From NCBI GenBank assembly GCA_902542145.1, contig CACBTL010000005.1:5735-69734 (forward strand): a stretch of 64,000 nt of DNA, in the 5' to 3' direction. A program made the position numbers and the translations under genes. Of this stretch, positions 1 to 64,000 are shown in pieces. Origin of the DNA: an uncultured SAR86 cluster bacterium (GTDB lineage: Bacteria > Pseudomonadota > Gammaproteobacteria > Magnimaribacterales > AG-339-G14). The stretch's first letter is position 1. Each line of letters opens with the position of its first letter. The notes below the pieces were generated by a model that had not been told where the DNA came from, did not search any database, and was given only the letters and a program-made list of their open reading frames with translations.

Positions 1-291
1 TTGGAAGATACCGGCGCTCTAAGAAAGATAATTTATAAATTAGATAACGGAGAGTTGATTAGAGAATCCTACAGATACATGGATAACGAGGATCCTTTTC
101 AAAGTGAAATCCTTCTTGATGATGTGGATTATGTGGATCTTGAAATATTTTTTGAAAATGTCTCTTATGAAGCTTGGCCTATATCAGAAGAAATATTTTT
201 TGATAGCAGTCTTCCAGAGGCAGTTGAAGTCAAAATAGGATTTTATGACCTTTCAATATTCAATAAGATTTTATTGGTGAATTATGGGTAA
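1..291 (+). CDS. gspJ: Type II secretion minor pseudopilin GspJ, C-terminal part (5' end outside window)
   Basis: YKLDNGELIR and WP...LPEAVEV motifs typical of the GspJ C-terminus; lies directly upstream of gspK. Confidence 0.75.
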   Translation: MEDTGALRKIIYKLDNGELIRESYRYMDNEDPFQSEILLDDVDYVDLEIFFENVSYEAWPISEEIFFDSSLPEAVEVKIGFYDLSIFNKILLVNYG

Positions 292-1267
292 GAGAGAAAG
301 TCTGCCTGGAATAGCGCTCATATTATCCTTATTTATTATAACGATAGTTTCTTCAATCGGTGTAATGATGAGTAATGAGACACAGCAAAAGGTTAAGTTT
401 CATATTTATGAAAATTTTTTCTCTCAAGCATATCTTGATCTTTTAAGTCTCGAAGTAATTGGAAAAGAATATTTAAAACCGGAACAAAATAGACTTCAAA
501 TTGCTTTAGCCAGCTCATCAGAGTCCATTGAAAACTCATTAAGTTTTGAAACTGAAAACGGTCGAGTTTTTGGAAATTTTTATGATAGGAATAATTGCTT
601 TAATGTTAATTCTTTAGTTTCAAAAATCAATAATTCTCAAGATAGAGTTAGTAGGATAAATTCGCAGTTATTGAAAAATCTTGGAATGAGTCTAGAAATT
701 CCTGAATATGACATGGATATAATTGTGTCCTCTTTAATTGATTGGATTGATACCAATTCCACTCCACAGGATACTCTTGGCGCGGAAGATGTTAACTACA
801 CAGCTAAAAAGAATCCTTATCTTCCAACCAATCAATTAATTGCTGACTTGCCTGAAATTAGAAACATTAATGGGATGAATGATGAGATTTACAAACAACT
901 AAAACCTTATCTATGTGTTCATCCTTCGAGGGAATTAAATATCAATATAAATGCTTTGTCTCCAAAATATCCTCATCTAATAATTGCCATTACTGAAAAT
1001 CAATTAGATTTTTATTCGGCTCAAAATGTGCTGTTATCAAAACCTTTTGGAGGCTACAAATCAACTAAGGAATTCTTTGATATGCCAGAATTTGATGGAT
1101 TGGCTTTATCAGGGTCTATTAGAGAGTCGTTATCAACTCAAAGTGATTATTATGAAATAGATGTAGAAATTACTAATGGATCGAACACTTATGATTTAAT
1201 TTCAAAAATCGAAATAACCTCAACAGGACCAAAAGTTTACATGCGAAAGATTGGAAAATATCTATGA
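284..1267 (+). CDS. gspK: Type II secretion minor pseudopilin GspK
   Basis: Prepilin-like N-terminus GIALILSL; CFNVNSL, SLIDWID, GAED..Y, LKPYLCV and ININ motifs. Confidence 0.9.
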   Translation: MGKRESLPGIALILSLFIITIVSSIGVMMSNETQQKVKFHIYENFFSQAYLDLLSLEVIGKEYLKPEQNRLQIALASSSESIENSLSFETENGRVFGNFYDRNNCFNVNSLVSKINNSQDRVSRINSQLLKNLGMSLEIPEYDMDIIVSSLIDWIDTNSTPQDTLGAEDVNYTAKKNPYLPTNQLIADLPEIRNINGMNDEIYKQLKPYLCVHPSRELNININALSPKYPHLIIAITENQLDFYSAQNVLLSKPFGGYKSTKEFFDMPEFDGLALSGSIRESLSTQSDYYEIDVEITNGSNTYDLISKIEITSTGPKVYMRKIGKYL

Positions 1268-2385
1268 TACAAAAAGTAATAGAGCTTATTGAGCAAGATA
1301 AAAGTCATTATTTTCTTCAAGATAATGACACTTTTAAATCAGTAAAATTTGATTTCGAAAGTCACAAAGTATCAGGGAGAATATTGCTGACTAACGAGTT
1401 CCATAATATTGATCTTAATCTCCCCGATGTATCAGATGCACAGCTTAAGAAAGCTATTCCTTTCATGATAAAAGATGAGCTTCTTGAAGGTGATTCTGAA
1501 GATGAATGGATACAATCAAAAGACTCAAAAGAGATTCTCGCTGCATCAAGTGAATATCTTAATTCAGTTAGAGATTTAGCTTTTCAGGAAAATCTAGATT
1601 TTTTGACACCATTTCACGCTTATGATTCCGAAGTAAATACTTTAATTTTCTTTGAAAATTTTGTTTACGTTCACTCTAAGAGAAACAAAATAAGATTGAT
1701 GATGTCTTTGGCAACCTTCAAATTAAGTAAAGAAAATATTATTAATCAATTTAAAGCTGATCCACTCGAGGTCTTTAGCGTCGAAGAAATATCCCTCGAT
1801 AAGGATTTAAAAATCCAATCAAAAGTCTTTGATTCTTATGAGGATCTTATGATCCATTCTTTCAAATCAATAGACTTTTCATATTTCAACCTCATGCAGG
1901 GAAGGTATGAAAAACGTCTAGATATAGATAAGTTATTCAAGCAAAGCAAAAAACCTTTAATTGCTTTAGCTTCAATTTATTTATTTTTTATTAGTTTGAG
2001 CTTGATTGAAATTATTTCCTATTCTTTTCAAATTGATAATTCGTTAGAAAAGTCAAAGCAAGTTTTCAACCAAAAATTCCCAAGTCTGAATTACGAGACC
2101 GATTTCAATGAAATTAAATACCGTTTGATGAGACAGAATGACGATCAAGATCAATTAAAATTAATATCTACAGTCAGTAATGCTGTAACTTCTCTAAATT
2201 CAACTAATTTAAATTCACTTGTATTGTCACAACAAAGAACTGCTTTCGAAGTTGAGGCAAATTCATTTGCCGATTTAGAAAGAATAATAGCTAAATTGGA
2301 AGGAGAGGGGATTTACGCTCAAATAGGCACATCTAATAGAAGTAATAATTTCATTATAGGAGAAATCATAATTGAAAGTTTTTAG
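1264..2385 (+). CDS. gspL: Type II secretion protein GspL
   Basis: LP...QLKKAIPFMIKDEL and FNLMQGRY motifs followed by one TM helix; operon position. Confidence 0.8.
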   Translation: MIQKVIELIEQDKSHYFLQDNDTFKSVKFDFESHKVSGRILLTNEFHNIDLNLPDVSDAQLKKAIPFMIKDELLEGDSEDEWIQSKDSKEILAASSEYLNSVRDLAFQENLDFLTPFHAYDSEVNTLIFFENFVYVHSKRNKIRLMMSLATFKLSKENIINQFKADPLEVFSVEEISLDKDLKIQSKVFDSYEDLMIHSFKSIDFSYFNLMQGRYEKRLDIDKLFKQSKKPLIALASIYLFFISLSLIEIISYSFQIDNSLEKSKQVFNQKFPSLNYETDFNEIKYRLMRQNDDQDQLKLISTVSNAVTSLNSTNLNSLVLSQQRTAFEVEANSFADLERIIAKLEGEGIYAQIGTSNRSNNFIIGEIIIESF

Positions 2386-2818
2386 TTATCTAAATTCCTT
2401 AACTCGACAACAACAAATAATATTTATTTTGACGTTGTCTTTACTTGCTCTAGTCGTTCTTAGTTTCTTTTTGAATTTTATTCAAAAGACAGCAAATAAT
2501 CTTGAAATCGAAAGAAATAAAATACTCACAGAAGAAAGATTAATAAATAAAATTAATTTTTTCCCAGGGTTTGTCAATCAAGATAATGTTTCTATATCCT
2601 CCTTAATAACCAATACTTCTGGCGATTTTAAAATTACCATCGATAGAACTCAGGTCATAGACGAAGAGTCAATTATTGTCTGGATAAATGATGCAGATTT
2701 TATGAGACTTTATGACTGGCTTTTCTCTATTCAAGATCGAGTTTCTTTAGATAAAACCAGTCTCACTAAGTCTTCAGGCGGGAGAGTGTCTGCTCAATTA
2801 AATCTATCTAAAATCTAA
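2372..2818 (+). CDS. gspM: Type II secretion protein GspM
   Basis: SLTRQQ + N-terminal TM, VWINDADF..LYDWL; position after gspL; TTG start. Confidence 0.75.
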   Translation: MKVFSYLNSLTRQQQIIFILTLSLLALVVLSFFLNFIQKTANNLEIERNKILTEERLINKINFFPGFVNQDNVSISSLITNTSGDFKITIDRTQVIDEESIIVWINDADFMRLYDWLFSIQDRVSLDKTSLTKSSGGRVSAQLNLSKI

Positions 2819-3531
2819 TGAGTCTTCGATATTTTTACATCTCGGTAGTTTCTCTCTTCTTTGTACTTCTTTTTTCATTTTTACCCTTAAGGATTGCTTA
2901 TTCCACTGTTGATGATCTTTTTCCAGAAATCTCTTACAGAGACATCAAAGGAACAATTTGGAGCGGATCATTTGAGGAAGTTTTTTATGGCGATACTCTG
3001 ATTGGGAACCTTAATACCTCTATTGGTTTTAATAAACTTCACATAAAAATTGATCGCGGGAGGCTTGATCTAACTGGAGATATTTCAATAGCAGAGCTAA
3101 TCATGAATGAAGTAATTAGTCTTAGCTCCATAAAATTTATATTTGATAGTGACAAGTTTGGCTCAAAATTGCCCATGAAAATCCTTCTTTCATCGGATAA
3201 CTTATCGTTAGGTTTTGATAAAGATAGATGCATTTTTTCTTCAGGAAGAATTAACGCGCTAGTCAATGATCTTGAATTATTTGGTGAAGTTTACGAAACT
3301 TCGGTTGAAGCAAATATAAATTGCGAAAATAAAAAACTAATTGCTAATTTTATAACTTTTCCAAATGCTGATCTCTTATCAGGCAATATAATTATAGATA
3401 ATGAATTAAATTACGAAATATTTGGCTCCTCTAGAATGTTGGAAAAAGTATTAGAACAATCTCTTACCGCAGGAGTTAATGTCAATCCGTCCATAGAGTT
3501 TCAAGGAAATATTCATTCCTTACTTAGATAA
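2818..3531 (+). CDS. gspN: Type II secretion protein GspN
   Basis: N-terminal TM-LP, GTIWSG motif, Cys pair; operon position. Confidence 0.75.
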   Translation: MSLRYFYISVVSLFFVLLFSFLPLRIAYSTVDDLFPEISYRDIKGTIWSGSFEEVFYGDTLIGNLNTSIGFNKLHIKIDRGRLDLTGDISIAELIMNEVISLSSIKFIFDSDKFGSKLPMKILLSSDNLSLGFDKDRCIFSSGRINALVNDLELFGEVYETSVEANINCENKKLIANFITFPNADLLSGNIIIDNELNYEIFGSSRMLEKVLEQSLTAGVNVNPSIEFQGNIHSLLR

Positions 3532-3542
3532 CTAATATTCCG

Positions 3543-3548
3543 TATAAT
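3543..3548 (+). promoter_or_regulatory. Sigma70 -10 box (TATAAT) 6 nt before ATG 3555; probable leaderless promoter
   Basis: Exact TATAAT; no SD-like sequence between it and the ATG. Confidence 0.5.
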
Positions 3549-3554
3549 CGCGCC

Positions 3555-4436
3555 ATGCTAATTGGAAAAAATCCTCTGGGTCTAGCACCAGAATGGTTCA
3601 CAAATAATATTGAATATCCTTCAGAACAATTATCGATAGATTCATCTGGGGTAAAAATAAATGTAAGGACTTGGGGTTCAAGTGAAAAAAAATGCCTTCT
3701 GTTTTTACATGGCTTTAATGCGCATACGCATTGGTGGGATCATGTCATTCCAGAATTTGCAAATGATTATTTTGTCGTTGCTATGGATTTTAGCGGTATG
3801 GGAGATAGTCAGCACAGAGAAGCTTACTCGCAAGAAACATACGCTGATGAAGTAAAAGACGTTATAGAAGGTTTAAAACTAGATAAACCGATCATAGTTG
3901 CTCACAGTATGGGAGGTCATGTTTCCATGATCTTTGGCAATAAATATAAAGACCTCTGTGATGAAATAATCCTTGTAGATTCAACCATTGTTCTTCCACC
4001 TGAAAAAGCAAAAGAAATGTCATCTCGTCGGCCAACTGTTAGATTAGGAGTGGCATCTCCTACTAAGGAGGATGCAATTGAAAGATTTAGGCTCATGCCT
4101 CCTCAACCTTGTGAGCTGGATTTTGTCTTGAAATATGTTGCCGAAACTTCCTATAGAGAAACTGAGGAAGGGTGGAAATTGAAATCAGACCCGACAATCA
4201 TGAAAACTTATTCGTATTTAGATCAACATGAGAATTTAACCAACCTTAGCTGCAAACTTTCTCTTATCTACGGTCAGCTTAGTCAACTGATGACCCAAGA
4301 AACTTTAGATTATTTCAAGTACGTAAGTGGTTTATCTGATGATCGGTTACATATGATTCCTGGTGCGATGCATCATTTATTTTTAGATAAACCTAAAGAA
4401 TTTGTCGATTCATTGAAACAAGTCCTAGCATCATGA
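3555..4436 (+). CDS. Alpha/beta-fold hydrolase
   Basis: LHG oxyanion motif, DFSGMGDS, nucleophile AHSMGG, C-terminal GAMHH. Confidence 0.9.
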   Translation: MLIGKNPLGLAPEWFTNNIEYPSEQLSIDSSGVKINVRTWGSSEKKCLLFLHGFNAHTHWWDHVIPEFANDYFVVAMDFSGMGDSQHREAYSQETYADEVKDVIEGLKLDKPIIVAHSMGGHVSMIFGNKYKDLCDEIILVDSTIVLPPEKAKEMSSRRPTVRLGVASPTKEDAIERFRLMPPQPCELDFVLKYVAETSYRETEEGWKLKSDPTIMKTYSYLDQHENLTNLSCKLSLIYGQLSQLMTQETLDYFKYVSGLSDDRLHMIPGAMHHLFLDKPKEFVDSLKQVLAS

Positions 4437-5635
4437 TAGATGGTTATTGTCACCCAGATTTTAAAGAGTTAGAGAATCATTTTCGTTCTTTAATAGATTC
4501 TGGTTATGAAACTGGCGCGTCATTTGCTGTGGAAAAAGATGGTGAAATGATAGTGGATTTATGGGGTGGATTTAAGGATAAGGAAAAAACTATACCTTGG
4601 GAGAAAGACACTATTTGCAATGTTTTCTCTGTCACAAAAGGAATTATTGTCCCTTGTATGATGCATTTAGTTGAACAAGGAAAAATTTCATTGGATGACA
4701 AAGTAAGTAAATATTGGCCAGAATACGGAACTAACGGTAAAGAAAATACCTTGATCAAACATTTTTTAACGCACAGAGCGGGAATGTTTGGTTTTAGAGA
4801 AAGACTTAAAAATCCAAGATGGCAGGATTGGTCTTCTTTTATCAAAGCTCTTGAAACTCAAGAACCATTTCATGAGCCTGGTACAAGCCAAGGTTACCAT
4901 GCATTGACTTATGGTTTTCTAAACGGTGAACTCTTTAGAAGAATTACAGGTCAAACTATAGGATCCTATTTTAAGGAAAATATTGCTGATCCATTCAAGC
5001 TAAATTTTAAGATTGGTTTAGACGAAGACGATTTACCAAATTGTGCAGATACAATTTCTATTTCTGATGCTATGGGACCTTCACAAGGATTTCAGATATT
5101 TATATCTTTGATCCCGGAGTTATTTCTTCCTCAACCACTGAAAAACATAAAGAGATGGTATAGAAAGGGAGATTTTAAGGTTGCATTTGATAGCACTGCA
5201 GCTAATGACGATCAGAATTATATGAATTCGACAGATTGGAGGATGGCAGAAATTCCAGCTGGAAACGGCCACGGTAATTCAAATGCTTTAGCAAAGTTTT
5301 ATGGCATCTTATCTAACGGGGGATCAAGAGATGGCGAGACAATCATGTCAAAGGAATCGATCGATCAAGCTTTAACTCCTCATACTTCTGGGCCGGATAC
5401 AGTTCTTTTTTTTGGAGATATTAAATTTGGACTAGGATATTTGCTCAATACACCGCTTTCTCCGATCGGAAGATCTGATAGTGCTTTTGGCCATGCAGGC
5501 ATCGGTGGAGCCTGCGCTTACGGTGATACAAATAAAAAAATTGGTTTTTCTTATATCAATAACAAAATTCATAAGGGCTTGAAGCTTTACCAATCCTCTA
5601 ACGAATTATCCGATATTCTCTATAAATTAATTTAA
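4433..5635 (+). CDS. Serine hydrolase, beta-lactamase fold (family VIII esterase, EstA-like)
   Basis: FSVTK (SxxK), FLTHRAG, GYHALTYG, FGHAGIGG. Confidence 0.88.
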   Translation: MIDGYCHPDFKELENHFRSLIDSGYETGASFAVEKDGEMIVDLWGGFKDKEKTIPWEKDTICNVFSVTKGIIVPCMMHLVEQGKISLDDKVSKYWPEYGTNGKENTLIKHFLTHRAGMFGFRERLKNPRWQDWSSFIKALETQEPFHEPGTSQGYHALTYGFLNGELFRRITGQTIGSYFKENIADPFKLNFKIGLDEDDLPNCADTISISDAMGPSQGFQIFISLIPELFLPQPLKNIKRWYRKGDFKVAFDSTAANDDQNYMNSTDWRMAEIPAGNGHGNSNALAKFYGILSNGGSRDGETIMSKESIDQALTPHTSGPDTVLFFGDIKFGLGYLLNTPLSPIGRSDSAFGHAGIGGACAYGDTNKKIGFSYINNKIHKGLKLYQSSNELSDILYKLI

Positions 5636-5641
5636 AAGAAA

Positions 5642-6406
5642 ATGATTCTGGATCCATTGTTTTATGTGGTAGCAATCATTTCTGTTTTCCTTCATGGAAT
5701 GGGAAAAGGAGGATTCATTGGAGCAGGATCCTTTGGTTCCCTCTTGGCAATTCCCGTTATGTCTTTTTTTGTTCCACCTTTTCAGGCTGTAGCAATTCTT
5801 CTTATACCTTTGATTTTTATGGATTGCGTTACAGTTTGGAGATACAGGCATAAATGGAACATTGAAATTATCAAATTTATAATTCCTCTTGCTTTTGTCG
5901 GAGTATTAATTGGGACTTTTACATTTAGCTATATGACCAATGACCATATAAGAATCATCATTGGACTAATGGCTATTATTTTCTGTTTGGATTATTACTT
6001 TCGTAAAGATTCAGATAAACCTAAGAAGCCATCTAAATTTGCCTCATACTTTTGGCCAAGTCTTTCAGGTTTTACTAGTTTTTCAATTCATGCTGGCGGA
6101 TTGCCATTAAGTTTTTATCTTCTTCCGATGAGGCTAGATAGAACTATGTACGTTGCAACCGCCGGTCTTTTTTATTTATTGATAAATTTATTTAAAATTT
6201 TTCCCTATGCTTATTTAGGCGAAATGAATTTTGAAAATATATATACTTCTCTCTTATTACTTCCTTTAGCTCCTCTTGGTGTTTATTTTGGAGCTTATCT
6301 TGTTGATAAAATAGGGCAAGATTGGTTTTATAAAATTGGATACTTTTGTACTTTGCTCGCAGGTTGCAAGCTATTTTATGATGGATCCATAAAGCTTTTT
6401 TTATGA
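5642..6406 (+). CDS. Sulfite exporter TauE/SafE family membrane protein
   Basis: About 8 TM helices; GMGKGG and GFTSF..HAGG repeats. Confidence 0.82.
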   Translation: MILDPLFYVVAIISVFLHGMGKGGFIGAGSFGSLLAIPVMSFFVPPFQAVAILLIPLIFMDCVTVWRYRHKWNIEIIKFIIPLAFVGVLIGTFTFSYMTNDHIRIIIGLMAIIFCLDYYFRKDSDKPKKPSKFASYFWPSLSGFTSFSIHAGGLPLSFYLLPMRLDRTMYVATAGLFYLLINLFKIFPYAYLGEMNFENIYTSLLLLPLAPLGVYFGAYLVDKIGQDWFYKIGYFCTLLAGCKLFYDGSIKLFL

Positions 6407-7134
6407 CAAATTTAAGTATCAATATAAATAAGATAGCTTGGTTAAGGAATGCAAGAGATGGAGATATTCCAAACTTGGTGGATACGACTATGAATATTAT
6501 AGATTCGGGTTGTCATGGAATAACAGTTCATCCAAGACCAGATTTAAGACACATAACGCCAAAAGACGTCGCAGAAATAAAAAAGATCATACCAAGCAAT
6601 ATAGAATTTAATATTGAAGGAAATCCATTTGAACAGCCAAACAATGAATATCCCGGTTATATGGAACTGATTAACTTCTATCAGCCTGATCAGGCAACTT
6701 TAGTTCCAGACGATACGATGCAAAAAACATCTGATCATGGGTTTGATTTGAGTAAACCAAATCTGGAATTAGAAAAAATAATTAAAACATTAAAATCTTT
6801 CAATATAAGATCAAGCATTTTTATCGATCCGGATATTGAACAGCTAAAACGTGCTAAAGATTTAGGAGTGGATAGGGTCGAACTCTACACAGGACCTTAC
6901 GCAGCTCTCTACAATAGCCAATCAACAAAAGATACTTATCGTTCTGTTATTGAATTTGCTAATGAGATAAATTTGGATCTCAATGCCGGTCATGATTTAA
7001 ATCTCAAGAATCTTCCTTTTCTTATGGATTGTGGTGAGATAAAAGAAGTATCTATTGGACAGGCATATGTATCTGATTGTTTGATCTATGGAATCAAAGA
7101 AACCACTAAGAAATATCTTGAAGTGTTAAAATAA
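6403..7134 (+). CDS. pdxJ: Pyridoxine 5'-phosphate synthase
   Basis: NINKIAWLRNAR, GITVHPRPDLRHI, TSDHG, ELYTGPYA, NAGHDL. Confidence 0.96.
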   Translation: MTNLSININKIAWLRNARDGDIPNLVDTTMNIIDSGCHGITVHPRPDLRHITPKDVAEIKKIIPSNIEFNIEGNPFEQPNNEYPGYMELINFYQPDQATLVPDDTMQKTSDHGFDLSKPNLELEKIIKTLKSFNIRSSIFIDPDIEQLKRAKDLGVDRVELYTGPYAALYNSQSTKDTYRSVIEFANEINLDLNAGHDLNLKNLPFLMDCGEIKEVSIGQAYVSDCLIYGIKETTKKYLEVLK

Positions 7135-7138
7135 AATT

Positions 7139-7453
7139 ATGGACATTATTGAAAAGATTAATAATCAAATTGCTGACAACAAGATTCTTTTATACATGAA
7201 AGGATCTCCTGATAAGCCTGAATGCGGTTTTTCTCAACGTGCATCTCAAATACTAATGGCATGTGGAAAGGAATTCTCTTTTGTAGATATTTTAAGTAAT
7301 CCAGAAATCAGACAGGAACTTCCTTCTGTTTCGGAATGGCCAACTTTTCCTCAATTATTTATCAACGGTGAACTAGTCGGTGGTAGTGACATCATGATGG
7401 AGATGTACCAAAACGGTGAACTCAAAGAATTGATAGATTCAGTAGAAATCTAA
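7139..7453 (+). CDS. grxD: Monothiol glutaredoxin Grx4
   Basis: MKG...CGFS, WPTFPQL, GG.DI. Confidence 0.96.
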   Translation: MDIIEKINNQIADNKILLYMKGSPDKPECGFSQRASQILMACGKEFSFVDILSNPEIRQELPSVSEWPTFPQLFINGELVGGSDIMMEMYQNGELKELIDSVEI

Positions 7454-7833
7454 ATTGGAAGAATCCAACTTAAGTTAGCTAATAAGGTAAACAAGGTTAA
7501 AACTACAGTTAGGGTATGCAATCTTCTAAAAGCTGAAGACCTGTCTTCATCTCGAGCTTTGTTAGTTGCTGGCACTACCAGGTAAGAAATAATCATTGAA
7601 ATCGCAGTAACTGCTGCGATAACGATCCCCTGGATGCTAAAAAATACTAATGAAACGATTAAAGCGCTAATACCTAAGATAAAAATTACCATAAAAAATC
7701 TAGGAAAGATTTTTCTTAAAAACTTTGAGGCATTTTCTGCATCAAGTGTAGTAAAAACTACTGGAGCAACAATAGCAGTTTGAAAAAGAATCATCCCTGA
7801 AATTACTCCAGAAAGAAGTTCTATAAAAATCAT
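7450..7833 (-). CDS. DUF4149-like (TMEM205-related) small membrane protein
   Basis: 4 TM; VAPVVFTTL, FLRKIFPRFF, P..NKARD...FRRLH. Confidence 0.75.
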   Translation of the reverse strand: MIFIELLSGVISGMILFQTAIVAPVVFTTLDAENASKFLRKIFPRFFMVIFILGISALIVSLVFFSIQGIVIAAVTAISMIISYLVVPATNKARDEDRSSAFRRLHTLTVVLTLFTLLANLSWILPI

Positions 7834-7836
7834 TTG

Positions 7837-8736
7837 CTAGTCAGTAATGGTTATAACAGCATCATTAGCCATACCAGAATGTATAAAACAGAAATAATAT
7901 AGCTGATCGGGAGCATCACTAGGTACGGTAATATAAATTGTATTGTTTGTTTTAGAAGTTTTCACACCTCTAATGAATTCCGGTTTAGTAGCATGTAAAC
8001 CATTTTTTTCTATTGAGAATCTTAGCGGATGAGAAGTATAAGAATCTGTTTGAACAAAAGCGTATGTCTTACCTCTTTCTAAGGTAAGGTCTTTAGCTAA
8101 GTCACCATCAATATAAAATTTATTTCCTGAATCTGTGCTCTGGACGGTTACCGTAAAAGATTGAGTAGTTTCAGGAACGGATTCTGTATCTTCTAAATTT
8201 ACTGAACCATTTGGAAGAAAAAGTCTCCAGTTTGCATCTTCACAACCTGCATTGTAGTCATATGCATCAGCAGAGCATTGATAACTAGGACGAAAATTTA
8301 TTCCTACAATATCGTTACTATTTGTTGTATTGGATAGCTTTGTAACTTGTGCGGTAACAGAATCAGATTTACTGATCTCGGTTCCAGAAAATCTTACCCT
8401 CGGCCAAGCATTACCTTCGTAGGTTGCAACTGAATCATCGTCATTACTGTATGCGTAAACAGATCTTTTTGAACTAGTTGCAGATCCCCCCATATTTGAC
8501 TCACTGTTAGCACCCATTATCTGAATTATTTCAAGACCATTTATAGTAGCTGTCGATGCTGCAAGAGTAGGTGATGAGGATTGACTGCTGCTTGAAGAGC
8601 TCGATCCATAGCTTGATGAACTCCCATAATCACCAGAAGAACCTGTACCAGTTTCTTCAGAGCTTCCATACATGGAGCTACCGCCTCCACCACAAGAATA
8701 GAGAACAAGAATTAGAATAGGTATAAAAATTTTCAT
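7837..8736 (-). CDS. Lipoprotein with Ser/Gly linker, Lipoprotein_15-like repeat domain and C-terminal cupredoxin-like domain
   Basis: Start moved to ATG 8736 (SD GGAG); lipobox LYSC; HPL...YYFCFIHSGM type-1 Cu ligand pattern. Confidence 0.65.
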   Translation of the reverse strand: MKIFIPILILVLYSCGGGGSSMYGSSEETGTGSSGDYGSSSSYGSSSSSSSQSSSPTLAASTATINGLEIIQIMGANSESNMGGSATSSKRSVYAYSNDDDSVATYEGNAWPRVRFSGTEISKSDSVTAQVTKLSNTTNSNDIVGINFRPSYQCSADAYDYNAGCEDANWRLFLPNGSVNLEDTESVPETTQSFTVTVQSTDSGNKFYIDGDLAKDLTLERGKTYAFVQTDSYTSHPLRFSIEKNGLHATKPEFIRGVKTSKTNNTIYITVPSDAPDQLYYFCFIHSGMANDAVITITD

Positions 8737-8866
8737 AACAACTCCGTAAAGTAAATCAGAATTGATCCTTCTTAGCATTAACGCAGCAATAGGGCCAAAT
8801 CACGTAAGCTCATTATAGCTAATTTTTATAATCAAAATCCAAAACTTAACTTTTAGAGATAAGCAA

Positions 8867-9307
8867 TTAACTAAAGTCTTTTAACATCTTGCGGAGTTCG
8901 AGTTGATGCTGTTCTTCTTGCCCGATTAAATCTCTTGTATATTCTTCAAGATAAATTGATTCACCCTCAACTTTAGTGAGAAGTTTTTTGTAGAGATTCA
9001 ATGCATGCATTTCATGCTCAAGACTTTCTTCTAAAATATCTTTTATTGAATGGTTATTTGTTTCAACGATATTAGCTATTTTCTGACTTGGATGACCATC
9101 TAAACCTGTTAATAATTCGCCAGCTTGTTGTGCATGTTGTAATGACTCGCTTGCTTGTTCTTTTAAAAAATCCACGATGGGCAGCCTATGAGGACCAGCA
9201 ACCATCAAAGAAGAATGCGTATATCGCACCACACCTGATAGTTCATATTCCATGATTTCATTTAATATTCCGCACACTACGCTTGTATCAAAGTTTTCAT
9301 TTTCCAT
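8867..9307 (-). CDS. Ferritin-like / bacterioferritin-family protein (heme-ligand Met apparently absent)
   Basis: Di-iron pattern E..(Y)..ExxH..E..ExxH (EYE, ESLQH, EHE, EEQH). Confidence 0.85.
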   Translation of the reverse strand: MENENFDTSVVCGILNEIMEYELSGVVRYTHSSLMVAGPHRLPIVDFLKEQASESLQHAQQAGELLTGLDGHPSQKIANIVETNNHSIKDILEESLEHEMHALNLYKKLLTKVEGESIYLEEYTRDLIGQEEQHQLELRKMLKDFS

Positions 9308-9377
9308 TTTTTACACCTCAAAAATTTTGGTAACTATAGCAGTTAATTCATTGAAAATTCTTGATGAGAAATAGATG

Positions 9378-9397
9378 GGAATTGATAATCATTTTTA
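9378..9397. promoter_or_regulatory. Fur-box-like site
   Basis: GGAATTGATAATCATTTTT matches 14/19 of GATAATGATAATCATTATC; upstream of a ferritin-family gene. Confidence 0.5.
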
Positions 9398-9507
9398 TTA
9401 AGTACTTAACATAACATTTAAGAAGAACTTTTGAATCTGGAATGTTTTTTTATATTGATTTACAAAGGCTAGATGTTTAAAGATATAATCCCCCAAAATT
9501 TTTTTAT

Positions 9508-10695
9508 ATGAAAAAGATAATACTAGCTTACTCCGGCGGATTAGATACAACTGTCATTCTTAAATGGTTGCAAGAAAACTATGATGCTGAAGTTATTACG
9601 TATACCGCAGATTTAGGGCAAAACGACTTAAGAGATGACGTGGAAGATAGAGCATCACAAGCTGGTGCATCTCACTCAATAGTTGAAGATCTTAGAGATG
9701 ATTTTGTAAAAAATTACGTTTTTCCTATGTTTAGAGGGAATGCTATTTACGAAGGTGAATATCTTTTAGGCACTTCAATTGCAAGACCTTTAATCGCTAA
9801 AAGGCTCGTTGAAATTGCAAGAGAGGAGGGAGCTCAATTCATATCTCATGGTGCTACAGGTAAGGGAAACGATCAGATTAGATTTGAATTAGGAGTTTAT
9901 GGACTAGCTCCTGAATTGAAAATTATAAGTCCCTGGCGCGAATGGGATCTAGTATCGAGGAAGGATTTAGTTAAATACTGCAATGAAAATCAATTGCCAG
10001 TTGAAGAGGGTAGTCAAAACGAACCTCCTTTTTCAACTGATGAAAATTTATTACACATTTCTTATGAAGGTGGAATCTTAGAAGATATAACCTCGGCTCC
10101 TCTAGAAAGTATGTGGCGCAATACTAAATCAATTGATGATGCTCCTGATTCAGGAGAAGAATTTTCCATAGAGTTTGAAAACGGAGATCCTATTGCAGTT
10201 AATGATGAAAAGCTTTCTCCTGCAGAGTTATTAACAAAATTAAATGAAATTGGCTCAAGAAACGGTATAGGCAGACTGGATATTATTGAATCGAGATCTA
10301 CAGGAATGAAGTCAAGAGGTTGCTACGAGACGCCTGGTGGCTCGATCTTACTTAAAGCAAGAAGAGCAATAGAATCAATCTGCATGGATGGTGAATCAAT
10401 AAAAACTAAAGACGAAATTATAAGTAAATATTCCGGTTTAATTTATGATGGTTTGTGGTGGGCACCTGAAAGGTTTGCAATACAAAGTCTTATCGATAAT
10501 TTTTCAAAAAATGTTCAAGGACAAATAAAAATACTAGCTAAGAAAGGTAATGTAATCATTTTAAGCAGACGAAGTGATAAATCTTTATATAAAGCAGATT
10601 TAGCGAGTTTTGATGAGAAAGGTGATTTTGATCAGAAAGATGCCGAAGGTTATATTAAGATTAAATCATTAAGATTAAAAAATAGAGATAATTAA
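9508..10695 (+). CDS. argG: Argininosuccinate synthase
   Basis: LAYSGGLDT, YLLGTSIARP, HGATGKGNDQIRFE, SRGCYETPGG. Confidence 0.98.
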   Translation: MKKIILAYSGGLDTTVILKWLQENYDAEVITYTADLGQNDLRDDVEDRASQAGASHSIVEDLRDDFVKNYVFPMFRGNAIYEGEYLLGTSIARPLIAKRLVEIAREEGAQFISHGATGKGNDQIRFELGVYGLAPELKIISPWREWDLVSRKDLVKYCNENQLPVEEGSQNEPPFSTDENLLHISYEGGILEDITSAPLESMWRNTKSIDDAPDSGEEFSIEFENGDPIAVNDEKLSPAELLTKLNEIGSRNGIGRLDIIESRSTGMKSRGCYETPGGSILLKARRAIESICMDGESIKTKDEIISKYSGLIYDGLWWAPERFAIQSLIDNFSKNVQGQIKILAKKGNVIILSRRSDKSLYKADLASFDEKGDFDQKDAEGYIKIKSLRLKNRDN

Positions 10696-11588
10696 GAATC
10701 AATTAAAGCTAGTTTCTCCATTTCTTTAAACTTCCTAGCCATTCCTATTATTGTTTTTCCGGGACCAGAATCCGTAATGCTTAAAACTTTGCTTTTATCA
10801 AGAAAATCTAAAGTTTCTCTCCACCTTACAGTTTCACAAAGTTGATTGATCAAATTATCTTTAATTTCATCGATATCAGAAGTTGGGAGCGCAGTAAAAT
10901 TAGATATTATCGGAACTCTTGGATCTCTGAATTCTATTTTTTCTAATTCAAAGGCTAATTTTTCTTGAGCATCTTTAAGTAAATAACAATGCGATGGTAC
11001 AGACATATTTACGTATTGCGTTTTAACTCTTCTTAATTCTTTGCTTTCAAGCAAAGTTTTACACTTTTCAATATTTTCAGTTTCGCCCGCAAGAACACCC
11101 ATTCCATCAGCAGTATCTGTGGATAAATTTACTGTGCATCCATCATCAGAAAGTTCTTTTATTAAGGATTGAATATCATTATGGTTCATTCCCATGATAA
11201 CCAGCATTTTAGCTTCACCGGGTGCAACTGAATTCTGCATTAGCTTTCCTCTAATGTGAACTAACTTTATTGCATCTAAGAAATCTAAGCATCCTGAATA
11301 AACTAGTGCAGAATATTCACCGAGAGATAGACCTGCACAGAAATTATAACTGGCTTTATCAGTGAAGTGTTCAGCAAAGGAAATGCTTGAAGCCAAAATA
11401 ATTGGTTGAGAATATTCTGTTAAATCAATCAAATTATTTGAATCATCTGTAACTAATTCAACAAGATCAATATCAATAGCATCAGAAGCTTTGATGAATA
11501 ATTCCTTTGCTTTTTCGCTTGAACTGAACAGGCCATCCATCATGCCTACAGTTTGAACTCCTTGACCAGGGAACAAAATTGCATTCAT
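10692..11588 (-). CDS. fabD: Malonyl-CoA:ACP transacylase
   Basis: FPGQG, GLSLGEY nucleophile elbow, RG.LMQ, SVPSHC, VRW. Confidence 0.92.
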   Translation of the reverse strand: MNAILFPGQGVQTVGMMDGLFSSSEKAKELFIKASDAIDIDLVELVTDDSNNLIDLTEYSQPIILASSISFAEHFTDKASYNFCAGLSLGEYSALVYSGCLDFLDAIKLVHIRGKLMQNSVAPGEAKMLVIMGMNHNDIQSLIKELSDDGCTVNLSTDTADGMGVLAGETENIEKCKTLLESKELRRVKTQYVNMSVPSHCYLLKDAQEKLAFELEKIEFRDPRVPIISNFTALPTSDIDEIKDNLINQLCETVRWRETLDFLDKSKVLSITDSGPGKTIIGMARKFKEMEKLALIDS

Positions 11589-12619
11589 GATCCAGAAACT
11601 TTAAGTTTTTCTTGCAAACCTTTATTCGAGGTTGTGTAACCGAAAGGAACTCTCTCACCGGGATTTATTCTTTTAAAGGCTTCTTGCACAGCTAGGGTAG
11701 TTTCATGAAACCCGCAAAGGATCAGGTCTAATTTTCCAGGATAAGTATTGATATCGCCAACAGCAAAGATGCCTTTTTGATTCGTTTCAAATTTTTCTGT
11801 ATCTACTTGGACTTTTCTTTCGTTTAAATCAATTTCCCAATCATTTATTGGCCCAAGTTGCTTACTCAAACCAAAGAAAAATAATGCCTCATCGCAGTTA
11901 ATAACTTCTGTCTCCTTAGTTTCAAAATTCATGATTTCTACTGCCTCAAAAGACTTACCGCCAACAATAGATTTTATGACAAAAGGAATTTTTAACTCTA
12001 TTTCACCACTTGCAACAAAATTTCGCATTTTGTTTTCGGTATGTTCCGCACCTCTAAAATTATCTCTTCTGTGAACAAGTTTTATTGATTTCGCTTTATT
12101 TGCTAATTCTACTGACCAATCTAGTGCACTATCTCCTCCACCAAAAATAACAATATCTTTATCCTTGTATTTATCAACACTTCTGACTGCATAATCTATT
12201 CCTTTGCCTAAAAATTTATCCGGTGATTCAACAGGGGGTTTTCTTGGTTCAAAAGACCCAGCACCAGCCGCTATGAAAATATTAAGTGTTTTAAAAGAAA
12301 TTCCATCAGTCGTTTCAGCAATCCAATGGTCACCTGACTGTTCAATTTTATCTACTCTTTGATTTAGATGAACTTCGTAATCAAAAGGCTCGATTTGTTT
12401 TAAAAGTGAATCTATATGCTCTTTACCAGTTTGGTTTGGTACACCGGGTATGTCGTAAATAGGTTTTTCTGGATAAAGTTCAATACATTGACCGCCAATT
12501 TTATCTAGATTGTCTACAAGATGACATTTGAGACCCAGTAATCCTGCCTCAAATACTGTAAATAGTCCTACCGGACCAGCTCCAATAATTAAAATATCTG
12601 TTTCAATGCTTTTAGTCAT
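11585..12619 (-). CDS. TrxB-type ferredoxin--NADP+ reductase
   Basis: GAGPVGL, GGQC.ELYPEKPIYDIPG, GGGDSALDW, YPGKLDLI; lacks the TrxR CxxC. Confidence 0.9.
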   Translation of the reverse strand: MTKSIETDILIIGAGPVGLFTVFEAGLLGLKCHLVDNLDKIGGQCIELYPEKPIYDIPGVPNQTGKEHIDSLLKQIEPFDYEVHLNQRVDKIEQSGDHWIAETTDGISFKTLNIFIAAGAGSFEPRKPPVESPDKFLGKGIDYAVRSVDKYKDKDIVIFGGGDSALDWSVELANKAKSIKLVHRRDNFRGAEHTENKMRNFVASGEIELKIPFVIKSIVGGKSFEAVEIMNFETKETEVINCDEALFFFGLSKQLGPINDWEIDLNERKVQVDTEKFETNQKGIFAVGDINTYPGKLDLILCGFHETTLAVQEAFKRINPGERVPFGYTTSNKGLQEKLKVSGS

Positions 12620-12951
12620 TAACTCACTCTCATTCCTGGTTTTGCACCCTGATCGGGATGCAGTATAAATACGCCTTCTTCATCGTTGCTTGCAGCAAGA
12701 ATCATACCTTCTGAAACTCCAAATCGCATCTTCCTAGGCTTTAAATTAGCTACACATATAATTTTTAGACCTATTAACTTTTCTGGATCATAAAATTTTT
12801 TAATACCTGCAAATACTATTCTTTCTCCTAAATCTCCTAGGTCTAGAATTATTTTTAGGAGCTTATCTGCTTCCTCCACGTTTTCAGCGTTTTTGATCTC
12901 AGCAACCCTCAGATCTATTTTTATAAAATCTTCTATAGAAATTTCATCCAT
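12619..12951 (-). CDS. Stand-alone MetRS C-terminal tRNA-binding (Trbp111/EMAP OB-fold) domain
   Basis: [38 protein letters not shown]; own SD AGAGGT. Confidence 0.92.
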
Positions 12952-14596
12952 TTGAACCTCTTTGAATAAGTGCTTCTAATTTCTCATCTTCTAATCTATT
13001 GAGGATAGGAGAAAAAGAATTTAATTTATGATTTGTTAAAGGAGTATCAATATCATCGATCGAGCTGATTATCTCGTTTAGAAAACTTTCTCCTTTAAAG
13101 CATGTGTCTGGAATCACTATCTTGAGATAAGTGTTTATAACCCTAAATAGATTTATTGTTGTGCTCGCAATCTTGATAACTTCTTCACTGTTTTCTTCAT
13201 CTCTAGCTAAAATCCAAGGTTTTTTCTCATCCACATAAGCATTTGCTGAATCAGCTAATTTCATGATTTCTTTAATTGCCTTAGAGTACTCAAGATCTGC
13301 AAAAAGATTAGTAATTTCAATTTTTGATGAAATGAAATTTTCATAAAATTCATGATCGATATTATTTCCTATCTGATTATCATTCTTTTTTAAAAATCCT
13401 GCTGATCTACTGGCAATATTCACAAATTTTCCGACCAAATCAGAATTAACTTTTTTTTGGAAGTCATCATAGTTGAGATCAATATCATCGATGGAAGGCG
13501 ATAACTTTGATGCCAGGTAATATCTTATATAGTCAGCATCAAGGATATCTAAGTAATCTCTCATACTTAAAAAATTGCCTTTAGACTTAGACATTTTTGC
13601 CCCGTTCAAACCCAAGAAACCATGAACAAAAACATTCGATGGTTTTTTAAATTTAGACGTTTCAAGTAAAGCTGGCCAAAATAAAGCGTGGAAATTCATG
13701 ATATCTTTTCCAATAAAATGATAAATCTCTGTATTGGCAGTTTCCGACCAAATTTCTTCTGCAGACTCATCACTCTTTGCTCTTAAATGATTTTCAAGAC
13801 TGGCTATGTACCCGATAGGGGCATCAAGCCATACATAAAAGTACTTCCCCGGCATATCAGGAATTTCAAATCCAAAATAAGGCGAATCTCTACTAATATC
13901 CCAATCTTTTAAACCTTGCTGAAACCATTCTTCAAGTTTATTTTTAACTGCTTCCTGAAGAGGTGTGGCTTTCATCCAATTTGCCACATTAGTTTCTAAC
14001 TTTGATAATTTAAAAAAAACATGCTCACTAGTTTTTACTACCGGCTTTTGACCGCTGATTGTTGACACTGGGTTGATTAATTCAGCGGCTTCATATTTCG
14101 CACCACAGATTTCACAATTATCTCCATACTGATCTTCAGCGGAACACTTAGGACAAGTACCTTTAACATATCTATCTGAAAGAAATAAGCCTGCACCTTC
14201 GTCAAATAGTTGTTCGATCTCCTTACTTTCAATGAACCCAGATTCTTTAGCTTTGTTATAAATCAATTCACTGAAGTATTTATTTTCTTCACTGTGAGTT
14301 GTATAAAAATTATCATGAGAAATATTGAATGATCCTAAGTCTTTCATATGAGAAGATCTGAATTCTTCAACCATTTTTTCAGGTTCGGTCGCTAATTCCT
14401 TAGCTCTGAGCATGATAGGGGTGCCATGAGCATCGCTTGCACAAACATAGTGACAAGCAATGTTGTTTGCTCTAAGCAACCTTACCCAGATATCTGTTTG
14501 AACATGCTCTAAAAGATGTCCTATGTGCAAGTCACCATTTGCATAGGGCAAAGCGCTCGTAATAATTACACGGTTGTTTTTTTCAGGAAGAGGCAT
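12944..14596 (-). CDS. metG: Methionine--tRNA ligase (catalytic core)
   Basis: [14 protein letters not shown], Zn knuckle [23 protein letters not shown]. Confidence 0.98.
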
Positions 14597-14607
14597 ATGC
14601 TTACGAA

Positions 14608-15333
14608 ATGGTTATTCTGTACATCAAAAGATTGAGTGTTATTTTAGCATTTTTCTTTGTATTTATAGGGTGCGCCGTCTCTCCCGAGTTGAGAGATTCT
14701 CTAGATCCTTATGAAGAGCAAAATAGAAAAATTCATGAATTCAATGAGAGAGTAATAGAAAATTTAATTGAACCTGTTACAGGAGCATATGTAGAAGCCA
14801 CTCCACCTTTTGTTCGGGATCGAATTACAGATTTTTTTGAAAATATTGATGACGTCAAGTCAGGCTTAAATAATATTTTGCAAGAGAATTTTTCTAAGGC
14901 TTTAAATGATTTTGGAAGATTTATTTTCAATTCAACTTTTGGAATTATTGGTCTCTTTGATGTTGCTACCCCAATGGGATTTGATAAGAACGATGAAGAT
15001 TTTGGACAGACACTAGGAAAATGGGGTGTTGAACACGGTCCCTATATAGTTTTGCCTTTTCTAGGTCCAACTACTGTGAGGGATGGTTTATCCAGAGGAA
15101 TAGATTCTGTCATATCTCCTTTGGCTGTAGCTGATGATCATCCAACTACATCAGGTTTATTGACTGGATTAAATGTCCTTAATCAAACAACTGTTTTACT
15201 TGAGCTAGACAATTTTGTCAGCGGAGATAAATACATTTTTTTCAGAGATGCATACTTACAGCGCAGAAAGTATGAAATCAGTGATGGAGAAATTGATGCC
15301 GATGACTTCGTTGATGAATTTGAAGATTTTTAA
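14608..15333 (+). CDS. mlaA: MlaA/VacJ lipid asymmetry lipoprotein
   Basis: Lipobox IGC; DPYE..NR, RFIFNSTFG..GLFDVA, EDFGQTLG.WG, GPYIVLPFLGP. Confidence 0.95.
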   Translation: MVILYIKRLSVILAFFFVFIGCAVSPELRDSLDPYEEQNRKIHEFNERVIENLIEPVTGAYVEATPPFVRDRITDFFENIDDVKSGLNNILQENFSKALNDFGRFIFNSTFGIIGLFDVATPMGFDKNDEDFGQTLGKWGVEHGPYIVLPFLGPTTVRDGLSRGIDSVISPLAVADDHPTTSGLLTGLNVLNQTTVLLELDNFVSGDKYIFFRDAYLQRRKYEISDGEIDADDFVDEFEDF

Positions 15334-16571
15334 TCTTCAAAGGCTCCATAGACCATAGCTTGCATTTGTCCTCTGAACGGAAAAGTTGTTGAGGGCCTTA
15401 ATTGGGTCATGAAAATACCTAATAAATTTTCCTTAGGATCTATCCAGAAGAAGGTACTTGCCATACCACCCCAATTATACGATCCTGCAGTTCCAGAGAT
15501 TTGTGTGGCAGCTTGATCGACGGTTACAGCCATACTCAAACCATAACCCATTCCCTGATAACGTACCTCAGAAAATCCTCCTCCAGCATTCATATCTAAC
15601 AAAGTTTTATTGTCCGGGAGGTGATTCATAGTCATCAACTCAACAGTTTTTCTTGAGAGTATTCTTTTGCCATTTAATTCACCGCCATTAAGAAGCATCT
15701 GACTGAACTTAAAATAATCTTCTATGGTAGATGCGAGACCACTCCCACCACCTTTATAAACTTTATCTATTAACATGTTGCTTTCTTTTCCAGAGGGATC
15801 TTCTAAAACTAATTTTTTTTCTGGCGTTCTCCAATACAAAGCTGTCAATCTATCTGCATCCTTTTTGGGCACAATAAATCCTGTATCCTTCATACCTAAG
15901 GGATCAAATATGTTTTCTTTGAAGTAATCACCTATTTTCTCCCCTGATATAACTTCAATAATTCTTGCGCAAACATCTATGGAAACGCTGTAAAGCCAGC
16001 TTTCGCCAGGCGAAAATTGAAGGGGAAGGGTAGCTAGAGTTTCGCATACATCTTTTAAATCAAGAGAACGTCTTTCTCTGTCTGGCAGTAATTCATCAAA
16101 TATATGCCTATAGGCACTATCCAAGTGATTTTCAAAATTAATTGAATAGCTGAGACCAGAGGTATGAGTCAATAAATCCCGAACGGTCATTTCTCTATTC
16201 ACAGATCTGGTATCAAATGCTGGATAGATACCACTTATATAGACTGATTGATTTTTAAATTCAGGGAGAAATTTACTAACCGGGTCTGCCAGATGAAAGT
16301 AACCTTTCTCATATAACTGCATTAAGGCAACTCCAGTTACAGGTTTCGTCATTGAATAGATTCTAAAAATCGAGTCATCTTCCATCTTAAGATTTTGTTC
16401 AATATCTCTTAAACCTTGAGAGTGACAATGAACAATTTCTCCATTCCTTGCCACCAAGGTTTGCGTTCCGGATATTTTTCCTGGTGATATATATCTATCC
16501 ATGAAAAGTTCATCCATGAATTGGAGTTTTTCCTTGGATAAATTGTGTTTGCTTGGATTAACTATCTTCAT
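15330..16571 (-). CDS. Serine hydrolase, beta-lactamase fold (family VIII esterase)
   Basis: FRIYSMTKP, LLTHTSG, PLQFSPG..W.YS, WGGMAST. Confidence 0.9.
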   Translation of the reverse strand: MKIVNPSKHNLSKEKLQFMDELFMDRYISPGKISGTQTLVARNGEIVHCHSQGLRDIEQNLKMEDDSIFRIYSMTKPVTGVALMQLYEKGYFHLADPVSKFLPEFKNQSVYISGIYPAFDTRSVNREMTVRDLLTHTSGLSYSINFENHLDSAYRHIFDELLPDRERRSLDLKDVCETLATLPLQFSPGESWLYSVSIDVCARIIEVISGEKIGDYFKENIFDPLGMKDTGFIVPKKDADRLTALYWRTPEKKLVLEDPSGKESNMLIDKVYKGGGSGLASTIEDYFKFSQMLLNGGELNGKRILSRKTVELMTMNHLPDNKTLLDMNAGGGFSEVRYQGMGYGLSMAVTVDQAATQISGTAGSYNWGGMASTFFWIDPKENLLGIFMTQLRPSTTFPFRGQMQAMVYGAFED

Positions 16572-17004
16572 TAGTTTCCTTTTGATTTAATTTGGCATTT
16601 ATAAAATCTTTATGATTCAGGTACAGAAGATCAGCAATTCTTCTTATCAAATGCTCTTCATGCTTATCCATCTGCCCATCTGCAAATGCTATTGCCCAGA
16701 CAGAATTCAGGATTTCTTTTTTCTGATCGTAATCAAGTTGATCGTTAAGTATTCTCGTGTGTTCATAAAAAGAAATAGATTCTTTAGACTTTGCAAGAGT
16801 TGCATCAACAATTTCTTGTATCTCTTCTTCTTTAATATCTAATTTACTGAGAGAATTAGCCATTGCTTTTAATTCAGATTCATCCAGTTCATTATCTGCA
16901 TAAGCAACTTCTATCATTAAAGAACAGATAGATTTTTGAATGCTATTATCTTTGCTTTCCGGTTCAATCTCTTTTGTTTTAAATAAATTTTTGAAAAATT
17001 TCAT
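16558..17004 (-). CDS. TerB-family (DjlA N-terminal-like) protein
   Basis: LMIEVAYAD...E, W.IAFADG..D.HEEHLIRRIADLL. Confidence 0.85.
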   Translation of the reverse strand: MKFFKNLFKTKEIEPESKDNSIQKSICSLMIEVAYADNELDESELKAMANSLSKLDIKEEEIQEIVDATLAKSKESISFYEHTRILNDQLDYDQKKEILNSVWAIAFADGQMDKHEEHLIRRIADLLYLNHKDFINAKLNQKETNEDS

Positions 17005-17960
17005 GCGACTAATAAATGTTTTTTCTTAAGTATTCTTATTATCTCATCTACATCCAGGTTATCCGACATAATTATTTGCCTTATCTTTTTTGAATAACTA
17101 AAACCTTTAAAAAAATTTACCATGTGCCTTTTGATCAAATAACCTGAGAATCCTAAATCTTGATTTTCTATTAAATATTTTTCCATCATCATGACAAGAG
17201 TTTCAATTTCAGTTTCATTGGTTGATTGATAAAAAGTTTTGTCCACTTTTGTTAATTCATAAGGTTTTTCACAGACATATCTTCCGTACATTAAACCATC
17301 CACCATTTTTAATTTATTTTTATCTTCTAGAAAGTTAGATAGACCTCCGTTAAGTATTATTTCAATATCTGGAAAATCTTCTTTTAATCGATAAACTCTT
17401 TCGTAGTTTAGCGGTGGAATATTTCTATTTTTCTTTGGATTTAGTCCTTCAAGCATTCCTTTTCTGGCATGCACATATAGGGTTTTTATTTCTGACTGCA
17501 GAATGATTTCAATGAAATTATCTAAGGTTTCTTCGATATCTTGATTATCAACTCCTAATCTAATTTTTGCAGTTATTGGTATATCTGAAGATGCAGTCAT
17601 AGCAGAAAGACAATCTTTAACTTTAGTTGGTTCATACATGAGAAATGCTCCAAAGCCTCCTGATTTCACTCTTGGGCTAGGACAACCAACATTCAAATTA
17701 ATTTCATCGTATTTATTTTCATTAATTATTTTGGTTGCTTCAGCAAGATCTCCTGGTTCACAGCCTCCAAGCTGGAAGACAACTGGGTTTTCTATATCCG
17801 TTTTTTGTAAGTATTTATCTATTCGTTTGTTTTTCACAAGGGCATTGGAATGCACCATTTCTGTGAATAAAACAGCATGTTTTGAAGCGAACCTACAAAG
17901 ATTTCTAAAATGCGTATCAGTTCTTCCCATCATTGGGGCGATACAAAAGGTTCTATCCAT
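17001..17960 (-). CDS. dusA: tRNA-dihydrouridine(20/20a) synthase
   Basis: APMM..TD.HFR, QLGG, NLNVGCPS.RV, HARK..L.GLNPK.NR.IPPL.Y. Confidence 0.92.
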   Translation of the reverse strand: MDRTFCIAPMMGRTDTHFRNLCRFASKHAVLFTEMVHSNALVKNKRIDKYLQKTDIENPVVFQLGGCEPGDLAEATKIINENKYDEINLNVGCPSPRVKSGGFGAFLMYEPTKVKDCLSAMTASSDIPITAKIRLGVDNQDIEETLDNFIEIILQSEIKTLYVHARKGMLEGLNPKKNRNIPPLNYERVYRLKEDFPDIEIILNGGLSNFLEDKNKLKMVDGLMYGRYVCEKPYELTKVDKTFYQSTNETEIETLVMMMEKYLIENQDLGFSGYLIKRHMVNFFKGFSYSKKIRQIIMSDNLDVDEIIRILKKKHLLVA

Positions 17961-19468
17961 TAAAAGTAATAAAAAATTGCTGTTAATCCAACAGAGCTCA
18001 ATACGATTGTATAAGGAAGAGCCAGCTTGACCATTCTTAAATAAGACAGACCAATTAAAGGAGCTACTGATGACGTTAACAGGAAGAGAAAGGCTGCTTG
18101 TCCGTTTGGAGTAGCAACACTTGGTAGGTTTGTACCGGTATTTATCGCAACAGCTAAAGCATCAAATTGATCTCTGCTAATTTCTCCAGAATCTAAGGCA
18201 GCTTTAATTTCGTTGATATAAATAGTAGCAACAAAAACATTGTCACTGATCATGGATAAAATTCCATTTACTATGAAAAACAGAGGTGCTTGAAGTTCCA
18301 CGGCTTGAAGAAATACATAATCAATAACAGGCTTGAATAAATGTTGATCATGTATAACTGCAACCACAGCAAAAAAAACAACAAGTAGGGCTGTGAAAGG
18401 TAGAGCTTCCTCGAAGGCTTTTCCTAATTCTTTTTCTTCAATGATTCCTGTAAATGAAGTCAAAAGTATGATGATCATTAAACCTATTAGACCAACAGCA
18501 GCAATACTAAATGCCAGCGAGAACATAAGGATTAATCCAACGAATAATTGAACGAGAAGTTTGGCTTTAACCTGATCCGTTAGGTTGGCTGTTTGATCAT
18601 CATCAAATGCTTGAAGAATATCCCTGACTCTCTCAGGAAGTTGAGCGCCGTATCCAAAAACCTTAAATCTTTCTAAAAACAATGTAGTGAACAAGCCAGC
18701 GATTAAAACAGGAATTGAAATCGGAGCCATCCTGATAAAAAATTCTATAAAGTCCCATTCGGCAATGGATGCAATAAGAAGATTTTGTGGCTCTCCTACA
18801 ATAGTACAAACGCCACCAAGAGCTGTTCCCACGGCTCCATGCATTAACAGGTTACAAAGAAACAGTTTAAATTTTTCTAAATTGATCGATTCATTATCAT
18901 CTAAATGAGAATCATCGTTTAAATCATGCTCATCCAAATAATCTTTTCCAGACGCCGCTTGATGGTAGACAGTATAAAAGCCAACAGCGACGGATATCAA
19001 AACTGCTGTTACGGTTAGGGCATCAAGAAAAGCTGATAAAAAAGCTGCAGCGAAGACAAAAAGAAGAGATACAGTTGTCTTGTTTTTTACTTTCAATAAA
19101 AGCTTAGTAAAAATAAAAAGAAGTAAGTCTTTCATGAAAAATATTCCAGCAACCATAAACATAAGCAATAGAATTACTTTAAGGTTTAGAGAAATTTCGT
19201 AATAAACCTGACTGGTTGTAGTGAGTCCTAAAATAACAGCCTGCAGAGCTATCAGCCCTCCTGGAGGAAGGGGGTGACATTTAAAAGTCATTGCAAGTGT
19301 AAAAATAAATTCCGCAAGAATAACCCAGCCTAAAATAGTCCCGGCAGGTAAGGACGTTGTAATACAAATAAAGTAAAGAATTGGATTTATAACTAAAAAG
19401 GCTAGAATGGTCTGCTTATACCAATCAGGAGCATGACCAAGAAAGTTCTTAAAAATTGCTGAGGACAT
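17960..19468 (-). CDS. nhaB: Na+/H+ antiporter NhaB
   Basis: Start moved to ATG 19468 ([18 protein letters not shown]); [46 protein letters not shown]. Confidence 0.96.
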
Positions 19469-19478
19469 AGTTTTTTGT

Positions 19479-20300
19479 ATGAATATTTTTACGCCGGCTA
19501 ATTTTATAGATGATACGTCCAAAGAGTCAAAGTACTTTCCTGTATTTAATTCAAAGTTATTACACTTTTTAAAAGAATCTTCAGTCCGCCCGGCTACTGA
19601 GGATGAAATGAAATGGTCAGGTCTAGAAGAAAAAAGTAGACACTTCATTGGATATTTAGATGACGCACCCCTTTATGCTGTGTCTGTCTCAAACGAACAA
19701 ACAATGATTCCAGATACAACCTTTACCGATTTAAGAGCTTTATTTTCTGTGATGAATATGCAGCTATTCGAAGCCATCTCTAGAGCATTTCAGATAGTTA
19801 ATTGGTCAGACTCAAATAAATATTGCGGCTTTTGTGGATCAGAATTACAACTTGATAAAAAAGAAAGGGCAATGAAGTGCCCAAATTGTGACTCACCGTT
19901 GGTATATCCAAAAATTTCTCCATGCATTATTACCTTAATTCATAAAGATAAAAGTATTTTATTGGCACATAACAAAAATTTTCCAGTAAATCTCTACAGC
20001 ACTATTGCTGGCTTTATTGAGGCTGGAGAAAGTGCCGAAGCCTGCTTAAAAAGAGAAGTCAAAGAAGAAGTTGGAATTGAGGTTCACAATATTGAATATT
20101 TTCAAAGTCAGTCTTGGCCTTTCCCGGGTCAATTAATGCTTGGATATTTTGCTGAATACAAATCTGGAGAGATAACCCCAGATAATGATGAGATAGATGA
20201 TGCTCAATGGTTTGAAGTTGATAATTTACCTAATACTCCTCCACCAGGCGTATCTATTTCAGGAGATTTAATTCAACATTACCTTAATAGTCTTAAATAG
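19479..20300 (+). CDS. nudC: NAD(H) diphosphatase / NAD-cap decapping enzyme NudC
   Basis: CGFC..CPNC zinc ribbon, YPKISP, Nudix box AGFIEAGE...[15 protein letters not shown]. Confidence 0.94.
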
Positions 20301-20301
20301 A

Positions 20302-22359
20302 TTATTTATTTCTTGGATCGTTTGAGGCCCTAATATCGCCCGCATGTTCCGTCTGATCTACAACCGATTCTTCTTTTTCAACCTTTTTGGGTTCTTCAAC
20401 TTTCTTAGGTCTAGATAATTTTACTGGTTTAGCAACTTTCTTAGTAACTTGAGATTTTGATTCTTTTTTAGTTTCTTTAACTTTACCTATTGCTTCACCA
20501 GCTTGAAGTTTTGCTTCAGAGTCTTTTTTTGCAGCAGGTGTATTATCTTTTTTTGGTTTTGATATTTTTCTTCTTGGTGCTTCATTTGCTGAATCTTTCT
20601 TCGTCGTTGCCTTAGATTTAACCTGGTCCTTCTTTTGGTTAGACGGCTTTCTCTTTTGATTAGAATTTCTTCTAGTATCTTGCTTGGGCTGATGCTTTTT
20701 ATTTTGAGTTTTTCTAGGATTTCTTTTTCTAACATTTTTTGGTTTTTTCTTTCCTTTAGGTTTGTTACTTTTAAAGATATTCATAAATTTAGATATCAAA
20801 CCAGTTTTGGGTCTAGAAGATGGCATCAGATTAACAACAGCTTTTTCCTCCTTCCTTGCAACAGGAGAACTTATTGAATCTTTCTCTAATTGTTCTTGTA
20901 TGTGAGAACTTGTTTCCTCTTCAATTATTTCCCCATCTTTTAATCTTACAACTTCAAATCTCGTATCTGGGCGAATGGGATCAGCTATAACAGTAACTTT
21001 TAAGTTAGCTCTTGCTTCGATATCGTTAAGTCTTATTCTTCTTTCATTCAATAAAAGAGCAGACATTGATGGCGATACGATTGCTCTCACTTCTCCTGTA
21101 TTATCTTTGCTACTTTCTTCTTCGATTAATCTTAATACAGCAGTTGAGAGGGTATTGATATCTTGTGTCCATCTTTCTTTCAAAGAAGATCTTAGTCTTT
21201 GTCTAGAAAGTTCAAGAAGACCGAATCTTGAAATTCTGCCAATTTGCACTCTCGCTCTATCCGCTGAGAGAGAATTTCGCATTTCATCCTCCACTTTTCT
21301 TTTATTTTCGAGATTCATCATGTCAATAAAGTCAATAACTACCAGACCGCCAATATCTCTAAGTCTCAACTGCCTGGATATTTCTCTCGCTGCTTCAAGG
21401 TTAGTATGCGTTGCAGTTTCTTCAATATCTTTGCCTGAAGTTGCTTTTGATGAATTTATGTCTATTGCAACTAAGGCTTCTGCATCGTCAATTACTATTG
21501 ATCCACCTGACTCAAGTTTTACTTCTCTTTGATAAGCAGTCTCTATTTGAGACTCAATTTGATATCGAGTGAAAAGAGGCAGACTGTTTTCATATCTTTT
21601 TATAATGTTTGATTGTTCTGGCATGACTCTATCTACAAACTCTATGGCTTGGTCATACGCTTCCTGTGTATCTATCCAAACTTCATCAACGTCTTCTCTG
21701 ACATAATCCCGGAGAGATCTAATGATCACATCACTTTCTTTGTAAATTAAGAAAGGGCCATTTTTTTGAAGATTTGCTTCCAAAATTGCATCCCAAACTT
21801 TAAGTAAATAATCTAAATCCCATTCTAATTCGGTTAATTCCTTTCCTTCCCCAGCTGTTCTAACAATTATCCCCATTTCTTCAGGAATATTTAGAGCAGA
21901 AACTTTTTGCTTCAAAGTATCTCTTTCTGATGGGTTCAATCTTCTAGAGATGCCCTGAGCTTTTGGGTTGTTCGGCATTAAAACTAAAAATCTTCCAGCT
22001 AAACTGACAAAAGTAGTGAGAGCTGCACCTTTGTTTCCTCGTTCTTCTTTTTCAACTTGAACAATAATTTCTTGATTTTTTGATAGACAATCGGTGATGG
22101 ATAATCTTCCTTTTTTATCTTTTGGATAAAATTGCGGTGCAACTTCCTTGAAGGGCAGAAAACCGTGTCTATCTGCACCAAAATTTATAAAAGCAGCACC
22201 TAAACTTGGTTCCACTCTAGTGACAATGCCTTTGTAGATGTTTCCCTTTCTCCTAATTTCGTTGATATTTTCAATATCCAAATCATAGAGGGAATCTCCT
22301 CTTGTCATGGCAACGCGAAGCTCTTCTGGTTGAGTAGCATTAATTAACATTCTTTTCAT
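20302..22359 (-). CDS. rne: Ribonuclease E
   Basis: MKRMLINATQPEELRVA, S1 domain, DINS, RQLRLRDIGGLVVIDFIDM; amphipathic GLISKFMNIF helix and Lys-rich disordered tail. Confidence 0.96.
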   Translation of the reverse strand: MKRMLINATQPEELRVAMTRGDSLYDLDIENINEIRRKGNIYKGIVTRVEPSLGAAFINFGADRHGFLPFKEVAPQFYPKDKKGRLSITDCLSKNQEIIVQVEKEERGNKGAALTTFVSLAGRFLVLMPNNPKAQGISRRLNPSERDTLKQKVSALNIPEEMGIIVRTAGEGKELTELEWDLDYLLKVWDAILEANLQKNGPFLIYKESDVIIRSLRDYVREDVDEVWIDTQEAYDQAIEFVDRVMPEQSNIIKRYENSLPLFTRYQIESQIETAYQREVKLESGGSIVIDDAEALVAIDINSSKATSGKDIEETATHTNLEAAREISRQLRLRDIGGLVVIDFIDMMNLENKRKVEDEMRNSLSADRARVQIGRISRFGLLELSRQRLRSSLKERWTQDINTLSTAVLRLIEEESSKDNTGEVRAIVSPSMSALLLNERRIRLNDIEARANLKVTVIADPIRPDTRFEVVRLKDGEIIEEETSSHIQEQLEKDSISSPVARKEEKAVVNLMPSSRPKTGLISKFMNIFKSNKPKGKKKPKNVRKRNPRKTQNKKHQPKQDTRRNSNQKRKPSNQKKDQVKSKATTKKDSANEAPRRKISKPKKDNTPAAKKDSEAKLQAGEAIGKVKETKKESKSQVTKKVAKPVKLSRPKKVEEPKKVEKEESVVDQTEHAGDIRASNDPRNK

Positions 22360-22377
22360 ATTTACCTCGAAAAAAAT

Positions 22378-22582
22378 GTTTTATAAGTAATTAAAAGTCA
22401 GCAATGACTTCAAAAGTGTGAGATTTTCAGGATTTACGTCTACTGACCTGAAAAAATATTAATTGTTCTTATAAAACTCTATTGTTTAACATGCAAAAAA
22501 TTCTTTATCCTTGAAAAATTTATGTGTTTAGGAGATTAAAAATAAGGATAAAGAACAACATTGCTATGTTTTATCTCCTAAA
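22378..22582 (-). ncRNA. Structured rne 5' leader (multibranch domain plus pseudoknot), probable cis-regulatory RNA
   Basis: Perfect inverted repeats 22378-87/22468-77, 22395-400/22405-10, 22424-31/22447-54, 22501-12/22544-55, 22527-36/22573-82. Confidence 0.6.
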
Positions 22583-22638
22583 AAAGAAGCTAAACTACCA
22601 CATTAATAGGATATTTAAAAATAATTCCGGTTAAGAAA

Positions 22639-23550
22639 TTGACAGAAGATAGCTTTACAAAGGTTTCCTTTGAAGAAATAGGTGCAAATTCTTTAAATCA
22701 AAGAGTAGATAATTTTTTATTAGGAAAATTCAAAGATTTACCCAAATCAAAAATTTATTCCATTATCAGAAAAGGAGAAGTGAGAATAAACGGCTCCAGA
22801 GTAAAACCTCATTTTAAACTTTCCATAGGTGATAAAATAAGGATTCCCCCCTTATTCTTGACTAAAAAATCTAATCTAAGTTCTCCAGAAAAAGGACTCA
22901 TAGAGGAAATTAAGGGACAAGTAATTTATGAAGATGGAGAAATATTAGTTATTAACAAAAAGCATAAATTAGCCGTACACGGAGGCTCAAGAGTAAGTAT
23001 CGGATTAATTGAAATTGTTAGAAACTTTGGAAAGGATTATAGAGACGCTCAACTTGTTCACAGGTTAGATAAAGCTACATCAGGTTGCATCATAGTAGCA
23101 AAGAATAAACAAAGCACTCGTCTTTACAATTCGTTTATTAGATCAAATCAAATAATTAAAAAATATCATTGCTTAATTCATGGCTCATGGCCAAAGAAAC
23201 TCAATAACATTAGACTGCCATTGAAAGTTAATAAGAACGAAAATTTAAAAAAGACCATCGTTTCTGAAGATGGAAAATATTCAGCAACAAACTTTAAACT
23301 GATTAAATTTAATGAATACTTTTCTTTACTAGAATGCAGCTTAGAGACAGGTAGAACTCATCAAATCAGAGTGCATACCAGTGCCAGTGGTTTTCCGATA
23401 GTAGGAGATTTAAAATATTCCTCAATGACCTTAAACAGTGACATGGAGAAAAGAATGTATCTACATTGTTCAAGCTTGGAAATTTTAGAGAAGGATCTGA
23501 AAATCATCAGCAAAGTCCCAAATTCTTTTTTTTATCCTTTTGAAGTTTGA
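22639..23550 (+). CDS. rluC: 23S rRNA pseudouridine synthase RluC
   Basis: S4 domain QRVDNFL...IIRKGEVRING, HRLDKATSG, TGRTHQIRVH; divergent from rne as in other gammaproteobacteria. Confidence 0.92.
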   Translation: MTEDSFTKVSFEEIGANSLNQRVDNFLLGKFKDLPKSKIYSIIRKGEVRINGSRVKPHFKLSIGDKIRIPPLFLTKKSNLSSPEKGLIEEIKGQVIYEDGEILVINKKHKLAVHGGSRVSIGLIEIVRNFGKDYRDAQLVHRLDKATSGCIIVAKNKQSTRLYNSFIRSNQIIKKYHCLIHGSWPKKLNNIRLPLKVNKNENLKKTIVSEDGKYSATNFKLIKFNEYFSLLECSLETGRTHQIRVHTSASGFPIVGDLKYSSMTLNSDMEKRMYLHCSSLEILEKDLKIISKVPNSFFYPFEV

Positions 23551-23590
23551 TGAGAAACGAAATTTCATCTAGAATCGCATTCTCTTAATT

Positions 23591-23800
23591 ATGGCAGTAC
23601 AAAAAAGTAAAGTATCAAGAGCAAGAAGAGGAGCGCGTAGGTCCCACAATGCTCTAAAAAACACAACCTTATCTACCGATCAGGTTTCAGGAGAACGTCA
23701 TCAGCGTCATGTCATGAGTTCAGATGGTTTTTACAAAGGCAAGAAGGTAATGGAAGTAAAAATCAAAGAAGACAATGAAGAACAAAATACTCCAGAATAA
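23591..23800 (+). CDS. rpmF: 50S ribosomal protein L32
   Basis: MAVQKSKVSRARRGARRSH...SGERH.RH...DGFYKG. Confidence 0.97.
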   Translation: MAVQKSKVSRARRGARRSHNALKNTTLSTDQVSGERHQRHVMSSDGFYKGKKVMEVKIKEDNEEQNTPE

Positions 23801-23807
23801 TTAAGTT

Positions 23808-24542
23808 TTGAATTCTCAATATGTTTTTGTTTCTGGTGCTTCGAGAGGAATTGGTCAAAGCATACTAAAGTTATTTTCTTCCAAAGGGTTTCCTGTGATC
23901 GGAACGGCTACTTCTGAGGAAGGCGTTAATGTTATAGATGGAATCTTATCCGAATTATCCGGAGAAGGCTTTGGGATGCAACTTGATCTCTCTGATAAGC
24001 AATCAATTGAAGATTTATTTGATACTTTGAAGGAGAAAGACATCAATCCAGAGATTATCGTCAATAATGCCGGCATAACAAGAGATAATATTTTTCTAAG
24101 GATGAAAGATACAGAGTGGGATGAGGTAATTCAGGTTCATCTTAGCTCTGTTTTTTCTTTACTGAAGTTTTTTTCTAAAAAAATGGTGAAAAATAAATCT
24201 GGAAGAATTATTAACATATCTTCTACCTCGGCAGCCATCGGAAATAAAGGGCAAGCTAATTACGCAGCCGCAAAATCAGGTTTAGAAGCATTTTCAAGGT
24301 CTTTAGCTAGGGAACTGGCACCGAGGAATATAACCGTTAATTGTGTTGCTCCAGGTTTCATAGAAACAGATATGATTAAAGGTATGGATGAAAATACTTT
24401 AAAGTTCATGTCAGACCAAATTCCTCTGGGAAGGCTTGGCTCTCCCGAAGATGTTGCTGATTTAATTTATTTTCTAGCTTCAAAAGAAGCTAATTACATT
24501 ACTGGTCAGACCATTCATATAAATGGTGGACTTTATATGTAG
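23808..24542 (+). CDS. fabG: 3-oxoacyl-ACP reductase
   Basis: [30 protein letters not shown]; fab cluster. Confidence 0.95.
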
Positions 24543-24618
24543 GTTATGCAAAAAAAAATTAAAAAACTTATCTTCTAGGTATATAATTCGACAACATTTA
24601 AACCTTAAAGAGGTATTT

Positions 24619-24852
24619 ATGAGCAGCACACAAGAAAGAGTACAGAGAATTGTTTGCGAACAATTAGGCGTAAGTGAAGAAGAAGTTACAACGACAGCTT
24701 CGTTTATAGACGATTTGGGAGCAGACTCACTTGATACTGTTGAACTTGTAATGGCTTTTGAAGAGGAATTTGAAATTGAGATTCCTGATGAAGAAGCTGA
24801 GAAAATAGCAACTGTTCAAGATGCTATCAGTTACATAGAATCTGCATCTTAA
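24619..24852 (+). CDS. acpP: Acyl carrier protein
   Basis: Start moved to ATG 24619 (SD GAGGT); [14 protein letters not shown]. Confidence 0.98.
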
Positions 24853-24870
24853 TTCCATTCACATACTCTC

Positions 24871-26115
24871 ATGGCCACATCTCGTAGAGTTGTAGTTACA
24901 GGCATGGGTATCATTTCTCCGCTGGGAAATGAATTAGAGGCATCTTGGCAAAATATTTTAGCCGGTAGAAGCGGCGCTAAGACTGTTACTGCTTTCGATG
25001 TAACAGATTACCCAACCAAATTTGCTGCTCCAGTAGAAAACTTTGATGATGTAAATCATCTGGATGTAAAAACCAAGCGAAGAGTTGATGAATTCGTTCA
25101 GTATGGACTGGTTGCTTCCAAACACGCAATTGAAAATTCTGGTTTGGAGTTAAATTCAATTGATTCTTCAAGAATAGGAGTTTCGATAGGATCCGGCATC
25201 GGTGGTTTAGATACCATTGAAAAAAATGCTCTGACTTTAGATAAGAAAGGTCCAAGAAAGATTTCACCATTTTTTGTTCCAGGAGCAATCGTAAACATGG
25301 TTTCTGGCTTAGTCTCCATTGAATACGGATTGCACGGCCCTAATTTGTCGATTGTTACTGCCTGTTCCAGCGGAAATCACAGCATAGGATTTTCTGCTAG
25401 GTCGATTTCACATGGTGATTGCGATGTCATGATTACCGGTGGATCAGAGATGGCTATCACTCCTCTAGGTTTAGGAGGGTTTTCTGCAGTAACAGCTTTA
25501 TCTACTAACAATGAAAATCCCACCAAAGCTAGCAGACCGTGGGATAAAGATAGAGATGGTTTTGTTTTAGGCGATGGAGCAGGTGTTTTAGTATTGGAAG
25601 AATACGAGCATGCTAAAGCAAGATCTGCAAATATCTTTGCAGAAGTAATAGGATTTGGAATGAGTTCTGATGCTTTTCATATGACAGCGCCTGCTGAAGA
25701 CGGGAAGGGTGCCAAACAGGCAATGATCTCAGCATTAAAGGATGCAGATTTAGATAGCTCTAAAATTGACTATATAAATGCTCATGGAACATCTACACCT
25801 TTAGGAGATATCATTGAAGCAAACGCGATAGCTGATATTTTTTCTACTTCTCAAGAACAAATTGCTGTTTCATCTACAAAATCTATGACAGGTCATCTTT
25901 TAGGAGCAGCGGGTGCAATAGAATCAATTTTTTCTATCCTGAGTCTTAGAGATAGTCGTCTCCCTCCAACCATAAATCTTGATAATCTTGACGCAGATGC
26001 TCCAAAACTTAACTACGTTGCTAATGAGTCTCAAGAAAAAGAAATTAACTATGTTCTAAATAATTCATTTGGTTTTGGTGGAACGAACGCATCTTTGGTG
26101 TTTTCAAAAATCTAG
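24871..26115 (+). CDS. fabF: Beta-ketoacyl-ACP synthase II
   Basis: RRVVVTG, TACSSG, NAHGTST, KSMTGHLLGAAG, NSFGFGG. Confidence 0.97.
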   Translation: MATSRRVVVTGMGIISPLGNELEASWQNILAGRSGAKTVTAFDVTDYPTKFAAPVENFDDVNHLDVKTKRRVDEFVQYGLVASKHAIENSGLELNSIDSSRIGVSIGSGIGGLDTIEKNALTLDKKGPRKISPFFVPGAIVNMVSGLVSIEYGLHGPNLSIVTACSSGNHSIGFSARSISHGDCDVMITGGSEMAITPLGLGGFSAVTALSTNNENPTKASRPWDKDRDGFVLGDGAGVLVLEEYEHAKARSANIFAEVIGFGMSSDAFHMTAPAEDGKGAKQAMISALKDADLDSSKIDYINAHGTSTPLGDIIEANAIADIFSTSQEQIAVSSTKSMTGHLLGAAGAIESIFSILSLRDSRLPPTINLDNLDADAPKLNYVANESQEKEINYVLNNSFGFGGTNASLVFSKI

Positions 26116-27045
26116 GTGATAAGACTTTTACTTACAGTTTGCTTCATAAATATATTATTCAGTGTTTTTTTATTCATAAAACCTTCTGAAATCAAAGAAG
26201 ATTTTATTTTTGAAATTAACAGAGGAGATTCCTACCTAAAGATTATTGAAAAACTAGAAAACATAAATATAACCATTCCCTCATTTGTTACGGTTATCCT
26301 TCATTATACTTCTTTGGACAAAAATATAACTTACGGAGATTATTTGATAAGAAAACATGAAAATCTTATTTCTGTTTTAACAAAATTAATTTCATCAGAT
26401 ACCCATTACAGAAAGTATAGAATCCCTGAAGGTTCCACTATTAGTTCAATACTGGATAGATCGAACGTACCAGTTTCTTTAAAGATCAATGGAATTAAAT
26501 TCGACAAAACAAACATCCATGCTCTTGAGGGGAGATTCCATCCAAATACTTACTATTACTCAAGCGTTGAAGATAGTGAAGATGTCTTTTTAGAAGCGAT
26601 TCTTACTCAAGACAGTCTTTTAGAAAAATACTGGAATTCAAGAACTCCTTACGTCTCTTTACAAGAACCTCAAGAACTTTTAGTTCTAGCATCCTTATTA
26701 GAAAAAGAGGCATGTCCTAATGAACATAAAAAAGTAGCAGGCGTTATTTATAATAGGCTGCGTTTAAATATGCCGCTGCAAATTGATTCTTCGGTAATTT
26801 ATGGCATTGAGGACTTTGATGGAGATATTAAAAAGCATCATTTGAGGAAAAATACCCCTTTCAATACATATACAAATAAAGGATTACCTCCTATGCCGAT
26901 ATCAAATCCATCTGAATCAGCTATAAGGGCAGCATCAAACCCCGATATACATAGCTTTCTATACTTTGTTGCGAAAGATAGATGTGCTCATCATTTTTCT
27001 GAAACATACGATGAGCACAAAGAAGCTATAAAAAAATATCAATAG
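26116..27045 (+). CDS. mltG: Endolytic transglycosylase MltG
   Basis: IPEG, LEG...P.TY, LASLLEKE, NRL...MPLQID, PFNTY..GLPP.PI. Confidence 0.93.
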   Translation: MIRLLLTVCFINILFSVFLFIKPSEIKEDFIFEINRGDSYLKIIEKLENINITIPSFVTVILHYTSLDKNITYGDYLIRKHENLISVLTKLISSDTHYRKYRIPEGSTISSILDRSNVPVSLKINGIKFDKTNIHALEGRFHPNTYYYSSVEDSEDVFLEAILTQDSLLEKYWNSRTPYVSLQEPQELLVLASLLEKEACPNEHKKVAGVIYNRLRLNMPLQIDSSVIYGIEDFDGDIKKHHLRKNTPFNTYTNKGLPPMPISNPSESAIRAASNPDIHSFLYFVAKDRCAHHFSETYDEHKEAIKKYQ

Positions 27046-27076
27046 AATAATCTTTTAGTTTGATAAACTTCACTGA

Positions 27077-27670
27077 ATGTTTATTAGCGTGGAAGGTATT
27101 GAAGGATGTGGAAAATCAACTCTAGTAAATGGTCTAGGTCAGTATCTTCAAGAAAGAAATATTGACTACGTAATCACTAAAGAGCCAGGCAGTACTTCAA
27201 TAGGGAAAACTCTTCGCTCAATTCTTCTAGACAAAAAGCAACAAATTAGTCCTTTAACAGAACTTTTATTAATGTTCTCTGATAGATTGGATCATCTAGA
27301 TAAAGTGATAAAGCCATCTCTTGAAGAAGGAAAAATTGTCATTACAGATCGGTATATTGATTCAACTTATGCCTACCAGGGTGCTGGCAGAGGTATTTCC
27401 AAGGGCATAATTGATAATTTAGTCAGTCAAACAGAAATAATGTTACCAGACAGAACTATTCTGTTAGATCTTAGTCCGGAGGTAGGTTTGAAAAGAGCCT
27501 CCACAAGAAATGAACTTGATAGGTTTGAATCAGAGAATATAGAGTTCCATAAAAGGTTAAGGAAAAGTTTTTTAGATGCGGCAAGCACTAATCCTGATAG
27601 GTTCCTTACCATAGACGCTGAACAGGAGCCTGACAAAATTCTTCAATCAGTTATCAATAAACTTTTTTGA
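27077..27670 (+). CDS. tmk: Thymidylate kinase
   Basis: EGIEGCGKST, TKEPG, DRYIDST.AYQG. Confidence 0.97.
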   Translation: MFISVEGIEGCGKSTLVNGLGQYLQERNIDYVITKEPGSTSIGKTLRSILLDKKQQISPLTELLLMFSDRLDHLDKVIKPSLEEGKIVITDRYIDSTYAYQGAGRGISKGIIDNLVSQTEIMLPDRTILLDLSPEVGLKRASTRNELDRFESENIEFHKRLRKSFLDAASTNPDRFLTIDAEQEPDKILQSVINKLF

Positions 27671-27671
27671 A

Positions 27672-28562
27672 ATGAATAAGGACTTAGAGAATCTGATCAA
27701 TTTGATTTTTATGAGCAGCGCTTCCTCAGTTCTTCTGTCTGGAAATTCATTATCACAACCAGAAAAAATTGCATTGCTCGTTGCTCAATCTTTTTTATGC
27801 AAAGATATCAAAAAAAATAATTTGTTCTGCAATGATTGTCATTCATGTAATTTATTTTCTGCTAATTCTCATCCCGACATCAAATTAATTGAGCGTTCTA
27901 AAGACAGGACTCAAATTCAAATTAAACAGATCAGAGATGCATCAGATTTTATATATTCGACTCCATTAATTGCCGATAAAAAAATTGTATTAATCCTTGG
28001 AGCTGATGAGTTAAATTTTTTTGCGCAAGATACTTTATTGAAGTCATTAGAAGAACCACCGGAAAATTTAAAGTTTATTTTAACCACTTCTTTACCTTAC
28101 AGACTTAAGCCAACAGTTTTAAGCAGATTGACGCTCTACAAACTTAATCATGAAATACATAGTCTGAATTCTGATTCAAATAATGACGGATTTATCGATA
28201 TCAATAAAAATGATTACCCAGAAGAATGCTGGAACAAAGAAGAAAAAATCATGAGATTGTTTGATGATTTGGTCTCATTGAAAGGGAGGGAAATAATCAA
28301 CTTCTTAATCAAAGACAAAGACAAGGATAACCTGCTGATAAAGCTTAATTGGTTATCAAAAATAATTGAAGAAAGCATTCTCATTCATTTCACAGAAACT
28401 TTAAGTGATACTCCATTTGCTCAACTTTCCAAAGAAATTAAAAATACTTTAGATAAAGATACATTGATCTATCTTTACGATGAAATTTTGCCTGTGATAA
28501 ATTCCTTGCAGTCAAATGAAAATCTTAACTATGATTTTCAAACTGCTGCAATTAACTACTGA
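27672..28562 (+). CDS. holB: DNA polymerase III delta' subunit
   Basis: FLC...CNDCHSC, HPD, LLKSLEEPP, PTVLSR; follows tmk. Confidence 0.9.
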   Translation: MNKDLENLINLIFMSSASSVLLSGNSLSQPEKIALLVAQSFLCKDIKKNNLFCNDCHSCNLFSANSHPDIKLIERSKDRTQIQIKQIRDASDFIYSTPLIADKKIVLILGADELNFFAQDTLLKSLEEPPENLKFILTTSLPYRLKPTVLSRLTLYKLNHEIHSLNSDSNNDGFIDINKNDYPEECWNKEEKIMRLFDDLVSLKGREIINFLIKDKDKDNLLIKLNWLSKIIEESILIHFTETLSDTPFAQLSKEIKNTLDKDTLIYLYDEILPVINSLQSNENLNYDFQTAAINY

Positions 28563-29239
28563 TTTTTTTTAAGAATTAATTTGTAAATCGAGTACACAGG
28601 GAAAGCTACTAGAATCATTTGTAAATAGATAGTAATGCAATTACCAATAAAACTTAAAACTACCGATATGTCATCTTGAGACGATATTCCTAAAACTGCA
28701 TAAAGAATCAAAACAAAAGAAATCGTTATAAGAGTGAGTAAAACTCCTGCGTTGAATAAAGACCAGTGTACTTCTCTAGATTCATTCCATAAATTGTCTA
28801 AAGAACCTAAGATAGAGTTTCCTTCCAAGACCAAGTAATAGACTGAGTAAGTAAATCTAAATTGGATATAAAGACCAGGAATAATAAATAAAACTAAACC
28901 TATGATTGTCATAATTCCAATGATTACTTGAAGAATGAAAATCTTTAAAGCCAGTTGGGCTGCTACTATCACATAGCCGATGAGTTTATTTAGAGATCCA
29001 TTTCTCAAATCCCTTCCTATTAAGATTGCCATGCCGGTATACAGAGGAGTCAAGAAAATAACTTGAAAAACTAGAATCAATGCAGCAACAACAAAGTAAT
29101 CTTCTCCTAAAGAGAATAAATAATCTGCAACAGTAGAAAGTAGACCAATGAACAGGATTGGAAATAAAAATATCTTAGAAAAAGCTAAAAAATTATTAAA
29201 ATATAATGTGAAGCCTGATGTGATAGCGTTTAGAATCAT
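28556..29239 (-). CDS. Hypothetical multi-pass membrane protein (possibly YciC/UPF0259-like)
   Basis: About 6 TM helices, IIPGLY motif; family assignment weak. Confidence 0.6.
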   Translation of the reverse strand: MILNAITSGFTLYFNNFLAFSKIFLFPILFIGLLSTVADYLFSLGEDYFVVAALILVFQVIFLTPLYTGMAILIGRDLRNGSLNKLIGYVIVAAQLALKIFILQVIIGIMTIIGLVLFIIPGLYIQFRFTYSVYYLVLEGNSILGSLDNLWNESREVHWSLFNAGVLLTLITISFVLILYAVLGISSQDDISVVLSFIGNCITIYLQMILVAFPVYSIYKLILKKNQ

Positions 29240-29263
29240 AGAATAATAAATGTAGGAGTCATT

Positions 29264-29494
29264 ATGATAGAAATTTGGTCAAAACCACAATGCCCATTCT
29301 GCGATGCAGCCGTTCAAATATGCGAAACAAAGGATTTAGAATTTAAAAAATACATGCTTGATGAAGATTTCAATCGAGAAGAATTCACTGAAAAATTTCC
29401 AAACGCTAGAACCTTTCCTCAAATTATTGTTGATGGAGAGTTAGTTGGCGGCTATCAAGAATTTAATCAATACGTTCAGACTAAAGCTATTTAG
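29264..29494 (+). CDS. Dithiol glutaredoxin
   Basis: CPFC, RTFPQI, VGGY; SD AGGAG. Confidence 0.93.
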   Translation: MIEIWSKPQCPFCDAAVQICETKDLEFKKYMLDEDFNREEFTEKFPNARTFPQIIVDGELVGGYQEFNQYVQTKAI

Positions 29495-29496
29495 CA

Positions 29497-31140
29497 GTGG
29501 ATTCTATAAATTCAGCAATTCTGCTGATTGATAGCTACTTTGGTAGCTCTCCGTGGTTTCCAGCTTTACTTTTGGGAACAGGTATTTTTTTTACTATCTA
29601 TCTTAAATTCCCACAAATCATTTTTTTTAACAGAGCTTGGAAAATTCTTTTTTCTGGAAATAAATATAAAGATAACAAAGGAGAAACCACACCTTTCCAA
29701 GCTTTAAGCACTGCTTTATCCGGAACAGTTGGAACCGGAAACATTGGAGGAGTGGCAATGGCAATCTTCATAGGTGGACCTGCTGCACTTTTTTGGATGT
29801 GGATTACTGCATTCTTAGGAATGACAACTAAATATGTCGAAGTATCTTTAGCCCACAAATATAGGATCTCGTTAGAAGATGGATCTATTGCCGGTGGTCC
29901 AATGTATTACATGCAAAATGGCTTAAAGTCTAAATGGTTGGGAATTATCTTTGCGTTTTGTTTATTAGTCACTACATTTGGCTCAGGCATGATGCCCCAA
30001 ATAGACAATATCAGTAGTACGTTATTTTCCAGTTTTTCTATCCCTAATCTTACGACGTCTATTGTTATGACTATCCTAGTTGGACTAGTGATAATTGGGG
30101 GGCTAAAAAGAATAGCTTCGGTCGCTGCTTCCATTGTGCCAACAATGGCCACAATTTATTTTATTGGTGCGCTGAGTGTAGTTTTTTATAACTATGAAAA
30201 TATCTTTCCTACTTTTCAAATGATATTCAGCGACATCTTTACGGGAACATCGGTAGTCGGTGGATTTTTAGGTGCAAGCATAGCAACGGCTTTCAATTAT
30301 GGAGTTGCTAGAGGGCTATATTCAAATGAGGCGGGGCAAGGTTCAGCGCCTATTGCACATGCTACTTCAAAAACGAAAGAATCTATTGAGGAAGGTTTTG
30401 TCTCTATACTCGAGCCTTTTATTGACACCATTGTGATCTGTACCCTCACCGGGCTAGTTATCCTTTCTTCAGGAGCATGGATAGAGAAATATGAAAACAA
30501 ATTCGAGAGAACAACTTTTTTTATTCTAGAGGGAAGTTTTGATGAAAGTGACTCGGAAGATCTGATCGATTTCTTTCAAGGAAATAATAATTCCATCAAC
30601 CTTCATTCAGGAGAAATAAACATTAAGTCAGGAAGGGTTGAGGGAAATTATACTTTCATAAACAATAGATCGTTCGCAGAAGATATCCTTATCTATGAAA
30701 ATGAAAATCTATTTAACGGTGAAATTATTGTAAAAGATGGTCTTGTTTCATCTGATGTGGATATCGTTGGAAAATCTTTAGTTAAATCCGCTGTGCTGAC
30801 CAGTAAAGCATTTAATAAAGGTTTTTTTGGCGATTATGGAGAATACATTGTTACTTTAGGTCTCTTGTTGTTTGCTTTCAGCACTGTGGTGTCATGGTCC
30901 TACTACGGAGATCGATGCACCATTTATTTATTTGGTAAAGAATACGTTTTTCTATATAGGATTGTTTATATGTCAGCTTTTTTTATTGTTGGTACAGGTT
31001 GGATTGATACAGAAATAATATGGAATTTTGCGCTGATTACTGTTGCTGCGGCTGCATTACCAAATCTAATTGCCATTTTTCTTCTTTCTAAAGAAATGAG
31101 AACTCTTCAAGATAATTACACTCAAGAAAGGGAGAATTGA
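29497..31140 (+). CDS. Alanine/glycine:cation symporter (AgcS/AlsT family)
   Basis: TALSGTVGTGNI.GVA, GGPMYY, RGLYSNEAGQGSAPIAHA, EPFIDTIVICTLT. Confidence 0.94.
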   Translation: MDSINSAILLIDSYFGSSPWFPALLLGTGIFFTIYLKFPQIIFFNRAWKILFSGNKYKDNKGETTPFQALSTALSGTVGTGNIGGVAMAIFIGGPAALFWMWITAFLGMTTKYVEVSLAHKYRISLEDGSIAGGPMYYMQNGLKSKWLGIIFAFCLLVTTFGSGMMPQIDNISSTLFSSFSIPNLTTSIVMTILVGLVIIGGLKRIASVAASIVPTMATIYFIGALSVVFYNYENIFPTFQMIFSDIFTGTSVVGGFLGASIATAFNYGVARGLYSNEAGQGSAPIAHATSKTKESIEEGFVSILEPFIDTIVICTLTGLVILSSGAWIEKYENKFERTTFFILEGSFDESDSEDLIDFFQGNNNSINLHSGEINIKSGRVEGNYTFINNRSFAEDILIYENENLFNGEIIVKDGLVSSDVDIVGKSLVKSAVLTSKAFNKGFFGDYGEYIVTLGLLLFAFSTVVSWSYYGDRCTIYLFGKEYVFLYRIVYMSAFFIVGTGWIDTEIIWNFALITVAAAALPNLIAIFLLSKEMRTLQDNYTQEREN

Positions 31141-31141
31141 G

Positions 31142-32233
31142 ATAAAAATTGAGGCTATTGTTATCGGTGCTGGAGTAGTTGGTTTAGCTGTTGCAAAATC
31201 CTTAGCTGATAAAGGCATCGAAGTAGCTGTCATTGAGAAAGAAAAAAGAATAGGTGAAGGTGCTAGCACAAGAAATTCCGGCGTTATTCATGCTGGTCTT
31301 TATTACTCACCAAAATCTCTTAAAGCTAAAGTATGCTGCGACGGCAGACAGAAGCTTTATGAATATGCAGCTAGAAAAAATATTCCATTTAAAAAAACTG
31401 GGAAGCTAATACTGGCGACTAAAAAAAACCAGCTTGAACAGCTTGAGTCATTATATGAAATTGGAAAAGCTAATGGAGTTCCATTAAAAATTCTCTCAAA
31501 AGAAAAGGTGACGGTACTTGAAGAGGAGATATCGTGTGAAAGAGCAATTTTTTCAAGTGAGTCTGGAATAATAAGTGTGCCAGAATATTTGAGCGCATTA
31601 GAGGAAGACATAAAAAAAACTGGATATGTAGTTTTAGCATCTGAGTTAAAACAAGCTAAAAAAAATAATGAATATTTCGAATTAACTCTTAATTCAAGCG
31701 ATAAAATTCAATGTAATTTTTTGATTAATGCTTCGGGTCTTCATACCGAAGACGTTGCTAATAGAATCGAAGGAATAAAATTACCAAAAATTAAAACTGT
31801 TATGTATGCAAAAGGCCACTACTATCTTTATAAAAAGAAAAATCCTTTTAAGCACCTAATCTATCCTCTTCCTAGCTCAAATGGTCATGGCATTCATGCT
31901 GGAATGGATATTGAAAATAATCTTCGCTTTGGACCAAATGCAAAATGGGTGGATTCCATCGAGTATTCTTTTGATGAAAATACTTTGGAAGAGTTTTGTA
32001 ATTCAATTAAATCTTATTGGATAAATTTTGATCCCTCTTGTTTAACTCCAGATTACACAGGAATCCGATCAAAGATAGTCGCTGAAGGCGAGGGTAGTCA
32101 GGATTTTGAAATTCTTGACGCAAGTGATCACGGACTTGAAAATTTGATTCATTTACAAGGTATCGACAGTCCTGGTTTAACCAGCTCTCTTTCAATCGCT
32201 GCTGAGGTAATGAGTAAATTAGGAATCCACTAA
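31142..32233 (+). CDS. FAD-dependent oxidoreductase, L-2-hydroxyglutarate oxidase (LhgO)-like; start probably non-canonical ATA
   Basis: The frame of ORF 31508 stays open upstream and encodes KIEAIVIGAGVVGLA and STRNSGVIHAG; also KGHY, HLIYP, GIDSPGLTSSL. Confidence 0.85.
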   Translation: MKIEAIVIGAGVVGLAVAKSLADKGIEVAVIEKEKRIGEGASTRNSGVIHAGLYYSPKSLKAKVCCDGRQKLYEYAARKNIPFKKTGKLILATKKNQLEQLESLYEIGKANGVPLKILSKEKVTVLEEEISCERAIFSSESGIISVPEYLSALEEDIKKTGYVVLASELKQAKKNNEYFELTLNSSDKIQCNFLINASGLHTEDVANRIEGIKLPKIKTVMYAKGHYYLYKKKNPFKHLIYPLPSSNGHGIHAGMDIENNLRFGPNAKWVDSIEYSFDENTLEEFCNSIKSYWINFDPSCLTPDYTGIRSKIVAEGEGSQDFEILDASDHGLENLIHLQGIDSPGLTSSLSIAAEVMSKLGIH

Positions 32234-34258
32234 GCTTATAAAGAAGGTAAAGTCTTCCGAAGTCTCTTTTAAAACTGCTGTCTTTCCGCTTAAGCCTCCA
32301 TGACCGCCAATTAAATTAATTCTAAAGAGAATTTTATTGTTCGAAGTTGAGAGTTCTCTTAATTTAGCAACGTATTTTGCAGGCTCGTAGTATTGAACTT
32401 GTGAATCGAATAGCGAAGAAGTTACCAAAATGTTTGGATATGGAAGATTGGATAAATTATCGTAAGGTGAATAACTCTTCATATAGTCGTAATCTTTTTT
32501 ATTATTTGGATTGCCCCATTCATCGTATTCAAAAGTTGTTAATGGAATAGATTCATCAAGCATCGTTGTTACAACATCCATGAAAGGGACCGCAGCTAAA
32601 ATACCTTTATATAATTCCGGAGCTTCGTTCGCTATAGCGCCCATTAATAAACCGCCGGCACTTCCTCCCATAGCGAAAACATTATCTTTATCTCCAAAAC
32701 CTTTTTTTAAACATCCTTGAGTTACATCGATAAAGTCATAAAAGGTATTTTTCTTCTTGTGCATGCGTCCATTCTCATACCATTGTTTACCCATTTCAGA
32801 TCCGCCACGAATATGTGCCAAAACAAAGATAAAGTTTTCTTCTAATAAGGGCACAATGCTGGAACGGAAATTAGCATCAATTATATGGCCGTAAGAACCG
32901 TATCCGTAAAAGAGTACGGGTTTTTTATGTAATGGGATGCTGTTATCTTTGTAAACAAGAGATGCTGGTATTTTTGAATTATCTCTTGATTTCAATGAAA
33001 GCCTTTCGACTTTTAAGCCTTTTGTCTCGCATTTAATTTTTGATTTCCAAATAACGGATCTTCTATCAGAAACCAAAGACTCCTTATAAACAGTCTCTGG
33101 TTTATTGAGCGATGAATACGCAAAACAAAAATAATCAGCTTTTGGATCATGATTGCCTGCTAGAGAAACGTCATAACAAGGCTCATCAAATTTTATGTAT
33201 TCATGAGTCCTGTCTTTGGTATTAATTTTTAATATCCGAGGAAGACCGTTTTCTCTTACATCAAGAAGAATATGATTTTTGAATATTTCGAAATCCAATA
33301 AATATCTTTTTTTACTTTCTTTAAGAATGGTTTTCCATTTTCTAACTTGATGACAAACTGATAAATCAGAATATTTGAGTGAAAAGTTATCCTGACCATC
33401 TATGTTTGTCATGACATAAAAAGTACTATTAAAAATATCTACGTAATATTTATGTTTTTTCTTTCTTTTAAGAATTAATTTCAATAAGGTTGGATTATTT
33501 AATGAGAAGAATCGGACTTCATTTGCATTAGTTTGACTGGAGTAAATAAGACCATATTCTTTATCTCTTGAAATTCCTAAACTGCAATGAAATTGCGGAT
33601 CAGTTTCTTCAAATAAAAGTATGTCGTTTTTCTGAGAAGTTCCGATTGTATGAAGAAAGACTTGATTGCTTGTTAATGTCTTTTCATCTCTTTTAATATA
33701 AATAATATTCTTTGAGTTTTTAGACCATATAAATTGTCCGTCCGTCCCGGAAATTTTATCTGACAGGTTTTTTCCGCTTATTAGATGTTTAACTTTAATT
33801 GTGTATTCTCTGCGTCCATTGATATCTTCAGCGTATGCCAACATTTGGTTGTCTTTGGAAGGTGAGACACCCGAAACTTGATAGAACTTTTTATTTTTAG
33901 CTAATTTATTGATATCTAAAATCAATTCTTTCTTTGAATTTTTTTTCTTTGATCGATAGTATTTTCTATACTCATTTTTTTTTAGGGATTCTGAAAAATA
34001 AAAAAATCCATCTCTTTCAATCTTCAATGACTCATCTTTAACTGGTATGTAACCATTTAGTTTCTTGAAGTAATTTTTAGAAATACTTGATTGGGTTTTG
34101 ATCCAATCATCATGGTAAGCGCGCTCAGTTTTTAAATAGTCTAGAACTGCCTTATTTTTTCTAGTGTCATCTCTGAGCCAATAATAGTTATCAATTCTTG
34201 AGTCGTTATGTTTTTTTAAAACCTTCTTGACTTTTTTAGCTTTAGGTAATGTCTTCAT
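32219..34258 (-). CDS. ptrB: Oligopeptidase B (peptidase S9A)
   Basis: D.YYWLRD, YGYGSYG, GGSAGG nucleophile, EYDEWGNP, DSQV.Y.EPAK, GGHGG. Confidence 0.94.
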   Translation of the reverse strand: MKTLPKAKKVKKVLKKHNDSRIDNYYWLRDDTRKNKAVLDYLKTERAYHDDWIKTQSSISKNYFKKLNGYIPVKDESLKIERDGFFYFSESLKKNEYRKYYRSKKKNSKKELILDINKLAKNKKFYQVSGVSPSKDNQMLAYAEDINGRREYTIKVKHLISGKNLSDKISGTDGQFIWSKNSKNIIYIKRDEKTLTSNQVFLHTIGTSQKNDILLFEETDPQFHCSLGISRDKEYGLIYSSQTNANEVRFFSLNNPTLLKLILKRKKKHKYYVDIFNSTFYVMTNIDGQDNFSLKYSDLSVCHQVRKWKTILKESKKRYLLDFEIFKNHILLDVRENGLPRILKINTKDRTHEYIKFDEPCYDVSLAGNHDPKADYFCFAYSSLNKPETVYKESLVSDRRSVIWKSKIKCETKGLKVERLSLKSRDNSKIPASLVYKDNSIPLHKKPVLFYGYGSYGHIIDANFRSSIVPLLEENFIFVLAHIRGGSEMGKQWYENGRMHKKKNTFYDFIDVTQGCLKKGFGDKDNVFAMGGSAGGLLMGAIANEAPELYKGILAAVPFMDVVTTMLDESIPLTTFEYDEWGNPNNKKDYDYMKSYSPYDNLSNLPYPNILVTSSLFDSQVQYYEPAKYVAKLRELSTSNNKILFRINLIGGHGGLSGKTAVLKETSEDFTFFISLVDS

Positions 34259-34350
34259 AATATTTAATTGTCTTTTATTCTTTGATCTTTATAATCCGCA
34301 ACCATTAAGGATGATTATTTTAAAAACTTTCAATTTCTAAGGAGCTCTAT

Positions 34351-37300
34351 ATGAAATTTTTCCATCACCTCTTAATTGCATTATTTTTATTTTCCGCAAA
34401 CTTTTTTGCTCAATCTGACAATGAAGATTATACGCTCGAGGAGATAATTGTAACCGCTCAAAAAACAGAAAAATCACTACAAGATGTTCCTATTGCTGTT
34501 TCTGCTTTATCAGCTGATGATTTGGCTTTAAGACAAGCAGTAAGATTCACTGATTTGCAACTTAATGTTCCTAACCTAAGTTACTCAGAGACTAACTTTG
34601 GTGGGAGTTCGGTGTCTATTAGAGGTATTGGAAGACTTGCCACAGGAATTTCTTTTGACCAGTCAGTGACCACTCATATAAACGAATCTCCTTGGGGAGA
34701 AAATACTAATGTTGCAACTATGTTTGATATGGACAGAGTGGAAGTACTAAGAGGTCCACAAGGAACATTATTTGGAAGAGGGACTACTGCAGGATTAGTT
34801 AATCTAGTTACTAAAAGACCTTCTGTGGATTCTGGTGTTGAAGGCTATGCTGGTTACACTGCTGGAGAATACGATCTTCAGGTTTTTGAAGGCGCTGTAA
34901 ATATTCCTTTAGATGATAATTTTGCAGTTAGAGCTGCTTATACTCAAACTGAGAGGGATGGATTTACCGAAAATTTATACGCTCCAGTGGGTGGAACGTT
35001 TGATGGAAGAGAACATTACGTAGGAAGAATCTCTTTACGATACGACACAGGAAACACTGTGATCGACTACATGTATCAAGAACACGAAGAGGAAAGTACC
35101 AGAACTTTGAGAACTAATTACGTTTGTACGCCAAGTGCCAATATTGCAAGAGGTTGTACTTTGGATGGAGAGGGTATTGGAATTGCCAATCCTGCGGCTA
35201 CTTACAACGGAATTCTAGCTGCGGTATTTTTAGAATCTGCTCCTTTAGGTGCCAATACGGCTGCTTATACAGCTTTTGGTTTAAATGATGCTCCTAGACC
35301 TGACAATATGACTTTGCGACAGACGCACAGCGATTTTGTTCCAATCTTTGATCGCCAATCTGGAACTCATCAATTAACTATTTCTCACGATCTTGAGAAA
35401 GGAAGGTTATCTTTAAATATGATGAACAGAGAATCTTCTGAATATACAAGAATGGATACAACTCTAGCTGTTGAACCTTTGCTTGGAGCGAAGGTATCTG
35501 ATAATCCTCTCACTTACGTTGGAGGCCTAGTAAGCGTAGACATGTTAGATCATTGTGTAGCAGATCAGTGTGGAACAAAAGGACCAACTCAAGCAGAAAG
35601 ATTAAGCGGTCAATCAGGTAAATACGTTTTACAAACTACCAACAGAAACTCTTTCATTGATGGGTCCAGTAACGAACAACTTACCGAGTATTTAGAGCTT
35701 AAATACAGTTCTGATCTAGATGGAATTTTTAATTACATCGTGGGTGTAAATCATTACGGGCATTACGAAGACGATAGTTACTTAACTTCTTCTTCACCTC
35801 TAACATTGTTAGGGGAAGCTCAATTCTTTGTCCCAACCACATTTGGAAATATCAATGAGTACGCATTAGAAGCAAGCGGTTTATTTGGAGAGCTTTACTT
35901 CGACGTTCAAGATAACTTAAGAATTACTCTTGGATTACGTTACGGGGAAGAAAAGAAAATTAATGACATCGTTACCACTAATTACGGACAAGCAAGAAAT
36001 GTTGGCGCATTTGCAGGCGTTCCTTGGTTATTGGTGGACGGCGATTTGTATAACTGTTTTGAAGGCATTGCTGGAGCATTTGGACTTGCTCCAGATCAAG
36101 CAGTCATCGGTCAAATATTAACCGGTCAAGCAAGTAACGGTTGTGGGGTAGGCGAGCAGGAAACTGTGGATCTATATGGAGTATCTGCGCAAGTAAATGC
36201 TGCTTCAGCAGCATTAGCTGGCGGTATTGCTGCTGCTGGCCAAATTACTGATCCTCAACAACAAGCTCTTGCTACCGGAACAGCTTATGCAACTTATTTC
36301 ATGTCAGTAAAAGACTTAGTTCCAGCGCTTTACGACAGAAGTGAAGATTACAACAAGCCTGGATGGGAGTCGTATCAAAAAAATAAACTTGATTACACAA
36401 CCACTGCAGGAAGATTAATCGTTGATTACGCATTCGGTGATGATTCTCTATTGTACGGATCTTACTCTAGAGGTACAAAACCAGCTGGTATCAATCCTCC
36501 AATTAATCCAAGGATTTATGAAAAAGGTTTGATTCCTGCTAACACAGTTGAAGAGAAAGTTGATTCGTTCGAAATTGGTATCAAGTCAATTTTGCTTGGC
36601 GGTCAAATGCGACTTAACACTTCTTTGTTCTATAACAAATACACCGATATGCAGATATCGAGGATTCTAGCGACCACAACTTTTAACTTTAATATCGATT
36701 CAGAAAACTACGGTGCTGAAATTGAAATGGATTACGTTCCAGCAGCAGCTCCTAATTTAAGATTAGATTTTATGTTTGCATACATTAAAACTAAGATCAT
36801 GGATGATGCGTTAACGATTGATCCATTTAATATTGCTGCCGAAGGCACCAAATATTTTGATGCTAAAAATACTGTCTACAAATGCATCGATTTGTTTTAC
36901 GAAGGTGAAGGTTGTGTTGCAAACACATTTATCGCTGATAAAGATCTTGTAAACGCAGCTCAAACAGTCTTAGCTAGTTTGGATGCTTGGTTGCCGGTTC
37001 CCGGAACTACTCAAGCTGATGGTCATCCGATCTACATGTCCAGGGTAGCATTATCAGCTCTTGGAATACCTACTACGACTGGAGTTAAACAAAGTATTGA
37101 TGGCAATAGACTTCCTAACACTCCTGAATTAACTACTTCTCTAGGTCTTTCCTATAACTTTGAGGTAGGCAACGGTATTTCTGTAGTTCCAAACATTTAT
37201 TACTATTATCAAAGTGATATGTACGTAAATGAATTCAATAACGATATTTACGGAAAAGTTGATGCTTGGGATGAACTTAATATTGGGTTAACTGTAGGAG

Positions 37301-37461
37301 ATATTGAAAACCAATGGTATTTCAGATTTTTCTCAAGAAATGCGCTTGATGAAGATAACATTACTTGGAAATACAACTCTACCGATGTGACAGGAAATTT
37401 CCAAAGTTACTTCTTGAGAGACCCAAGAGTAACTGGAATAGAGTACAGATATAGATTCTAG
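34351..37461 (+). CDS. TonB-dependent receptor 1
   Basis: Signal peptide, TonB box LEEIIVTAQK, plug motif RVEVLRGPQGTLFG, C-terminal YRF. Confidence 0.95.
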   Translation: MKFFHHLLIALFLFSANFFAQSDNEDYTLEEIIVTAQKTEKSLQDVPIAVSALSADDLALRQAVRFTDLQLNVPNLSYSETNFGGSSVSIRGIGRLATGISFDQSVTTHINESPWGENTNVATMFDMDRVEVLRGPQGTLFGRGTTAGLVNLVTKRPSVDSGVEGYAGYTAGEYDLQVFEGAVNIPLDDNFAVRAAYTQTERDGFTENLYAPVGGTFDGREHYVGRISLRYDTGNTVIDYMYQEHEEESTRTLRTNYVCTPSANIARGCTLDGEGIGIANPAATYNGILAAVFLESAPLGANTAAYTAFGLNDAPRPDNMTLRQTHSDFVPIFDRQSGTHQLTISHDLEKGRLSLNMMNRESSEYTRMDTTLAVEPLLGAKVSDNPLTYVGGLVSVDMLDHCVADQCGTKGPTQAERLSGQSGKYVLQTTNRNSFIDGSSNEQLTEYLELKYSSDLDGIFNYIVGVNHYGHYEDDSYLTSSSPLTLLGEAQFFVPTTFGNINEYALEASGLFGELYFDVQDNLRITLGLRYGEEKKINDIVTTNYGQARNVGAFAGVPWLLVDGDLYNCFEGIAGAFGLAPDQAVIGQILTGQASNGCGVGEQETVDLYGVSAQVNAASAALAGGIAAAGQITDPQQQALATGTAYATYFMSVKDLVPALYDRSEDYNKPGWESYQKNKLDYTTTAGRLIVDYAFGDDSLLYGSYSRGTKPAGINPPINPRIYEKGLIPANTVEEKVDSFEIGIKSILLGGQMRLNTSLFYNKYTDMQISRILATTTFNFNIDSENYGAEIEMDYVPAAAPNLRLDFMFAYIKTKIMDDALTIDPFNIAAEGTKYFDAKNTVYKCIDLFYEGEGCVANTFIADKDLVNAAQTVLASLDAWLPVPGTTQADGHPIYMSRVALSALGIPTTTGVKQSIDGNRLPNTPELTTSLGLSYNFEVGNGISVVPNIYYYYQSDMYVNEFNNDIYGKVDAWDELNIGLTVGDIENQWYFRFFSRNALDEDNITWKYNSTDVTGNFQSYFLRDPRVTGIEYRYRF

Positions 37462-37476
37462 AATTATATGTAGATT

Positions 37477-37510
37477 AAAAAACCCCTTTTAGTAACAAAG
37501 GGGTTTTTTT
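37477..37510 (+). terminator. Intrinsic terminator
   Basis: AAAAAACCCCTTT-loop-AAAGGGGTTTTTTT. Confidence 0.9.
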
Positions 37511-37586
37511 ATTCTATTTTTAAATTTTAAAAATAAATAAAATCGTTTTATTTTTGCTTAATTTAAGATAAATTGAACATTCAAAT

Positions 37587-37626
37587 ACCTAAAAAGGGAG
37601 ATTTTAGGTTATTCCTACAAGGACGT
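37587..37626 (+). promoter_or_regulatory. Leader hairpin with AGGGAGA loop plus TACAAGGACGT, CsrA/RsmA-like sites
   Basis: ACCTAAAA/TTTTAGGT 8-bp stem; second site matches UACARGGAUGU at 10/11. Confidence 0.45.
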
Positions 37627-37653
37627 TAAACTCAAAACAAAAAGGGGAATGTT

Positions 37654-40600
37654 ATGAGTGTTAGAAATTTATCTACGTCCTTTCTTGTCCTGACGTTAAT
37701 TTTTACTGGTATAGCCTTTTCTCAAGACAGCGGTCTTGAAGAAGTAACAGTCACAGCGCAAAGACAGGAACAAAGTCTTCAAGACATACCATTAGCTGTA
37801 TCAGCTCTTACTGAAGACGATTTATTTGATCAACAAATTGAAGGTCCCAGCGATCTGCAATTAACTGTACCTAGCTTGAGGTTTGGATCTGACCAATTCT
37901 CTGGTGGAGGTGGTTTCGAAATCAGGGGGGTTACTAACCTTGCTGTTTCTGCGACTGCTGATGCCGGTGTAGCAACTCACGTTAACGATTTAGCTATTGG
38001 ATCTACTACTCTGCAAGATGGTAACTTCTTTGATATGCAAAGAATTGAGGTCATAAGAGGACCTGCTGGAACTTTATTTGGACAAAATTCCGTAGGTGGT
38101 GCCTTGAACTTTATCACCGCTAAAGGTGATACTTCAGGTTTCTACGGTAATGTTAGAGCAGATGTTGGCGATTACGGCAGATTAGGAACTACAGCGGTTT
38201 TTAACATTCCTTTAGATGACAAAGTTGCTTTGAGAATTGCAACGAATACTTTAGTTCAGGACGGCTTAATAGAAAATACTTATAAAGGTTCTGGTGGATT
38301 TCAAAATACAGACAATAGAAATCAATCAGCATATCGAATGACTTTAACCGTTGAAGCTACTGACAACACTACTATTAATGTTGTTCATCAAGGATCTATA
38401 GAAGATTCAAACAGAAACTTATTTGCTGGTACATGGTGTGATCGAGATCCATCGCTCGTTGTCGGTTGTACCCCAGTTGAAGTCCAGAATCAAAAATTTG
38501 AAATTACTCATCCAATGGGTACTTTTGTTGAAAACCTTCTTGTTGCTATGGGAGTGCTTGATTTTACTCCTGTGACAGATATGAGTGGTGCTCCACAAGA
38601 ATTCTGGCAAGTTAATCAAAGAGGAGCTCCTCTTTATCAAGTTGATGAGTACCTCACTCAGCTTATTATTGAGCATAAAATTAATGATGACTTAAGCTTA
38701 ACTGCAGCTGCATCAAGAAAAGATAGAAAATTTTTAAGACAAAGTTCTTATGCATCCCCAACTCTGCAAGCTTTAAGATTTAAAGACACTCCTGCATCTC
38801 CTGGTGGGTTAGTTGTGATGTCTGGTTACAGTCCTGGCAGAGATGGAGGTTTTGCTTCAAATCCTGCAGGATGTGACGATGTCACCGCTGGTTTATATGG
38901 TTTATATGGTGGATGTGTATTAGATACTCTTAGTTATCCAACTGGATTTGACCATTCAAACGCACTGGCTGATACCGATAGTGTCGAAATGAAAATTTCA
39001 TCCGATTACGATGGCAATCATAATTTCTTAATTGGTTTAAATTACACAGATACTTTTTCTGATAATCACTACGATGTTGGAGCTACAGGATTGGATGCAT
39101 TGGCGTATAAACCTCCTTCACTCTATGTAGGACCAACCAACGCAGCTTTGGGTATCCAACTTTATCCATCTCTTTATAGAACAGATTCATTGAATACAAT
39201 TACTTCCTCATCTATTTTTGGAGAGTATTATTTTCAAGCAAGAGAAGATTTAAGATTAACCTTTGGTCTTAGGTACAACGAAGATTATAAAGAAAGTTTA
39301 TCTAGACAGGCTTTTGTAAACGTCGCTGGATATGCTCCTGGAGCAATTTCTGATGGTGCTGCTGCAGCAATAGTTGGTGAATTACCATCTTCTGCTCAAA
39401 CTGATCCGTTGATTGCCGGAATGGCACAAACTGTTGCAGGTCAACAAGCAGGATTACTTCCTGCTGGTGCTGCTGCTGCTTTATGGGAAAGCGTATTTTG
39501 TCCTTCTAACGGCGGATTCTGTGCATTAGCTGGCTCTATACCTGACTACGGTGAAGTTTATAGAACTACAACAGGATTTGATCCTGAAATGGAATTTAGC
39601 TCAACTACCGGTAGATTTGTAGTTGATTATTTCATCAACGATGATTCCATGATGTATGCCTCTATTTCTAAAGGATTTAAAGGTGGGGGTATTAACCCTG
39701 CGGTTGATCCTATAGTTTTCCCTAACGTTCCTCTTGCATTCCCAGAAACAAATGTCTGGAACGTTGAAATTGGATTCAAAAACGAATTTCCTGATGCTGG
39801 CGTAAGATTTAACGCAGCTGTATTTGCATCTCAATTCGATGGATATCACGTAACAAAAATTATTAAGAAAACATCTCTTAACGAAGGTGTTGACGTAGAT
39901 ATTATGGGTGCTGAGTTTGATTTACTATACGTACCACCCTCAGTTCCTGGTTTAAGCGTAAATGCTAGTTTAAGTTTTACTCAATCAACTATTGCTGATG
40001 GCGAATCTGCTCTTGACCCGCATAACCACGATCTTCAACTTACAGGTGGTGGCAAAGATTGGCATTTAATGAAAGATGTTGAATCTGAGTTCTTTATTGT
40101 CAAGAAAGAGGCTCTAGCAGCTATATGGAATTCTTGGTTAACAGAAACTGTAACTGGTGGTGCCGCTACTACTCCTTTAGATGGAATTGTTGCAGCTTCT
40201 GCTGGAACTGTTTCAACTGAAGATCTTATGGCCGGATTAATTCCAGCTGAATTTCACGGTGACAGAACATTAGGTCAACCGACTCCAGTGAGTTACTTAG
40301 TTCCTGCTTTAGGACTTACACCTGCAGAAGGACACTTACCATCATTAGCGGATAGAAGTGCACTTGGAACGATGGCTCAACTTCATGGATTTAATTTGAA
40401 TCCAGCTGCGCCAGATATACAAGATGGTCTTGATTCTGATTTGTCTGGAAACCAATTAGTTCACCCAGACGTAATGGCAAATGTTGGACTTGGTTATGAA
40501 CTTGATGCTGGACCTGTAATGGTTAACTTTAGATTGGACTATTATTATCAAGGTTCTAGATACGTTCGTATCTTCAATCTTCCAAGTGATAAGTTAGATC

Positions 40601-40797
40601 CATGGAACGAACTTTCAGCTCAGATCACAGTTACTCCATCTGATAAAGCTTGGTTTGTTTCATTCTATGGTCAAAATATTACCGATGAAGAAAACATTGA
40701 CTTTATGGGTCTAGGAAGTTCAGCTGTTGGTAATACAAGAGGAATTGCTGCAAGAGAAAGAGCTCGTTACGGAGTTAGAGCTGGATACAATTTCTAA
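37654..40797 (+). CDS. TonB-dependent receptor 2
   Basis: Signal peptide, LEEVTVTAQR, RIEVIRGPAGTLFG, C-terminal YNF. Confidence 0.95.
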   Translation: MSVRNLSTSFLVLTLIFTGIAFSQDSGLEEVTVTAQRQEQSLQDIPLAVSALTEDDLFDQQIEGPSDLQLTVPSLRFGSDQFSGGGGFEIRGVTNLAVSATADAGVATHVNDLAIGSTTLQDGNFFDMQRIEVIRGPAGTLFGQNSVGGALNFITAKGDTSGFYGNVRADVGDYGRLGTTAVFNIPLDDKVALRIATNTLVQDGLIENTYKGSGGFQNTDNRNQSAYRMTLTVEATDNTTINVVHQGSIEDSNRNLFAGTWCDRDPSLVVGCTPVEVQNQKFEITHPMGTFVENLLVAMGVLDFTPVTDMSGAPQEFWQVNQRGAPLYQVDEYLTQLIIEHKINDDLSLTAAASRKDRKFLRQSSYASPTLQALRFKDTPASPGGLVVMSGYSPGRDGGFASNPAGCDDVTAGLYGLYGGCVLDTLSYPTGFDHSNALADTDSVEMKISSDYDGNHNFLIGLNYTDTFSDNHYDVGATGLDALAYKPPSLYVGPTNAALGIQLYPSLYRTDSLNTITSSSIFGEYYFQAREDLRLTFGLRYNEDYKESLSRQAFVNVAGYAPGAISDGAAAAIVGELPSSAQTDPLIAGMAQTVAGQQAGLLPAGAAAALWESVFCPSNGGFCALAGSIPDYGEVYRTTTGFDPEMEFSSTTGRFVVDYFINDDSMMYASISKGFKGGGINPAVDPIVFPNVPLAFPETNVWNVEIGFKNEFPDAGVRFNAAVFASQFDGYHVTKIIKKTSLNEGVDVDIMGAEFDLLYVPPSVPGLSVNASLSFTQSTIADGESALDPHNHDLQLTGGGKDWHLMKDVESEFFIVKKEALAAIWNSWLTETVTGGAATTPLDGIVAASAGTVSTEDLMAGLIPAEFHGDRTLGQPTPVSYLVPALGLTPAEGHLPSLADRSALGTMAQLHGFNLNPAAPDIQDGLDSDLSGNQLVHPDVMANVGLGYELDAGPVMVNFRLDYYYQGSRYVRIFNLPSDKLDPWNELSAQITVTPSDKAWFVSFYGQNITDEENIDFMGLGSSAVGNTRGIAARERARYGVRAGYNF

Positions 40798-40814
40798 AGC
40801 AAAACTTAACCTAC

Positions 40815-40844
40815 AAAAAACCCTGCTTAATTGCAGGGTTTTTT
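40815..40844 (+). terminator. Intrinsic terminator
   Basis: AAAAAACCCTGC-TTAATT-GCAGGGTTTTTT. Confidence 0.9.
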
Positions 40845-41011
40845 CTTTTATTTGAAGGCTTAGCTATACAATATAATTGTTTTTGAATTCACAAAGTTTT
40901 TCTTGACTATAAGGTAAATTATAAAAATCAAATAAAAAAATATTTAACTTTTTCAGTAATTAGGTTAGATTAGCTGTAGTTAAATTGATTTAAATAAACA
41001 AGGGAGTGTTT

Positions 41012-44000
41012 ATGTTAAACTTCACGTCTAAAAGCTTTGTTTTATTAGCTTTATTTTCATTCAGTCCAGTATACTTTTCTCAAGACAGCGGTTCTTCGTT
41101 GGAAGAAGTAATAGTTACAGCACAAAGGCAAGCCCAAAGCCTTCAAGATGTCCCATTGGCAGTGTCTTCTTTATCAAATAAAGATTTACTTGAACAACAA
41201 ATAGAAACACCAGGAGATTTAGCACTTACGGTGCCTTCATTAAGATTTTCCGGCTCAAGATTTGGGGGCGCAGGAGGTTTTGAAATTAGAGGGATTACAA
41301 ATTTAGCAACTTCTACAACTGCTGATGCCGGTGTAGCTGTTCATATAAATGATTTAGCTATTGGTGTTGGAGCGCTTCAAAGTAACAGGATCATGGATAT
41401 GAGTCGTGTTGAGGTAATTAGAGGACCTGCGGGTACACTTTTCGGTGCTAGTGCTGTTGGTGGTTCGATAAACTTCATAACAAATAAAGCAGAAGTAGAT
41501 AGTTTTTATGGAAGCACGAAAATTGATTTGGGAGATTACGGCAGGCTTGGCACAGATACTGTTTTTAATATTCCTTTAGATGATTCTGTTGCCCTAAGAA
41601 TTGCAGCTTCCACCTTAAAACAAGACGGTTTAATTGAAAATATTTATAAAGATGGTTTCCAAGATTTGGATAATAGAAATGATAGATCATATCGAGCAAC
41701 TTTAACTTTTGAAGCTTCAGACGCTACAACGATTCATTTAATTCACGATGTTTACGATGAGGATTCAAATAGAAATGTTTTTGTTGGTCGTTATTGTGTT
41801 CAAGCAGCATCTATGATTGATGGATGTTTGAGGGTAAACATAGAAGACCAGAAATTTGAAGTTCCTCACCCTCAAGGAACCTTAACACCTAACTTACTTT
41901 TACTTGCAGGAGTAGACAATCCTACTACATCAAGTGATCTTTCTGGGGTGCCCCAAGAATGGTGGCAGGCTAACGAGAGAGGTACTCCAATTTACGATGC
42001 TGAGATCGAAACAACTCAATTATTGATTGAGCATGAATTAGAAGATATGACTGTTAACATTGGAATACAAAGAAGATTGAGGGATTTCCTAAGAAGAAGT
42101 TCTTATGCTTCTCCAGATTTAGTTAAAGAAAGATTTAATGTAACTCCTGTTACCCCAGGAGGACTTGTTCAGATGTCCGGATACGGTCCTGGATGTGATT
42201 TACTAAGCGGTACTCAAGGTGTTACTGGTGGATGTATAGCAGACACCATAAATTACGATACCTCATACGATAACAATTATTCTTACGATCAAGTTGACGT
42301 AATTGAATTTAAGTTGGTGTCGGACTTTGACGGACAACATAACTTTTTATTCGGAGCTAATTATGCAGATACATTTGTTGATTCAAGTTATGAGGTAATT
42401 GCACCTGGACTTGATGTTTTGGCTCTGCAAACCCCAGCTGCTTTCTTACCTTTAGCAGCGCAACCTTTGGCTGCTGTTGGTATTCAAGCGTATCCTGGAA
42501 ACTTCAATACTATTACAAACACAAGCATTGAGAACCAATCTGTTTTTGGAGAATATTACTTTCAAGCAAGAGATGATTTAAGATTCACTTTTGGATTGAG
42601 ATATTCTGAAGATAAAAAGGCTGCTCCACAAGGAGTTTACTTCCTTAATGTGCTTGGTTTCAGGCAAGGAGTTATATCAGATGCGCAGGCTGCAGCCGTA
42701 ACAGATGGCGCCGTCCCAACGGCAGCTGCTTGGGAAGCTACATTCTGTCCAGACGTTGGTAACTTCTGTCCTGTAGCTGGAGCTCTTCCTACTATTGGTT
42801 CAGATTACGCAGCATTAGGTTTACCAAGTGAAGTTGATTTTGCTGCATTTACAGGAAGATTCGTAATTGATTATTTTATAAATGAAGATTCAATGATGTA
42901 CGTTTCATTAAATAAAGGTTTCAAAGGAGGAGGAATTAACCCTGCGATAGATCCAGCTGTCTTTCCAGACACTCCTCTTGCTTTTCCTGAGTCAGATGTT
43001 ATTGGCTTTGAAATAGGTTTCAAAAATGAATTTCCTGATCAAGGCGTAAGGTTTAATGTTTCAGCATTCTACAATGCCTTTGAAAATTATCATGTCACCA
43101 AGTTAGTAAATAGGGTTGCCTTAAATGAAGGTTTAGATGTGGACATCATGGGTCTGGAAGCAGATTTATTGTATGTACCTCCATCAGTTCCAGAATTCTC
43201 ATTAAATGCCAACTTCTCTTATATCTCTTCAGAGATAGCTGATGGTACTTCACAAATTAATCCTGTAAACAAGGATTTACAATTAACGGGTGGAGGCGCT
43301 TTATGGCACCAAGTTATGGATGCTCAAAGTAATAGGTTTATTATTACTAAGGAAGCTATGGGTGCTATTTATTCTTCTTGGCTAGCTGAAGCAACTACTC
43401 TAGGGCAAGCAGTAACTCCATTAGATGGAATTGTAGCTCTAACTGGTGGTGCCACACAGACAGCAGCTTTATTGGCTAACATTATTCCAATAGAGTTTCA
43501 CGGAGATAGATCATATGGAGCACAAACACCAGTTAGCTATTTTGCGCCAGCATTAGGAGTTTTACCTTCAGCAGGTCATCTACCTTCTATTGTTGGAACA
43601 AGAAGCACTCTGCAGGTGATGGCGCAACTTCATGGATATGATCTTGTTGATGGAACAGATATAAAGGACGGCCTAGAGCAGGATATTTCTGGAAATCAAC
43701 TGACACATCCTGATTTGACAGCTTCAGTTGGTGCGGCTTATTTACTAGATGCTGGACCAATTAATGTTAATTTCAGATTAGATTATTATTACAGAGGAGA
43801 AAGATATATTTCTCAATTTAATTTACCTAGCGATAAGTTGAGTGGTTGGGATGAAATAAATGCTCAAATAACTCTTGCACCATCTGATAATGCCTGGTTT
43901 GTTCAGTTTTATGGGCAAAACATAACTGATGAGCAAAACTTAGAATTTTTGAATATTAGTGATCAAAATGAAGGTTATGTAAATACTATAATTGGAAGAG

Positions 44001-44041
44001 AAAGAGCTAGATACGGAATACGTGCTGGTTACAATTTCTAA
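41012..44041 (+). CDS. TonB-dependent receptor 3 (paralog of receptor 2)
   Basis: ATG 41012 follows SD AGGGAG; LEEVIVTAQR, RVEVIRGPAGTLFG, C-terminal ERARYGIRAGYNF nearly identical to receptor 2. Confidence 0.95.
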   Translation: MLNFTSKSFVLLALFSFSPVYFSQDSGSSLEEVIVTAQRQAQSLQDVPLAVSSLSNKDLLEQQIETPGDLALTVPSLRFSGSRFGGAGGFEIRGITNLATSTTADAGVAVHINDLAIGVGALQSNRIMDMSRVEVIRGPAGTLFGASAVGGSINFITNKAEVDSFYGSTKIDLGDYGRLGTDTVFNIPLDDSVALRIAASTLKQDGLIENIYKDGFQDLDNRNDRSYRATLTFEASDATTIHLIHDVYDEDSNRNVFVGRYCVQAASMIDGCLRVNIEDQKFEVPHPQGTLTPNLLLLAGVDNPTTSSDLSGVPQEWWQANERGTPIYDAEIETTQLLIEHELEDMTVNIGIQRRLRDFLRRSSYASPDLVKERFNVTPVTPGGLVQMSGYGPGCDLLSGTQGVTGGCIADTINYDTSYDNNYSYDQVDVIEFKLVSDFDGQHNFLFGANYADTFVDSSYEVIAPGLDVLALQTPAAFLPLAAQPLAAVGIQAYPGNFNTITNTSIENQSVFGEYYFQARDDLRFTFGLRYSEDKKAAPQGVYFLNVLGFRQGVISDAQAAAVTDGAVPTAAAWEATFCPDVGNFCPVAGALPTIGSDYAALGLPSEVDFAAFTGRFVIDYFINEDSMMYVSLNKGFKGGGINPAIDPAVFPDTPLAFPESDVIGFEIGFKNEFPDQGVRFNVSAFYNAFENYHVTKLVNRVALNEGLDVDIMGLEADLLYVPPSVPEFSLNANFSYISSEIADGTSQINPVNKDLQLTGGGALWHQVMDAQSNRFIITKEAMGAIYSSWLAEATTLGQAVTPLDGIVALTGGATQTAALLANIIPIEFHGDRSYGAQTPVSYFAPALGVLPSAGHLPSIVGTRSTLQVMAQLHGYDLVDGTDIKDGLEQDISGNQLTHPDLTASVGAAYLLDAGPINVNFRLDYYYRGERYISQFNLPSDKLSGWDEINAQITLAPSDNAWFVQFYGQNITDEQNLEFLNISDQNEGYVNTIIGRERARYGIRAGYNF

Positions 44042-44055
44042 AATAAAGTAGCATT

Positions 44056-44088
44056 AAAAAAAACCCCACTTTAATGTGGGGTTTTTTT
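44056..44088 (+). terminator. Intrinsic terminator
   Basis: AAAAAAAACCCCAC-TTTAAT-GTGGGGTTTTTTT. Confidence 0.9.
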
Positions 44089-44124
44089 ATAATAAACGAT
44101 CAGATATTGAATAATTCCATTTAC

Positions 44125-45135
44125 ATGAAAATTTTAAACAACATCTCTGGAATATTAATTCTTTTAAATATTGCTGACCAAATATTATCTTCAAGCAGTT
44201 TAATACCAGAAAATATTTATTTTAATATCTTCGTTATTGCCTCTTATTGTTTTTTCGTTTTTGAATTTGTCTGCAGAATAATCTTTGAGAGAAAATTCTC
44301 TTTTTTATTGTTACTCGATTTAATTGTATTAATCAATTACATTTTCCTGGGATTCTATGATTTAAGAATATTAAGAATCTTCAGGGTGTATTCGATTTAT
44401 AGCAATCATAAGATGTTGCTTCCTACAAACACTTTGTTAAGGACCGTATATAACCAACGTTTAGCGTTATTAGGGTCTCAGATAATGGTTTTTTCTGTTC
44501 TGTTGATTTTTTCTACTTTAATTCACTTTATTGAAAGGGATATAAACCCTGAATACTTTGGATCCATTCTTAACTCAATGTGGTTTGGAATAGCTACCTT
44601 AACAACAGTAGGATATGGGGATGTAACTCCTTCATCTCCTTTAGGTCAAGTTTTAACATCTTTAACGATGTTTTTAGGTATAGGAATGTTTGCATTACCT
44701 GCAGCAATCTTAGCTTCAGCTTATTATGAGGAAATTCAAAAAAGAAACTTTCTTATCACGATGGAAACAATTTCAAGTATTCCATTATTCTCTATGTTGC
44801 CAATAGGTGCTTTAAGTAAAATTAATGATAAGTTGGTTGCGGAAATTTATCCTGCTAAAAGAAAAATTATTGAAAAAGGTGATGAGGCAGATTGCATGTA
44901 TATTATTGAGTTTGGTTCGGTGCAAGTTGAAATTGAATCACCTGTGACCTTGGGACAGGGTGATTATTTTGGTGAAAAAGGAATACTATCTAAAGATGTT
45001 CGAAATGCCTCGATAAGCTCCTTAGAAGAAGTTAAATTACTTTCGCTATCTAAAGAAGCTTTGGAAGAATTAATGGAAGAGTATCCACATCTCTTTGAAG
45101 AACTTGAAAAGGTAAGTTTAGATAGAACCGGTTAA
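44125..45135 (+). CDS. Cyclic-nucleotide-gated potassium channel (MloK1-like)
   Basis: Start moved to ATG 44125 because 44074 lies in the terminator; S4 LRILRIFR, filter TTVGYGD, CNBD with FGE...R.AS phosphate-binding cassette. Confidence 0.9.
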   Translation: MKILNNISGILILLNIADQILSSSSLIPENIYFNIFVIASYCFFVFEFVCRIIFERKFSFLLLLDLIVLINYIFLGFYDLRILRIFRVYSIYSNHKMLLPTNTLLRTVYNQRLALLGSQIMVFSVLLIFSTLIHFIERDINPEYFGSILNSMWFGIATLTTVGYGDVTPSSPLGQVLTSLTMFLGIGMFALPAAILASAYYEEIQKRNFLITMETISSIPLFSMLPIGALSKINDKLVAEIYPAKRKIIEKGDEADCMYIIEFGSVQVEIESPVTLGQGDYFGEKGILSKDVRNASISSLEEVKLLSLSKEALEELMEEYPHLFEELEKVSLDRTG

Positions 45136-45884
45136 TTAAACGAATAAGAAAATTTTGTACTCAGACCTTGATCATCTTCAACAGCATTTAATATAGGTTC
45201 TGAATCGTAAGCAATATCGTACTGCAGACTGATACTAAATTTTTCATTAACTTTAAAATTAAAAGCCATTAAGAAACTTGTTTTGTAATCGTTAAAATCT
45301 AATATATCGGGCTGATAATAAATAGTTGTATTGAAGTTAACGTTTTCAGCGATTTCAAAATTATCATGAAAATAAAGAGAGAATCTTGTTGCATCAGTGA
45401 TTGAATCTTCTAAATCAGTTTCCTCTTCATAAATAACGCCTGCTCCAAATCTCATTTGATCATCTATGATCGTTCTTAGACCGGTACCAAATAAGTTTCT
45501 CTCTCTGAATAACCTAAAAGGATTTTTAGCGGACTGGATAAAGAATTCAGTATGGTATTGATTGTATGTTTCAAAGACAGATCTTATATGAATGAGTTGC
45601 GATATATCTGTGACGTTTTGATTAATTTTCCTTTCAGACTTTCTTAGAATCATGAAATTCTCGACATCATCAAGATTGTAGTCAAATCTTAGATCAAAAG
45701 AATAGAAATCTCTGTCTCTATTTCCTCTAGAGGCATTTAAAGAAAAACCAAGACCGGCAAAAAAACCTTCTTTACCCTCGTTTCTTAACTCTTCTATGTT
45801 CACAATAGTCTGAGAAATAGCTATTGACGGCAAAAATAGTGCAATAAAGAGGAGTTTACTTAGTTGTTGCAACATATGCTCCAT
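45132..45884 (-). CDS. DUF481-like outer-membrane beta-barrel protein
   Basis: Signal peptide then IVNIE, G...ASRGN, amphipathic strands, YYQP, YDSEP, C-terminal FSYSFN. Confidence 0.75.
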   Translation of the reverse strand: MEHMLQQLSKLLFIALFLPSIAISQTIVNIEELRNEGKEGFFAGLGFSLNASRGNRDRDFYSFDLRFDYNLDDVENFMILRKSERKINQNVTDISQLIHIRSVFETYNQYHTEFFIQSAKNPFRLFRERNLFGTGLRTIIDDQMRFGAGVIYEEETDLEDSITDATRFSLYFHDNFEIAENVNFNTTIYYQPDILDFNDYKTSFLMAFNFKVNEKFSISLQYDIAYDSEPILNAVEDDQGLSTKFSYSFN

Positions 45885-48039
45885 TCCAATTTGGATCAGC
45901 TAAATTAAGCTTCATGTCTTTAATTCTGTCTTTAAAAATAGCGTAGTATAAATCAAACTCTGTAACTTGTTGCTCCCATTTCTCAATAAAATTTAAAGCT
46001 ATATCCCATTTTTGATTTCTGTAATTATTAAGAAATTCTTCATGATCTTTACTGAACTCGGATAATTTTCCATCTTTCAAAGAGAATTTATCAAAAGAAG
46101 TATAAATTTTTACAGGTTCATTTTTTCCTTTCACTTGAATTAGATCTAATTCGAAAAGATTTGTATTTGATTTAAGACCATTCACTGTTTCTTGTCCAAG
46201 AATCCTCTGAAATCCATAAGTTCCAGATTGACCTTCTAATCTTGAAGCTAGGTTTACAGGGTCACCTAAGACCGTGTAATCAAACCTTTTTTCTGAACCC
46301 ATATTTCCAACAATACATTCACCGGTATTGATTCCGATACCAATTTTTAGTTCCATTCCTTTTTGTTTTTCAAATTCAATATTAAATTCCTTTAACGCTT
46401 TTTCCATATCAAAAGAAGCTTTTAAAGCTAAATCGGTATGATTGTCTTGATCTGTGGGTGCATTCCAAAAGGCCATAATGCAATCTCCCATATATTTATC
46501 AATCGTGCCTGCGTTATCTAAAATTTCATTTGATAGTACTGTAAGGAGGTTATTTATAAGTTCCGTTAGCTCTTCAGGGTTGGATTTATAACTTTCTGAT
46601 ATGGCTGTAAATCCTCTGATATCAGAAAATAGAAAGGTCATATTCTTCTTCTCTCCACCAAGCTTCAGCGACTCGCTTGATTCAGCAAGTCTAGAAACCA
46701 TTTCCGGGGCTAAATATTGAGAGAATGCCGTTCTAACCTTACTTCTTTCTAATTCAGTAAAAAGAAAATTAAAGAAAGTGATTATTAAGTAACTTGTTAA
46801 GCATATTATTAAAGGAGAAATAGGATCTATTAAATAATCTAATTCGTTGAAACCATAGAAAGAACCATAAAGGCTGCTTAAATTTGCTACTAAAAATGTT
46901 ATCAAGCCTCCGATAGGACCAAAATATTGAATGATTAAGCAAATCAAAATAGAAAAAAGTAAGCCAAATAAAAACTCTGCTCCTTCCATCCAATCTGGTC
47001 TAACTAAAAAATCTCCATTTATAATTTGTTGAATTCCTTGAGCAATGATCGTGACACCAGGTATATCGTTCTCAAGAGACGTATTTCTAATATCTAGCAG
47101 TCCTGACGCACTTGTGCCTACAAGGACAATCTTTCCTGCAAAGAATTCTTTATCGTAAGCATTATTTATGACTTCAAAAGCTGGAATAATGTTCAAATTT
47201 TTTTTAAATGTTGAATGTAGCCAGAGGTAACCGTTTGAATTAGTTGGAATTATTACGTTTCCAAGTTTTACGTTGTTGATACCAGTACTTTCACCAAATG
47301 CTAACTCTCCTGATGCATTAGACGACTTGATTTGATACGTGCTTGCTCCTATCGCAACCCTTAAGGTTTCCAGCATCAAAGATGGTACTATCTGTCCATT
47401 CACTACTTCAAATGTTGGCAGGCTTCTGACAATGCTTGAATTTCCTCCAATACTCATAGACCCAACTCCAGCAGAAGAATCAATTAAAGTGGGTAAATTG
47501 TTTTGCATGCCCGTGTATTTAGGAAGAAATTCTTTTGGTGAGTCACCTTGTATTATTAGGCCGTATTTAGGTGATATATCTTCAGTTATTAATTTATTAT
47601 TTGGTGCACTTCCCAGAACAACAGTAGAGTGTGATTCCATAGACTCTGCAAAAACTCTGTCATTTGGTTTTATTTTTTTTAACTCTTTAATAAGATCAGA
47701 ATTTGCTGAATATTGCTCAGAAAGAACGTCACTTCCAGTTCTATCTCTTTCAGCAAAAACGATATCAAATGATGTAGTGAGAGCCTGCTCTGTATTAGTA
47801 ACTAATCTAGATAATAGATCTCTAGACCATGGCCATTGACCTAGATTATTTAGCGACTGATCATCAATATCAATTATTACAACGGGATCATCTTCTAACT
47901 TATCCCTTGGGCTTATTTGTTGCAAAGTATCGAAAGCAAACAATCTTAAATCATTAAAAATATTTAATGGATTCGCTAAAGGAATTAACGCTATTAAAAT
48001 AGCTAAAGGTAGAAGTAATTTTTTATAAATGTTCTTCAT
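45856..48039 (-). CDS. CHASE2-sensor class III adenylate cyclase
   Basis: VVIIDIDD.SL..LGQWPWSR, FDIVFAE (CHASE2); 3 TM; FSDIRGFT, DKYMGD, RFDYTVLGDPVNLASRLE with Lys/Asp ATP-specificity residues. Confidence 0.95.
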   Translation of the reverse strand: MKNIYKKLLLPLAILIALIPLANPLNIFNDLRLFAFDTLQQISPRDKLEDDPVVIIDIDDQSLNNLGQWPWSRDLLSRLVTNTEQALTTSFDIVFAERDRTGSDVLSEQYSANSDLIKELKKIKPNDRVFAESMESHSTVVLGSAPNNKLITEDISPKYGLIIQGDSPKEFLPKYTGMQNNLPTLIDSSAGVGSMSIGGNSSIVRSLPTFEVVNGQIVPSLMLETLRVAIGASTYQIKSSNASGELAFGESTGINNVKLGNVIIPTNSNGYLWLHSTFKKNLNIIPAFEVINNAYDKEFFAGKIVLVGTSASGLLDIRNTSLENDIPGVTIIAQGIQQIINGDFLVRPDWMEGAEFLFGLLFSILICLIIQYFGPIGGLITFLVANLSSLYGSFYGFNELDYLIDPISPLIICLTSYLIITFFNFLFTELERSKVRTAFSQYLAPEMVSRLAESSESLKLGGEKKNMTFLFSDIRGFTAISESYKSNPEELTELINNLLTVLSNEILDNAGTIDKYMGDCIMAFWNAPTDQDNHTDLALKASFDMEKALKEFNIEFEKQKGMELKIGIGINTGECIVGNMGSEKRFDYTVLGDPVNLASRLEGQSGTYGFQRILGQETVNGLKSNTNLFELDLIQVKGKNEPVKIYTSFDKFSLKDGKLSEFSKDHEEFLNNYRNQKWDIALNFIEKWEQQVTEFDLYYAIFKDRIKDMKLNLADPNWNGAYVATTK

Positions 48040-48076
48040 TTTCTTTAAATAAAACCTTTATAATTGACGCCTTGTC

Positions 48077-49399
48077 ATGTTTGTTAGATATATTTTATTA
48101 CTATTTATCTATTGTTTCGGTGTTTTTGTATTAGCGCAAAACGTACCACCGACTATATCGGATCCTGAGCAATTAGAAACCATTAGAAAAGAAAGGCAAG
48201 CTATTTTTGATGAATTAATAGAGGATCCAACTAATCAAGGTAATTTATTTAAATACGCCAACCTATCAATTATTTTAGGAGATTTAGAGGCTGCGATAGG
48301 GGTTTTTGAACAAATGCTAATTTACGATCCTACTCTGGCAAGAATCAGGCTAGAACTAGGAGTGCTTTATTTCAGGCTAGAAGCTTACGCTCCAGCAAAA
48401 CTATACCTTAATAGTGTAAAAGACTATGATCCACCTCAGGAAGTTATTACAAAAGTTGAATCCTTTTTGGCAGCTATCGAAGAACAGGAAAAACCACTGA
48501 CAGTTAATCAATTGATGACTTTTGGACTTGCTAGCTCTACAAATGCCAACGCCGGTATAGATGCCGATATTATAGAAATTGCTGGTTTTCCTCTTGAGGT
48601 TTCTCCTGATTCAAAACCGCAATCTGATTCAAAATTTTCTGTCAATTACAATTTATCTTTGACTCAAAATTTGAATAACCCTCGCGGTGATGCAATTAAT
48701 TATTTTCTTGCAGTTGCAACCACCTATCAATCTAGATTTACACAATTTGATCAAAGAAGTTTTGTTTTTGGTTTAAATAGTAGATTAGATGTAGAGGAGG
48801 GTAGTTTAGGAGTACTAAAAAATCCATCGGTAACTCCAAGTTTTACGAGAATTCAAGTTTACTTACAAGGAGAGCCCCTGCTTGAATCTAATGCTTTCAG
48901 CGTGAGTCACTCCGGATCTTTATCGAACGGTTCTGTTTTTGAATATGGTTTTAACGTAGATAAAAGAAATTTTATTGGGTTAGACGCAAAGAGCGGTTAT
49001 CGATACGGAACCTTTGTAAATAATACCTTTAATCTTTCGAATAATAACTCCAGTTGGACTATGAATATTTTCTCAGATAAATACGAAGCCAATCAAAAAT
49101 TTGAGTCTTTTAGACAATGGGGTTTTGGTTTTAATTATAGAATGCCTCTCCCAGATGCATGGGTTATGGCTACAAATTATGATTGGTCTACTAAAAACTA
49201 TCTTGCTCCTAATGGTCCTCTTGGAACAAGAAAAGACATTAACGAATCATCAGATTTAACCTTTTCAAGACTTTATATAAATTGTTTGTCTATGAATATT
49301 TTTCTAAAACCGTTTGATAATAGAAGCAGCATTGATATATTTTCAAGAAGTAACACTGATGTAGGTGTGAACCTTTCTTATCTCTGCTTAAATAACTAA
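48077..49399 (+). CDS. TPR + outer-membrane beta-barrel protein (DUF560/SLAM-like)
   Basis: Signal peptide; TPR helices (AIGVFEQML..DP...RIRLELG.LY); S.TNAN barrel start; amphipathic strands. Confidence 0.65.
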   Translation: MFVRYILLLFIYCFGVFVLAQNVPPTISDPEQLETIRKERQAIFDELIEDPTNQGNLFKYANLSIILGDLEAAIGVFEQMLIYDPTLARIRLELGVLYFRLEAYAPAKLYLNSVKDYDPPQEVITKVESFLAAIEEQEKPLTVNQLMTFGLASSTNANAGIDADIIEIAGFPLEVSPDSKPQSDSKFSVNYNLSLTQNLNNPRGDAINYFLAVATTYQSRFTQFDQRSFVFGLNSRLDVEEGSLGVLKNPSVTPSFTRIQVYLQGEPLLESNAFSVSHSGSLSNGSVFEYGFNVDKRNFIGLDAKSGYRYGTFVNNTFNLSNNNSSWTMNIFSDKYEANQKFESFRQWGFGFNYRMPLPDAWVMATNYDWSTKNYLAPNGPLGTRKDINESSDLTFSRLYINCLSMNIFLKPFDNRSSIDIFSRSNTDVGVNLSYLCLNN

Positions 49400-49431
49400 A
49401 CTTAAATTTTACTTGAGTATATAATCCGCTG

Positions 49432-50157
49432 ATGAATCAAATAATTCAATTTTTCTTAAAGATTAGAAATAGTAGTTTTTTTAATGGAATCGTAATTTTT
49501 GTAATCATAGGATCTGCTATTTATGCAGGAGTAAGCTCTTACGATCTATCAGATGACTACGTTGGAATTTTAAATTTCTTAGATACTGCAATCACAGTTT
49601 TCTTTTTGATAGAGATAATAATAAGAATTGTCGCAGAGAGATCTTTAATTAAATTTTTCCAAAGTGGATGGAACATATTTGATTTCATAATTGTCACAGT
49701 CAGCTTAATTCCTATTACTGGAGGAGAAACAGCCTTTGTAGCAAGGTTGCTTAGAATAGTAAGAGTATTAAGAATTATCACAGTCGTTCCTGCCTTAAAG
49801 AAAATTGTAGATGCCTTATTTGAGACTCTTCCAAGAGTAGGTTTTGTTGCACTTCTAATGTTCATTTTTATATACATATGGGCTGCTATAGGTACATTAG
49901 TTTTCGGGACCACAGATCCAGAGCATTGGGGCAATATTGGCCTTGCAATGCTCACTCTTGCACAGGTTGCTACTTACGATGATTGGGCAGCGGTTATGAA
50001 AGATATTATTGAGGTGTTTCCTTGGGTATGGATTTATTTCATTAGTTTCATTCTACTTAACGCTGTAATAATGCTGAATATGGTAATAGGTATCATTGTT
50101 GATGTTATGTCGAAGAAATCCAGCAGCGGTCAACTAAGCGCAGATGAGAATCAATAA
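49432..50157 (+). CDS. BacNav-family 6TM voltage-gated cation channel, filter TYDDWA
   Basis: F.IEIIIR (S2), FF.SGWNIFDFIIV (S3), RLLRIVRVLR (S4), LNMVIGIIVD (S6); TATAAT 6 nt before the ATG. Confidence 0.92.
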   Translation: MNQIIQFFLKIRNSSFFNGIVIFVIIGSAIYAGVSSYDLSDDYVGILNFLDTAITVFFLIEIIIRIVAERSLIKFFQSGWNIFDFIIVTVSLIPITGGETAFVARLLRIVRVLRIITVVPALKKIVDALFETLPRVGFVALLMFIFIYIWAAIGTLVFGTTDPEHWGNIGLAMLTLAQVATYDDWAAVMKDIIEVFPWVWIYFISFILLNAVIMLNMVIGIIVDVMSKKSSSGQLSADENQ

Positions 50158-50386
50158 TTATTTGGTTCTTTTAATATCTCTAACTTTACTTTCTTGCACA
50201 TACGAAAAAGTTGTAAAAAACTCTATGTATGATTTGGATGAGTTTGATGCTTGTTATTTAGATCACAAATCATCTTTAGATGAAGATAAACAAAAATACC
50301 TTGATATGCTTATAAAGCTCAGAAAATACAATTGCACTCGCTACTATGAACTTTTTGTTAGAGGAACAATAATTCAGGGTTACTAG
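50144..50386 (+). CDS. Small hypothetical lipoprotein
   Basis: Lipobox LLSC; overlaps the channel 3' end by 14 nt; fills the gap to a convergent gene. Confidence 0.6.
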   Translation: MRINNYLVLLISLTLLSCTYEKVVKNSMYDLDEFDACYLDHKSSLDEDKQKYLDMLIKLRKYNCTRYYELFVRGTIIQGY

Positions 50387-52155
50387 AACCAGAAAATCAG
50401 CAGCAATGGAGTTGATATTGCAATGATAAGTAGCTCCAAAGGTAAACCAAGTTTCCAATAGTCTCCAAATTTATAATTACCAGGCCCCATCACTAAAGTA
50501 TTACATTGATGACCTATTGGTGAAAGAAAAGCACAGCTTGCACCAATGGCAACGCACATCAAGAAAGGTTCAGTAGGGTAGCCTAACTGATTAGCTATGG
50601 TTACTGATATTGGTCCCATGATAACTGCTGTAGCTGCATTATTAATGACATCGGATAAACACATGGTTGCAACCATTAAAATAATTAAAGTGCCTACTAA
50701 ACCAAATTGAATCGATTGAGTAGCTATAGCAGATGCAAGAATATTAGTCAGACCACTGTTATACAATGCATCGCCTATTGGGATCATGGCTCCAAGTAAT
50801 ACAATAACAGGCCATTCAATGTGCCTATACAGCATGTTTGGCTTTAATAACTTAGAGGCAACAAAAGCTAAAACACACAGCAAAAATGCTATAACAACAT
50901 TTAAAAAATTTGTGATAACAAGGAGTAAGCTAAATGAAAATAAACCTAGCGACAAAAGAATTTTAGAGTCATCTTTTATCACATCTAGCTCTCTTTGCCA
51001 CAAAGGCATTAGGCCTAGATCCTGCATTTTTTGGCTTGTATCTTTTTGCTCTTCCCTCGTTGCAATTAATAATACATCTCCAGATTTGAAGTGCTCGTTT
51101 GATAAACTTCCTTGAAAATTTGTTCCTTTTCTCCAAAGCCCTAAAATAGCCATTTGTCTTCCTGCCATTGTAGAAAAATAGTCTATAGTTCTTCCTATCA
51201 ATCTAGAGCCAGGAGAAATCATAGTTTCAATTTCACCAAAACTTCCTGAATCTAGATCTTTTATTTCAGTTCTAAGGGATAGTCCATATTTTTCTTGGAG
51301 ACTAGACACTTCTTCAGGATTAATTTTTAAAAGCAATATTTGTGATTCTTTTAATACATCAAAATTACTTAATATTTCTCTAGCATCTGAGGACTCATTT
51401 ACAGACCCGATAAGAACGATGTCAGATCCTAACTCTTTCCTAAACTCTTGGGTTCTTTTACCAATAAGTTCACTATCTTTATTTATTACTAATTCCACTA
51501 AATATTCATTAATATCTACTAAAGAGGAAGAGTCATTTTCTCCAGATCTATTTTTTACAAGAATGAATCCTAATAATGCTATGAAAACCAAACCACCAAT
51601 GCTTACAGGTAATCCTGCATAGGCAAAATCAAAGAATTCAAAGCCTTGATCGGAATATTGATCTCTAAATTCGGAAATAATAATATTTGGTGGCGTTCCT
51701 ATTTTAGTATTCATTCCACCTAAAATTGATGCAAAAGCAAGAGGCATTAAAAATTTAGAAGGGGACCAGCTCATTTTTTGGCATATTCCTAAGGTAACCG
51801 GTAGAAGCATTGCCATAGCTCCAATATTGTTCATAAATGAAGACAGTACAACTGCTATTCCCATCAAGATCACAAGAAATTGAAATTCACTACTGGCAAT
51901 TTTTTGAAGAAGGCTGCCAATTTTTCCTATCAATCCTGAAGCTTCTAAGCCCTTACTTATTAATAATACAAGTGCAACAGTTATCACAGCTGGATGGCCA
52001 AATCCAACGAATGCTTCTTTTGCAGGCACAAATCCAAGCACTACTAAAACCGCTAAACTTGTAAGCGCAACTGCATCATAGCGATATCTTCCCCATATAA
52101 ACATTCCCACCATTACAAAAAGTATGGCTGAAAGTAAGATTTGATTGGTATCCAT
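50383..52155 (-). CDS. SLC13/CitMHS-type permease with TrkA-C domains
   Basis: RYD.VAL, FGHPAV, FMNN, IGTPPNII, central soluble RCK_C-like region, INN.AT, PIGHQCN.LVMGPGNYKF.DY. Confidence 0.9.
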   Translation of the reverse strand: MDTNQILLSAILFVMVGMFIWGRYRYDAVALTSLAVLVVLGFVPAKEAFVGFGHPAVITVALVLLISKGLEASGLIGKIGSLLQKIASSEFQFLVILMGIAVVLSSFMNNIGAMAMLLPVTLGICQKMSWSPSKFLMPLAFASILGGMNTKIGTPPNIIISEFRDQYSDQGFEFFDFAYAGLPVSIGGLVFIALLGFILVKNRSGENDSSSLVDINEYLVELVINKDSELIGKRTQEFRKELGSDIVLIGSVNESSDAREILSNFDVLKESQILLLKINPEEVSSLQEKYGLSLRTEIKDLDSGSFGEIETMISPGSRLIGRTIDYFSTMAGRQMAILGLWRKGTNFQGSLSNEHFKSGDVLLIATREEQKDTSQKMQDLGLMPLWQRELDVIKDDSKILLSLGLFSFSLLLVITNFLNVVIAFLLCVLAFVASKLLKPNMLYRHIEWPVIVLLGAMIPIGDALYNSGLTNILASAIATQSIQFGLVGTLIILMVATMCLSDVINNAATAVIMGPISVTIANQLGYPTEPFLMCVAIGASCAFLSPIGHQCNTLVMGPGNYKFGDYWKLGLPLELLIIAISTPLLLIFWF

Positions 52156-52298
52156 AAAAGAATAGTTACTTTACATTAAGATGAATTGAATATCATGAAA
52201 CGATTAGATTTAATTAAAATCTCTTTGATCATAGATAAATTAAGGCTTTTTAGCATTAAATATAGTAAAATTTAATTACCAAATAAGTTTTTGTTAGT

Positions 52299-52327
52299 TT
52301 GACTATGTGTCATTTTGACAATAAAAT
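52299..52327 (+). promoter_or_regulatory. Sigma70 promoter TTGACT-N17-TAAAAT with palindrome TGTCA-N3-TGACA in the spacer
   Basis: -35 at 52299-304, -10 at 52322-27, palindrome 52308-20. Confidence 0.55.
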
Positions 52328-52383
52328 TCTCTTTTTTCTTAATTATGAGAAAAATATAGGGGAAAACTTCATGGAGTGGGTTT

Positions 52384-52860
52384 ATGAAGACAATAAACAT
52401 GAAAAAATTTAACAAAGTACTGATCCTTCCTTTGTTACTATTTGTATTAGCCAATTGTGCTGGTACTAACGTTACTACTTATTCTTCTGCGTCAATAATG
52501 CTAGATGATTTTATCGAGCAAAATGGAGGAAAAGGAGCAGTAAATGACGAGACAATACATTATCCTTTAGATATTCAAACTTTATCTTGTTCTGAAATGC
52601 AGGCAAATAGAATCAGAATTTCTAATTTAATTAACAATCTATCTGAAAGAGTTATCGAGAACTCAAATAGAAGCACTAGCTACTCTACTTATGGCTTAAC
52701 AAAGCACGATCCTTTGATTGGGACTAGTTTTATTGGTGTCAGTTCAGTTGGGTTAAATCCTGAAGTTACTGAATTCAGAAAGCTTAAATTAGTACTAGAA
52801 GAGCTCAATACAACTTCTATCCTCAAGTGTACTCCACCTGAGGTAATGAGAACTCCGTAA
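52384..52860 (+). CDS. Hypothetical lipoprotein
   Basis: Lipobox LANC; mature Cys pair (LSC.E ... KC); start could be 52399. Confidence 0.7.
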   Translation: MKTINMKKFNKVLILPLLLFVLANCAGTNVTTYSSASIMLDDFIEQNGGKGAVNDETIHYPLDIQTLSCSEMQANRIRISNLINNLSERVIENSNRSTSYSTYGLTKHDPLIGTSFIGVSSVGLNPEVTEFRKLKLVLEELNTTSILKCTPPEVMRTP

Positions 52861-52902
52861 ACAAATCCTAATTTCCAAGACTACATGGCTATATAATTAA
52901 TT

Positions 52903-53844
52903 ATGGCCATTCGTCTTGCGTATTTATTCAGTTTTTCATTTCTATTTCTTTATAGTATTTTTACTTTCTTCGGTATTGGTCTTTCACTAGAGCCTGGAAT
53001 GGAAATTGGTGGTATATCAAGATGGTGTGAAAGGGTAAGCGATAGTATTTTTAGAGAGCCTGTAAATACTCTTACAAACTTAGCTTTTATGGTGACTGGC
53101 TTAATAATGTTTCATGTTCTTAATCAAGATGAAGAAAATGTAAATACTTTCCATACCCTGACTCCAATAGCTATTTTGTATGCTTCAGCAGCTATCTTTT
53201 TAGGTCCAGGATCTTTTTTAATGCACGGTACTCATACAGAATGGGGTGGATGGGCTGATAACTTGAGTATGGTGATGTACATCGTTATCCCTTGGCTTTA
53301 TAACTTCAAGGTAATGGCTCAATGGAGCGTAAGTACCTTTTTTAAAATCTATCTAAGTATTATTGTTGCCTATGGTTTAGGTAGATGGTTTCTTGGTGAT
53401 GGTATGGGGATTGGATTTAGTGTTTATGGTGTATCTATAGGAATATGGGTTGTATCTGAATTCTTATTTAGATTTTGGAGTCAGAGAATGAGATTTATCT
53501 CTGGCTTTATAGGTTTTCTTGTAGCAGCTATATTTGGAATCTACCCTCAGGAAATTTTTAGTAATCTTGATCAGTATTGGTGGATCATATTTTTCTGGTT
53601 ACCCGGACTTGTTTGCAACTCTGAGCCTGATTACGAGCGAAGGCATTTCCCTTGGTATTTTGTTGGGATGTTTTTATATATTTCAGCTTTTGTAATTTGG
53701 TTGCAAGGTTATCCAGATCAACCTTTATGTAATCCAGATTCTTTGATTCAACCCCATGGTTTATGGCATATATTGTGTTCGTTAGCCACGTTGAGTTTCT
53801 TTGTTTTTTTAAGAACAGAACAAATAAAAAAAAGAGAGGCATAA
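52903..53844 (+). CDS. Alkaline-ceramidase-like (CREST superfamily) membrane hydrolase
   Basis: WCE...EPVNTLTNLAF, GSFLMH (SxxxH), WAD..SM, HGLWH (HxxxH Zn motif). Confidence 0.8.
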   Translation: MAIRLAYLFSFSFLFLYSIFTFFGIGLSLEPGMEIGGISRWCERVSDSIFREPVNTLTNLAFMVTGLIMFHVLNQDEENVNTFHTLTPIAILYASAAIFLGPGSFLMHGTHTEWGGWADNLSMVMYIVIPWLYNFKVMAQWSVSTFFKIYLSIIVAYGLGRWFLGDGMGIGFSVYGVSIGIWVVSEFLFRFWSQRMRFISGFIGFLVAAIFGIYPQEIFSNLDQYWWIIFFWLPGLVCNSEPDYERRHFPWYFVGMFLYISAFVIWLQGYPDQPLCNPDSLIQPHGLWHILCSLATLSFFVFLRTEQIKKREA

Positions 53845-53858
53845 ACCTCTCTTTTTTT
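53826..53858. terminator. Bidirectional intrinsic terminator
   Basis: A8-GAGAGG-CATAAA-CCTCTC-T7 between convergent genes. Confidence 0.88.
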
Positions 53859-53867
53859 AAATAGAAC

Positions 53868-54575
53868 TTATCTTCTCGGCCAAGCTTTAACTGGGATTAT
53901 TAAGGAAGTATTTAATACTTCTCTCATCCCTTTAACTTTTCTCGAAAATTTTTCAAAAGCTTTTGAAGATGTTTGTTCCGTAGCTCCATCAGTTAAAGTT
54001 ACAAAATCAGATGCTCCGATATAAACAAAATGAGTAAATTCATCATTACCATATAGCACTCTGTTTAGCCCATATGAGCTTGTAACTGAACCTGATTCAA
54101 CATTAGATTCCATTAGTTCTGACCAAGCCTCGGCGTACTCTTCTTCGTTTTCTAAGTTCATTCTCATATCATATTTAGTGAATGCACCGTCAACAGTCCA
54201 ATCATTGGCTTCAAAGATAGGAATAATCGCTAAGTTTGATACAGGGCTTGCGGAACTCAATATTGTTCCAAGCATAGTAGCGGCTTCAGGACAACTTTGC
54301 GTTAGTGCTCCTGCTTCTTGGAAGTCTTCCATAGTCATGTAAGAGGCAATAATAAAGTGTGTAGAGTCACTTGCTCCATTTAGCGTTTCTGACATCAATC
54401 CTAAGTCGCCTGGAAATTTCTTACCGCAATCAGATGCATGAAACTTATCCAAAGCGGAAACTACACCAACTGGATTCGTTACATTCATGTGATAAAAGAC
54501 ATGCATTGCATGCCTTTCACTTTGTGCAAAGATAAATCCAGATGATATAGAAATTAATAATAATAATTTTTTCAT
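53868..54575 (-). CDS. Secreted hypothetical protein, paralog family member 1
   Basis: Start moved to ATG 54575 (SD AGGAG); signal peptide; two internal repeats each with TH; Cys pair. Confidence 0.8.
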   Translation of the reverse strand: MKKLLLLISISSGFIFAQSERHAMHVFYHMNVTNPVGVVSALDKFHASDCGKKFPGDLGLMSETLNGASDSTHFIIASYMTMEDFQEAGALTQSCPEAATMLGTILSSASPVSNLAIIPIFEANDWTVDGAFTKYDMRMNLENEEEYAEAWSELMESNVESGSVTSSYGLNRVLYGNDEFTHFVYIGASDFVTLTDGATEQTSSKAFEKFSRKVKGMREVLNTSLIIPVKAWPRR

Positions 54576-54679
54576 AATTTCTCCTATATTAATGTTACCA
54601 ATATATATCAATCTGATTACTAAATTGAATCATAATCAAAAATTTTTCGAAGATATCACACAGATTATTTCATTAAGAT

Positions 54680-54713
54680 AAAAAAAAGAGAGACTATGGC
54701 CTCTCTTTTTTTT
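54680..54713 (-). terminator. Intrinsic terminator
   Basis: Minus strand GAGAGG-loop-TCTCTC (one G-U) followed by a U-run. Confidence 0.85.
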
Positions 54714-54722
54714 AATTAAATT

Positions 54723-55418
54723 TTAATTAGGCATATAGTCTTTTACAATAGTTACTAAATTAGTCCCAATAATTTCTCTCACTTTACCTGCTTTTGAAGA
54801 AAACTTCTGCATAGACTTTGTAGGAACTCTCTCTTGAAATACTTCCATTGCTGAATCCATATCTGGATATCCACAAAATGCCATGTGAGTTCCATAGCTA
54901 TCAACTCTTGATCCCGGTCCCCACGCAGCTAATCCCCACGAACCTGGGCAGCGACTATCTTCACTGTTCATCAGATCAGAATAAGCTTTTACGTAAGCAG
55001 ATGGATCTGATACGTTCATGATCCAAGAGACAAATACTGTATCCTTAAGTGTGTCACCACCGCTAACTACTGGAAAGGCTAGCATTTCATACGTCGAATT
55101 TGATATTTCAGACATAGTTTGAAAGTATTTAGTCCATCCAGGACAGGAAGCCCATTGACCGCTCCACTGCAAATAAGACTCATTATTTTCGAATAAGACT
55201 GCGTAAGAGTGAGTAGTGACTTCATCTGCATTAAAGTTTTCAGCCATTAATCTAACTACAGCTGATCCTCCAGGACACTCTTGTGAAAGCTTATCTGTAG
55301 CTGATAAAACTCCTAAAGGATTATTTGTCTCTATTCCGAAAAAGCCAAAGAAAGGACCATCAGCTGCCCAAACATTGGATAAACTAAAAAAAAGTGTAAA
55401 ACATAATATTTTTTTCAT
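54723..55418 (-). CDS. Secreted hypothetical protein, paralog family member 2
   Basis: Signal peptide; TTH and GTH repeats; two mature Cys pairs; SD GGAG. Confidence 0.8.
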   Translation of the reverse strand: MKKILCFTLFFSLSNVWAADGPFFGFFGIETNNPLGVLSATDKLSQECPGGSAVVRLMAENFNADEVTTHSYAVLFENNESYLQWSGQWASCPGWTKYFQTMSEISNSTYEMLAFPVVSGGDTLKDTVFVSWIMNVSDPSAYVKAYSDLMNSEDSRCPGSWGLAAWGPGSRVDSYGTHMAFCGYPDMDSAMEVFQERVPTKSMQKFSSKAGKVREIIGTNLVTIVKDYMPN

Positions 55419-55437
55419 TTTTTATTCTCCAATTAAA

Positions 55438-56139
55438 TTAATCGAATCTTGCAACGACAGTGCTCATTGAGACCCTTTCAATTGTTACAACACCTTGCAC
55501 TTTAGATTGAAAGTTTATGAATGCAGGCGAAGGACTCTTTGCATTTCTATGCGAAACTTCAAGATAAGTTTTCATGTCAGGATATCCACAGAAGGTCAAA
55601 TGAGTTCCCCAAGATGGATTTGTACCTGCTCCAATAGCAACCAATCCCCAAGAACTAGGACAAATTCCTTCGGCAGCAAGTGCAGGCATCAATTGCGCAT
55701 AAGCTCCTGCAAATTTTGCTGGATCAGTCACAGATATATTAAAAGCCTGAAAAACTGAATCTTTTAGTTGATCTCCACCACCCATTAGAGGAATTCCCAT
55801 TGAGGAAAAAGTAGTATCCACTACAGGGTTAGTTTTAGAAAAGTACTTAGCCCAACCATCGCAAGAGGATGTGCTGTTCCAATAATCCATAAATTCTTCA
55901 TTATTTGCAAAAGTACCAACAAATAAATGAGTTGATTCATCGTCTGCATCAAATGTATTAGCTAAAAGAGTAAACCTTCCTGCAGCAGGACAATCTCTGT
56001 TTAACTTATTCGCAGCATTTAGAACTGTTAATGGATCTTCAGTAGAAATACCAAAATATCCAACAACAGGGCCGTCGTTGTTTGCATAAGTTAAGGAAGA
56101 GAGGATTAAACTTAATAATATAAACTTTATTTTTTTCAT
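55438..56139 (-). CDS. Secreted hypothetical protein, paralog family member 3
   Basis: Signal peptide; STH and GTH; CPSSWGL and FCGYPDM shared with member 2; SD AAGGAG. Confidence 0.8.
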   Translation of the reverse strand: MKKIKFILLSLILSSLTYANNDGPVVGYFGISTEDPLTVLNAANKLNRDCPAAGRFTLLANTFDADDESTHLFVGTFANNEEFMDYWNSTSSCDGWAKYFSKTNPVVDTTFSSMGIPLMGGGDQLKDSVFQAFNISVTDPAKFAGAYAQLMPALAAEGICPSSWGLVAIGAGTNPSWGTHLTFCGYPDMKTYLEVSHRNAKSPSPAFINFQSKVQGVVTIERVSMSTVVARFD

Positions 56140-56264
56140 ATAATCTCCTTATTAGATAACTTAATATACAACATTAGGTAAGTTGATAATTAAAATTATA
56201 ATAAATTTACAAAAACGTAACATATTATTATTTATAAGTTAGGTGATCATTAAAAGGAGTAAAT

Positions 56265-57074
56265 ATGACAGAGGTATTGAAGTTAGAAAATTTGAAGGAG
56301 GAGGGTGTAACAATACTTACACTTAACAGACCTGAGGTCTTAAATAGCTTGAATAAAGAACTTGTTGATTCTTTATTAGAAGCTTTTAATGAAATCTATG
56401 AGGATAGTTCTATAAGATCAGTGATCATAACTGGAGAAGGTAGAGGTTTTTGTAGTGGCGCTGATCTAGCTGGGGGAGGTTGGCCTCATGATCCTAAATG
56501 GTCGCCAGGAGAGTCAACTGCTAATGCTATGGAGATTGGCTTTAATCCTTTAGTTAGAAAAATTGTTGATTGCCCTAAACCAGTTGTTAACGCAATAAAT
56601 GGTATTTCTGCCGGGGGAGGAGTTGGGTTAGCTCTCTGCGGTGATTTAATAGTTGCTTCTGAGTCTGCAAAATTCAAACTCGTTTTTGGTCCACAACTAG
56701 GAATTATTTCTGACGTTGGTGCTTCATGGTTAATTCCAAATTTACTTGGTAGAGCAAGGGCAAACGGAATGGCGCTCTTAGGTGAAGACATCGATTCAAG
56801 TAAAGCATTAAATTGGGGATTGATATGGGAAGTAATTCCTGACGATGAATTAAAAGAAAAAGCATTAGAGTATGCAATAAAACTAGCTAATGGATCTATT
56901 ACCGGATTAAAAGCTATTGTTAGAGCACATGATAATGCTCTTAAAAATACTCTTAACGAGCAGCTCGATTATGAAAGAGATACACAACGAATACTTTGTG
57001 ATGGGGACGTTTTCAAGGAGGGTGTAACTGCATTTATCGAAAAAAGGAAACCAAATTTTAGAGATATAGAATAA
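56265..57074 (+). CDS. Enoyl-CoA hydratase/isomerase (crotonase family, PaaG-like)
   Basis: LNRPEVLNSL, TGEGRGFCSGADL, PKPVV.AING..AGGG, EGV.AFIEKRKPNF. Confidence 0.92.
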   Translation: MTEVLKLENLKEEGVTILTLNRPEVLNSLNKELVDSLLEAFNEIYEDSSIRSVIITGEGRGFCSGADLAGGGWPHDPKWSPGESTANAMEIGFNPLVRKIVDCPKPVVNAINGISAGGGVGLALCGDLIVASESAKFKLVFGPQLGIISDVGASWLIPNLLGRARANGMALLGEDIDSSKALNWGLIWEVIPDDELKEKALEYAIKLANGSITGLKAIVRAHDNALKNTLNEQLDYERDTQRILCDGDVFKEGVTAFIEKRKPNFRDIE

Positions 57075-57115
57075 TTTCTCATCAAAAGAATAACTACTTC
57101 ATAGCAAGGCTTTTT

Positions 57116-57853
57116 TTAATCGAATTTTTCCCAATGAAACTTAGGCAATTTTCTAACGCCTTTATCTATTTGTTCAGCCCAAATATCTGATAATTCCTTA
57201 AAAAAAGGAGAATCAAGTTTAAGTTGTTCTTGAAAATCCAAATTAATTTCATCTTTCTTAAAAACAACTAAATCAATAGGAGGTCCTACTGTTAGATCTG
57301 ATCTCATTGTAGAGTCTAAAGAAAGTAAAGCGACACGAGCCGCATCACCTAGTGAAATATTTTGATAGATCATTCTATCAAGGATGGGTTTACCGTATTT
57401 AATCTCTCCGATTTGCAAGTAAGGTTGATCATCAGACATATAAATAAAATTTCCTTCAGGATAAACAAGCAATAGATTTGGATCTTGCCCTTTTATTTGG
57501 CCACCAACTATAAAATAAGAACCAAGCATGGCAGATCCCTGATTCAAATTTTCTTGTGTCTTAGATTGATATTCAACGTTTAGTTCGCCAATATAAGTAG
57601 CAACCTCCTCTATGTCTGCGCATGTATTTAGGCTTCTTACTGCGTTTTTGGAATCTAAATCTTTTTCAATTCTGTGATAAACAGCTTGTGAGGTAGAAAG
57701 ATTTCCAGATGTTAAAATTACAAAAGCTCTGTCTCCCACATTAAATGTAAACATTTTTGAGTATGTGCTTATGTTATCAAGTCCAGCATTAGTTCTTGAA
57801 TCTGAAGCAAATACTAATCCATTATTTATTTTTATTGCTAAACAATAGGTCAT
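57116..57853 (-). CDS. Anbu proteasome-type Ntn peptidase
   Basis: MTYC (N-terminal Thr nucleophile), SDSRTNAG.D, SGNL, YPEGNFI, QIGE.KYGKPILDR, DSTMRSDLTVGPPID. Confidence 0.93.
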   Translation of the reverse strand: MTYCLAIKINNGLVFASDSRTNAGLDNISTYSKMFTFNVGDRAFVILTSGNLSTSQAVYHRIEKDLDSKNAVRSLNTCADIEEVATYIGELNVEYQSKTQENLNQGSAMLGSYFIVGGQIKGQDPNLLLVYPEGNFIYMSDDQPYLQIGEIKYGKPILDRMIYQNISLGDAARVALLSLDSTMRSDLTVGPPIDLVVFKKDEINLDFQEQLKLDSPFFKELSDIWAEQIDKGVRKLPKFHWEKFD

Positions 57854-57908
57854 TTTTTAATCTAAATGGATGTTATATTCGTTAAAGCGGAGATAAGTAA
57901 ATAACAAA

Positions 57909-59348
57909 ATGAAACTTTCATGGTCTAAGTATGAGCTATCTAAATCGTACGATGAGTATATTACACCAAAGCGCACTGTTAGAGGTCACTTAAGAAAAAT
58001 TGGAAATTTTTTTGAATCTCTTTCACATAACGATCTACAAGAACTTGATAGCGCAACAAAATCTGCCATCAAATCAATGGGTATCAATTTTCGAGTTTAC
58101 TCTGATGAAGGTTCTGAAGAACGAACATGGCCTTTAGATTTTATTCCTAGAATTATAAAAAAAAGGGAGTGGAACATTGTCGAGAAGGGACTGAAACAAA
58201 GAACTAAAGCACTCAATTATTTTATTGAGGATTGTTATAACGAACAAAGTTTTCTTAATTCTGGAATCATCGATAAATCATTAATAATAAAATCTAAATA
58301 TTTTATAAAATTTTGTAAGGGTACTAAATTACCTAATAAATCTTGGGCCCATATTTCTGGCAGCGATCTTGTAAAAGATATAAAAGGAGACTTTCATGTT
58401 CTTGAAGACAACTTGAGAGTTCCGTCTGGAGTGTCTTATATGCTAGAAAATAGATACGTTATGAAAAGAGTTTTTCCTGATTTATTCTCACATTATGGCG
58501 TTTCTAAGATAGACGAATATCCCACTAAACTATATGAATGCTTACAGGAAGCATCATTATCCAAATTAAAAAGACCTGAAATTGTTCTACTTACACCTGG
58601 AATTTATAACTCGGCTTATTATGAACATTCATATCTCGCACAACAAATGGGGATAGACCTAGTCGAAGGTTCAGATTTAATCGTTAAGAAAAATATAGTT
58701 TATAAAAAAACAATCGAAGGACTTCAAAAGGTAGACGTTATTTATAGAAGAATTGATGACGACTATCTTGATCCTGAAGTAGGTAATCCGTTTAGTGTTA
58801 TTGGGGTAAAAGGATTAATAAGAGCCTGGAAGAGTAAAAATGTAGCTATTGTTAACGCACCTGGATGCGGTATTGCTGATGATAAAGCTGTTTATTCTTA
58901 CGTTCCAGAAATGATTAATTTCTATTTAAAGGAAGAACCTATACTTCCAAGTATAAAAACTTTCATGCTTATGAATAAAAATGAAAGAGATTATGTATTT
59001 GAAAATATTAAAACAATGGTTACAAAACCTGTGGCAGAGTCAGGTGGATATGGAATATCAATTGGTAAAAACTTAAACGAAAGAGAAATACTTAAGTTAA
59101 AAAGATTAATAATGAAAGATCCTAAAAATTATGTTGCTCAACCTTTAATAGATTTATCAACATCGCCAACATTTAGAAGAGATTCGTTATTTCCAAGGCA
59201 TTTGGATTTGAGACCATTTATTCTTTCTGGTAAGCATACCTATGTGACAGTTGGAGGTCTCACTAGAGTCGCACTTAAAAGAGGCTCGACAGTTGTAAAT
59301 TCTTCTCAAGGCGGAGGAAGCAAAGATACTTGGATAGTGGATGCATAA
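57909..59348 (+). CDS. Circularly permuted ATP-grasp type 2 protein
   Basis: PLD.IPRII, VLEDNLRVPSGVSYMLENR, NSAYYEH, YRRIDD.YLDP, GGLTRVAL..GS.VVNSSQGGGSKDTW. Confidence 0.95.
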   Translation: MKLSWSKYELSKSYDEYITPKRTVRGHLRKIGNFFESLSHNDLQELDSATKSAIKSMGINFRVYSDEGSEERTWPLDFIPRIIKKREWNIVEKGLKQRTKALNYFIEDCYNEQSFLNSGIIDKSLIIKSKYFIKFCKGTKLPNKSWAHISGSDLVKDIKGDFHVLEDNLRVPSGVSYMLENRYVMKRVFPDLFSHYGVSKIDEYPTKLYECLQEASLSKLKRPEIVLLTPGIYNSAYYEHSYLAQQMGIDLVEGSDLIVKKNIVYKKTIEGLQKVDVIYRRIDDDYLDPEVGNPFSVIGVKGLIRAWKSKNVAIVNAPGCGIADDKAVYSYVPEMINFYLKEEPILPSIKTFMLMNKNERDYVFENIKTMVTKPVAESGGYGISIGKNLNEREILKLKRLIMKDPKNYVAQPLIDLSTSPTFRRDSLFPRHLDLRPFILSGKHTYVTVGGLTRVALKRGSTVVNSSQGGGSKDTWIVDA

Positions 59349-60259
59349 TGTTAAGTAGGAGTGCAAAACATTTGTATTGGCTCGCCCGATACGTAGAAAG
59401 AGTTGAAAACATTGCAAGAATGATCGATGTAAATCTTGAACTAATTTTAGATTTTCCTGACGATCATTCTTTAAACTGGAAACCTCTAATTGATACTTTA
59501 GATATTAATGAATTATTTGAGGGTAAATATAAAAATTATAACGAAAACAATGTTTTAAATTTTTTGTTTGAAGATAAAAAAAATCTAAGTTCTCTTAATA
59601 ATTGCCTAGAGATGTCTAAATATAATATACAAACCATAAAAGATGATTTACCCAAAACTGCAAATGTAAGTCTGAATCATCTATATGATCATGTTCTTGA
59701 TCAGAAAATTTCTAAAGTTCATCAACGAAGGAAACTGCAACATATAACAAATATAGTATCGATGACTCAAAATTTTTTTGGAGCTATAAATGATAATCTC
59801 TCTAGAGGTTATGAGTTTGAATTTATCAGACTAGGTAGATTTATAGAGAGGACAGATATGATATCCAGAATTATAGATTGCTTATGTATTTCAAAAAGTT
59901 CTAAACAAACTCATGATTTTTCTACTATGGAATGGATTAGCATGCTCTCAACTTTATCTGCTCAAGATGCATTTAGAAAGGAATCAAAAGGAGAAGCGAA
60001 CAGGGGTGAAGTTATAACTTTTTTACTTAAGAATGACAGTTTTCCCAGATCAGTATTTAGAAGTCTAATCACTATTGAGGCCTGTTTAAAAAATCTTCCT
60101 AAAAATACAAAGTTACTACAAATGATTAATAGGATTATCAATATTTCTGAGAAATCTAAACTACATAACTTTGATGATAAAAGACTACATTTATTTTTAG
60201 ATAGCCTCCAAAAAAATGTGTCTAAAATTGATTCTAAGATTCACAATACTTATTTTTAA
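59348..60259 (+). CDS. Alpha-E domain protein (DUF403)
   Basis: Start moved to ATG 59348 (TAATG coupling); MLSR.A..LYWLARYVER and LGRFIER duplicated ER motifs; FPRSV. Confidence 0.93.
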   Translation: MLSRSAKHLYWLARYVERVENIARMIDVNLELILDFPDDHSLNWKPLIDTLDINELFEGKYKNYNENNVLNFLFEDKKNLSSLNNCLEMSKYNIQTIKDDLPKTANVSLNHLYDHVLDQKISKVHQRRKLQHITNIVSMTQNFFGAINDNLSRGYEFEFIRLGRFIERTDMISRIIDCLCISKSSKQTHDFSTMEWISMLSTLSAQDAFRKESKGEANRGEVITFLLKNDSFPRSVFRSLITIEACLKNLPKNTKLLQMINRIINISEKSKLHNFDDKRLHLFLDSLQKNVSKIDSKIHNTYF

Positions 60260-60315
60260 AAAGTATTAGAAATAAATTTTTTTTTCGTCATAATTTAATA
60301 AACAAAGGAGAAAAA

Positions 60316-61041
60316 ATGAGAAAAATTTTATTTTCAATACTGATAACTATTTTTTCAGTCAATATATTTTCAGATGATCATGGGATAAAACCTGGAAATG
60401 TTGTAGCTGAATTTCACTACTTTGACGTAACCGATCCAATGTCTTTTGTAGCAACAGTTGATAAATTTGATGTATCTTCCTGTGCGCAAAACTGGCGAGA
60501 AAAATCAGGGGTAAATATTGGTCTTTATGCTCTTGGTGGAGGTGCTCATTCTCATCTTATACTCGTGGTATACGATGATTTTGATCAAATGCAGATTGGA
60601 AGATCTATTTTTGGATCTTGCCAAGAATCGGCTCAAATGATCAAAGGCATGGATAATTACTCTAATTCTGATAAGTATTACAACTTTGTAACAGAATTGG
60701 CTCTTGAATCAGGCGATTGGAGAACGGATACAGTTTTTGCTAATGTCGATATTAAAGTTGAATCTGGCGAAGAAGCTAAATATTTGAAAGCTTGGGTAGA
60801 TTTCATGGAATCTCAAGAAAGTGTCGGTTCTTTTGGAATTAACCGAATCCTTTTTGGAAATAAATACTACACTCATATGATCTATTTAGGTTCTAATTCC
60901 ATGAGTGAACTTACAAATTCCATGAAAACTGCATTTAGTTCAAGAGACTATCAAACTTATCTAAATAAAGTGGAAGATATTCGAACGAATGTTCAAACAA
61001 GAATGGCACAATTTGTAAAAGCATATCCTAACGAAAGATAG
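60316..61041 (+). CDS. Secreted hypothetical protein, paralog family member 4
   Basis: Signal peptide; V.DP...DKF..S.C, HSH, SC.E, G.NR.LFGN..THM.Y.G shared with member 1. Confidence 0.8.
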   Translation: MRKILFSILITIFSVNIFSDDHGIKPGNVVAEFHYFDVTDPMSFVATVDKFDVSSCAQNWREKSGVNIGLYALGGGAHSHLILVVYDDFDQMQIGRSIFGSCQESAQMIKGMDNYSNSDKYYNFVTELALESGDWRTDTVFANVDIKVESGEEAKYLKAWVDFMESQESVGSFGINRILFGNKYYTHMIYLGSNSMSELTNSMKTAFSSRDYQTYLNKVEDIRTNVQTRMAQFVKAYPNER

Positions 61042-61054
61042 GAAAAGTATTATT

Positions 61055-61087
61055 AAAAAATACCCGATTTATTCGGGTATTTTTTTT
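61055..61087. terminator. Bidirectional intrinsic terminator
   Basis: A6-TACCCGA-TTTAT-TCGGGTA-T8 between convergent genes. Confidence 0.9.
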
Positions 61088-61098
61088 ATATAAAGAAA

Positions 61099-62016
61099 TT
61101 AGAAAAATTCACTGAAAAGTGATTTTAAGTTTTTATCTTCTTTTATTTTTGACTTTAAAATTGTTTTACCTTTATCCAATATTTCATGATGATAGTTGAT
61201 GATTGAACTGTTAAAACTTTTTTTAGCTTTCACCTTTTTGTAATAATCTTCAAGAAAAGGTTTATCTCTAAATAATATTTCGTCCCATCCTACTTCTTCA
61301 ATTCTATGAAGAATAACCGCCCAACTAATATCTGCTAATGTAAATGAATTATTGATAATCCAATCTTCTTCTTTTATCTTTAAATGATTATTTAGTTCAA
61401 GTAGGTGATTGTTAATATTCTTTAATGATCTTTTAATTAACCTTCTGATAGGAGAACTACTCGAGAAAGCTTTATATCCAAATATCTTAAGAATGATAAA
61501 AAGGAAAACCCTTATTTTCAACGGATGATTTATTAAACCAAAAAGTATTTTGTTGATATTTATATACTTAATCATTGAAGCAAAAAGTGGAAAAGTCAAA
61601 GCGCCTATACAGTTTCCTGCATATATATCTTGATTTTCCATTGGATCTCCAATCATAGAAGACTTTTTTACCCAATAATTCATTGAATTTTTATCTTTTT
61701 CATTATCAGGAATAAGAGAACTTGAAGAAGATTCCTTAGTTAAATAGTAAATTTGTGCATGCGATTCATAAATTGGATAACCTTCATGAAGTAAAACTGG
61801 GACAGTCGCACCGGGATTAATTTTTAAAAAATTTTTAGAGGCAACTTGATATTTACCTGTTTCTATTAAATCAATATGTTCCTGATCATATTCTATTTCT
61901 AATTCTTCAAGGCACAATCGAACTTTACGAGAACAAAGCGAAAAACAATTATGATAGAGAATCCATTTTTTATCTGTATCAATAACTTTAAAACTTTGTT
62001 TTCCTTCTCTAGCCAC
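61099..62016 (-). CDS. Glutathione S-transferase family protein (GDAP1-like)
   Basis: LYH...S.CSRKVRL, INP..TVPVL, ES, FTLADI...LHR; long hydrophobic insertion. Confidence 0.85.
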   Translation of the reverse strand: MAREGKQSFKVIDTDKKWILYHNCFSLCSRKVRLCLEELEIEYDQEHIDLIETGKYQVASKNFLKINPGATVPVLLHEGYPIYESHAQIYYLTKESSSSSLIPDNEKDKNSMNYWVKKSSMIGDPMENQDIYAGNCIGALTFPLFASMIKYININKILFGLINHPLKIRVFLFIILKIFGYKAFSSSSPIRRLIKRSLKNINNHLLELNNHLKIKEEDWIINNSFTLADISWAVILHRIEEVGWDEILFRDKPFLEDYYKKVKAKKSFNSSIINYHHEILDKGKTILKSKIKEDKNLKSLFSEFF

Positions 62017-63580
62017 GTTTTATTTTTTTCCTGATTGAATAGATAAGGAGAATCGCTAATAAGATAAACAAGATTGCATAGGTTTTATTTGCTAACAATA
62101 AAATCCATATAAGTATAAGAGTTCCGATAATAGGGGAGGGCTTCTCTACCAATTCAAAATCGTAATTTAACCAAGGAGCTCCACTCTCTTCAGATAACAT
62201 CCTATCCCCGTGAAGATAAAGATAACTTGCATCAGGATATCCTTGTAGGTTTCGTTTAGGAATTTTATTGAGAGTTTCCTTCATTCGATCAAAAATATCA
62301 GGATAATCTTTTGATAAATCATACTCTTCAAGTGGATCCTCTATGATATTAAATAATTCAAAGTAATTAACTGAGTTACTTCCAGCTGGACCTTTCTTAA
62401 AGTAAAGCTTCCAGTCTTCATTGAATAAGGCAATTTCTTCAAAAGCTACACTGGCAGCTAAAACTGAATTTTGGGGTTTATCAACTGTACGTTTAAGAAA
62501 AGAATCCCATCTACTGGTACCTTCAAAAAAACTTTTTTCATAATCGATTTCAGCTGCACTCAATAAAGTTGGTAAGACATCCTGTATGAAAAAAAACTGA
62601 TTAGAAGATTCATTTGTAAATTTACCTTCCCACATCATAAATGCCGGAACCCTTATACCTCCTTCGTATGCTGATCCTTTACTACCTTTTAATCCTCCGC
62701 TGCTTCCTTTAGCATTTAATAATTCTGGAACAACTACTGCTCCAATTGGATCTATGTCAAAGACAGGACCATTGTCACTAAAAAAAAGTATCAGGGTATT
62801 TGACGAAAGCTTTTCATTTTTTATGCTATCAATGATTCTCCCAATTTGTTTATCTAGAATACTAATATTTGCTGCATAAACTCTTTCTTTTGGATCATCA
62901 ATATATCCAAACTTTTCTATGTTCTCATAAGGTGCTTGAATAGGTGTATGAGGAGCATTGAAAGCTACATATAAGAGTAAAGGTTTGTTATTTTGTTTAT
63001 TTTGTATGACTTTTATTGCTTCGTTCGCAATTAGGTCTGTTGAATAACCTTCTTCTTTTAAAGGCACACCATTCTTATGCCAATCAAGTCTTCCTGACAT
63101 TGTATGGTTAAAATAATCGATCCCCCCATTCATAAAACCATAGGTTGTATCAAAACCTCTTTGACCAGGTAAATATTCTTTAGAGTTCATTCCTAAGTGC
63201 CATTTTCCAACTAAAGCTGTTTGGTATCCCGCTTCTTTGAAATACTCAGGTAGTATTTTGTACTCAAGTGGAAGCCCCGTGGGACTTGTAGAAGGATTAC
63301 TAATTGGTCTTAGAATACCTACGGAATATGCTTCTAGCCCTGTCATTAAGGATGCTCTTGTAGGACTACATATTGGATTTGAATAAAATCGATTTAACTC
63401 CAAACCTTCATTCACGAACCTATCTATGTTCGGAGTTGGAATAATGCTTTCATGGTATGAAACGTCGCCCCAACCCAAATCATCAGAAACAATAATGACA
63501 ATATTTGGCTTTTCATATGGAAAAATAGAATTAGAAAAAAAAAGGAAACAAAGAAGTGTAAACCTTAAATTTTTAACCAA
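62009..63580 (-). CDS. Exported arylsulfatase (S1, Cys-type) with C-terminal membrane anchor
   Basis: PNIVIIVSDDLGWGD, CSPTRASLMTG, GKWHLG, APH, SDNG, YEGGIRVP; hydrophobic tail ending RKKIKRG. Confidence 0.93.
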   Translation of the reverse strand: MVKNLRFTLLCFLFFSNSIFPYEKPNIVIIVSDDLGWGDVSYHESIIPTPNIDRFVNEGLELNRFYSNPICSPTRASLMTGLEAYSVGILRPISNPSTSPTGLPLEYKILPEYFKEAGYQTALVGKWHLGMNSKEYLPGQRGFDTTYGFMNGGIDYFNHTMSGRLDWHKNGVPLKEEGYSTDLIANEAIKVIQNKQNNKPLLLYVAFNAPHTPIQAPYENIEKFGYIDDPKERVYAANISILDKQIGRIIDSIKNEKLSSNTLILFFSDNGPVFDIDPIGAVVVPELLNAKGSSGGLKGSKGSAYEGGIRVPAFMMWEGKFTNESSNQFFFIQDVLPTLLSAAEIDYEKSFFEGTSRWDSFLKRTVDKPQNSVLAASVAFEEIALFNEDWKLYFKKGPAGSNSVNYFELFNIIEDPLEEYDLSKDYPDIFDRMKETLNKIPKRNLQGYPDASYLYLHGDRMLSEESGAPWLNYDFELVEKPSPIIGTLILIWILLLANKTYAILFILLAILLIYSIRKKIKRG

Positions 63581-63998
63581 TTGACTCTAAAAAGTTAGCT
63601 AAATTCTTTCCTATTTGATCAGGAGAAGTTTCCTGAATAAAGTGATTTCCTTTTACGGTTACTTCTATAAGATTTTTCCAGCTTCTTACAAATTCTCTCT
63701 GATCACCAATAAGGATTGATCCTGGATCAGCATTAATAAAAAGTTTAGGAATATCAGAATCTTTATGAAAGTCTGCATTCTTTTGTACTTCATCAACAAC
63801 CTCAGCAGGTTCTCCCTCAAGAGGAATTTGTCTTGGCCAGGTTAGAGTAGGGCGCCTATCTTCTCCAGCAATAATAAAGGGCTTTCGATATTCATTTTTA
63901 TCTTCTTCGGAAAGATTGGGTGCATCCAAGAATAAAATCTTCTCAACAAAATAATTCTTTTCAAGAATTAACTCTTCACCTGCTTCAGATCTATAGAG
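63573..63998 (-). CDS. Haloalkane dehalogenase (LinB/DhaA type), C-terminal part; 5' end outside window
   Basis: Frame open to the window edge (RSEAGEELILEKNYFVEK); RPTLTWPRQIP, PKLFINADPG, GNHFIQE. Confidence 0.9.
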   Translation of the reverse strand, partial: LYRSEAGEELILEKNYFVEKILFLDAPNLSEEDKNEYRKPFIIAGEDRRPTLTWPRQIPLEGEPAEVVDEVQKNADFHKDSDIPKLFINADPGSILIGDQREFVRSWKNLIEVTVKGNHFIQETSPDQIGKNLANFLESIG

Positions 63999-64000
63999 AC

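Follow-up and report, generated by a model that had tools for sequence, protein, structure and literature searches.

The closest described counterpart of the locus analysed here is the NsrA pathway of S. meliloti, in which an outer-membrane beta-barrel and inner-membrane CHASE2 cyclases (CyaK, CyaD1, CyaD2) pass an external cue to cAMP and to Clr, and in which genes for FecR- and TPR-domain proteins are reported near the cyclases (PMC7529298, PMC13001267, PMC5498481). A surface-related phenotype has also been reported for the Burkholderia BiofilmReg operon, which encodes a LysM-FecR protein and a CHASE2 histidine kinase (PMC5192318). In type 11 secretion, which employs Slam (PF04575), an adjoining gene with an 8-stranded TbpB-type end is the signature of cargo, as described in PMC8406197 and bioRxiv 10.1101/2024.09.26.615229, the main texts of which mention neither FecR nor adenylate cyclase. 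A literature search, mostly of open-access papers, returned no described cyclase-channel pairing and no natural signalling or physiological partner for MloK1 or bacterial CNG K+ channels. These channels serve as structural models for CNG and HCN channels. To our knowledge, the cues of CHASE2 domains are mostly unknown.

The window examined here is a stretch of 64,000 nucleotides from a genome of the SAR86 cluster (assembly G000, 78% complete), and the comparison set comprises 155 genomes of the same order. An earlier note on this DNA had singled out six contiguous genes with overlaps or gaps below 40 nt and had proposed a cascade leading from a periplasmic cue through cAMP and K+ conductance to Ca2+ entry. 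The six ORFs are present and intact, with gaps of -4, -29, +37, +32 and -14 nt, and the region is organised as follows.

44053..44092, no strand: terminator-like hairpin with flanking A/T runs (-19.2 kcal/mol, z -4.71, equalled by 0 of 200 shuffles)
44125..45135, plus strand: core gene, MloK1-type cyclic-nucleotide-modulated K+ channel, 336 aa (Pfam Ion_trans/Ion_trans_2 and cNMP_binding)
45132..45884, minus strand: neighbour, DUF481 outer-membrane protein (PF04338, E 3.7e-14)
45856..48039, minus strand: core gene, CHASE2 class III nucleotide cyclase, 727 aa (PF05226, E 1.2e-41; PF00211, E 7.1e-22)
48077..49399, plus strand: core gene, predicted Slam/type-11-secretion-like outer-membrane protein, 440 aa (Pfam TPR; structural model)
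49432..50157, plus strand: old neighbour, not core, single-domain BacNav-family channel, 241 aa (PF00520, Ion_trans, E 4.5e-43)
50144..50386, plus strand: neighbour, probable lipoprotein, 80 aa (Cys after a hydrophobic N-terminus)
50383..52155, minus strand: neighbour, SLC13/CitMHS transporter with a TrkA-C domain (Pfam)

The hairpin lies between an upstream TonB-dependent receptor gene and the K+ channel gene, whose start was placed at 44125 because the ATG of a longer ORF, at 44074, falls inside it. Pfam agrees with the earlier assignments of a CNBD K+ channel, a DUF481 protein, a CHASE2 class III cyclase, a TPR protein and a BacNav-family channel. The 80-aa ORF, which has no Pfam or NCBIfam match, is conserved in genus g1 and found in genus g1 loci only; it is probably the small lipoprotein that it had been taken for. 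This gene and the DUF481 gene, which lies 3' of the cyclase gene on the same strand, are neighbours rather than core parts. Since most genes of the G000 genome abut, close spacing by itself tells little, and the designation of the locus as an island, in the sense of a mobile element, is not supported, as there is no tRNA within the window and no GC step across the locus. Promoter-like sites are not enriched (29 versus 37 in shuffles). Purifying selection acts on each of the seven genes analysed, SLC13 among them, with dN/dS of 0.01-0.09 versus G021 (values versus G011 are saturated in three of the seven), and contigs from four of four RNA libraries span parts of the locus, which indicates presence only.

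The K+ channel carries arginines R81, R84 and R87 in S4, the filter TVGYGD at 161-166, and a CNBD with G283-E284, R293 and the lid residue R334, equivalent to R348. Its best PDB match is Mll3241/MloK1 (E 2e-42), and residues 104-336 align without gaps to residues 118-350 of that protein, with no C-linker before the C-terminal CNBD. Like MloK1 of Mesorhizobium loti, it is a 6TM-type K+ channel that has kept the phosphate-binding residues and the lid arginine; unlike MloK1, it has a shorter S1-S4 region with three invariant S4 arginines and, being the sole CNBD of its genome, is encoded together with a dedicated cyclase. G283, E284 and R293 are invariant in all 100 homologues analysed. The lid arginine is found in the window copy and in 80 of these homologues, the remaining 20 having another residue (Ile in 17); MloK1 without this arginine binds cAMP less tightly, at about 25 uM (PMC4076524).

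The cyclase combines a periplasmic CHASE2 domain, membrane helices and a class III catalytic domain with K515 and D587, D473/D519 and N596/R600, among which we take metal, ATP-specificity and transition-state residues to be represented. K515 and D587 presumably form the ATP-type specificity pair, as had been proposed, and all 24 cyclase rows compared share these motifs unaltered, with an ATP-type K/D pair throughout. The CHASE2 domain is retained in all copies examined, and the window cyclase is the only PF00211 match of its genome. Neither HTH_Crp_2 nor a class I cyclase was found in five module genomes, and a second CNBD is missing from all 33 (78-96% complete), so that the Crp-family output of the Clr type, known for CHASE2 cyclases, is not seen here.

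Among the 155 genomes, PF00027 is found in 38, PF00211 in 35 and both in 33; in each of the 33 the cyclase and the K+ channel lie on one contig, at most 2.75 kb apart, with a single CNBD and a single cyclase match, although relatives are not independent in these counts or in the joint losses described below. PF07885 matches 34 of the 155 genomes, once in each and always in the MloK1-type channel, which is the sole cNMP-binding domain and the sole K+ pore found in all 33 module genomes. The pairing of a periplasmic-sensor cyclase with a putatively cAMP-gated K+ channel, as postulated in the earlier note, is thus recurrent. The TPR barrel occurs in 35 genomes and FecR in 27, both restricted to the six genera of the cyclase, and neither the barrel nor the giant FecR-containing protein described below is found without the cyclase in well-assembled genomes. 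Three small Woeseiaceae-labelled MAGs contain the same genes in a different order, again with one CNBD and one cyclase each.

Genes for the cyclase, the barrel, the giant protein and the K+ channel also disappear jointly. In G149 and G150, which share 98.5% identity with G151 along one flank, a segment of exactly 12.3 kb is missing that runs from the K+ channel gene through the giant gene, of whose end 69 bp remain, and in G066, G074, G075, G076 and G123 the K+ channel gene is gone on one side of a kept MscS gene and the cyclase block on the other. The DUF481 gene is usually lost alongside the module and is retained without it in G123, and SLC13, syntenic with the module in three families, is retained after its loss. 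We did not accept conserved synteny by itself as proof, since it is equally strong for SLC13, MscS and the BacNav-type gene, all of which outlive the core. Four independent losses among the module-less g8 genomes were rejected as well: the MscS of G066 groups with that of G076 and its flanks with those of G070, and the losses, judged from these sequences, may represent one or two haplotypes spread through recombination.

Two further components, an outer-membrane barrel and a giant protein, make up the likely input, which the earlier note had overlooked. The model of the window's TPR-barrel protein (predicted structure, pLDDT 86.8) has an N-terminal TPR part and 14 barrel strands, and its closest folds are CymA (Z 21.9, rmsd 3.7, 273 aligned) and OmpG (Z 19.2), with no Slam structure among the matches. 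A PDB sequence search with the barrel gave TPR matches only. PF04575 (SlipAM) does not match the window barrel and matches eight of 52 orthologues weakly (best E 0.0017); eight distant relatives retrieved by the orthologue profile exceed the cut-off, and a cluster of the Atlas, 78% of whose members carry SlipAM, ranks 17th against the barrel (score 0.99). The giant protein (2,000-2,500 aa) consists of a signal peptide, a FecR-like domain, an acidic linker, cadherin repeats and a C-terminal barrel of the TbpB/NHBA type. The model of its C-terminus matches NHBA-C (Z 17.4, rmsd 2.2, 139 residues), and the best 16 fold rows are all of the TbpB/fHbp/LbpB/HpuA/hemophilin type; the PDB sequence search with this region gave no match, and Pfam TbpB_B_D matches none of five giant C-termini. 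NCBIfam has no name for either protein. In two other families the giant gene comes after the barrel gene, whereas in the window's genus it lies elsewhere; a gene for a TbpB-type candidate cargo adjoins the barrel gene in relatives and not inside the window. The giant gene was not found in G000, G019 and G036; in G000 we take this for an assembly gap rather than a loss, because the neighbouring uvrD is missing too.

The locus thus resembles type 11 secretion in that a TPR protein with a predicted 14-stranded barrel adjoins a gene whose product terminates in an 8-stranded barrel of the TbpB type. It differs in that a CHASE2 cyclase adjoins as well and the barrel falls below the PF04575 cut-off, and the putative cargo, compared with TbpB, fHbp, HpuA and hemophilin, is 2,000-2,500 aa long, with a FecR-like head, cadherin repeats and no lipobox (0 of 18 giant proteins). 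NsrA is a single protein of ~1,200 aa, whereas here a 440-aa barrel and a FecR part are encoded by separate genes, the receptor would be a K+ channel with no Crp-type regulator found in module genomes, and one cyclase per module genome contrasts with 28 in S. meliloti. BiofilmReg shares the FecR-domain envelope protein gene beside a CHASE2 sensor but has a kinase/response-regulator output, and neither a Slam-like barrel nor a channel has been described for it. Among 20 barrel loci from distant gammaproteobacteria, the neighbours include FecR in ten, a CHASE2 cyclase in six and another CNBD protein in three.

The reading that we favour, and regard as moderately probable, is an NsrA/CyaK-like relay from the surface to cAMP, with K+ flux instead of a CRP regulon as its output. 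The TPR protein with its 14-stranded barrel would be a Slam/type 11 translocon exporting the giant FecR-cadherin protein, whose surface part would bind a particle, a polymer or a cell. Its FecR-like N-terminus would signal in the periplasm to the CHASE2 domain, as suggested by their recurrent co-location and by NsrA/CyaK; a complex prediction for CHASE2 and the FecR-like domain (G151 pair, alignments for both) gave no answer (score 0.00) and weighs neither way. The cyclase, to judge from its residues, would then produce cAMP, and cAMP would act on the MloK1-type channel, for which the genomic evidence is strong: it is the sole recognisable receptor in a search that recognised CNBDs and that receptors of other kinds would escape. 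Joint retention and loss, together with this lack of another recognisable receptor, suggest that the target of a cue at the cell surface is probably ion flow and not gene expression.

Bacterial cells hold 200-300 mM K+ inside and rest near -150 mV. With ~10 mM K+ outside, E_K would be near -80 mV, and therefore an opened channel would admit K+ and depolarise the cell. The likely outcome would be a rapid change in turgor or proton-motive force upon contact, in which transcription would play no part; the depolarisation may in turn act on the voltage-gated channel, which is not required. This direction would be the opposite of that of sperm CNGK, and the proposed analogy with the cyclase/CNGK/CatSper logic of sperm is not supported. 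Several observations count against the relay. At 13 of 80 metagenome loci the channel belongs to a sister clade, with 60-64% identity and nested among module copies, that lacks a neighbouring CHASE2 cyclase; proteins with a comparable degree of identity carry Rhodobacteraceae/Paracoccaceae labels. The lid arginine is replaced in the 20 homologues mentioned above, the window's barrel gives no PF04575 match, no CpdA-type phosphodiesterase was recognised (see below), and a gene for a FecR-domain protein next to cyaD1 of S. meliloti is reported to be dispensable for signal perception (PMC5498481). If the relay holds, the genome offers bacterial cyclic-nucleotide-gated channels a partner, since one cyclase, one CNBD and one K+ pore are gained and lost together, and four genes would be enough to reconstitute the circuit. 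CHASE2 domains would then have a candidate input, type 11 secretion would acquire a proposed signalling role, and the module suggests that this abundant marine group senses surfaces or particles despite its streamlined genomes.

Continuation of the relay into the voltage-gated channel, so that the voltage shift set off by cAMP and the K+ channel would open the TYDDWAA channel to Ca2+ (or Na+) as a second messenger, perhaps with feedback to the Ca2+-binding cadherin adhesin, appears unlikely to us. The channel is a single 6TM domain with four S4 arginines, a TxxxW filter and a short C-terminus, and its best single-domain PDB match is 4dxw (E 3.5e-61), which we take to be NavRh. In its single domain, its S4 and its TxxxW filter it resembles 4dxw, NavPp, CavMr and CaChBac/CavAb. 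The DD filter noticed earlier is TYDDWAA at 181-187, with Asp at positions 3 and 4 as in CaChBac (TLDDWAD); the channel differs from these relatives in its natural TYDDWAA filter, which has neither Asp7 nor Gly4, and in having no C-terminal extension. Position 4 is Asp rather than the Gly of CavMr (TLEGWVD), described as the Ca2+ determinant of that type (PMC7041947), and two of the three acidic residues of CaChBac/CavAb (TLDDWAD/TLDDWSD) are present, position 7 being Ala or Asn among the rows listed and lacking the Asp of the engineered filters. Acidic filters are reported not to predict Ca2+ selectivity in the nearest BacNav group (PMC7041947, PMC8677417), and no native Ca2+-selective channel with a CavAb/CaChBac filter is known according to PMC8677417; on sequence grounds, TYDDWAA does not indicate such selectivity. 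The nearest outside relatives mostly (54 of 67) have TxEDWTD, the filter of NavPp, described as acidic yet Na+-preferring and Ca2+-blocked (PMC7041947, PMC8677417).

The genomic context of this channel points both ways. It is found in 28 of the 33 module genomes, and of the five others at least three have contigs that end in or beside the repetitive giant gene. Its gene comes after the giant gene in the Woeseiaceae-labelled MAGs and in two other families, where four genera show this order, g4 among them in spite of the 156-170 kb to the cyclase there. The T[YF]DDW channels form a monophyletic clade (100/99), with the giant upstream in 11 of 13 rows of the genome scan versus none of 67 other relatives. 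The gene is 5'-truncated in the module-less G140, and pooled over g8 the module-less copies have 44 unique changes versus 21, with PALP, TMEM164 and SLC13 flat. However, this rate signal is non-independent, significant in three of nine comparisons, confounded by recombination and common to MscS (112 versus 78). The gene is retained in 13 examined genomes without the cyclase, intact in 12 of them, including G128 (96% complete) and G117 (91%), and lies 156-170 kb from the cyclase in two genomes of the sister genus g4. The linkage anticipated in the earlier note therefore holds for the cyclase and the K+ channel, which lie close together wherever both occur, and breaks down for the BacNav-type channel, which is an old neighbour and not core; the postulated Ca2+ entry step is not supported. 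Flagellin was found in none of five genomes, so a motility output is not evident. In its most elaborate form, a touch-to-electrical circuit running from a type-11-secreted cadherin adhesin through its FecR-like head, the CHASE2 cyclase, cAMP and the K+ channel to a natural, Ca2+-permeable DD-filter channel, the idea is similarly doubtful; if true, a non-flagellated bacterium with a genome of ~1.2 Mb would possess a receptor-cyclase-CNG channel-Cav chain that involves no transcription factor. The natural TYDDW clade provides a test case for Ca2+ selectivity rules derived from engineered filters.

Still less probable is a permissive role, in which basal cAMP would keep a high-affinity channel active for K+ uptake within an ion-homeostasis locus (MscS, SLC13, DUF481, BacNav) and the adhesin pair would be co-inherited cargo. 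The affinity of the MloK1 CNBD for a cAMP analogue (Kd near 16 nM; PMC5987880) is such that basal cAMP could saturate it; ion-transport genes do surround the module, and no dedicated, CpdA-type phosphodiesterase was recognised in the nine scanned of 20 metallophosphoesterase matches. Against this stand the CHASE2 domain, kept in every copy examined, the absence of barrel and giant from well-assembled genomes that lack the cyclase, the recurrence of the barrel-FecR-CHASE2 trio with other CNBD proteins in distant genomes, and the 121 of 155 genomes without any K+ pore match. That the cyclase serves a receptor missed by Pfam, or makes cGMP, with the channel co-travelling by synteny, is very improbable: TetR- or AraC-type genes adjoin the cyclase in several lineages and the channel clade occurs unlinked too, but the TetR-type gene is missing from the window and several module loci, the channel is gone even where the intervening MscS stays, and both the three CNBD residues and the ATP-type K/D pair are invariant.

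All six open reading frames that the earlier note had described at 44125..50386 of the window (K+ channel, DUF481 protein, CHASE2 class III cyclase, TPR barrel, BacNav-type channel and small lipoprotein) were confirmed, with Pfam support for their domains and gaps of -4, -29, +37, +32 and -14 nt between them. The K+ channel start is placed at 44125 because the ATG further upstream sits within a terminator hairpin. The closest solved structure for this channel is MloK1 (E 2e-42, gapless across the pore and CNBD), whose CNBD is reported to have an affinity of about 16 nM for a cAMP analogue and to require R348 (PMC5987880, PMC4076524). A comparison of 100 distinct homologues showed no variation in the filter core, G283, E284 or R293; the lid arginine is retained by 80 of them. 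The cyclase motifs are identical in all 24 rows compared, and the second channel is BacNav-like, with the filter TYDDWAA. The host genome, G000 (970 kb, 78% complete), whose relatives are labelled as gammaproteobacteria, encodes rhodopsin; no flagellin match was found in it.

The order was surveyed in 155 genomes (completeness filter 80%, G000 added), which are kin, so that the counts describe a pattern and not a statistical test. CNBD proteins were detected in 38 genomes, class III cyclases in 35 and both in 33, each gene being single-copy in all 33 and the pair always residing on one contig, at most 2.75 kb apart; the linkage of cyclase and K+ channel suspected in the earlier note thus holds. 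The five CNBD-only genomes comprise three with Crp/Fnr-type proteins, one with an ABC transporter and G131, where the K+ channel lies on a 2.6-kb contig and a Crp/Fnr protein is also encoded; in the two cyclase-only genomes, the cyclase is cut by a contig end (G047) or is an unrelated TPR cyclase (G127). The K+ pore domain PF07885 yields a single match in each of 34 of the 155 genomes, always this channel. Within the window's own family (50 genomes), cyclase (30), K+ channel (28) and BacNav gene (30) are confined to genera g1 and g4 and absent from all 17 genomes of g2 and g3, and each PF00027 match is the CNBD of this K+ channel. Neither a Crp helix-turn-helix nor a class I cyclase was detected in five genomes carrying the module (K+ channel, cyclase, TPR barrel and a giant FecR-cadherin protein). 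Named loci led to five genomes, of which three, small Woeseiaceae-labelled MAGs, have the same genes in rearranged order, with one CNBD and one cyclase apiece. In G037 and G038, module genes and their neighbors are frameshifted at many places, which looks like long-read assembly error and not decay. Searches of the accessible literature found no published description of the cyclase-channel pairing. Contributed here are the cargo-type fold of the giant, the count of single K+ pores across the order, the losses on both sides of MscS and the filter comparison.

The module genes are also lost together. G149 and G150 match G151 at 98.5% identity on one flank and 91% on the opposite one but have lost the 12.3 kb spanning the K+ channel to the giant; the last 69 bp of the giant remain, and the BacNav gene is intact. 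In G066, G074, G075 and G076 the order is BacNav-MscS-SLC13, and in G123 BacNav-DUF481-MscS-SLC13, so MscS lacks the K+ channel on one flank and the cyclase block on the opposite flank; no remnants of either were seen at these five loci. Such absence on both sides links the K+ channel to the cyclase more closely than adjacency alone would. Because the MscS of G066 groups with the G076 copy and its flanks with G070, the cases of genus g8 may go back to only one or two haplotypes that recombination has spread, and the change there may have run in either direction. The G066 MscS gene (locus L171, 8560-9723) has 75% DNA identity to that of G070, the flanks about 90%; a module-less haplotype was apparently swapped in through recombination.

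Among 80 metagenome K+ channel loci kept from 121, a CHASE2 cyclase was seen in 46, other neighbors on short flanks in 19, and 2 were uninformative. The remaining 13 form a clade that is nested within the module-bearing copies and has none of these genes, which counts against exclusivity; one of them has a TPR cyclase two genes off. The clade (L191-L205, metagenome contigs) occupies unrelated neighborhoods of higher GC and similar proteins carry Rhodobacteraceae/Paracoccaceae labels, which suggests transfer between marine groups.

Families f2 and f3 usually have the gene order K+ channel, (MscS), DUF481, cyclase, (TetR-like), TPR barrel, giant, BacNav. The giant (2,000-2,500 aa) combines a FecR domain with an acidic linker and cadherin repeats, and none of the 18 copies with an intact N-terminus has a lipobox. 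Of the 155 genomes, 27 have a FecR match and 35 the barrel; these fall within the six genera that carry the CHASE2 cyclase. Genus g1 has the giant at another site, often doubled, near uvrD; neither gene was found in G000 (78% complete), which we read as an assembly gap. The barrel is modeled as TPR plus 14 strands (pLDDT 86.8); PF04575 has no match in the window's own barrel and matches weakly in 8 of 52 orthologues. In the model of the last 300 residues of the G011 giant, of which the first 105 are poorly modeled, 139 residues match NHBA-C (Z 17.4, rmsd 2.2), and the top 16 rows of the fold search are TbpB, fHbp, LbpB, HpuA and hemophilin-type proteins. A C-terminal 8-stranded barrel next to a TPR plus 14-stranded protein is described as the type 11 secretion signature (PMC8406197; bioRxiv 10.1101/2024.09.26.615229). 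The giant gene is often in tandem duplicate (L151, L154, L056-L057, L161), with conserved N-termini and divergent middles, as would be expected of a variable surface protein.

In the wider class, 35 of 400 scored genomes have a match to the barrel profile (this includes G000 and an unpublished genome used for no other result; one further genome was left unscored), and 20 of the 34 outside loci were fetched for neighbor counts. These contain a FecR-domain neighbor in 10 cases, a CHASE2 cyclase in 6, another CNBD protein in 3 (CNBD-rhodanese, CNBD-protease, CNBD alone), a TbpB-barrel neighbor in 2 and a K+ channel in none; the barrel exceeds the SlipAM cut-off in 8. On these counts the barrel-FecR-CHASE2 trio is widespread, with a cNMP effector that varies; in this order a K+ channel takes that slot. 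The nearest counterpart already studied is NsrA of S. meliloti, which works with CyaK/CyaD1/D2 and the Crp-type regulator Clr (as reported in PMC7529298, PMC13001267, PMC5498481), and an operon of FecR and a CHASE2 kinase has been described in Burkholderia (PMC5192318). We lean towards a surface-to-cAMP relay of the NsrA/CyaK kind that uses a type-11-like pair and has a K+ channel as its output; its cyclase-to-channel half, taken alone, is very probable. At L291, L294, L297 and L305, Slam-like barrels adjoin genes for PAS-HD phosphohydrolases; two of these loci also have a LapG-like C93 peptidase and two have TbpB-barrel neighbors. They are possibly a c-di-GMP-linked version of the export locus.

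In the proposed relay, the barrel would export the giant, whose FecR-like head would contact CHASE2, and the cyclase, judging from its residues, would make cAMP that gates the K+ channel. Assuming 10 mM K+ outside, 200-300 mM inside and a resting potential near -150 mV, channel opening would admit K+, depolarizing the cell towards -80 mV. The likening to sperm in the earlier note therefore fails in sign, since sea-urchin CNGK is reported to hyperpolarize (PMC4749565). RNA-library contigs at the locus were present in all four runs examined (18 RNA runs listed), which indicates presence only; one spans the barrel, BacNav and lipoprotein genes. As to signal removal, no CpdA was found among the 9 of 20 metallophosphoesterase matches scanned (ApaH, LpxH-like, YfcE-family and unassigned), and HD matches showed no link to the locus.

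The rival reading extends the relay into a full cascade, from cAMP through the K+ channel to Ca2+ entry. Depolarization could in principle gate a BacNav, and this gene has long accompanied the giant: in a survey of BacNav relatives (80 loci kept from 342, some of which may duplicate order genomes), the giant is upstream in 11 of 13 T[YF]DDW rows versus none of the 67 others. As a part of the module, the voltage-gated channel fares less well. Of the 155 genomes, 51 have it: 28 of the 33 that carry the module, G047 and another 22 that lack the cyclase (8 distant types, 14 close). Of 13 module-less loci inspected, 12 have it intact and one (G140) truncated, and it lies 170 kb and 156 kb from the cyclase in G035 and G037. 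Module-less copies nest among module-bearing ones, and their faster rate (significant in 3 of 9 comparisons; 44 versus 21 pooled in g8) is a weak signal, common to MscS and confounded by recombination. The filter, TYDDWAA, has the DD pair but lacks both Gly4 and Asp7, and so does not establish the "Ca-type" label. The TxEDWTD filter, present in 54 of the 67 outside relatives, is of the NavPp type, reported to prefer Na+ (PCa/PNa 0.3) despite the extra acid, while CavMr selectivity reportedly depends on Gly4 (PMC7041947, PMC8677417). We consider the full Ca2+ cascade unlikely. Other BacNav lineages of the order carry TLEGWPD (Gly4, CavMr-like; G105 and G101) or TMSSWEN (G090, directly upstream of a DUF481 gene), and their loci are:

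L177, 3276-4055: channel gene of another BacNav lineage
L178, 8207-9001: channel gene of another BacNav lineage
L061, 7810-8520: channel gene of another BacNav lineage

Immediately upstream of the K+ channel, the window carries three tandem TonB-dependent receptor genes (34351-44041; 1,011-1,047 aa); genus relatives have a carboxylesterase gene among them, which the window lacks. Downstream, a probable lipoprotein of 158 aa without Pfam match (52384-52860) has homologues (37-40%) close to DUF481 in Woeseiaceae-labelled loci and, in genus g10, between the giant and BacNav genes; it may therefore belong loosely to the locus. Three secreted paralogues in tandem (53868-56139; 231-247 aa, no Pfam match) differ in copy number among genus relatives. 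At 57116-60259, a proteasome-type protease gene runs divergently to the genes for a circularly permuted ATP-grasp and an Alpha-E protein, presumably a peptide-tagging cluster.

Follow-up and report, generated by a model that had tools for sequence, protein, structure and literature searches.

We identified, within the 64,000-nucleotide stretch of DNA analysed here (the window), a single-domain cation channel whose selectivity filter, TYDDWAA, is strongly conserved and, within a known channel superfamily, seems not to have been described before; judged by its residues, the channel is probably permeable to Ca2+. Our preferred reading, to which we assign a probability of about 0.5, is that the pore would discriminate only modestly (PCa/PNa roughly 1–50), letting Ca2+ through alongside Na+ and K+, as distinct from a strict Ca2+ channel. 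A full-text literature search, outside of which most subscription papers lie, returned TYDDW nowhere, YDDWA or TFDDW only in unrelated papers, and no description of the TYDDW clade or of a channel-cyclase module. A TxDDW sequence may sit unremarked in the Figure 1 tree of a study available in part (PMC7041947).

The channel gene and its selectivity filter

The open reading frame of the channel is intact, with the filter codons in frame (Table 1). A single Ion_trans domain (PF00520) spans S1–S6 and the P1-filter-P2 region of the protein. An AlphaFold2 model (mean pLDDT 87, low past residue 230) contains the S1–S6, P1 and P2 helices, and its best Foldseek matches are NaChBac, NavAb and NavRh. 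The four S4 arginines named by the initial annotation are present, as are all of the S2 and S3 partners (D51, F58, E61, W80 and D84), and the arginines, F58, E61, W80 and D84 are invariant in a 47-sequence alignment. By its domain, its fold and its S4 charges and counter-charges, the protein is a member of the BacNav superfamily. No second channel of this kind was found in the source genome (78% complete), and the protein likely assembles as a homotetramer that opens upon depolarisation. Searches with the protein returned no family above the cut-off in NCBIfam, only generic ion-transport clusters in the ESM Atlas and, from a profile-free search of cluster representatives, no close TYDDW-clade member, the matches being mostly four-domain eukaryotic channels (19/150 were shorter than 450 aa).

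Table 1. Positions of the channel, its motifs and the neighbouring genes in the window
Feature	Position	Strand	Basis or remark
MloK1-like cyclic-nucleotide-binding K+ channel, TVGYG filter	44074..45135	+	PF07885, PF00027, PF00520; PDB 2ZD9 E 2.4e-42
DUF481 outer-membrane protein, usually in module	45132..45884	-	PF04338; neighbourhoods
CHASE2-domain class III nucleotide cyclase, 727 aa, divergent from TPR gene	45856..48039	-	PF05226 E 1.2e-41, PF00211 E 7.1e-22
TPR protein, 440 aa, 32 bases upstream of channel	48077..49399	+	TPR_19/TPR_9
TATAAT, six bases before channel ATG	49420..49425	+	same spacing in 12/12 distinct genus-level upstream sequences
Single-domain 6TM voltage-gated cation channel, BacNav superfamily, TYDDW clade, 241 aa	49432..50157	+	PF00520 E 4.5e-43
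S4 gating charges R105, R108, R111, R114	49744..49773	+	RxxRxxRxxR in translation
Gln178, three residues before filter Thr	49963..49965	+	Gln in 121/121
Selectivity filter T181-Y-D-D-W-A-A187	49972..49992	+	codons ACT TAC GAT GAT TGG GCA GCG
15-residue polar tail replacing coiled-coil C-terminal domain	50110..50154	+	15 residues past S6-end VDVM
SLC13/CitMHS-type transporter with TrkA-C domain	50383..52155	-	flanks module in several lineages

The coiled-coil C-terminus, which the initial annotation had described as missing, is indeed absent. There is no C-terminal four-helix bundle: counted from the same column, TLESWSMG proteins continue for 34–63 residues, and the tails of 120 TYDDW-family members are 14–45 residues long (median 19). 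Tail loss as a novel trait was rejected, as NavRh (PDB 4DXW, 229 aa) and its homologs are also short-tailed. A short tail need not abolish gating, because NavAb still gates after removal of 40 tail residues (available part of PMC6363407). This result and the fully conserved voltage sensor argue against the view that the protein is conserved but no stand-alone voltage-gated channel, one that needs a module partner or another trigger or passes another ion. We consider that view highly improbable, although the missing C-terminal domain, the channel's tie to a multi-gene module and the absence of current from two proteobacterial AnclNavs in Sf9 cells (PMC7041947, in part) would all agree with it.

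The filter was read directly from its codons. Across the channel and its best 120 homologs (62–100% identity), Y182, D183, D184 and W185 are invariant in 121/121 sequences, while 85 of the 241 columns are invariant overall; the YDDW motif is therefore not due to chance. Position 4 is accordingly always Asp and never the Gly4 of CavMr. Position 1 is Pro in place of Thr in a single sequence, and position 7 is Ala in 84, Asn in 24, Met in 13 and Asp in none, and never acidic. The third outer Asp, reported as lacking by the initial annotation, is thus absent throughout this set, but it is not obligatory in CavAb, whose PDB entries 4MS2, 5KLG, 6KE5 and 6JUH carry TLDDWSN. The Tyr that had been called unusual does mark the clade (one genome-derived member, L042, has Phe in its place), but an aromatic residue at position 2 is ordinary in the neighbouring TFEDWTD clade, where it is Phe.

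Sequencing error as the source of the two GAT codons, a concern raised at the outset, was rejected. Both codons are unchanged in four sequencing runs aligned on the gene, in which the only filter change is a synonymous TAC>TAT at 49977; this comparison used assembled contigs, where rare variants are invisible. The Asp codons vary synonymously (GAT/GAC 27/9 and 17/19) across 36 genes, one of them an unrelated DD channel, and the exact 241-aa protein is present on 195 contigs.

Relatives of the channel and other natural Asp-Asp filters

We placed the channel in two IQ-TREE phylogenies, one with 56 rows chosen by identity from 175 and one with 46 hand-picked rows and the filter columns removed; T[FL]EDWTD proteins were stand-ins for NavPp and CavMr, which the trees lack, as they do Bacillus sequences, CatSper, NsvBa and OsEukCatA1. 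The TYDDW clade is supported at 100/100 in the 56-row tree and 100/98 in the 46-row tree, and the branch parting it from the canonical TLESWSMG clade at 99/98 and 100/99, respectively. In both trees the clade groups with TFEDWTD channels (from Pseudoalteromonas, Thiomicrorhabdus and others) and with NavRh-like channels. Its sister differs between them, being the TFEDWTD channels at 87/81 in the 56-row tree and TLEGWPD, TIDGWIE and TFENWPD channels at 96/94 in the 46-row tree, and a reading of the clade as sister to NavRh is not supported. Canonical channels, including NaChBac, have one extra residue after filter position 7 that is missing from the TYDDWAA channel, from NavRh and from the T[FL]EDWTD proteins; this indel agrees with a placement outside the canonical BacNavs.

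Consequently, engineered NaChBac and CavAb, with which the channel had initially been compared, provide the wrong background. The survey of TxDDW homologs then proposed did separate the clade from canonical BacNavs and uncovered a second DD clade, but placed the TYDDW clade against CavMr through the T[FL]EDWTD stand-ins only. By the same proxy, the grouping with T[FL]EDWTD proteins suggests that the TYDDW clade may belong to the AnclNavs. Asp4 and an aromatic position 2 are common to the clade and these neighbours, whereas Asp3, Tyr2 and a neutral position 7 set it apart.

The best prokaryotic sequence match in the PDB is NavRh (4DXW; E = 3.5e-61, gap-free over residues 6–229), which likewise ends just past S6. 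Its filter, TLSSWET, differs in having an acid at position 6, and NavRh-like proteins form a separate clade with TxS[SG]WE filters, a pattern that TYDDWAA does not follow. The filters of NavPp (TLEDWTD) and CavMr (TLEGWVD), as given in part of PMC7041947, resemble TYDDWAA in being more acidic than TLESW, and NavPp shares its Asp4; the TYDDWAA channel departs from them with Asp3 and Tyr2 and has neither Asp7 nor Gly4. Its 17 residues after D224 compare with 40 or more in ancestor-like BacNavs. It has none of the features of canonical NavAb and NaChBac, namely a TLESWxxG filter, a place in the TLESWSMG clade and a four-helix bundle.

The engineered channels CavAb (TLDDWSD/N) and CaChBac (LDDWAD) share Asp3-Asp4-Trp5 and Gln at −3 with the TYDDWAA channel. 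Unlike them, the latter is natural, has Ala at position 7 (A, N or M in its family) in place of Asp or Asn, is one residue shorter before P2, lacks the coiled coil and is only 34–41% identical. NsvBa (TLDSWGS) and OsEukCatA1 (TLDAWAD) have a natural Asp3, as does TYDDWAA, and are described in the accessible sources as non-selective and Ca2+-permeable, but they lack Asp4 and belong to other lineages.

Residue −3 from the filter Thr is Arg in 78/78 TFEDWTD and 8/8 TLEDWTD proteins (86/86). It is Gln in 33/33 genome-derived TYDDW-clade members and 24/24 TLESWSMG proteins, as it is in CavAb (FQVMTLDDWSN). This pattern suggests that, in T[FL]EDWTD proteins, Arg at −3 pairs electrostatically with the filter or with Asp7. 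Such an Arg may offset the filter acids and, if NavPp also carries it, make NavPp a poor guide to TYDDW.

The loop of Cav3.3 domain II (FQILTQEDWNVVL) aligns without a gap to the TYDDWAA loop, and among Cav domains it is domain II that the channel's pore loop would seem to resemble most. Separately, three genomes (G142, G194 and G318) contain tandem BacNav-type gene pairs (L143, L149 and L156) with T[TMS]EGWP[DTS] filters like those of Cav domains I and III; these pairs are possibly heteromeric channels.

A second natural DD filter, TFDDWSGG, occurs in a canonical backbone with a coiled-coil-length tail (locus L153, positions 331–1107, minus strand, genome G292). Among the best 120 homologs of this protein (P0372–P0491), 113 parse as TFDDW[SA]x[GA], 19 of which are TFDDWSNG, and 7 were not parsed; the sources are named as Rhabdaerophilaceae, Beijerinckiaceae and Hyphomicrobiales. 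The TFDDW clade nests among canonical channels (99/97, 46-row tree). A single origin of all DD filters was rejected, as joining the TFDDW and TYDDW clades gives a p-AU of 5e-69, and Asp-Asp filters have arisen naturally at least twice, in the TYDDW clade and in Hyphomicrobiales. A 2021 review states that the CavAb/CaChBac filter is found in no native Ca2+-selective channel (PMC8677417). TFDDWSNG differs from CavAb's TLDDWSNG only by Leu-to-Phe. With its canonical backbone and this single-residue difference, the TFDDWS[AGN]G clade is a better candidate for a natural CavAb than is the TYDDW clade. The two clades, with a NavRh/AnclNav-like and a NavAb-like backbone, offer a direct test of the backbone dependence of the two-Asp-ring rule, a question left by the NavPp/CavMr work. 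A third DD protein (P0230; TFDDWAK, 250 aa, short tail) belongs to neither DD clade, has a long branch of its own in the 46-row tree and comes from a single contig. No viral relative was found for P0001 or P0230 when viral carriage was searched.

Expected ion selectivity

The preferred reading of a Ca2+-permeable but poorly selective channel follows from Asp3, Gln at −3 and the lack of an outer Asp. Eight carboxylates (D183 and D184, each four times) would attract divalent ions, while the Glu-to-Asp change at position 3 would widen the constriction and lower the discrimination between Na+ and K+. A position 7 without an acid would weaken outer binding and so reduce block, and Gln at −3 would leave the Asp ring unneutralised. 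No T-x-D-D-W-A-A filter was found among tested channels and mutants, and LDDWAS is absent from the available part of PMC2229573. The comparable filters, as reported in the accessible parts of the papers, include NaChBac with Asp4 alone, which has a PCa/PNa of 35 and passes both ions (PMC2229573), and the Asp3 filters of NsvBa (PMC4225499) and OsEukCatA1 (PMC6509283, PMC10120453), both non-selective. Asp4 mutants on the AnclNav side gave 7.7 (CavMr-G4D), 13.8 (CavMr-Pp) and 1.7 (NavPp-T6V), with PK/PNa near 1 (PMC7041947), and a filter charge of −8e has been associated with Ca2+ permeation (PMC7764494).

The initial annotation had proposed a natural Ca2+-permeable or Ca2+-selective channel. Ca2+ permeability is plausible in light of the Asp4 result in NaChBac, but Ca2+ selectivity is a minority reading, because Asp4 filters on the same side of the tree gave block or weak selectivity. 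A GHK estimate for seawater at −60 mV, which uses assumed concentrations and ignores K+ and Mg2+, puts the Ca2+ share of the inward current at 7% for a PCa/PNa of 1, 44% for 10 and 70% for 30. The source genome also encodes an Na_Ca_ex family transporter, which is a common gene and weak support for a Ca2+ role.

A highly Ca2+-selective native channel, with a PCa/PNa above 100 achieved as in CavAb through two stacked Asp rings, appears quite unlikely. D3, D4 and Gln at −3 are as in CavAb (the two Asp also as in CaChBac), NaChBac with LDDWAD reached a PCa/PNa of 133 (PMC2229573, in part), and the third Asp is missing from the TLDDWSN filter of the CavAb structures, with Asn similarly found at position 7 in 24/121 family members. 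However, the backbone here is different and one residue shorter after the filter. CavAb-type filters did not render NavPp Ca2+-selective, and the determinant in CavMr is Gly4, which is absent from the TYDDWAA channel (PMC7041947); LDDWAD yielded only about 30 in NsvBa (PMC4225499). In one review, Asp at position 4 of a one-domain channel is linked to Ca2+ selectivity, with CatSper1 as the cited case, but Ca2+ block is allowed as well (PMC10120453).

It is possible, if unlikely, that the channel behaves as NavPp does, conducting mainly Na+ (or monovalent ions generally) while partly blocked by seawater Ca2+ or Mg2+ bound at the Asp rings. Both trees put the channel on one side with the TFEDWTD and TLEDWTD channels. 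NavPp itself (TLEDWTD) is Na+-preferring, with a PCa/PNa of 0.31 and Ca2+ block that T6A strengthens; with TLEDWAD, close to TYDDWAA, it had no inward current in divalents (available part of PMC7041947). Hydrated Ca2+ was captured in the NavRh filter (PMC4692491), and NavAb becomes blocked when position 2 is made hydrophilic, but not with the aromatic L176F (PMC10349818, in part). Furthermore, the TYDDW clade has neither Asp7 nor Arg at −3, and once the filter columns were removed its nearest rows were the TLEGWPD, TIDGWIE and TFENWPD proteins (96/94) and not TFEDWTD. If the channel were Na+-conducting and blocked, it would be a modest addition to known filter diversity.

The module with a cyclase and a K+ channel

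Homologs of the channel were found in 41/101 genomes of the same order. In 38 of these the homolog is at least 63% identical, and TYDDW could be read in 37, a contig end truncating the remaining one. The channel was found in all 15 other members of the window's genus and in 14/17 genomes of the sister genus, compared with 0/8 and 0/9 in two other genera of the family. Named sources include Woeseiaceae and marine Gammaproteobacteria, together with single MAGs labelled Opitutia, Flammeovirgaceae and Nitrosopelagicus, records that may be misbinned; sequencing runs with the channel stretch are almost all marine where labelled. Together with these runs, the small size of the source genome, its GC content of about 33% and its rhodopsin would fit a SAR86-like gammaproteobacterium. 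The other three homologs (L023, L024 and L025 in G051, G064 and G084) are NavRh-like, with TMSSWEN, TLSSWET and TVSGWED filters; each is the sole match in its genome and does not lie beside the module.

The K+ channel homolog has its TVGYG at aa 178 and MloK1 (mll3241) as its nearest solved relative; its orthologs are 337 aa long, and the true start of the gene is probably about 16 codons downstream of 44074. The cyclase has its catalytic motifs, which presumably serve their usual roles, and the TPR protein, of which a homolog has a weak TPR_Slam match, probably has an outer-membrane barrel at its C-terminus. The module is contiguous in four genomes (G056, G081, G089 and the Woeseiaceae genome G504), where the cluster also includes a FecR-domain gene identified by weak matches. 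Outside the window's genus, a giant gene lies upstream of the channel on the same strand in 17/20 clade loci, three with one small gene between. The full giant proteins (2,100–2,650 aa) have 4–8 or more cadherin repeats, and their N-termini match FecR weakly (E of 1e-4 to 3e-6 in 3/4 proteins scanned). Their C-terminal motif we take to resemble a TbpB-type barrel, and giant and TPR proteins could be a Slam-like export pair. The giant genes are sometimes tandem (L181–L190, L198 and L199).

The arrangement varies between lineages. The FecR-cadherin gene is absent from the window and was not found in the 78%-complete source assembly; in the window's genus no giant gene lies between the TPR gene and the channel, and cadherin proteins are encoded elsewhere in 13/15 genomes. 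On its own, a cadherin protein says little about the module, as 47/101 genomes have one, some of them from genera that lack the channel. The sister genus keeps the channel with the giant gene and has the cyclase block far away, and in G017 that block is about 165 kb from the channel. Cyclase and K+ channel genes accompany the channel in 4/5 further named genomes.

We compared the presence of the channel and of CHASE2 in the 101 genomes and found both in 31, the channel only in 7, CHASE2 only in 3 and neither in 60, so that the channel occurs in 31/34 CHASE2-positive and 7/67 CHASE2-negative genomes. The corresponding counts with the K+ channel are 31, 7, 2 and 61. Outside the window's family they are 5, 3, 0 and 43 for CHASE2 (the channel in 5/5 versus 3/46). 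Fisher P-values for these tables overstate the association, because related genomes are not independent samples and because block transfer, which alone can produce such co-occurrence, would give the same table. Four of the seven channel-only genomes are below 90% complete, and in G059 the channel is a relic truncated at its 5' end; G053 and G074 (94–96% complete) have an intact channel and no CHASE2 match and are real exceptions, and G026 and G029 (90–92% complete) have the cyclase and no channel match. As a control, an MloK1-like gene was found in 17 of 400 other Pseudomonadota genomes, and the 4 of these that also have a BacNav-type gene always keep the two far apart (0/4 together), unlike the TYDDW module.

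Clusters of CHASE2 adenylate cyclase, FecR and TPR genes are known in Campylobacterota, in an account whose available part mentions no channels (PMC9239204). The same three gene types cluster here, and the CHASE2 cyclase adjoins the TPR gene in the window (45856–49399); the TYDDW module differs in that FecR is fused to cadherin repeats, two ion-channel genes are added and no phosphodiesterase was noticed among its genes.

Two further observations count against the module. In the sister genus, the giant gene and the channel are parted by roughly 180 conserved bases that include a terminator-like hairpin (L181:18345–18530, L185, L189 and L190). The channel also likely has its own promoter and a leaderless mRNA, as the position of TATAAT suggests. 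A consensus promoter scan, which requires a −35 box, listed 8 sites, compared with an expected 10.1, and missed the TATAAT at 49420, and Rfam gave no match within 43000–53000 of the window. Six RNA runs contain the channel stretch. In one (X17), a contig of depth 121 begins at 49459 and the upstream contig has a depth of 12.5, although contigs cannot show starts or levels.

The roles of these gene families point, tentatively and at somewhat less than even odds, to a cellular circuit. Contact or a ligand sensed through the FecR-cadherin and TPR proteins would switch the cyclase on, cAMP would open the MloK1-like K+ channel, K+ efflux would be followed by depolarisation of the membrane, and depolarisation would cause the TYDDWAA channel to admit a pulse of Ca2+ or Na+. 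That the module is a self-contained excitability system of streamlined marine gammaproteobacteria, ending in a Ca2+-preferring DD channel and a Ca2+ signal, is doubtful. Flagellin, as a link to chemotaxis, was not found in the 78%-complete source genome. Few roles are known for BacNav-type channels in Gram-negative cells, and the association of this one with cyclase and cyclic-nucleotide-gated K+ channel genes provides a concrete, testable circuit in a widespread marine lineage.

Two loci contain rearranged channel genes. In G059, which has no CHASE2 or K+ channel match, a channel gene without its first 65 or so codons abuts a TauD-like gene (L214:6750–7280) and appears to be what a deletion of the module left behind. 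In G004 (60% complete), a single ORF begins as the cyclase N-terminus and continues as the channel, starting at S4 (L223:59–1219), probably as an assembly chimera and possibly as a real deletion.

Three tandem TonB-dependent-receptor-like genes (1,011–1,047 aa; window 34351–44041) directly precede the K+ channel gene, and three tandem paralogous, secreted-looking proteins of 231–247 aa are encoded at 53868–56139, the one scanned having no Pfam match. A lipoprotein-like gene of 145–158 aa, also with no Pfam match (window 52384–52860, L022, L031 and L032), lies downstream of the channel in the window's genus and between the giant gene and the channel in three loci.
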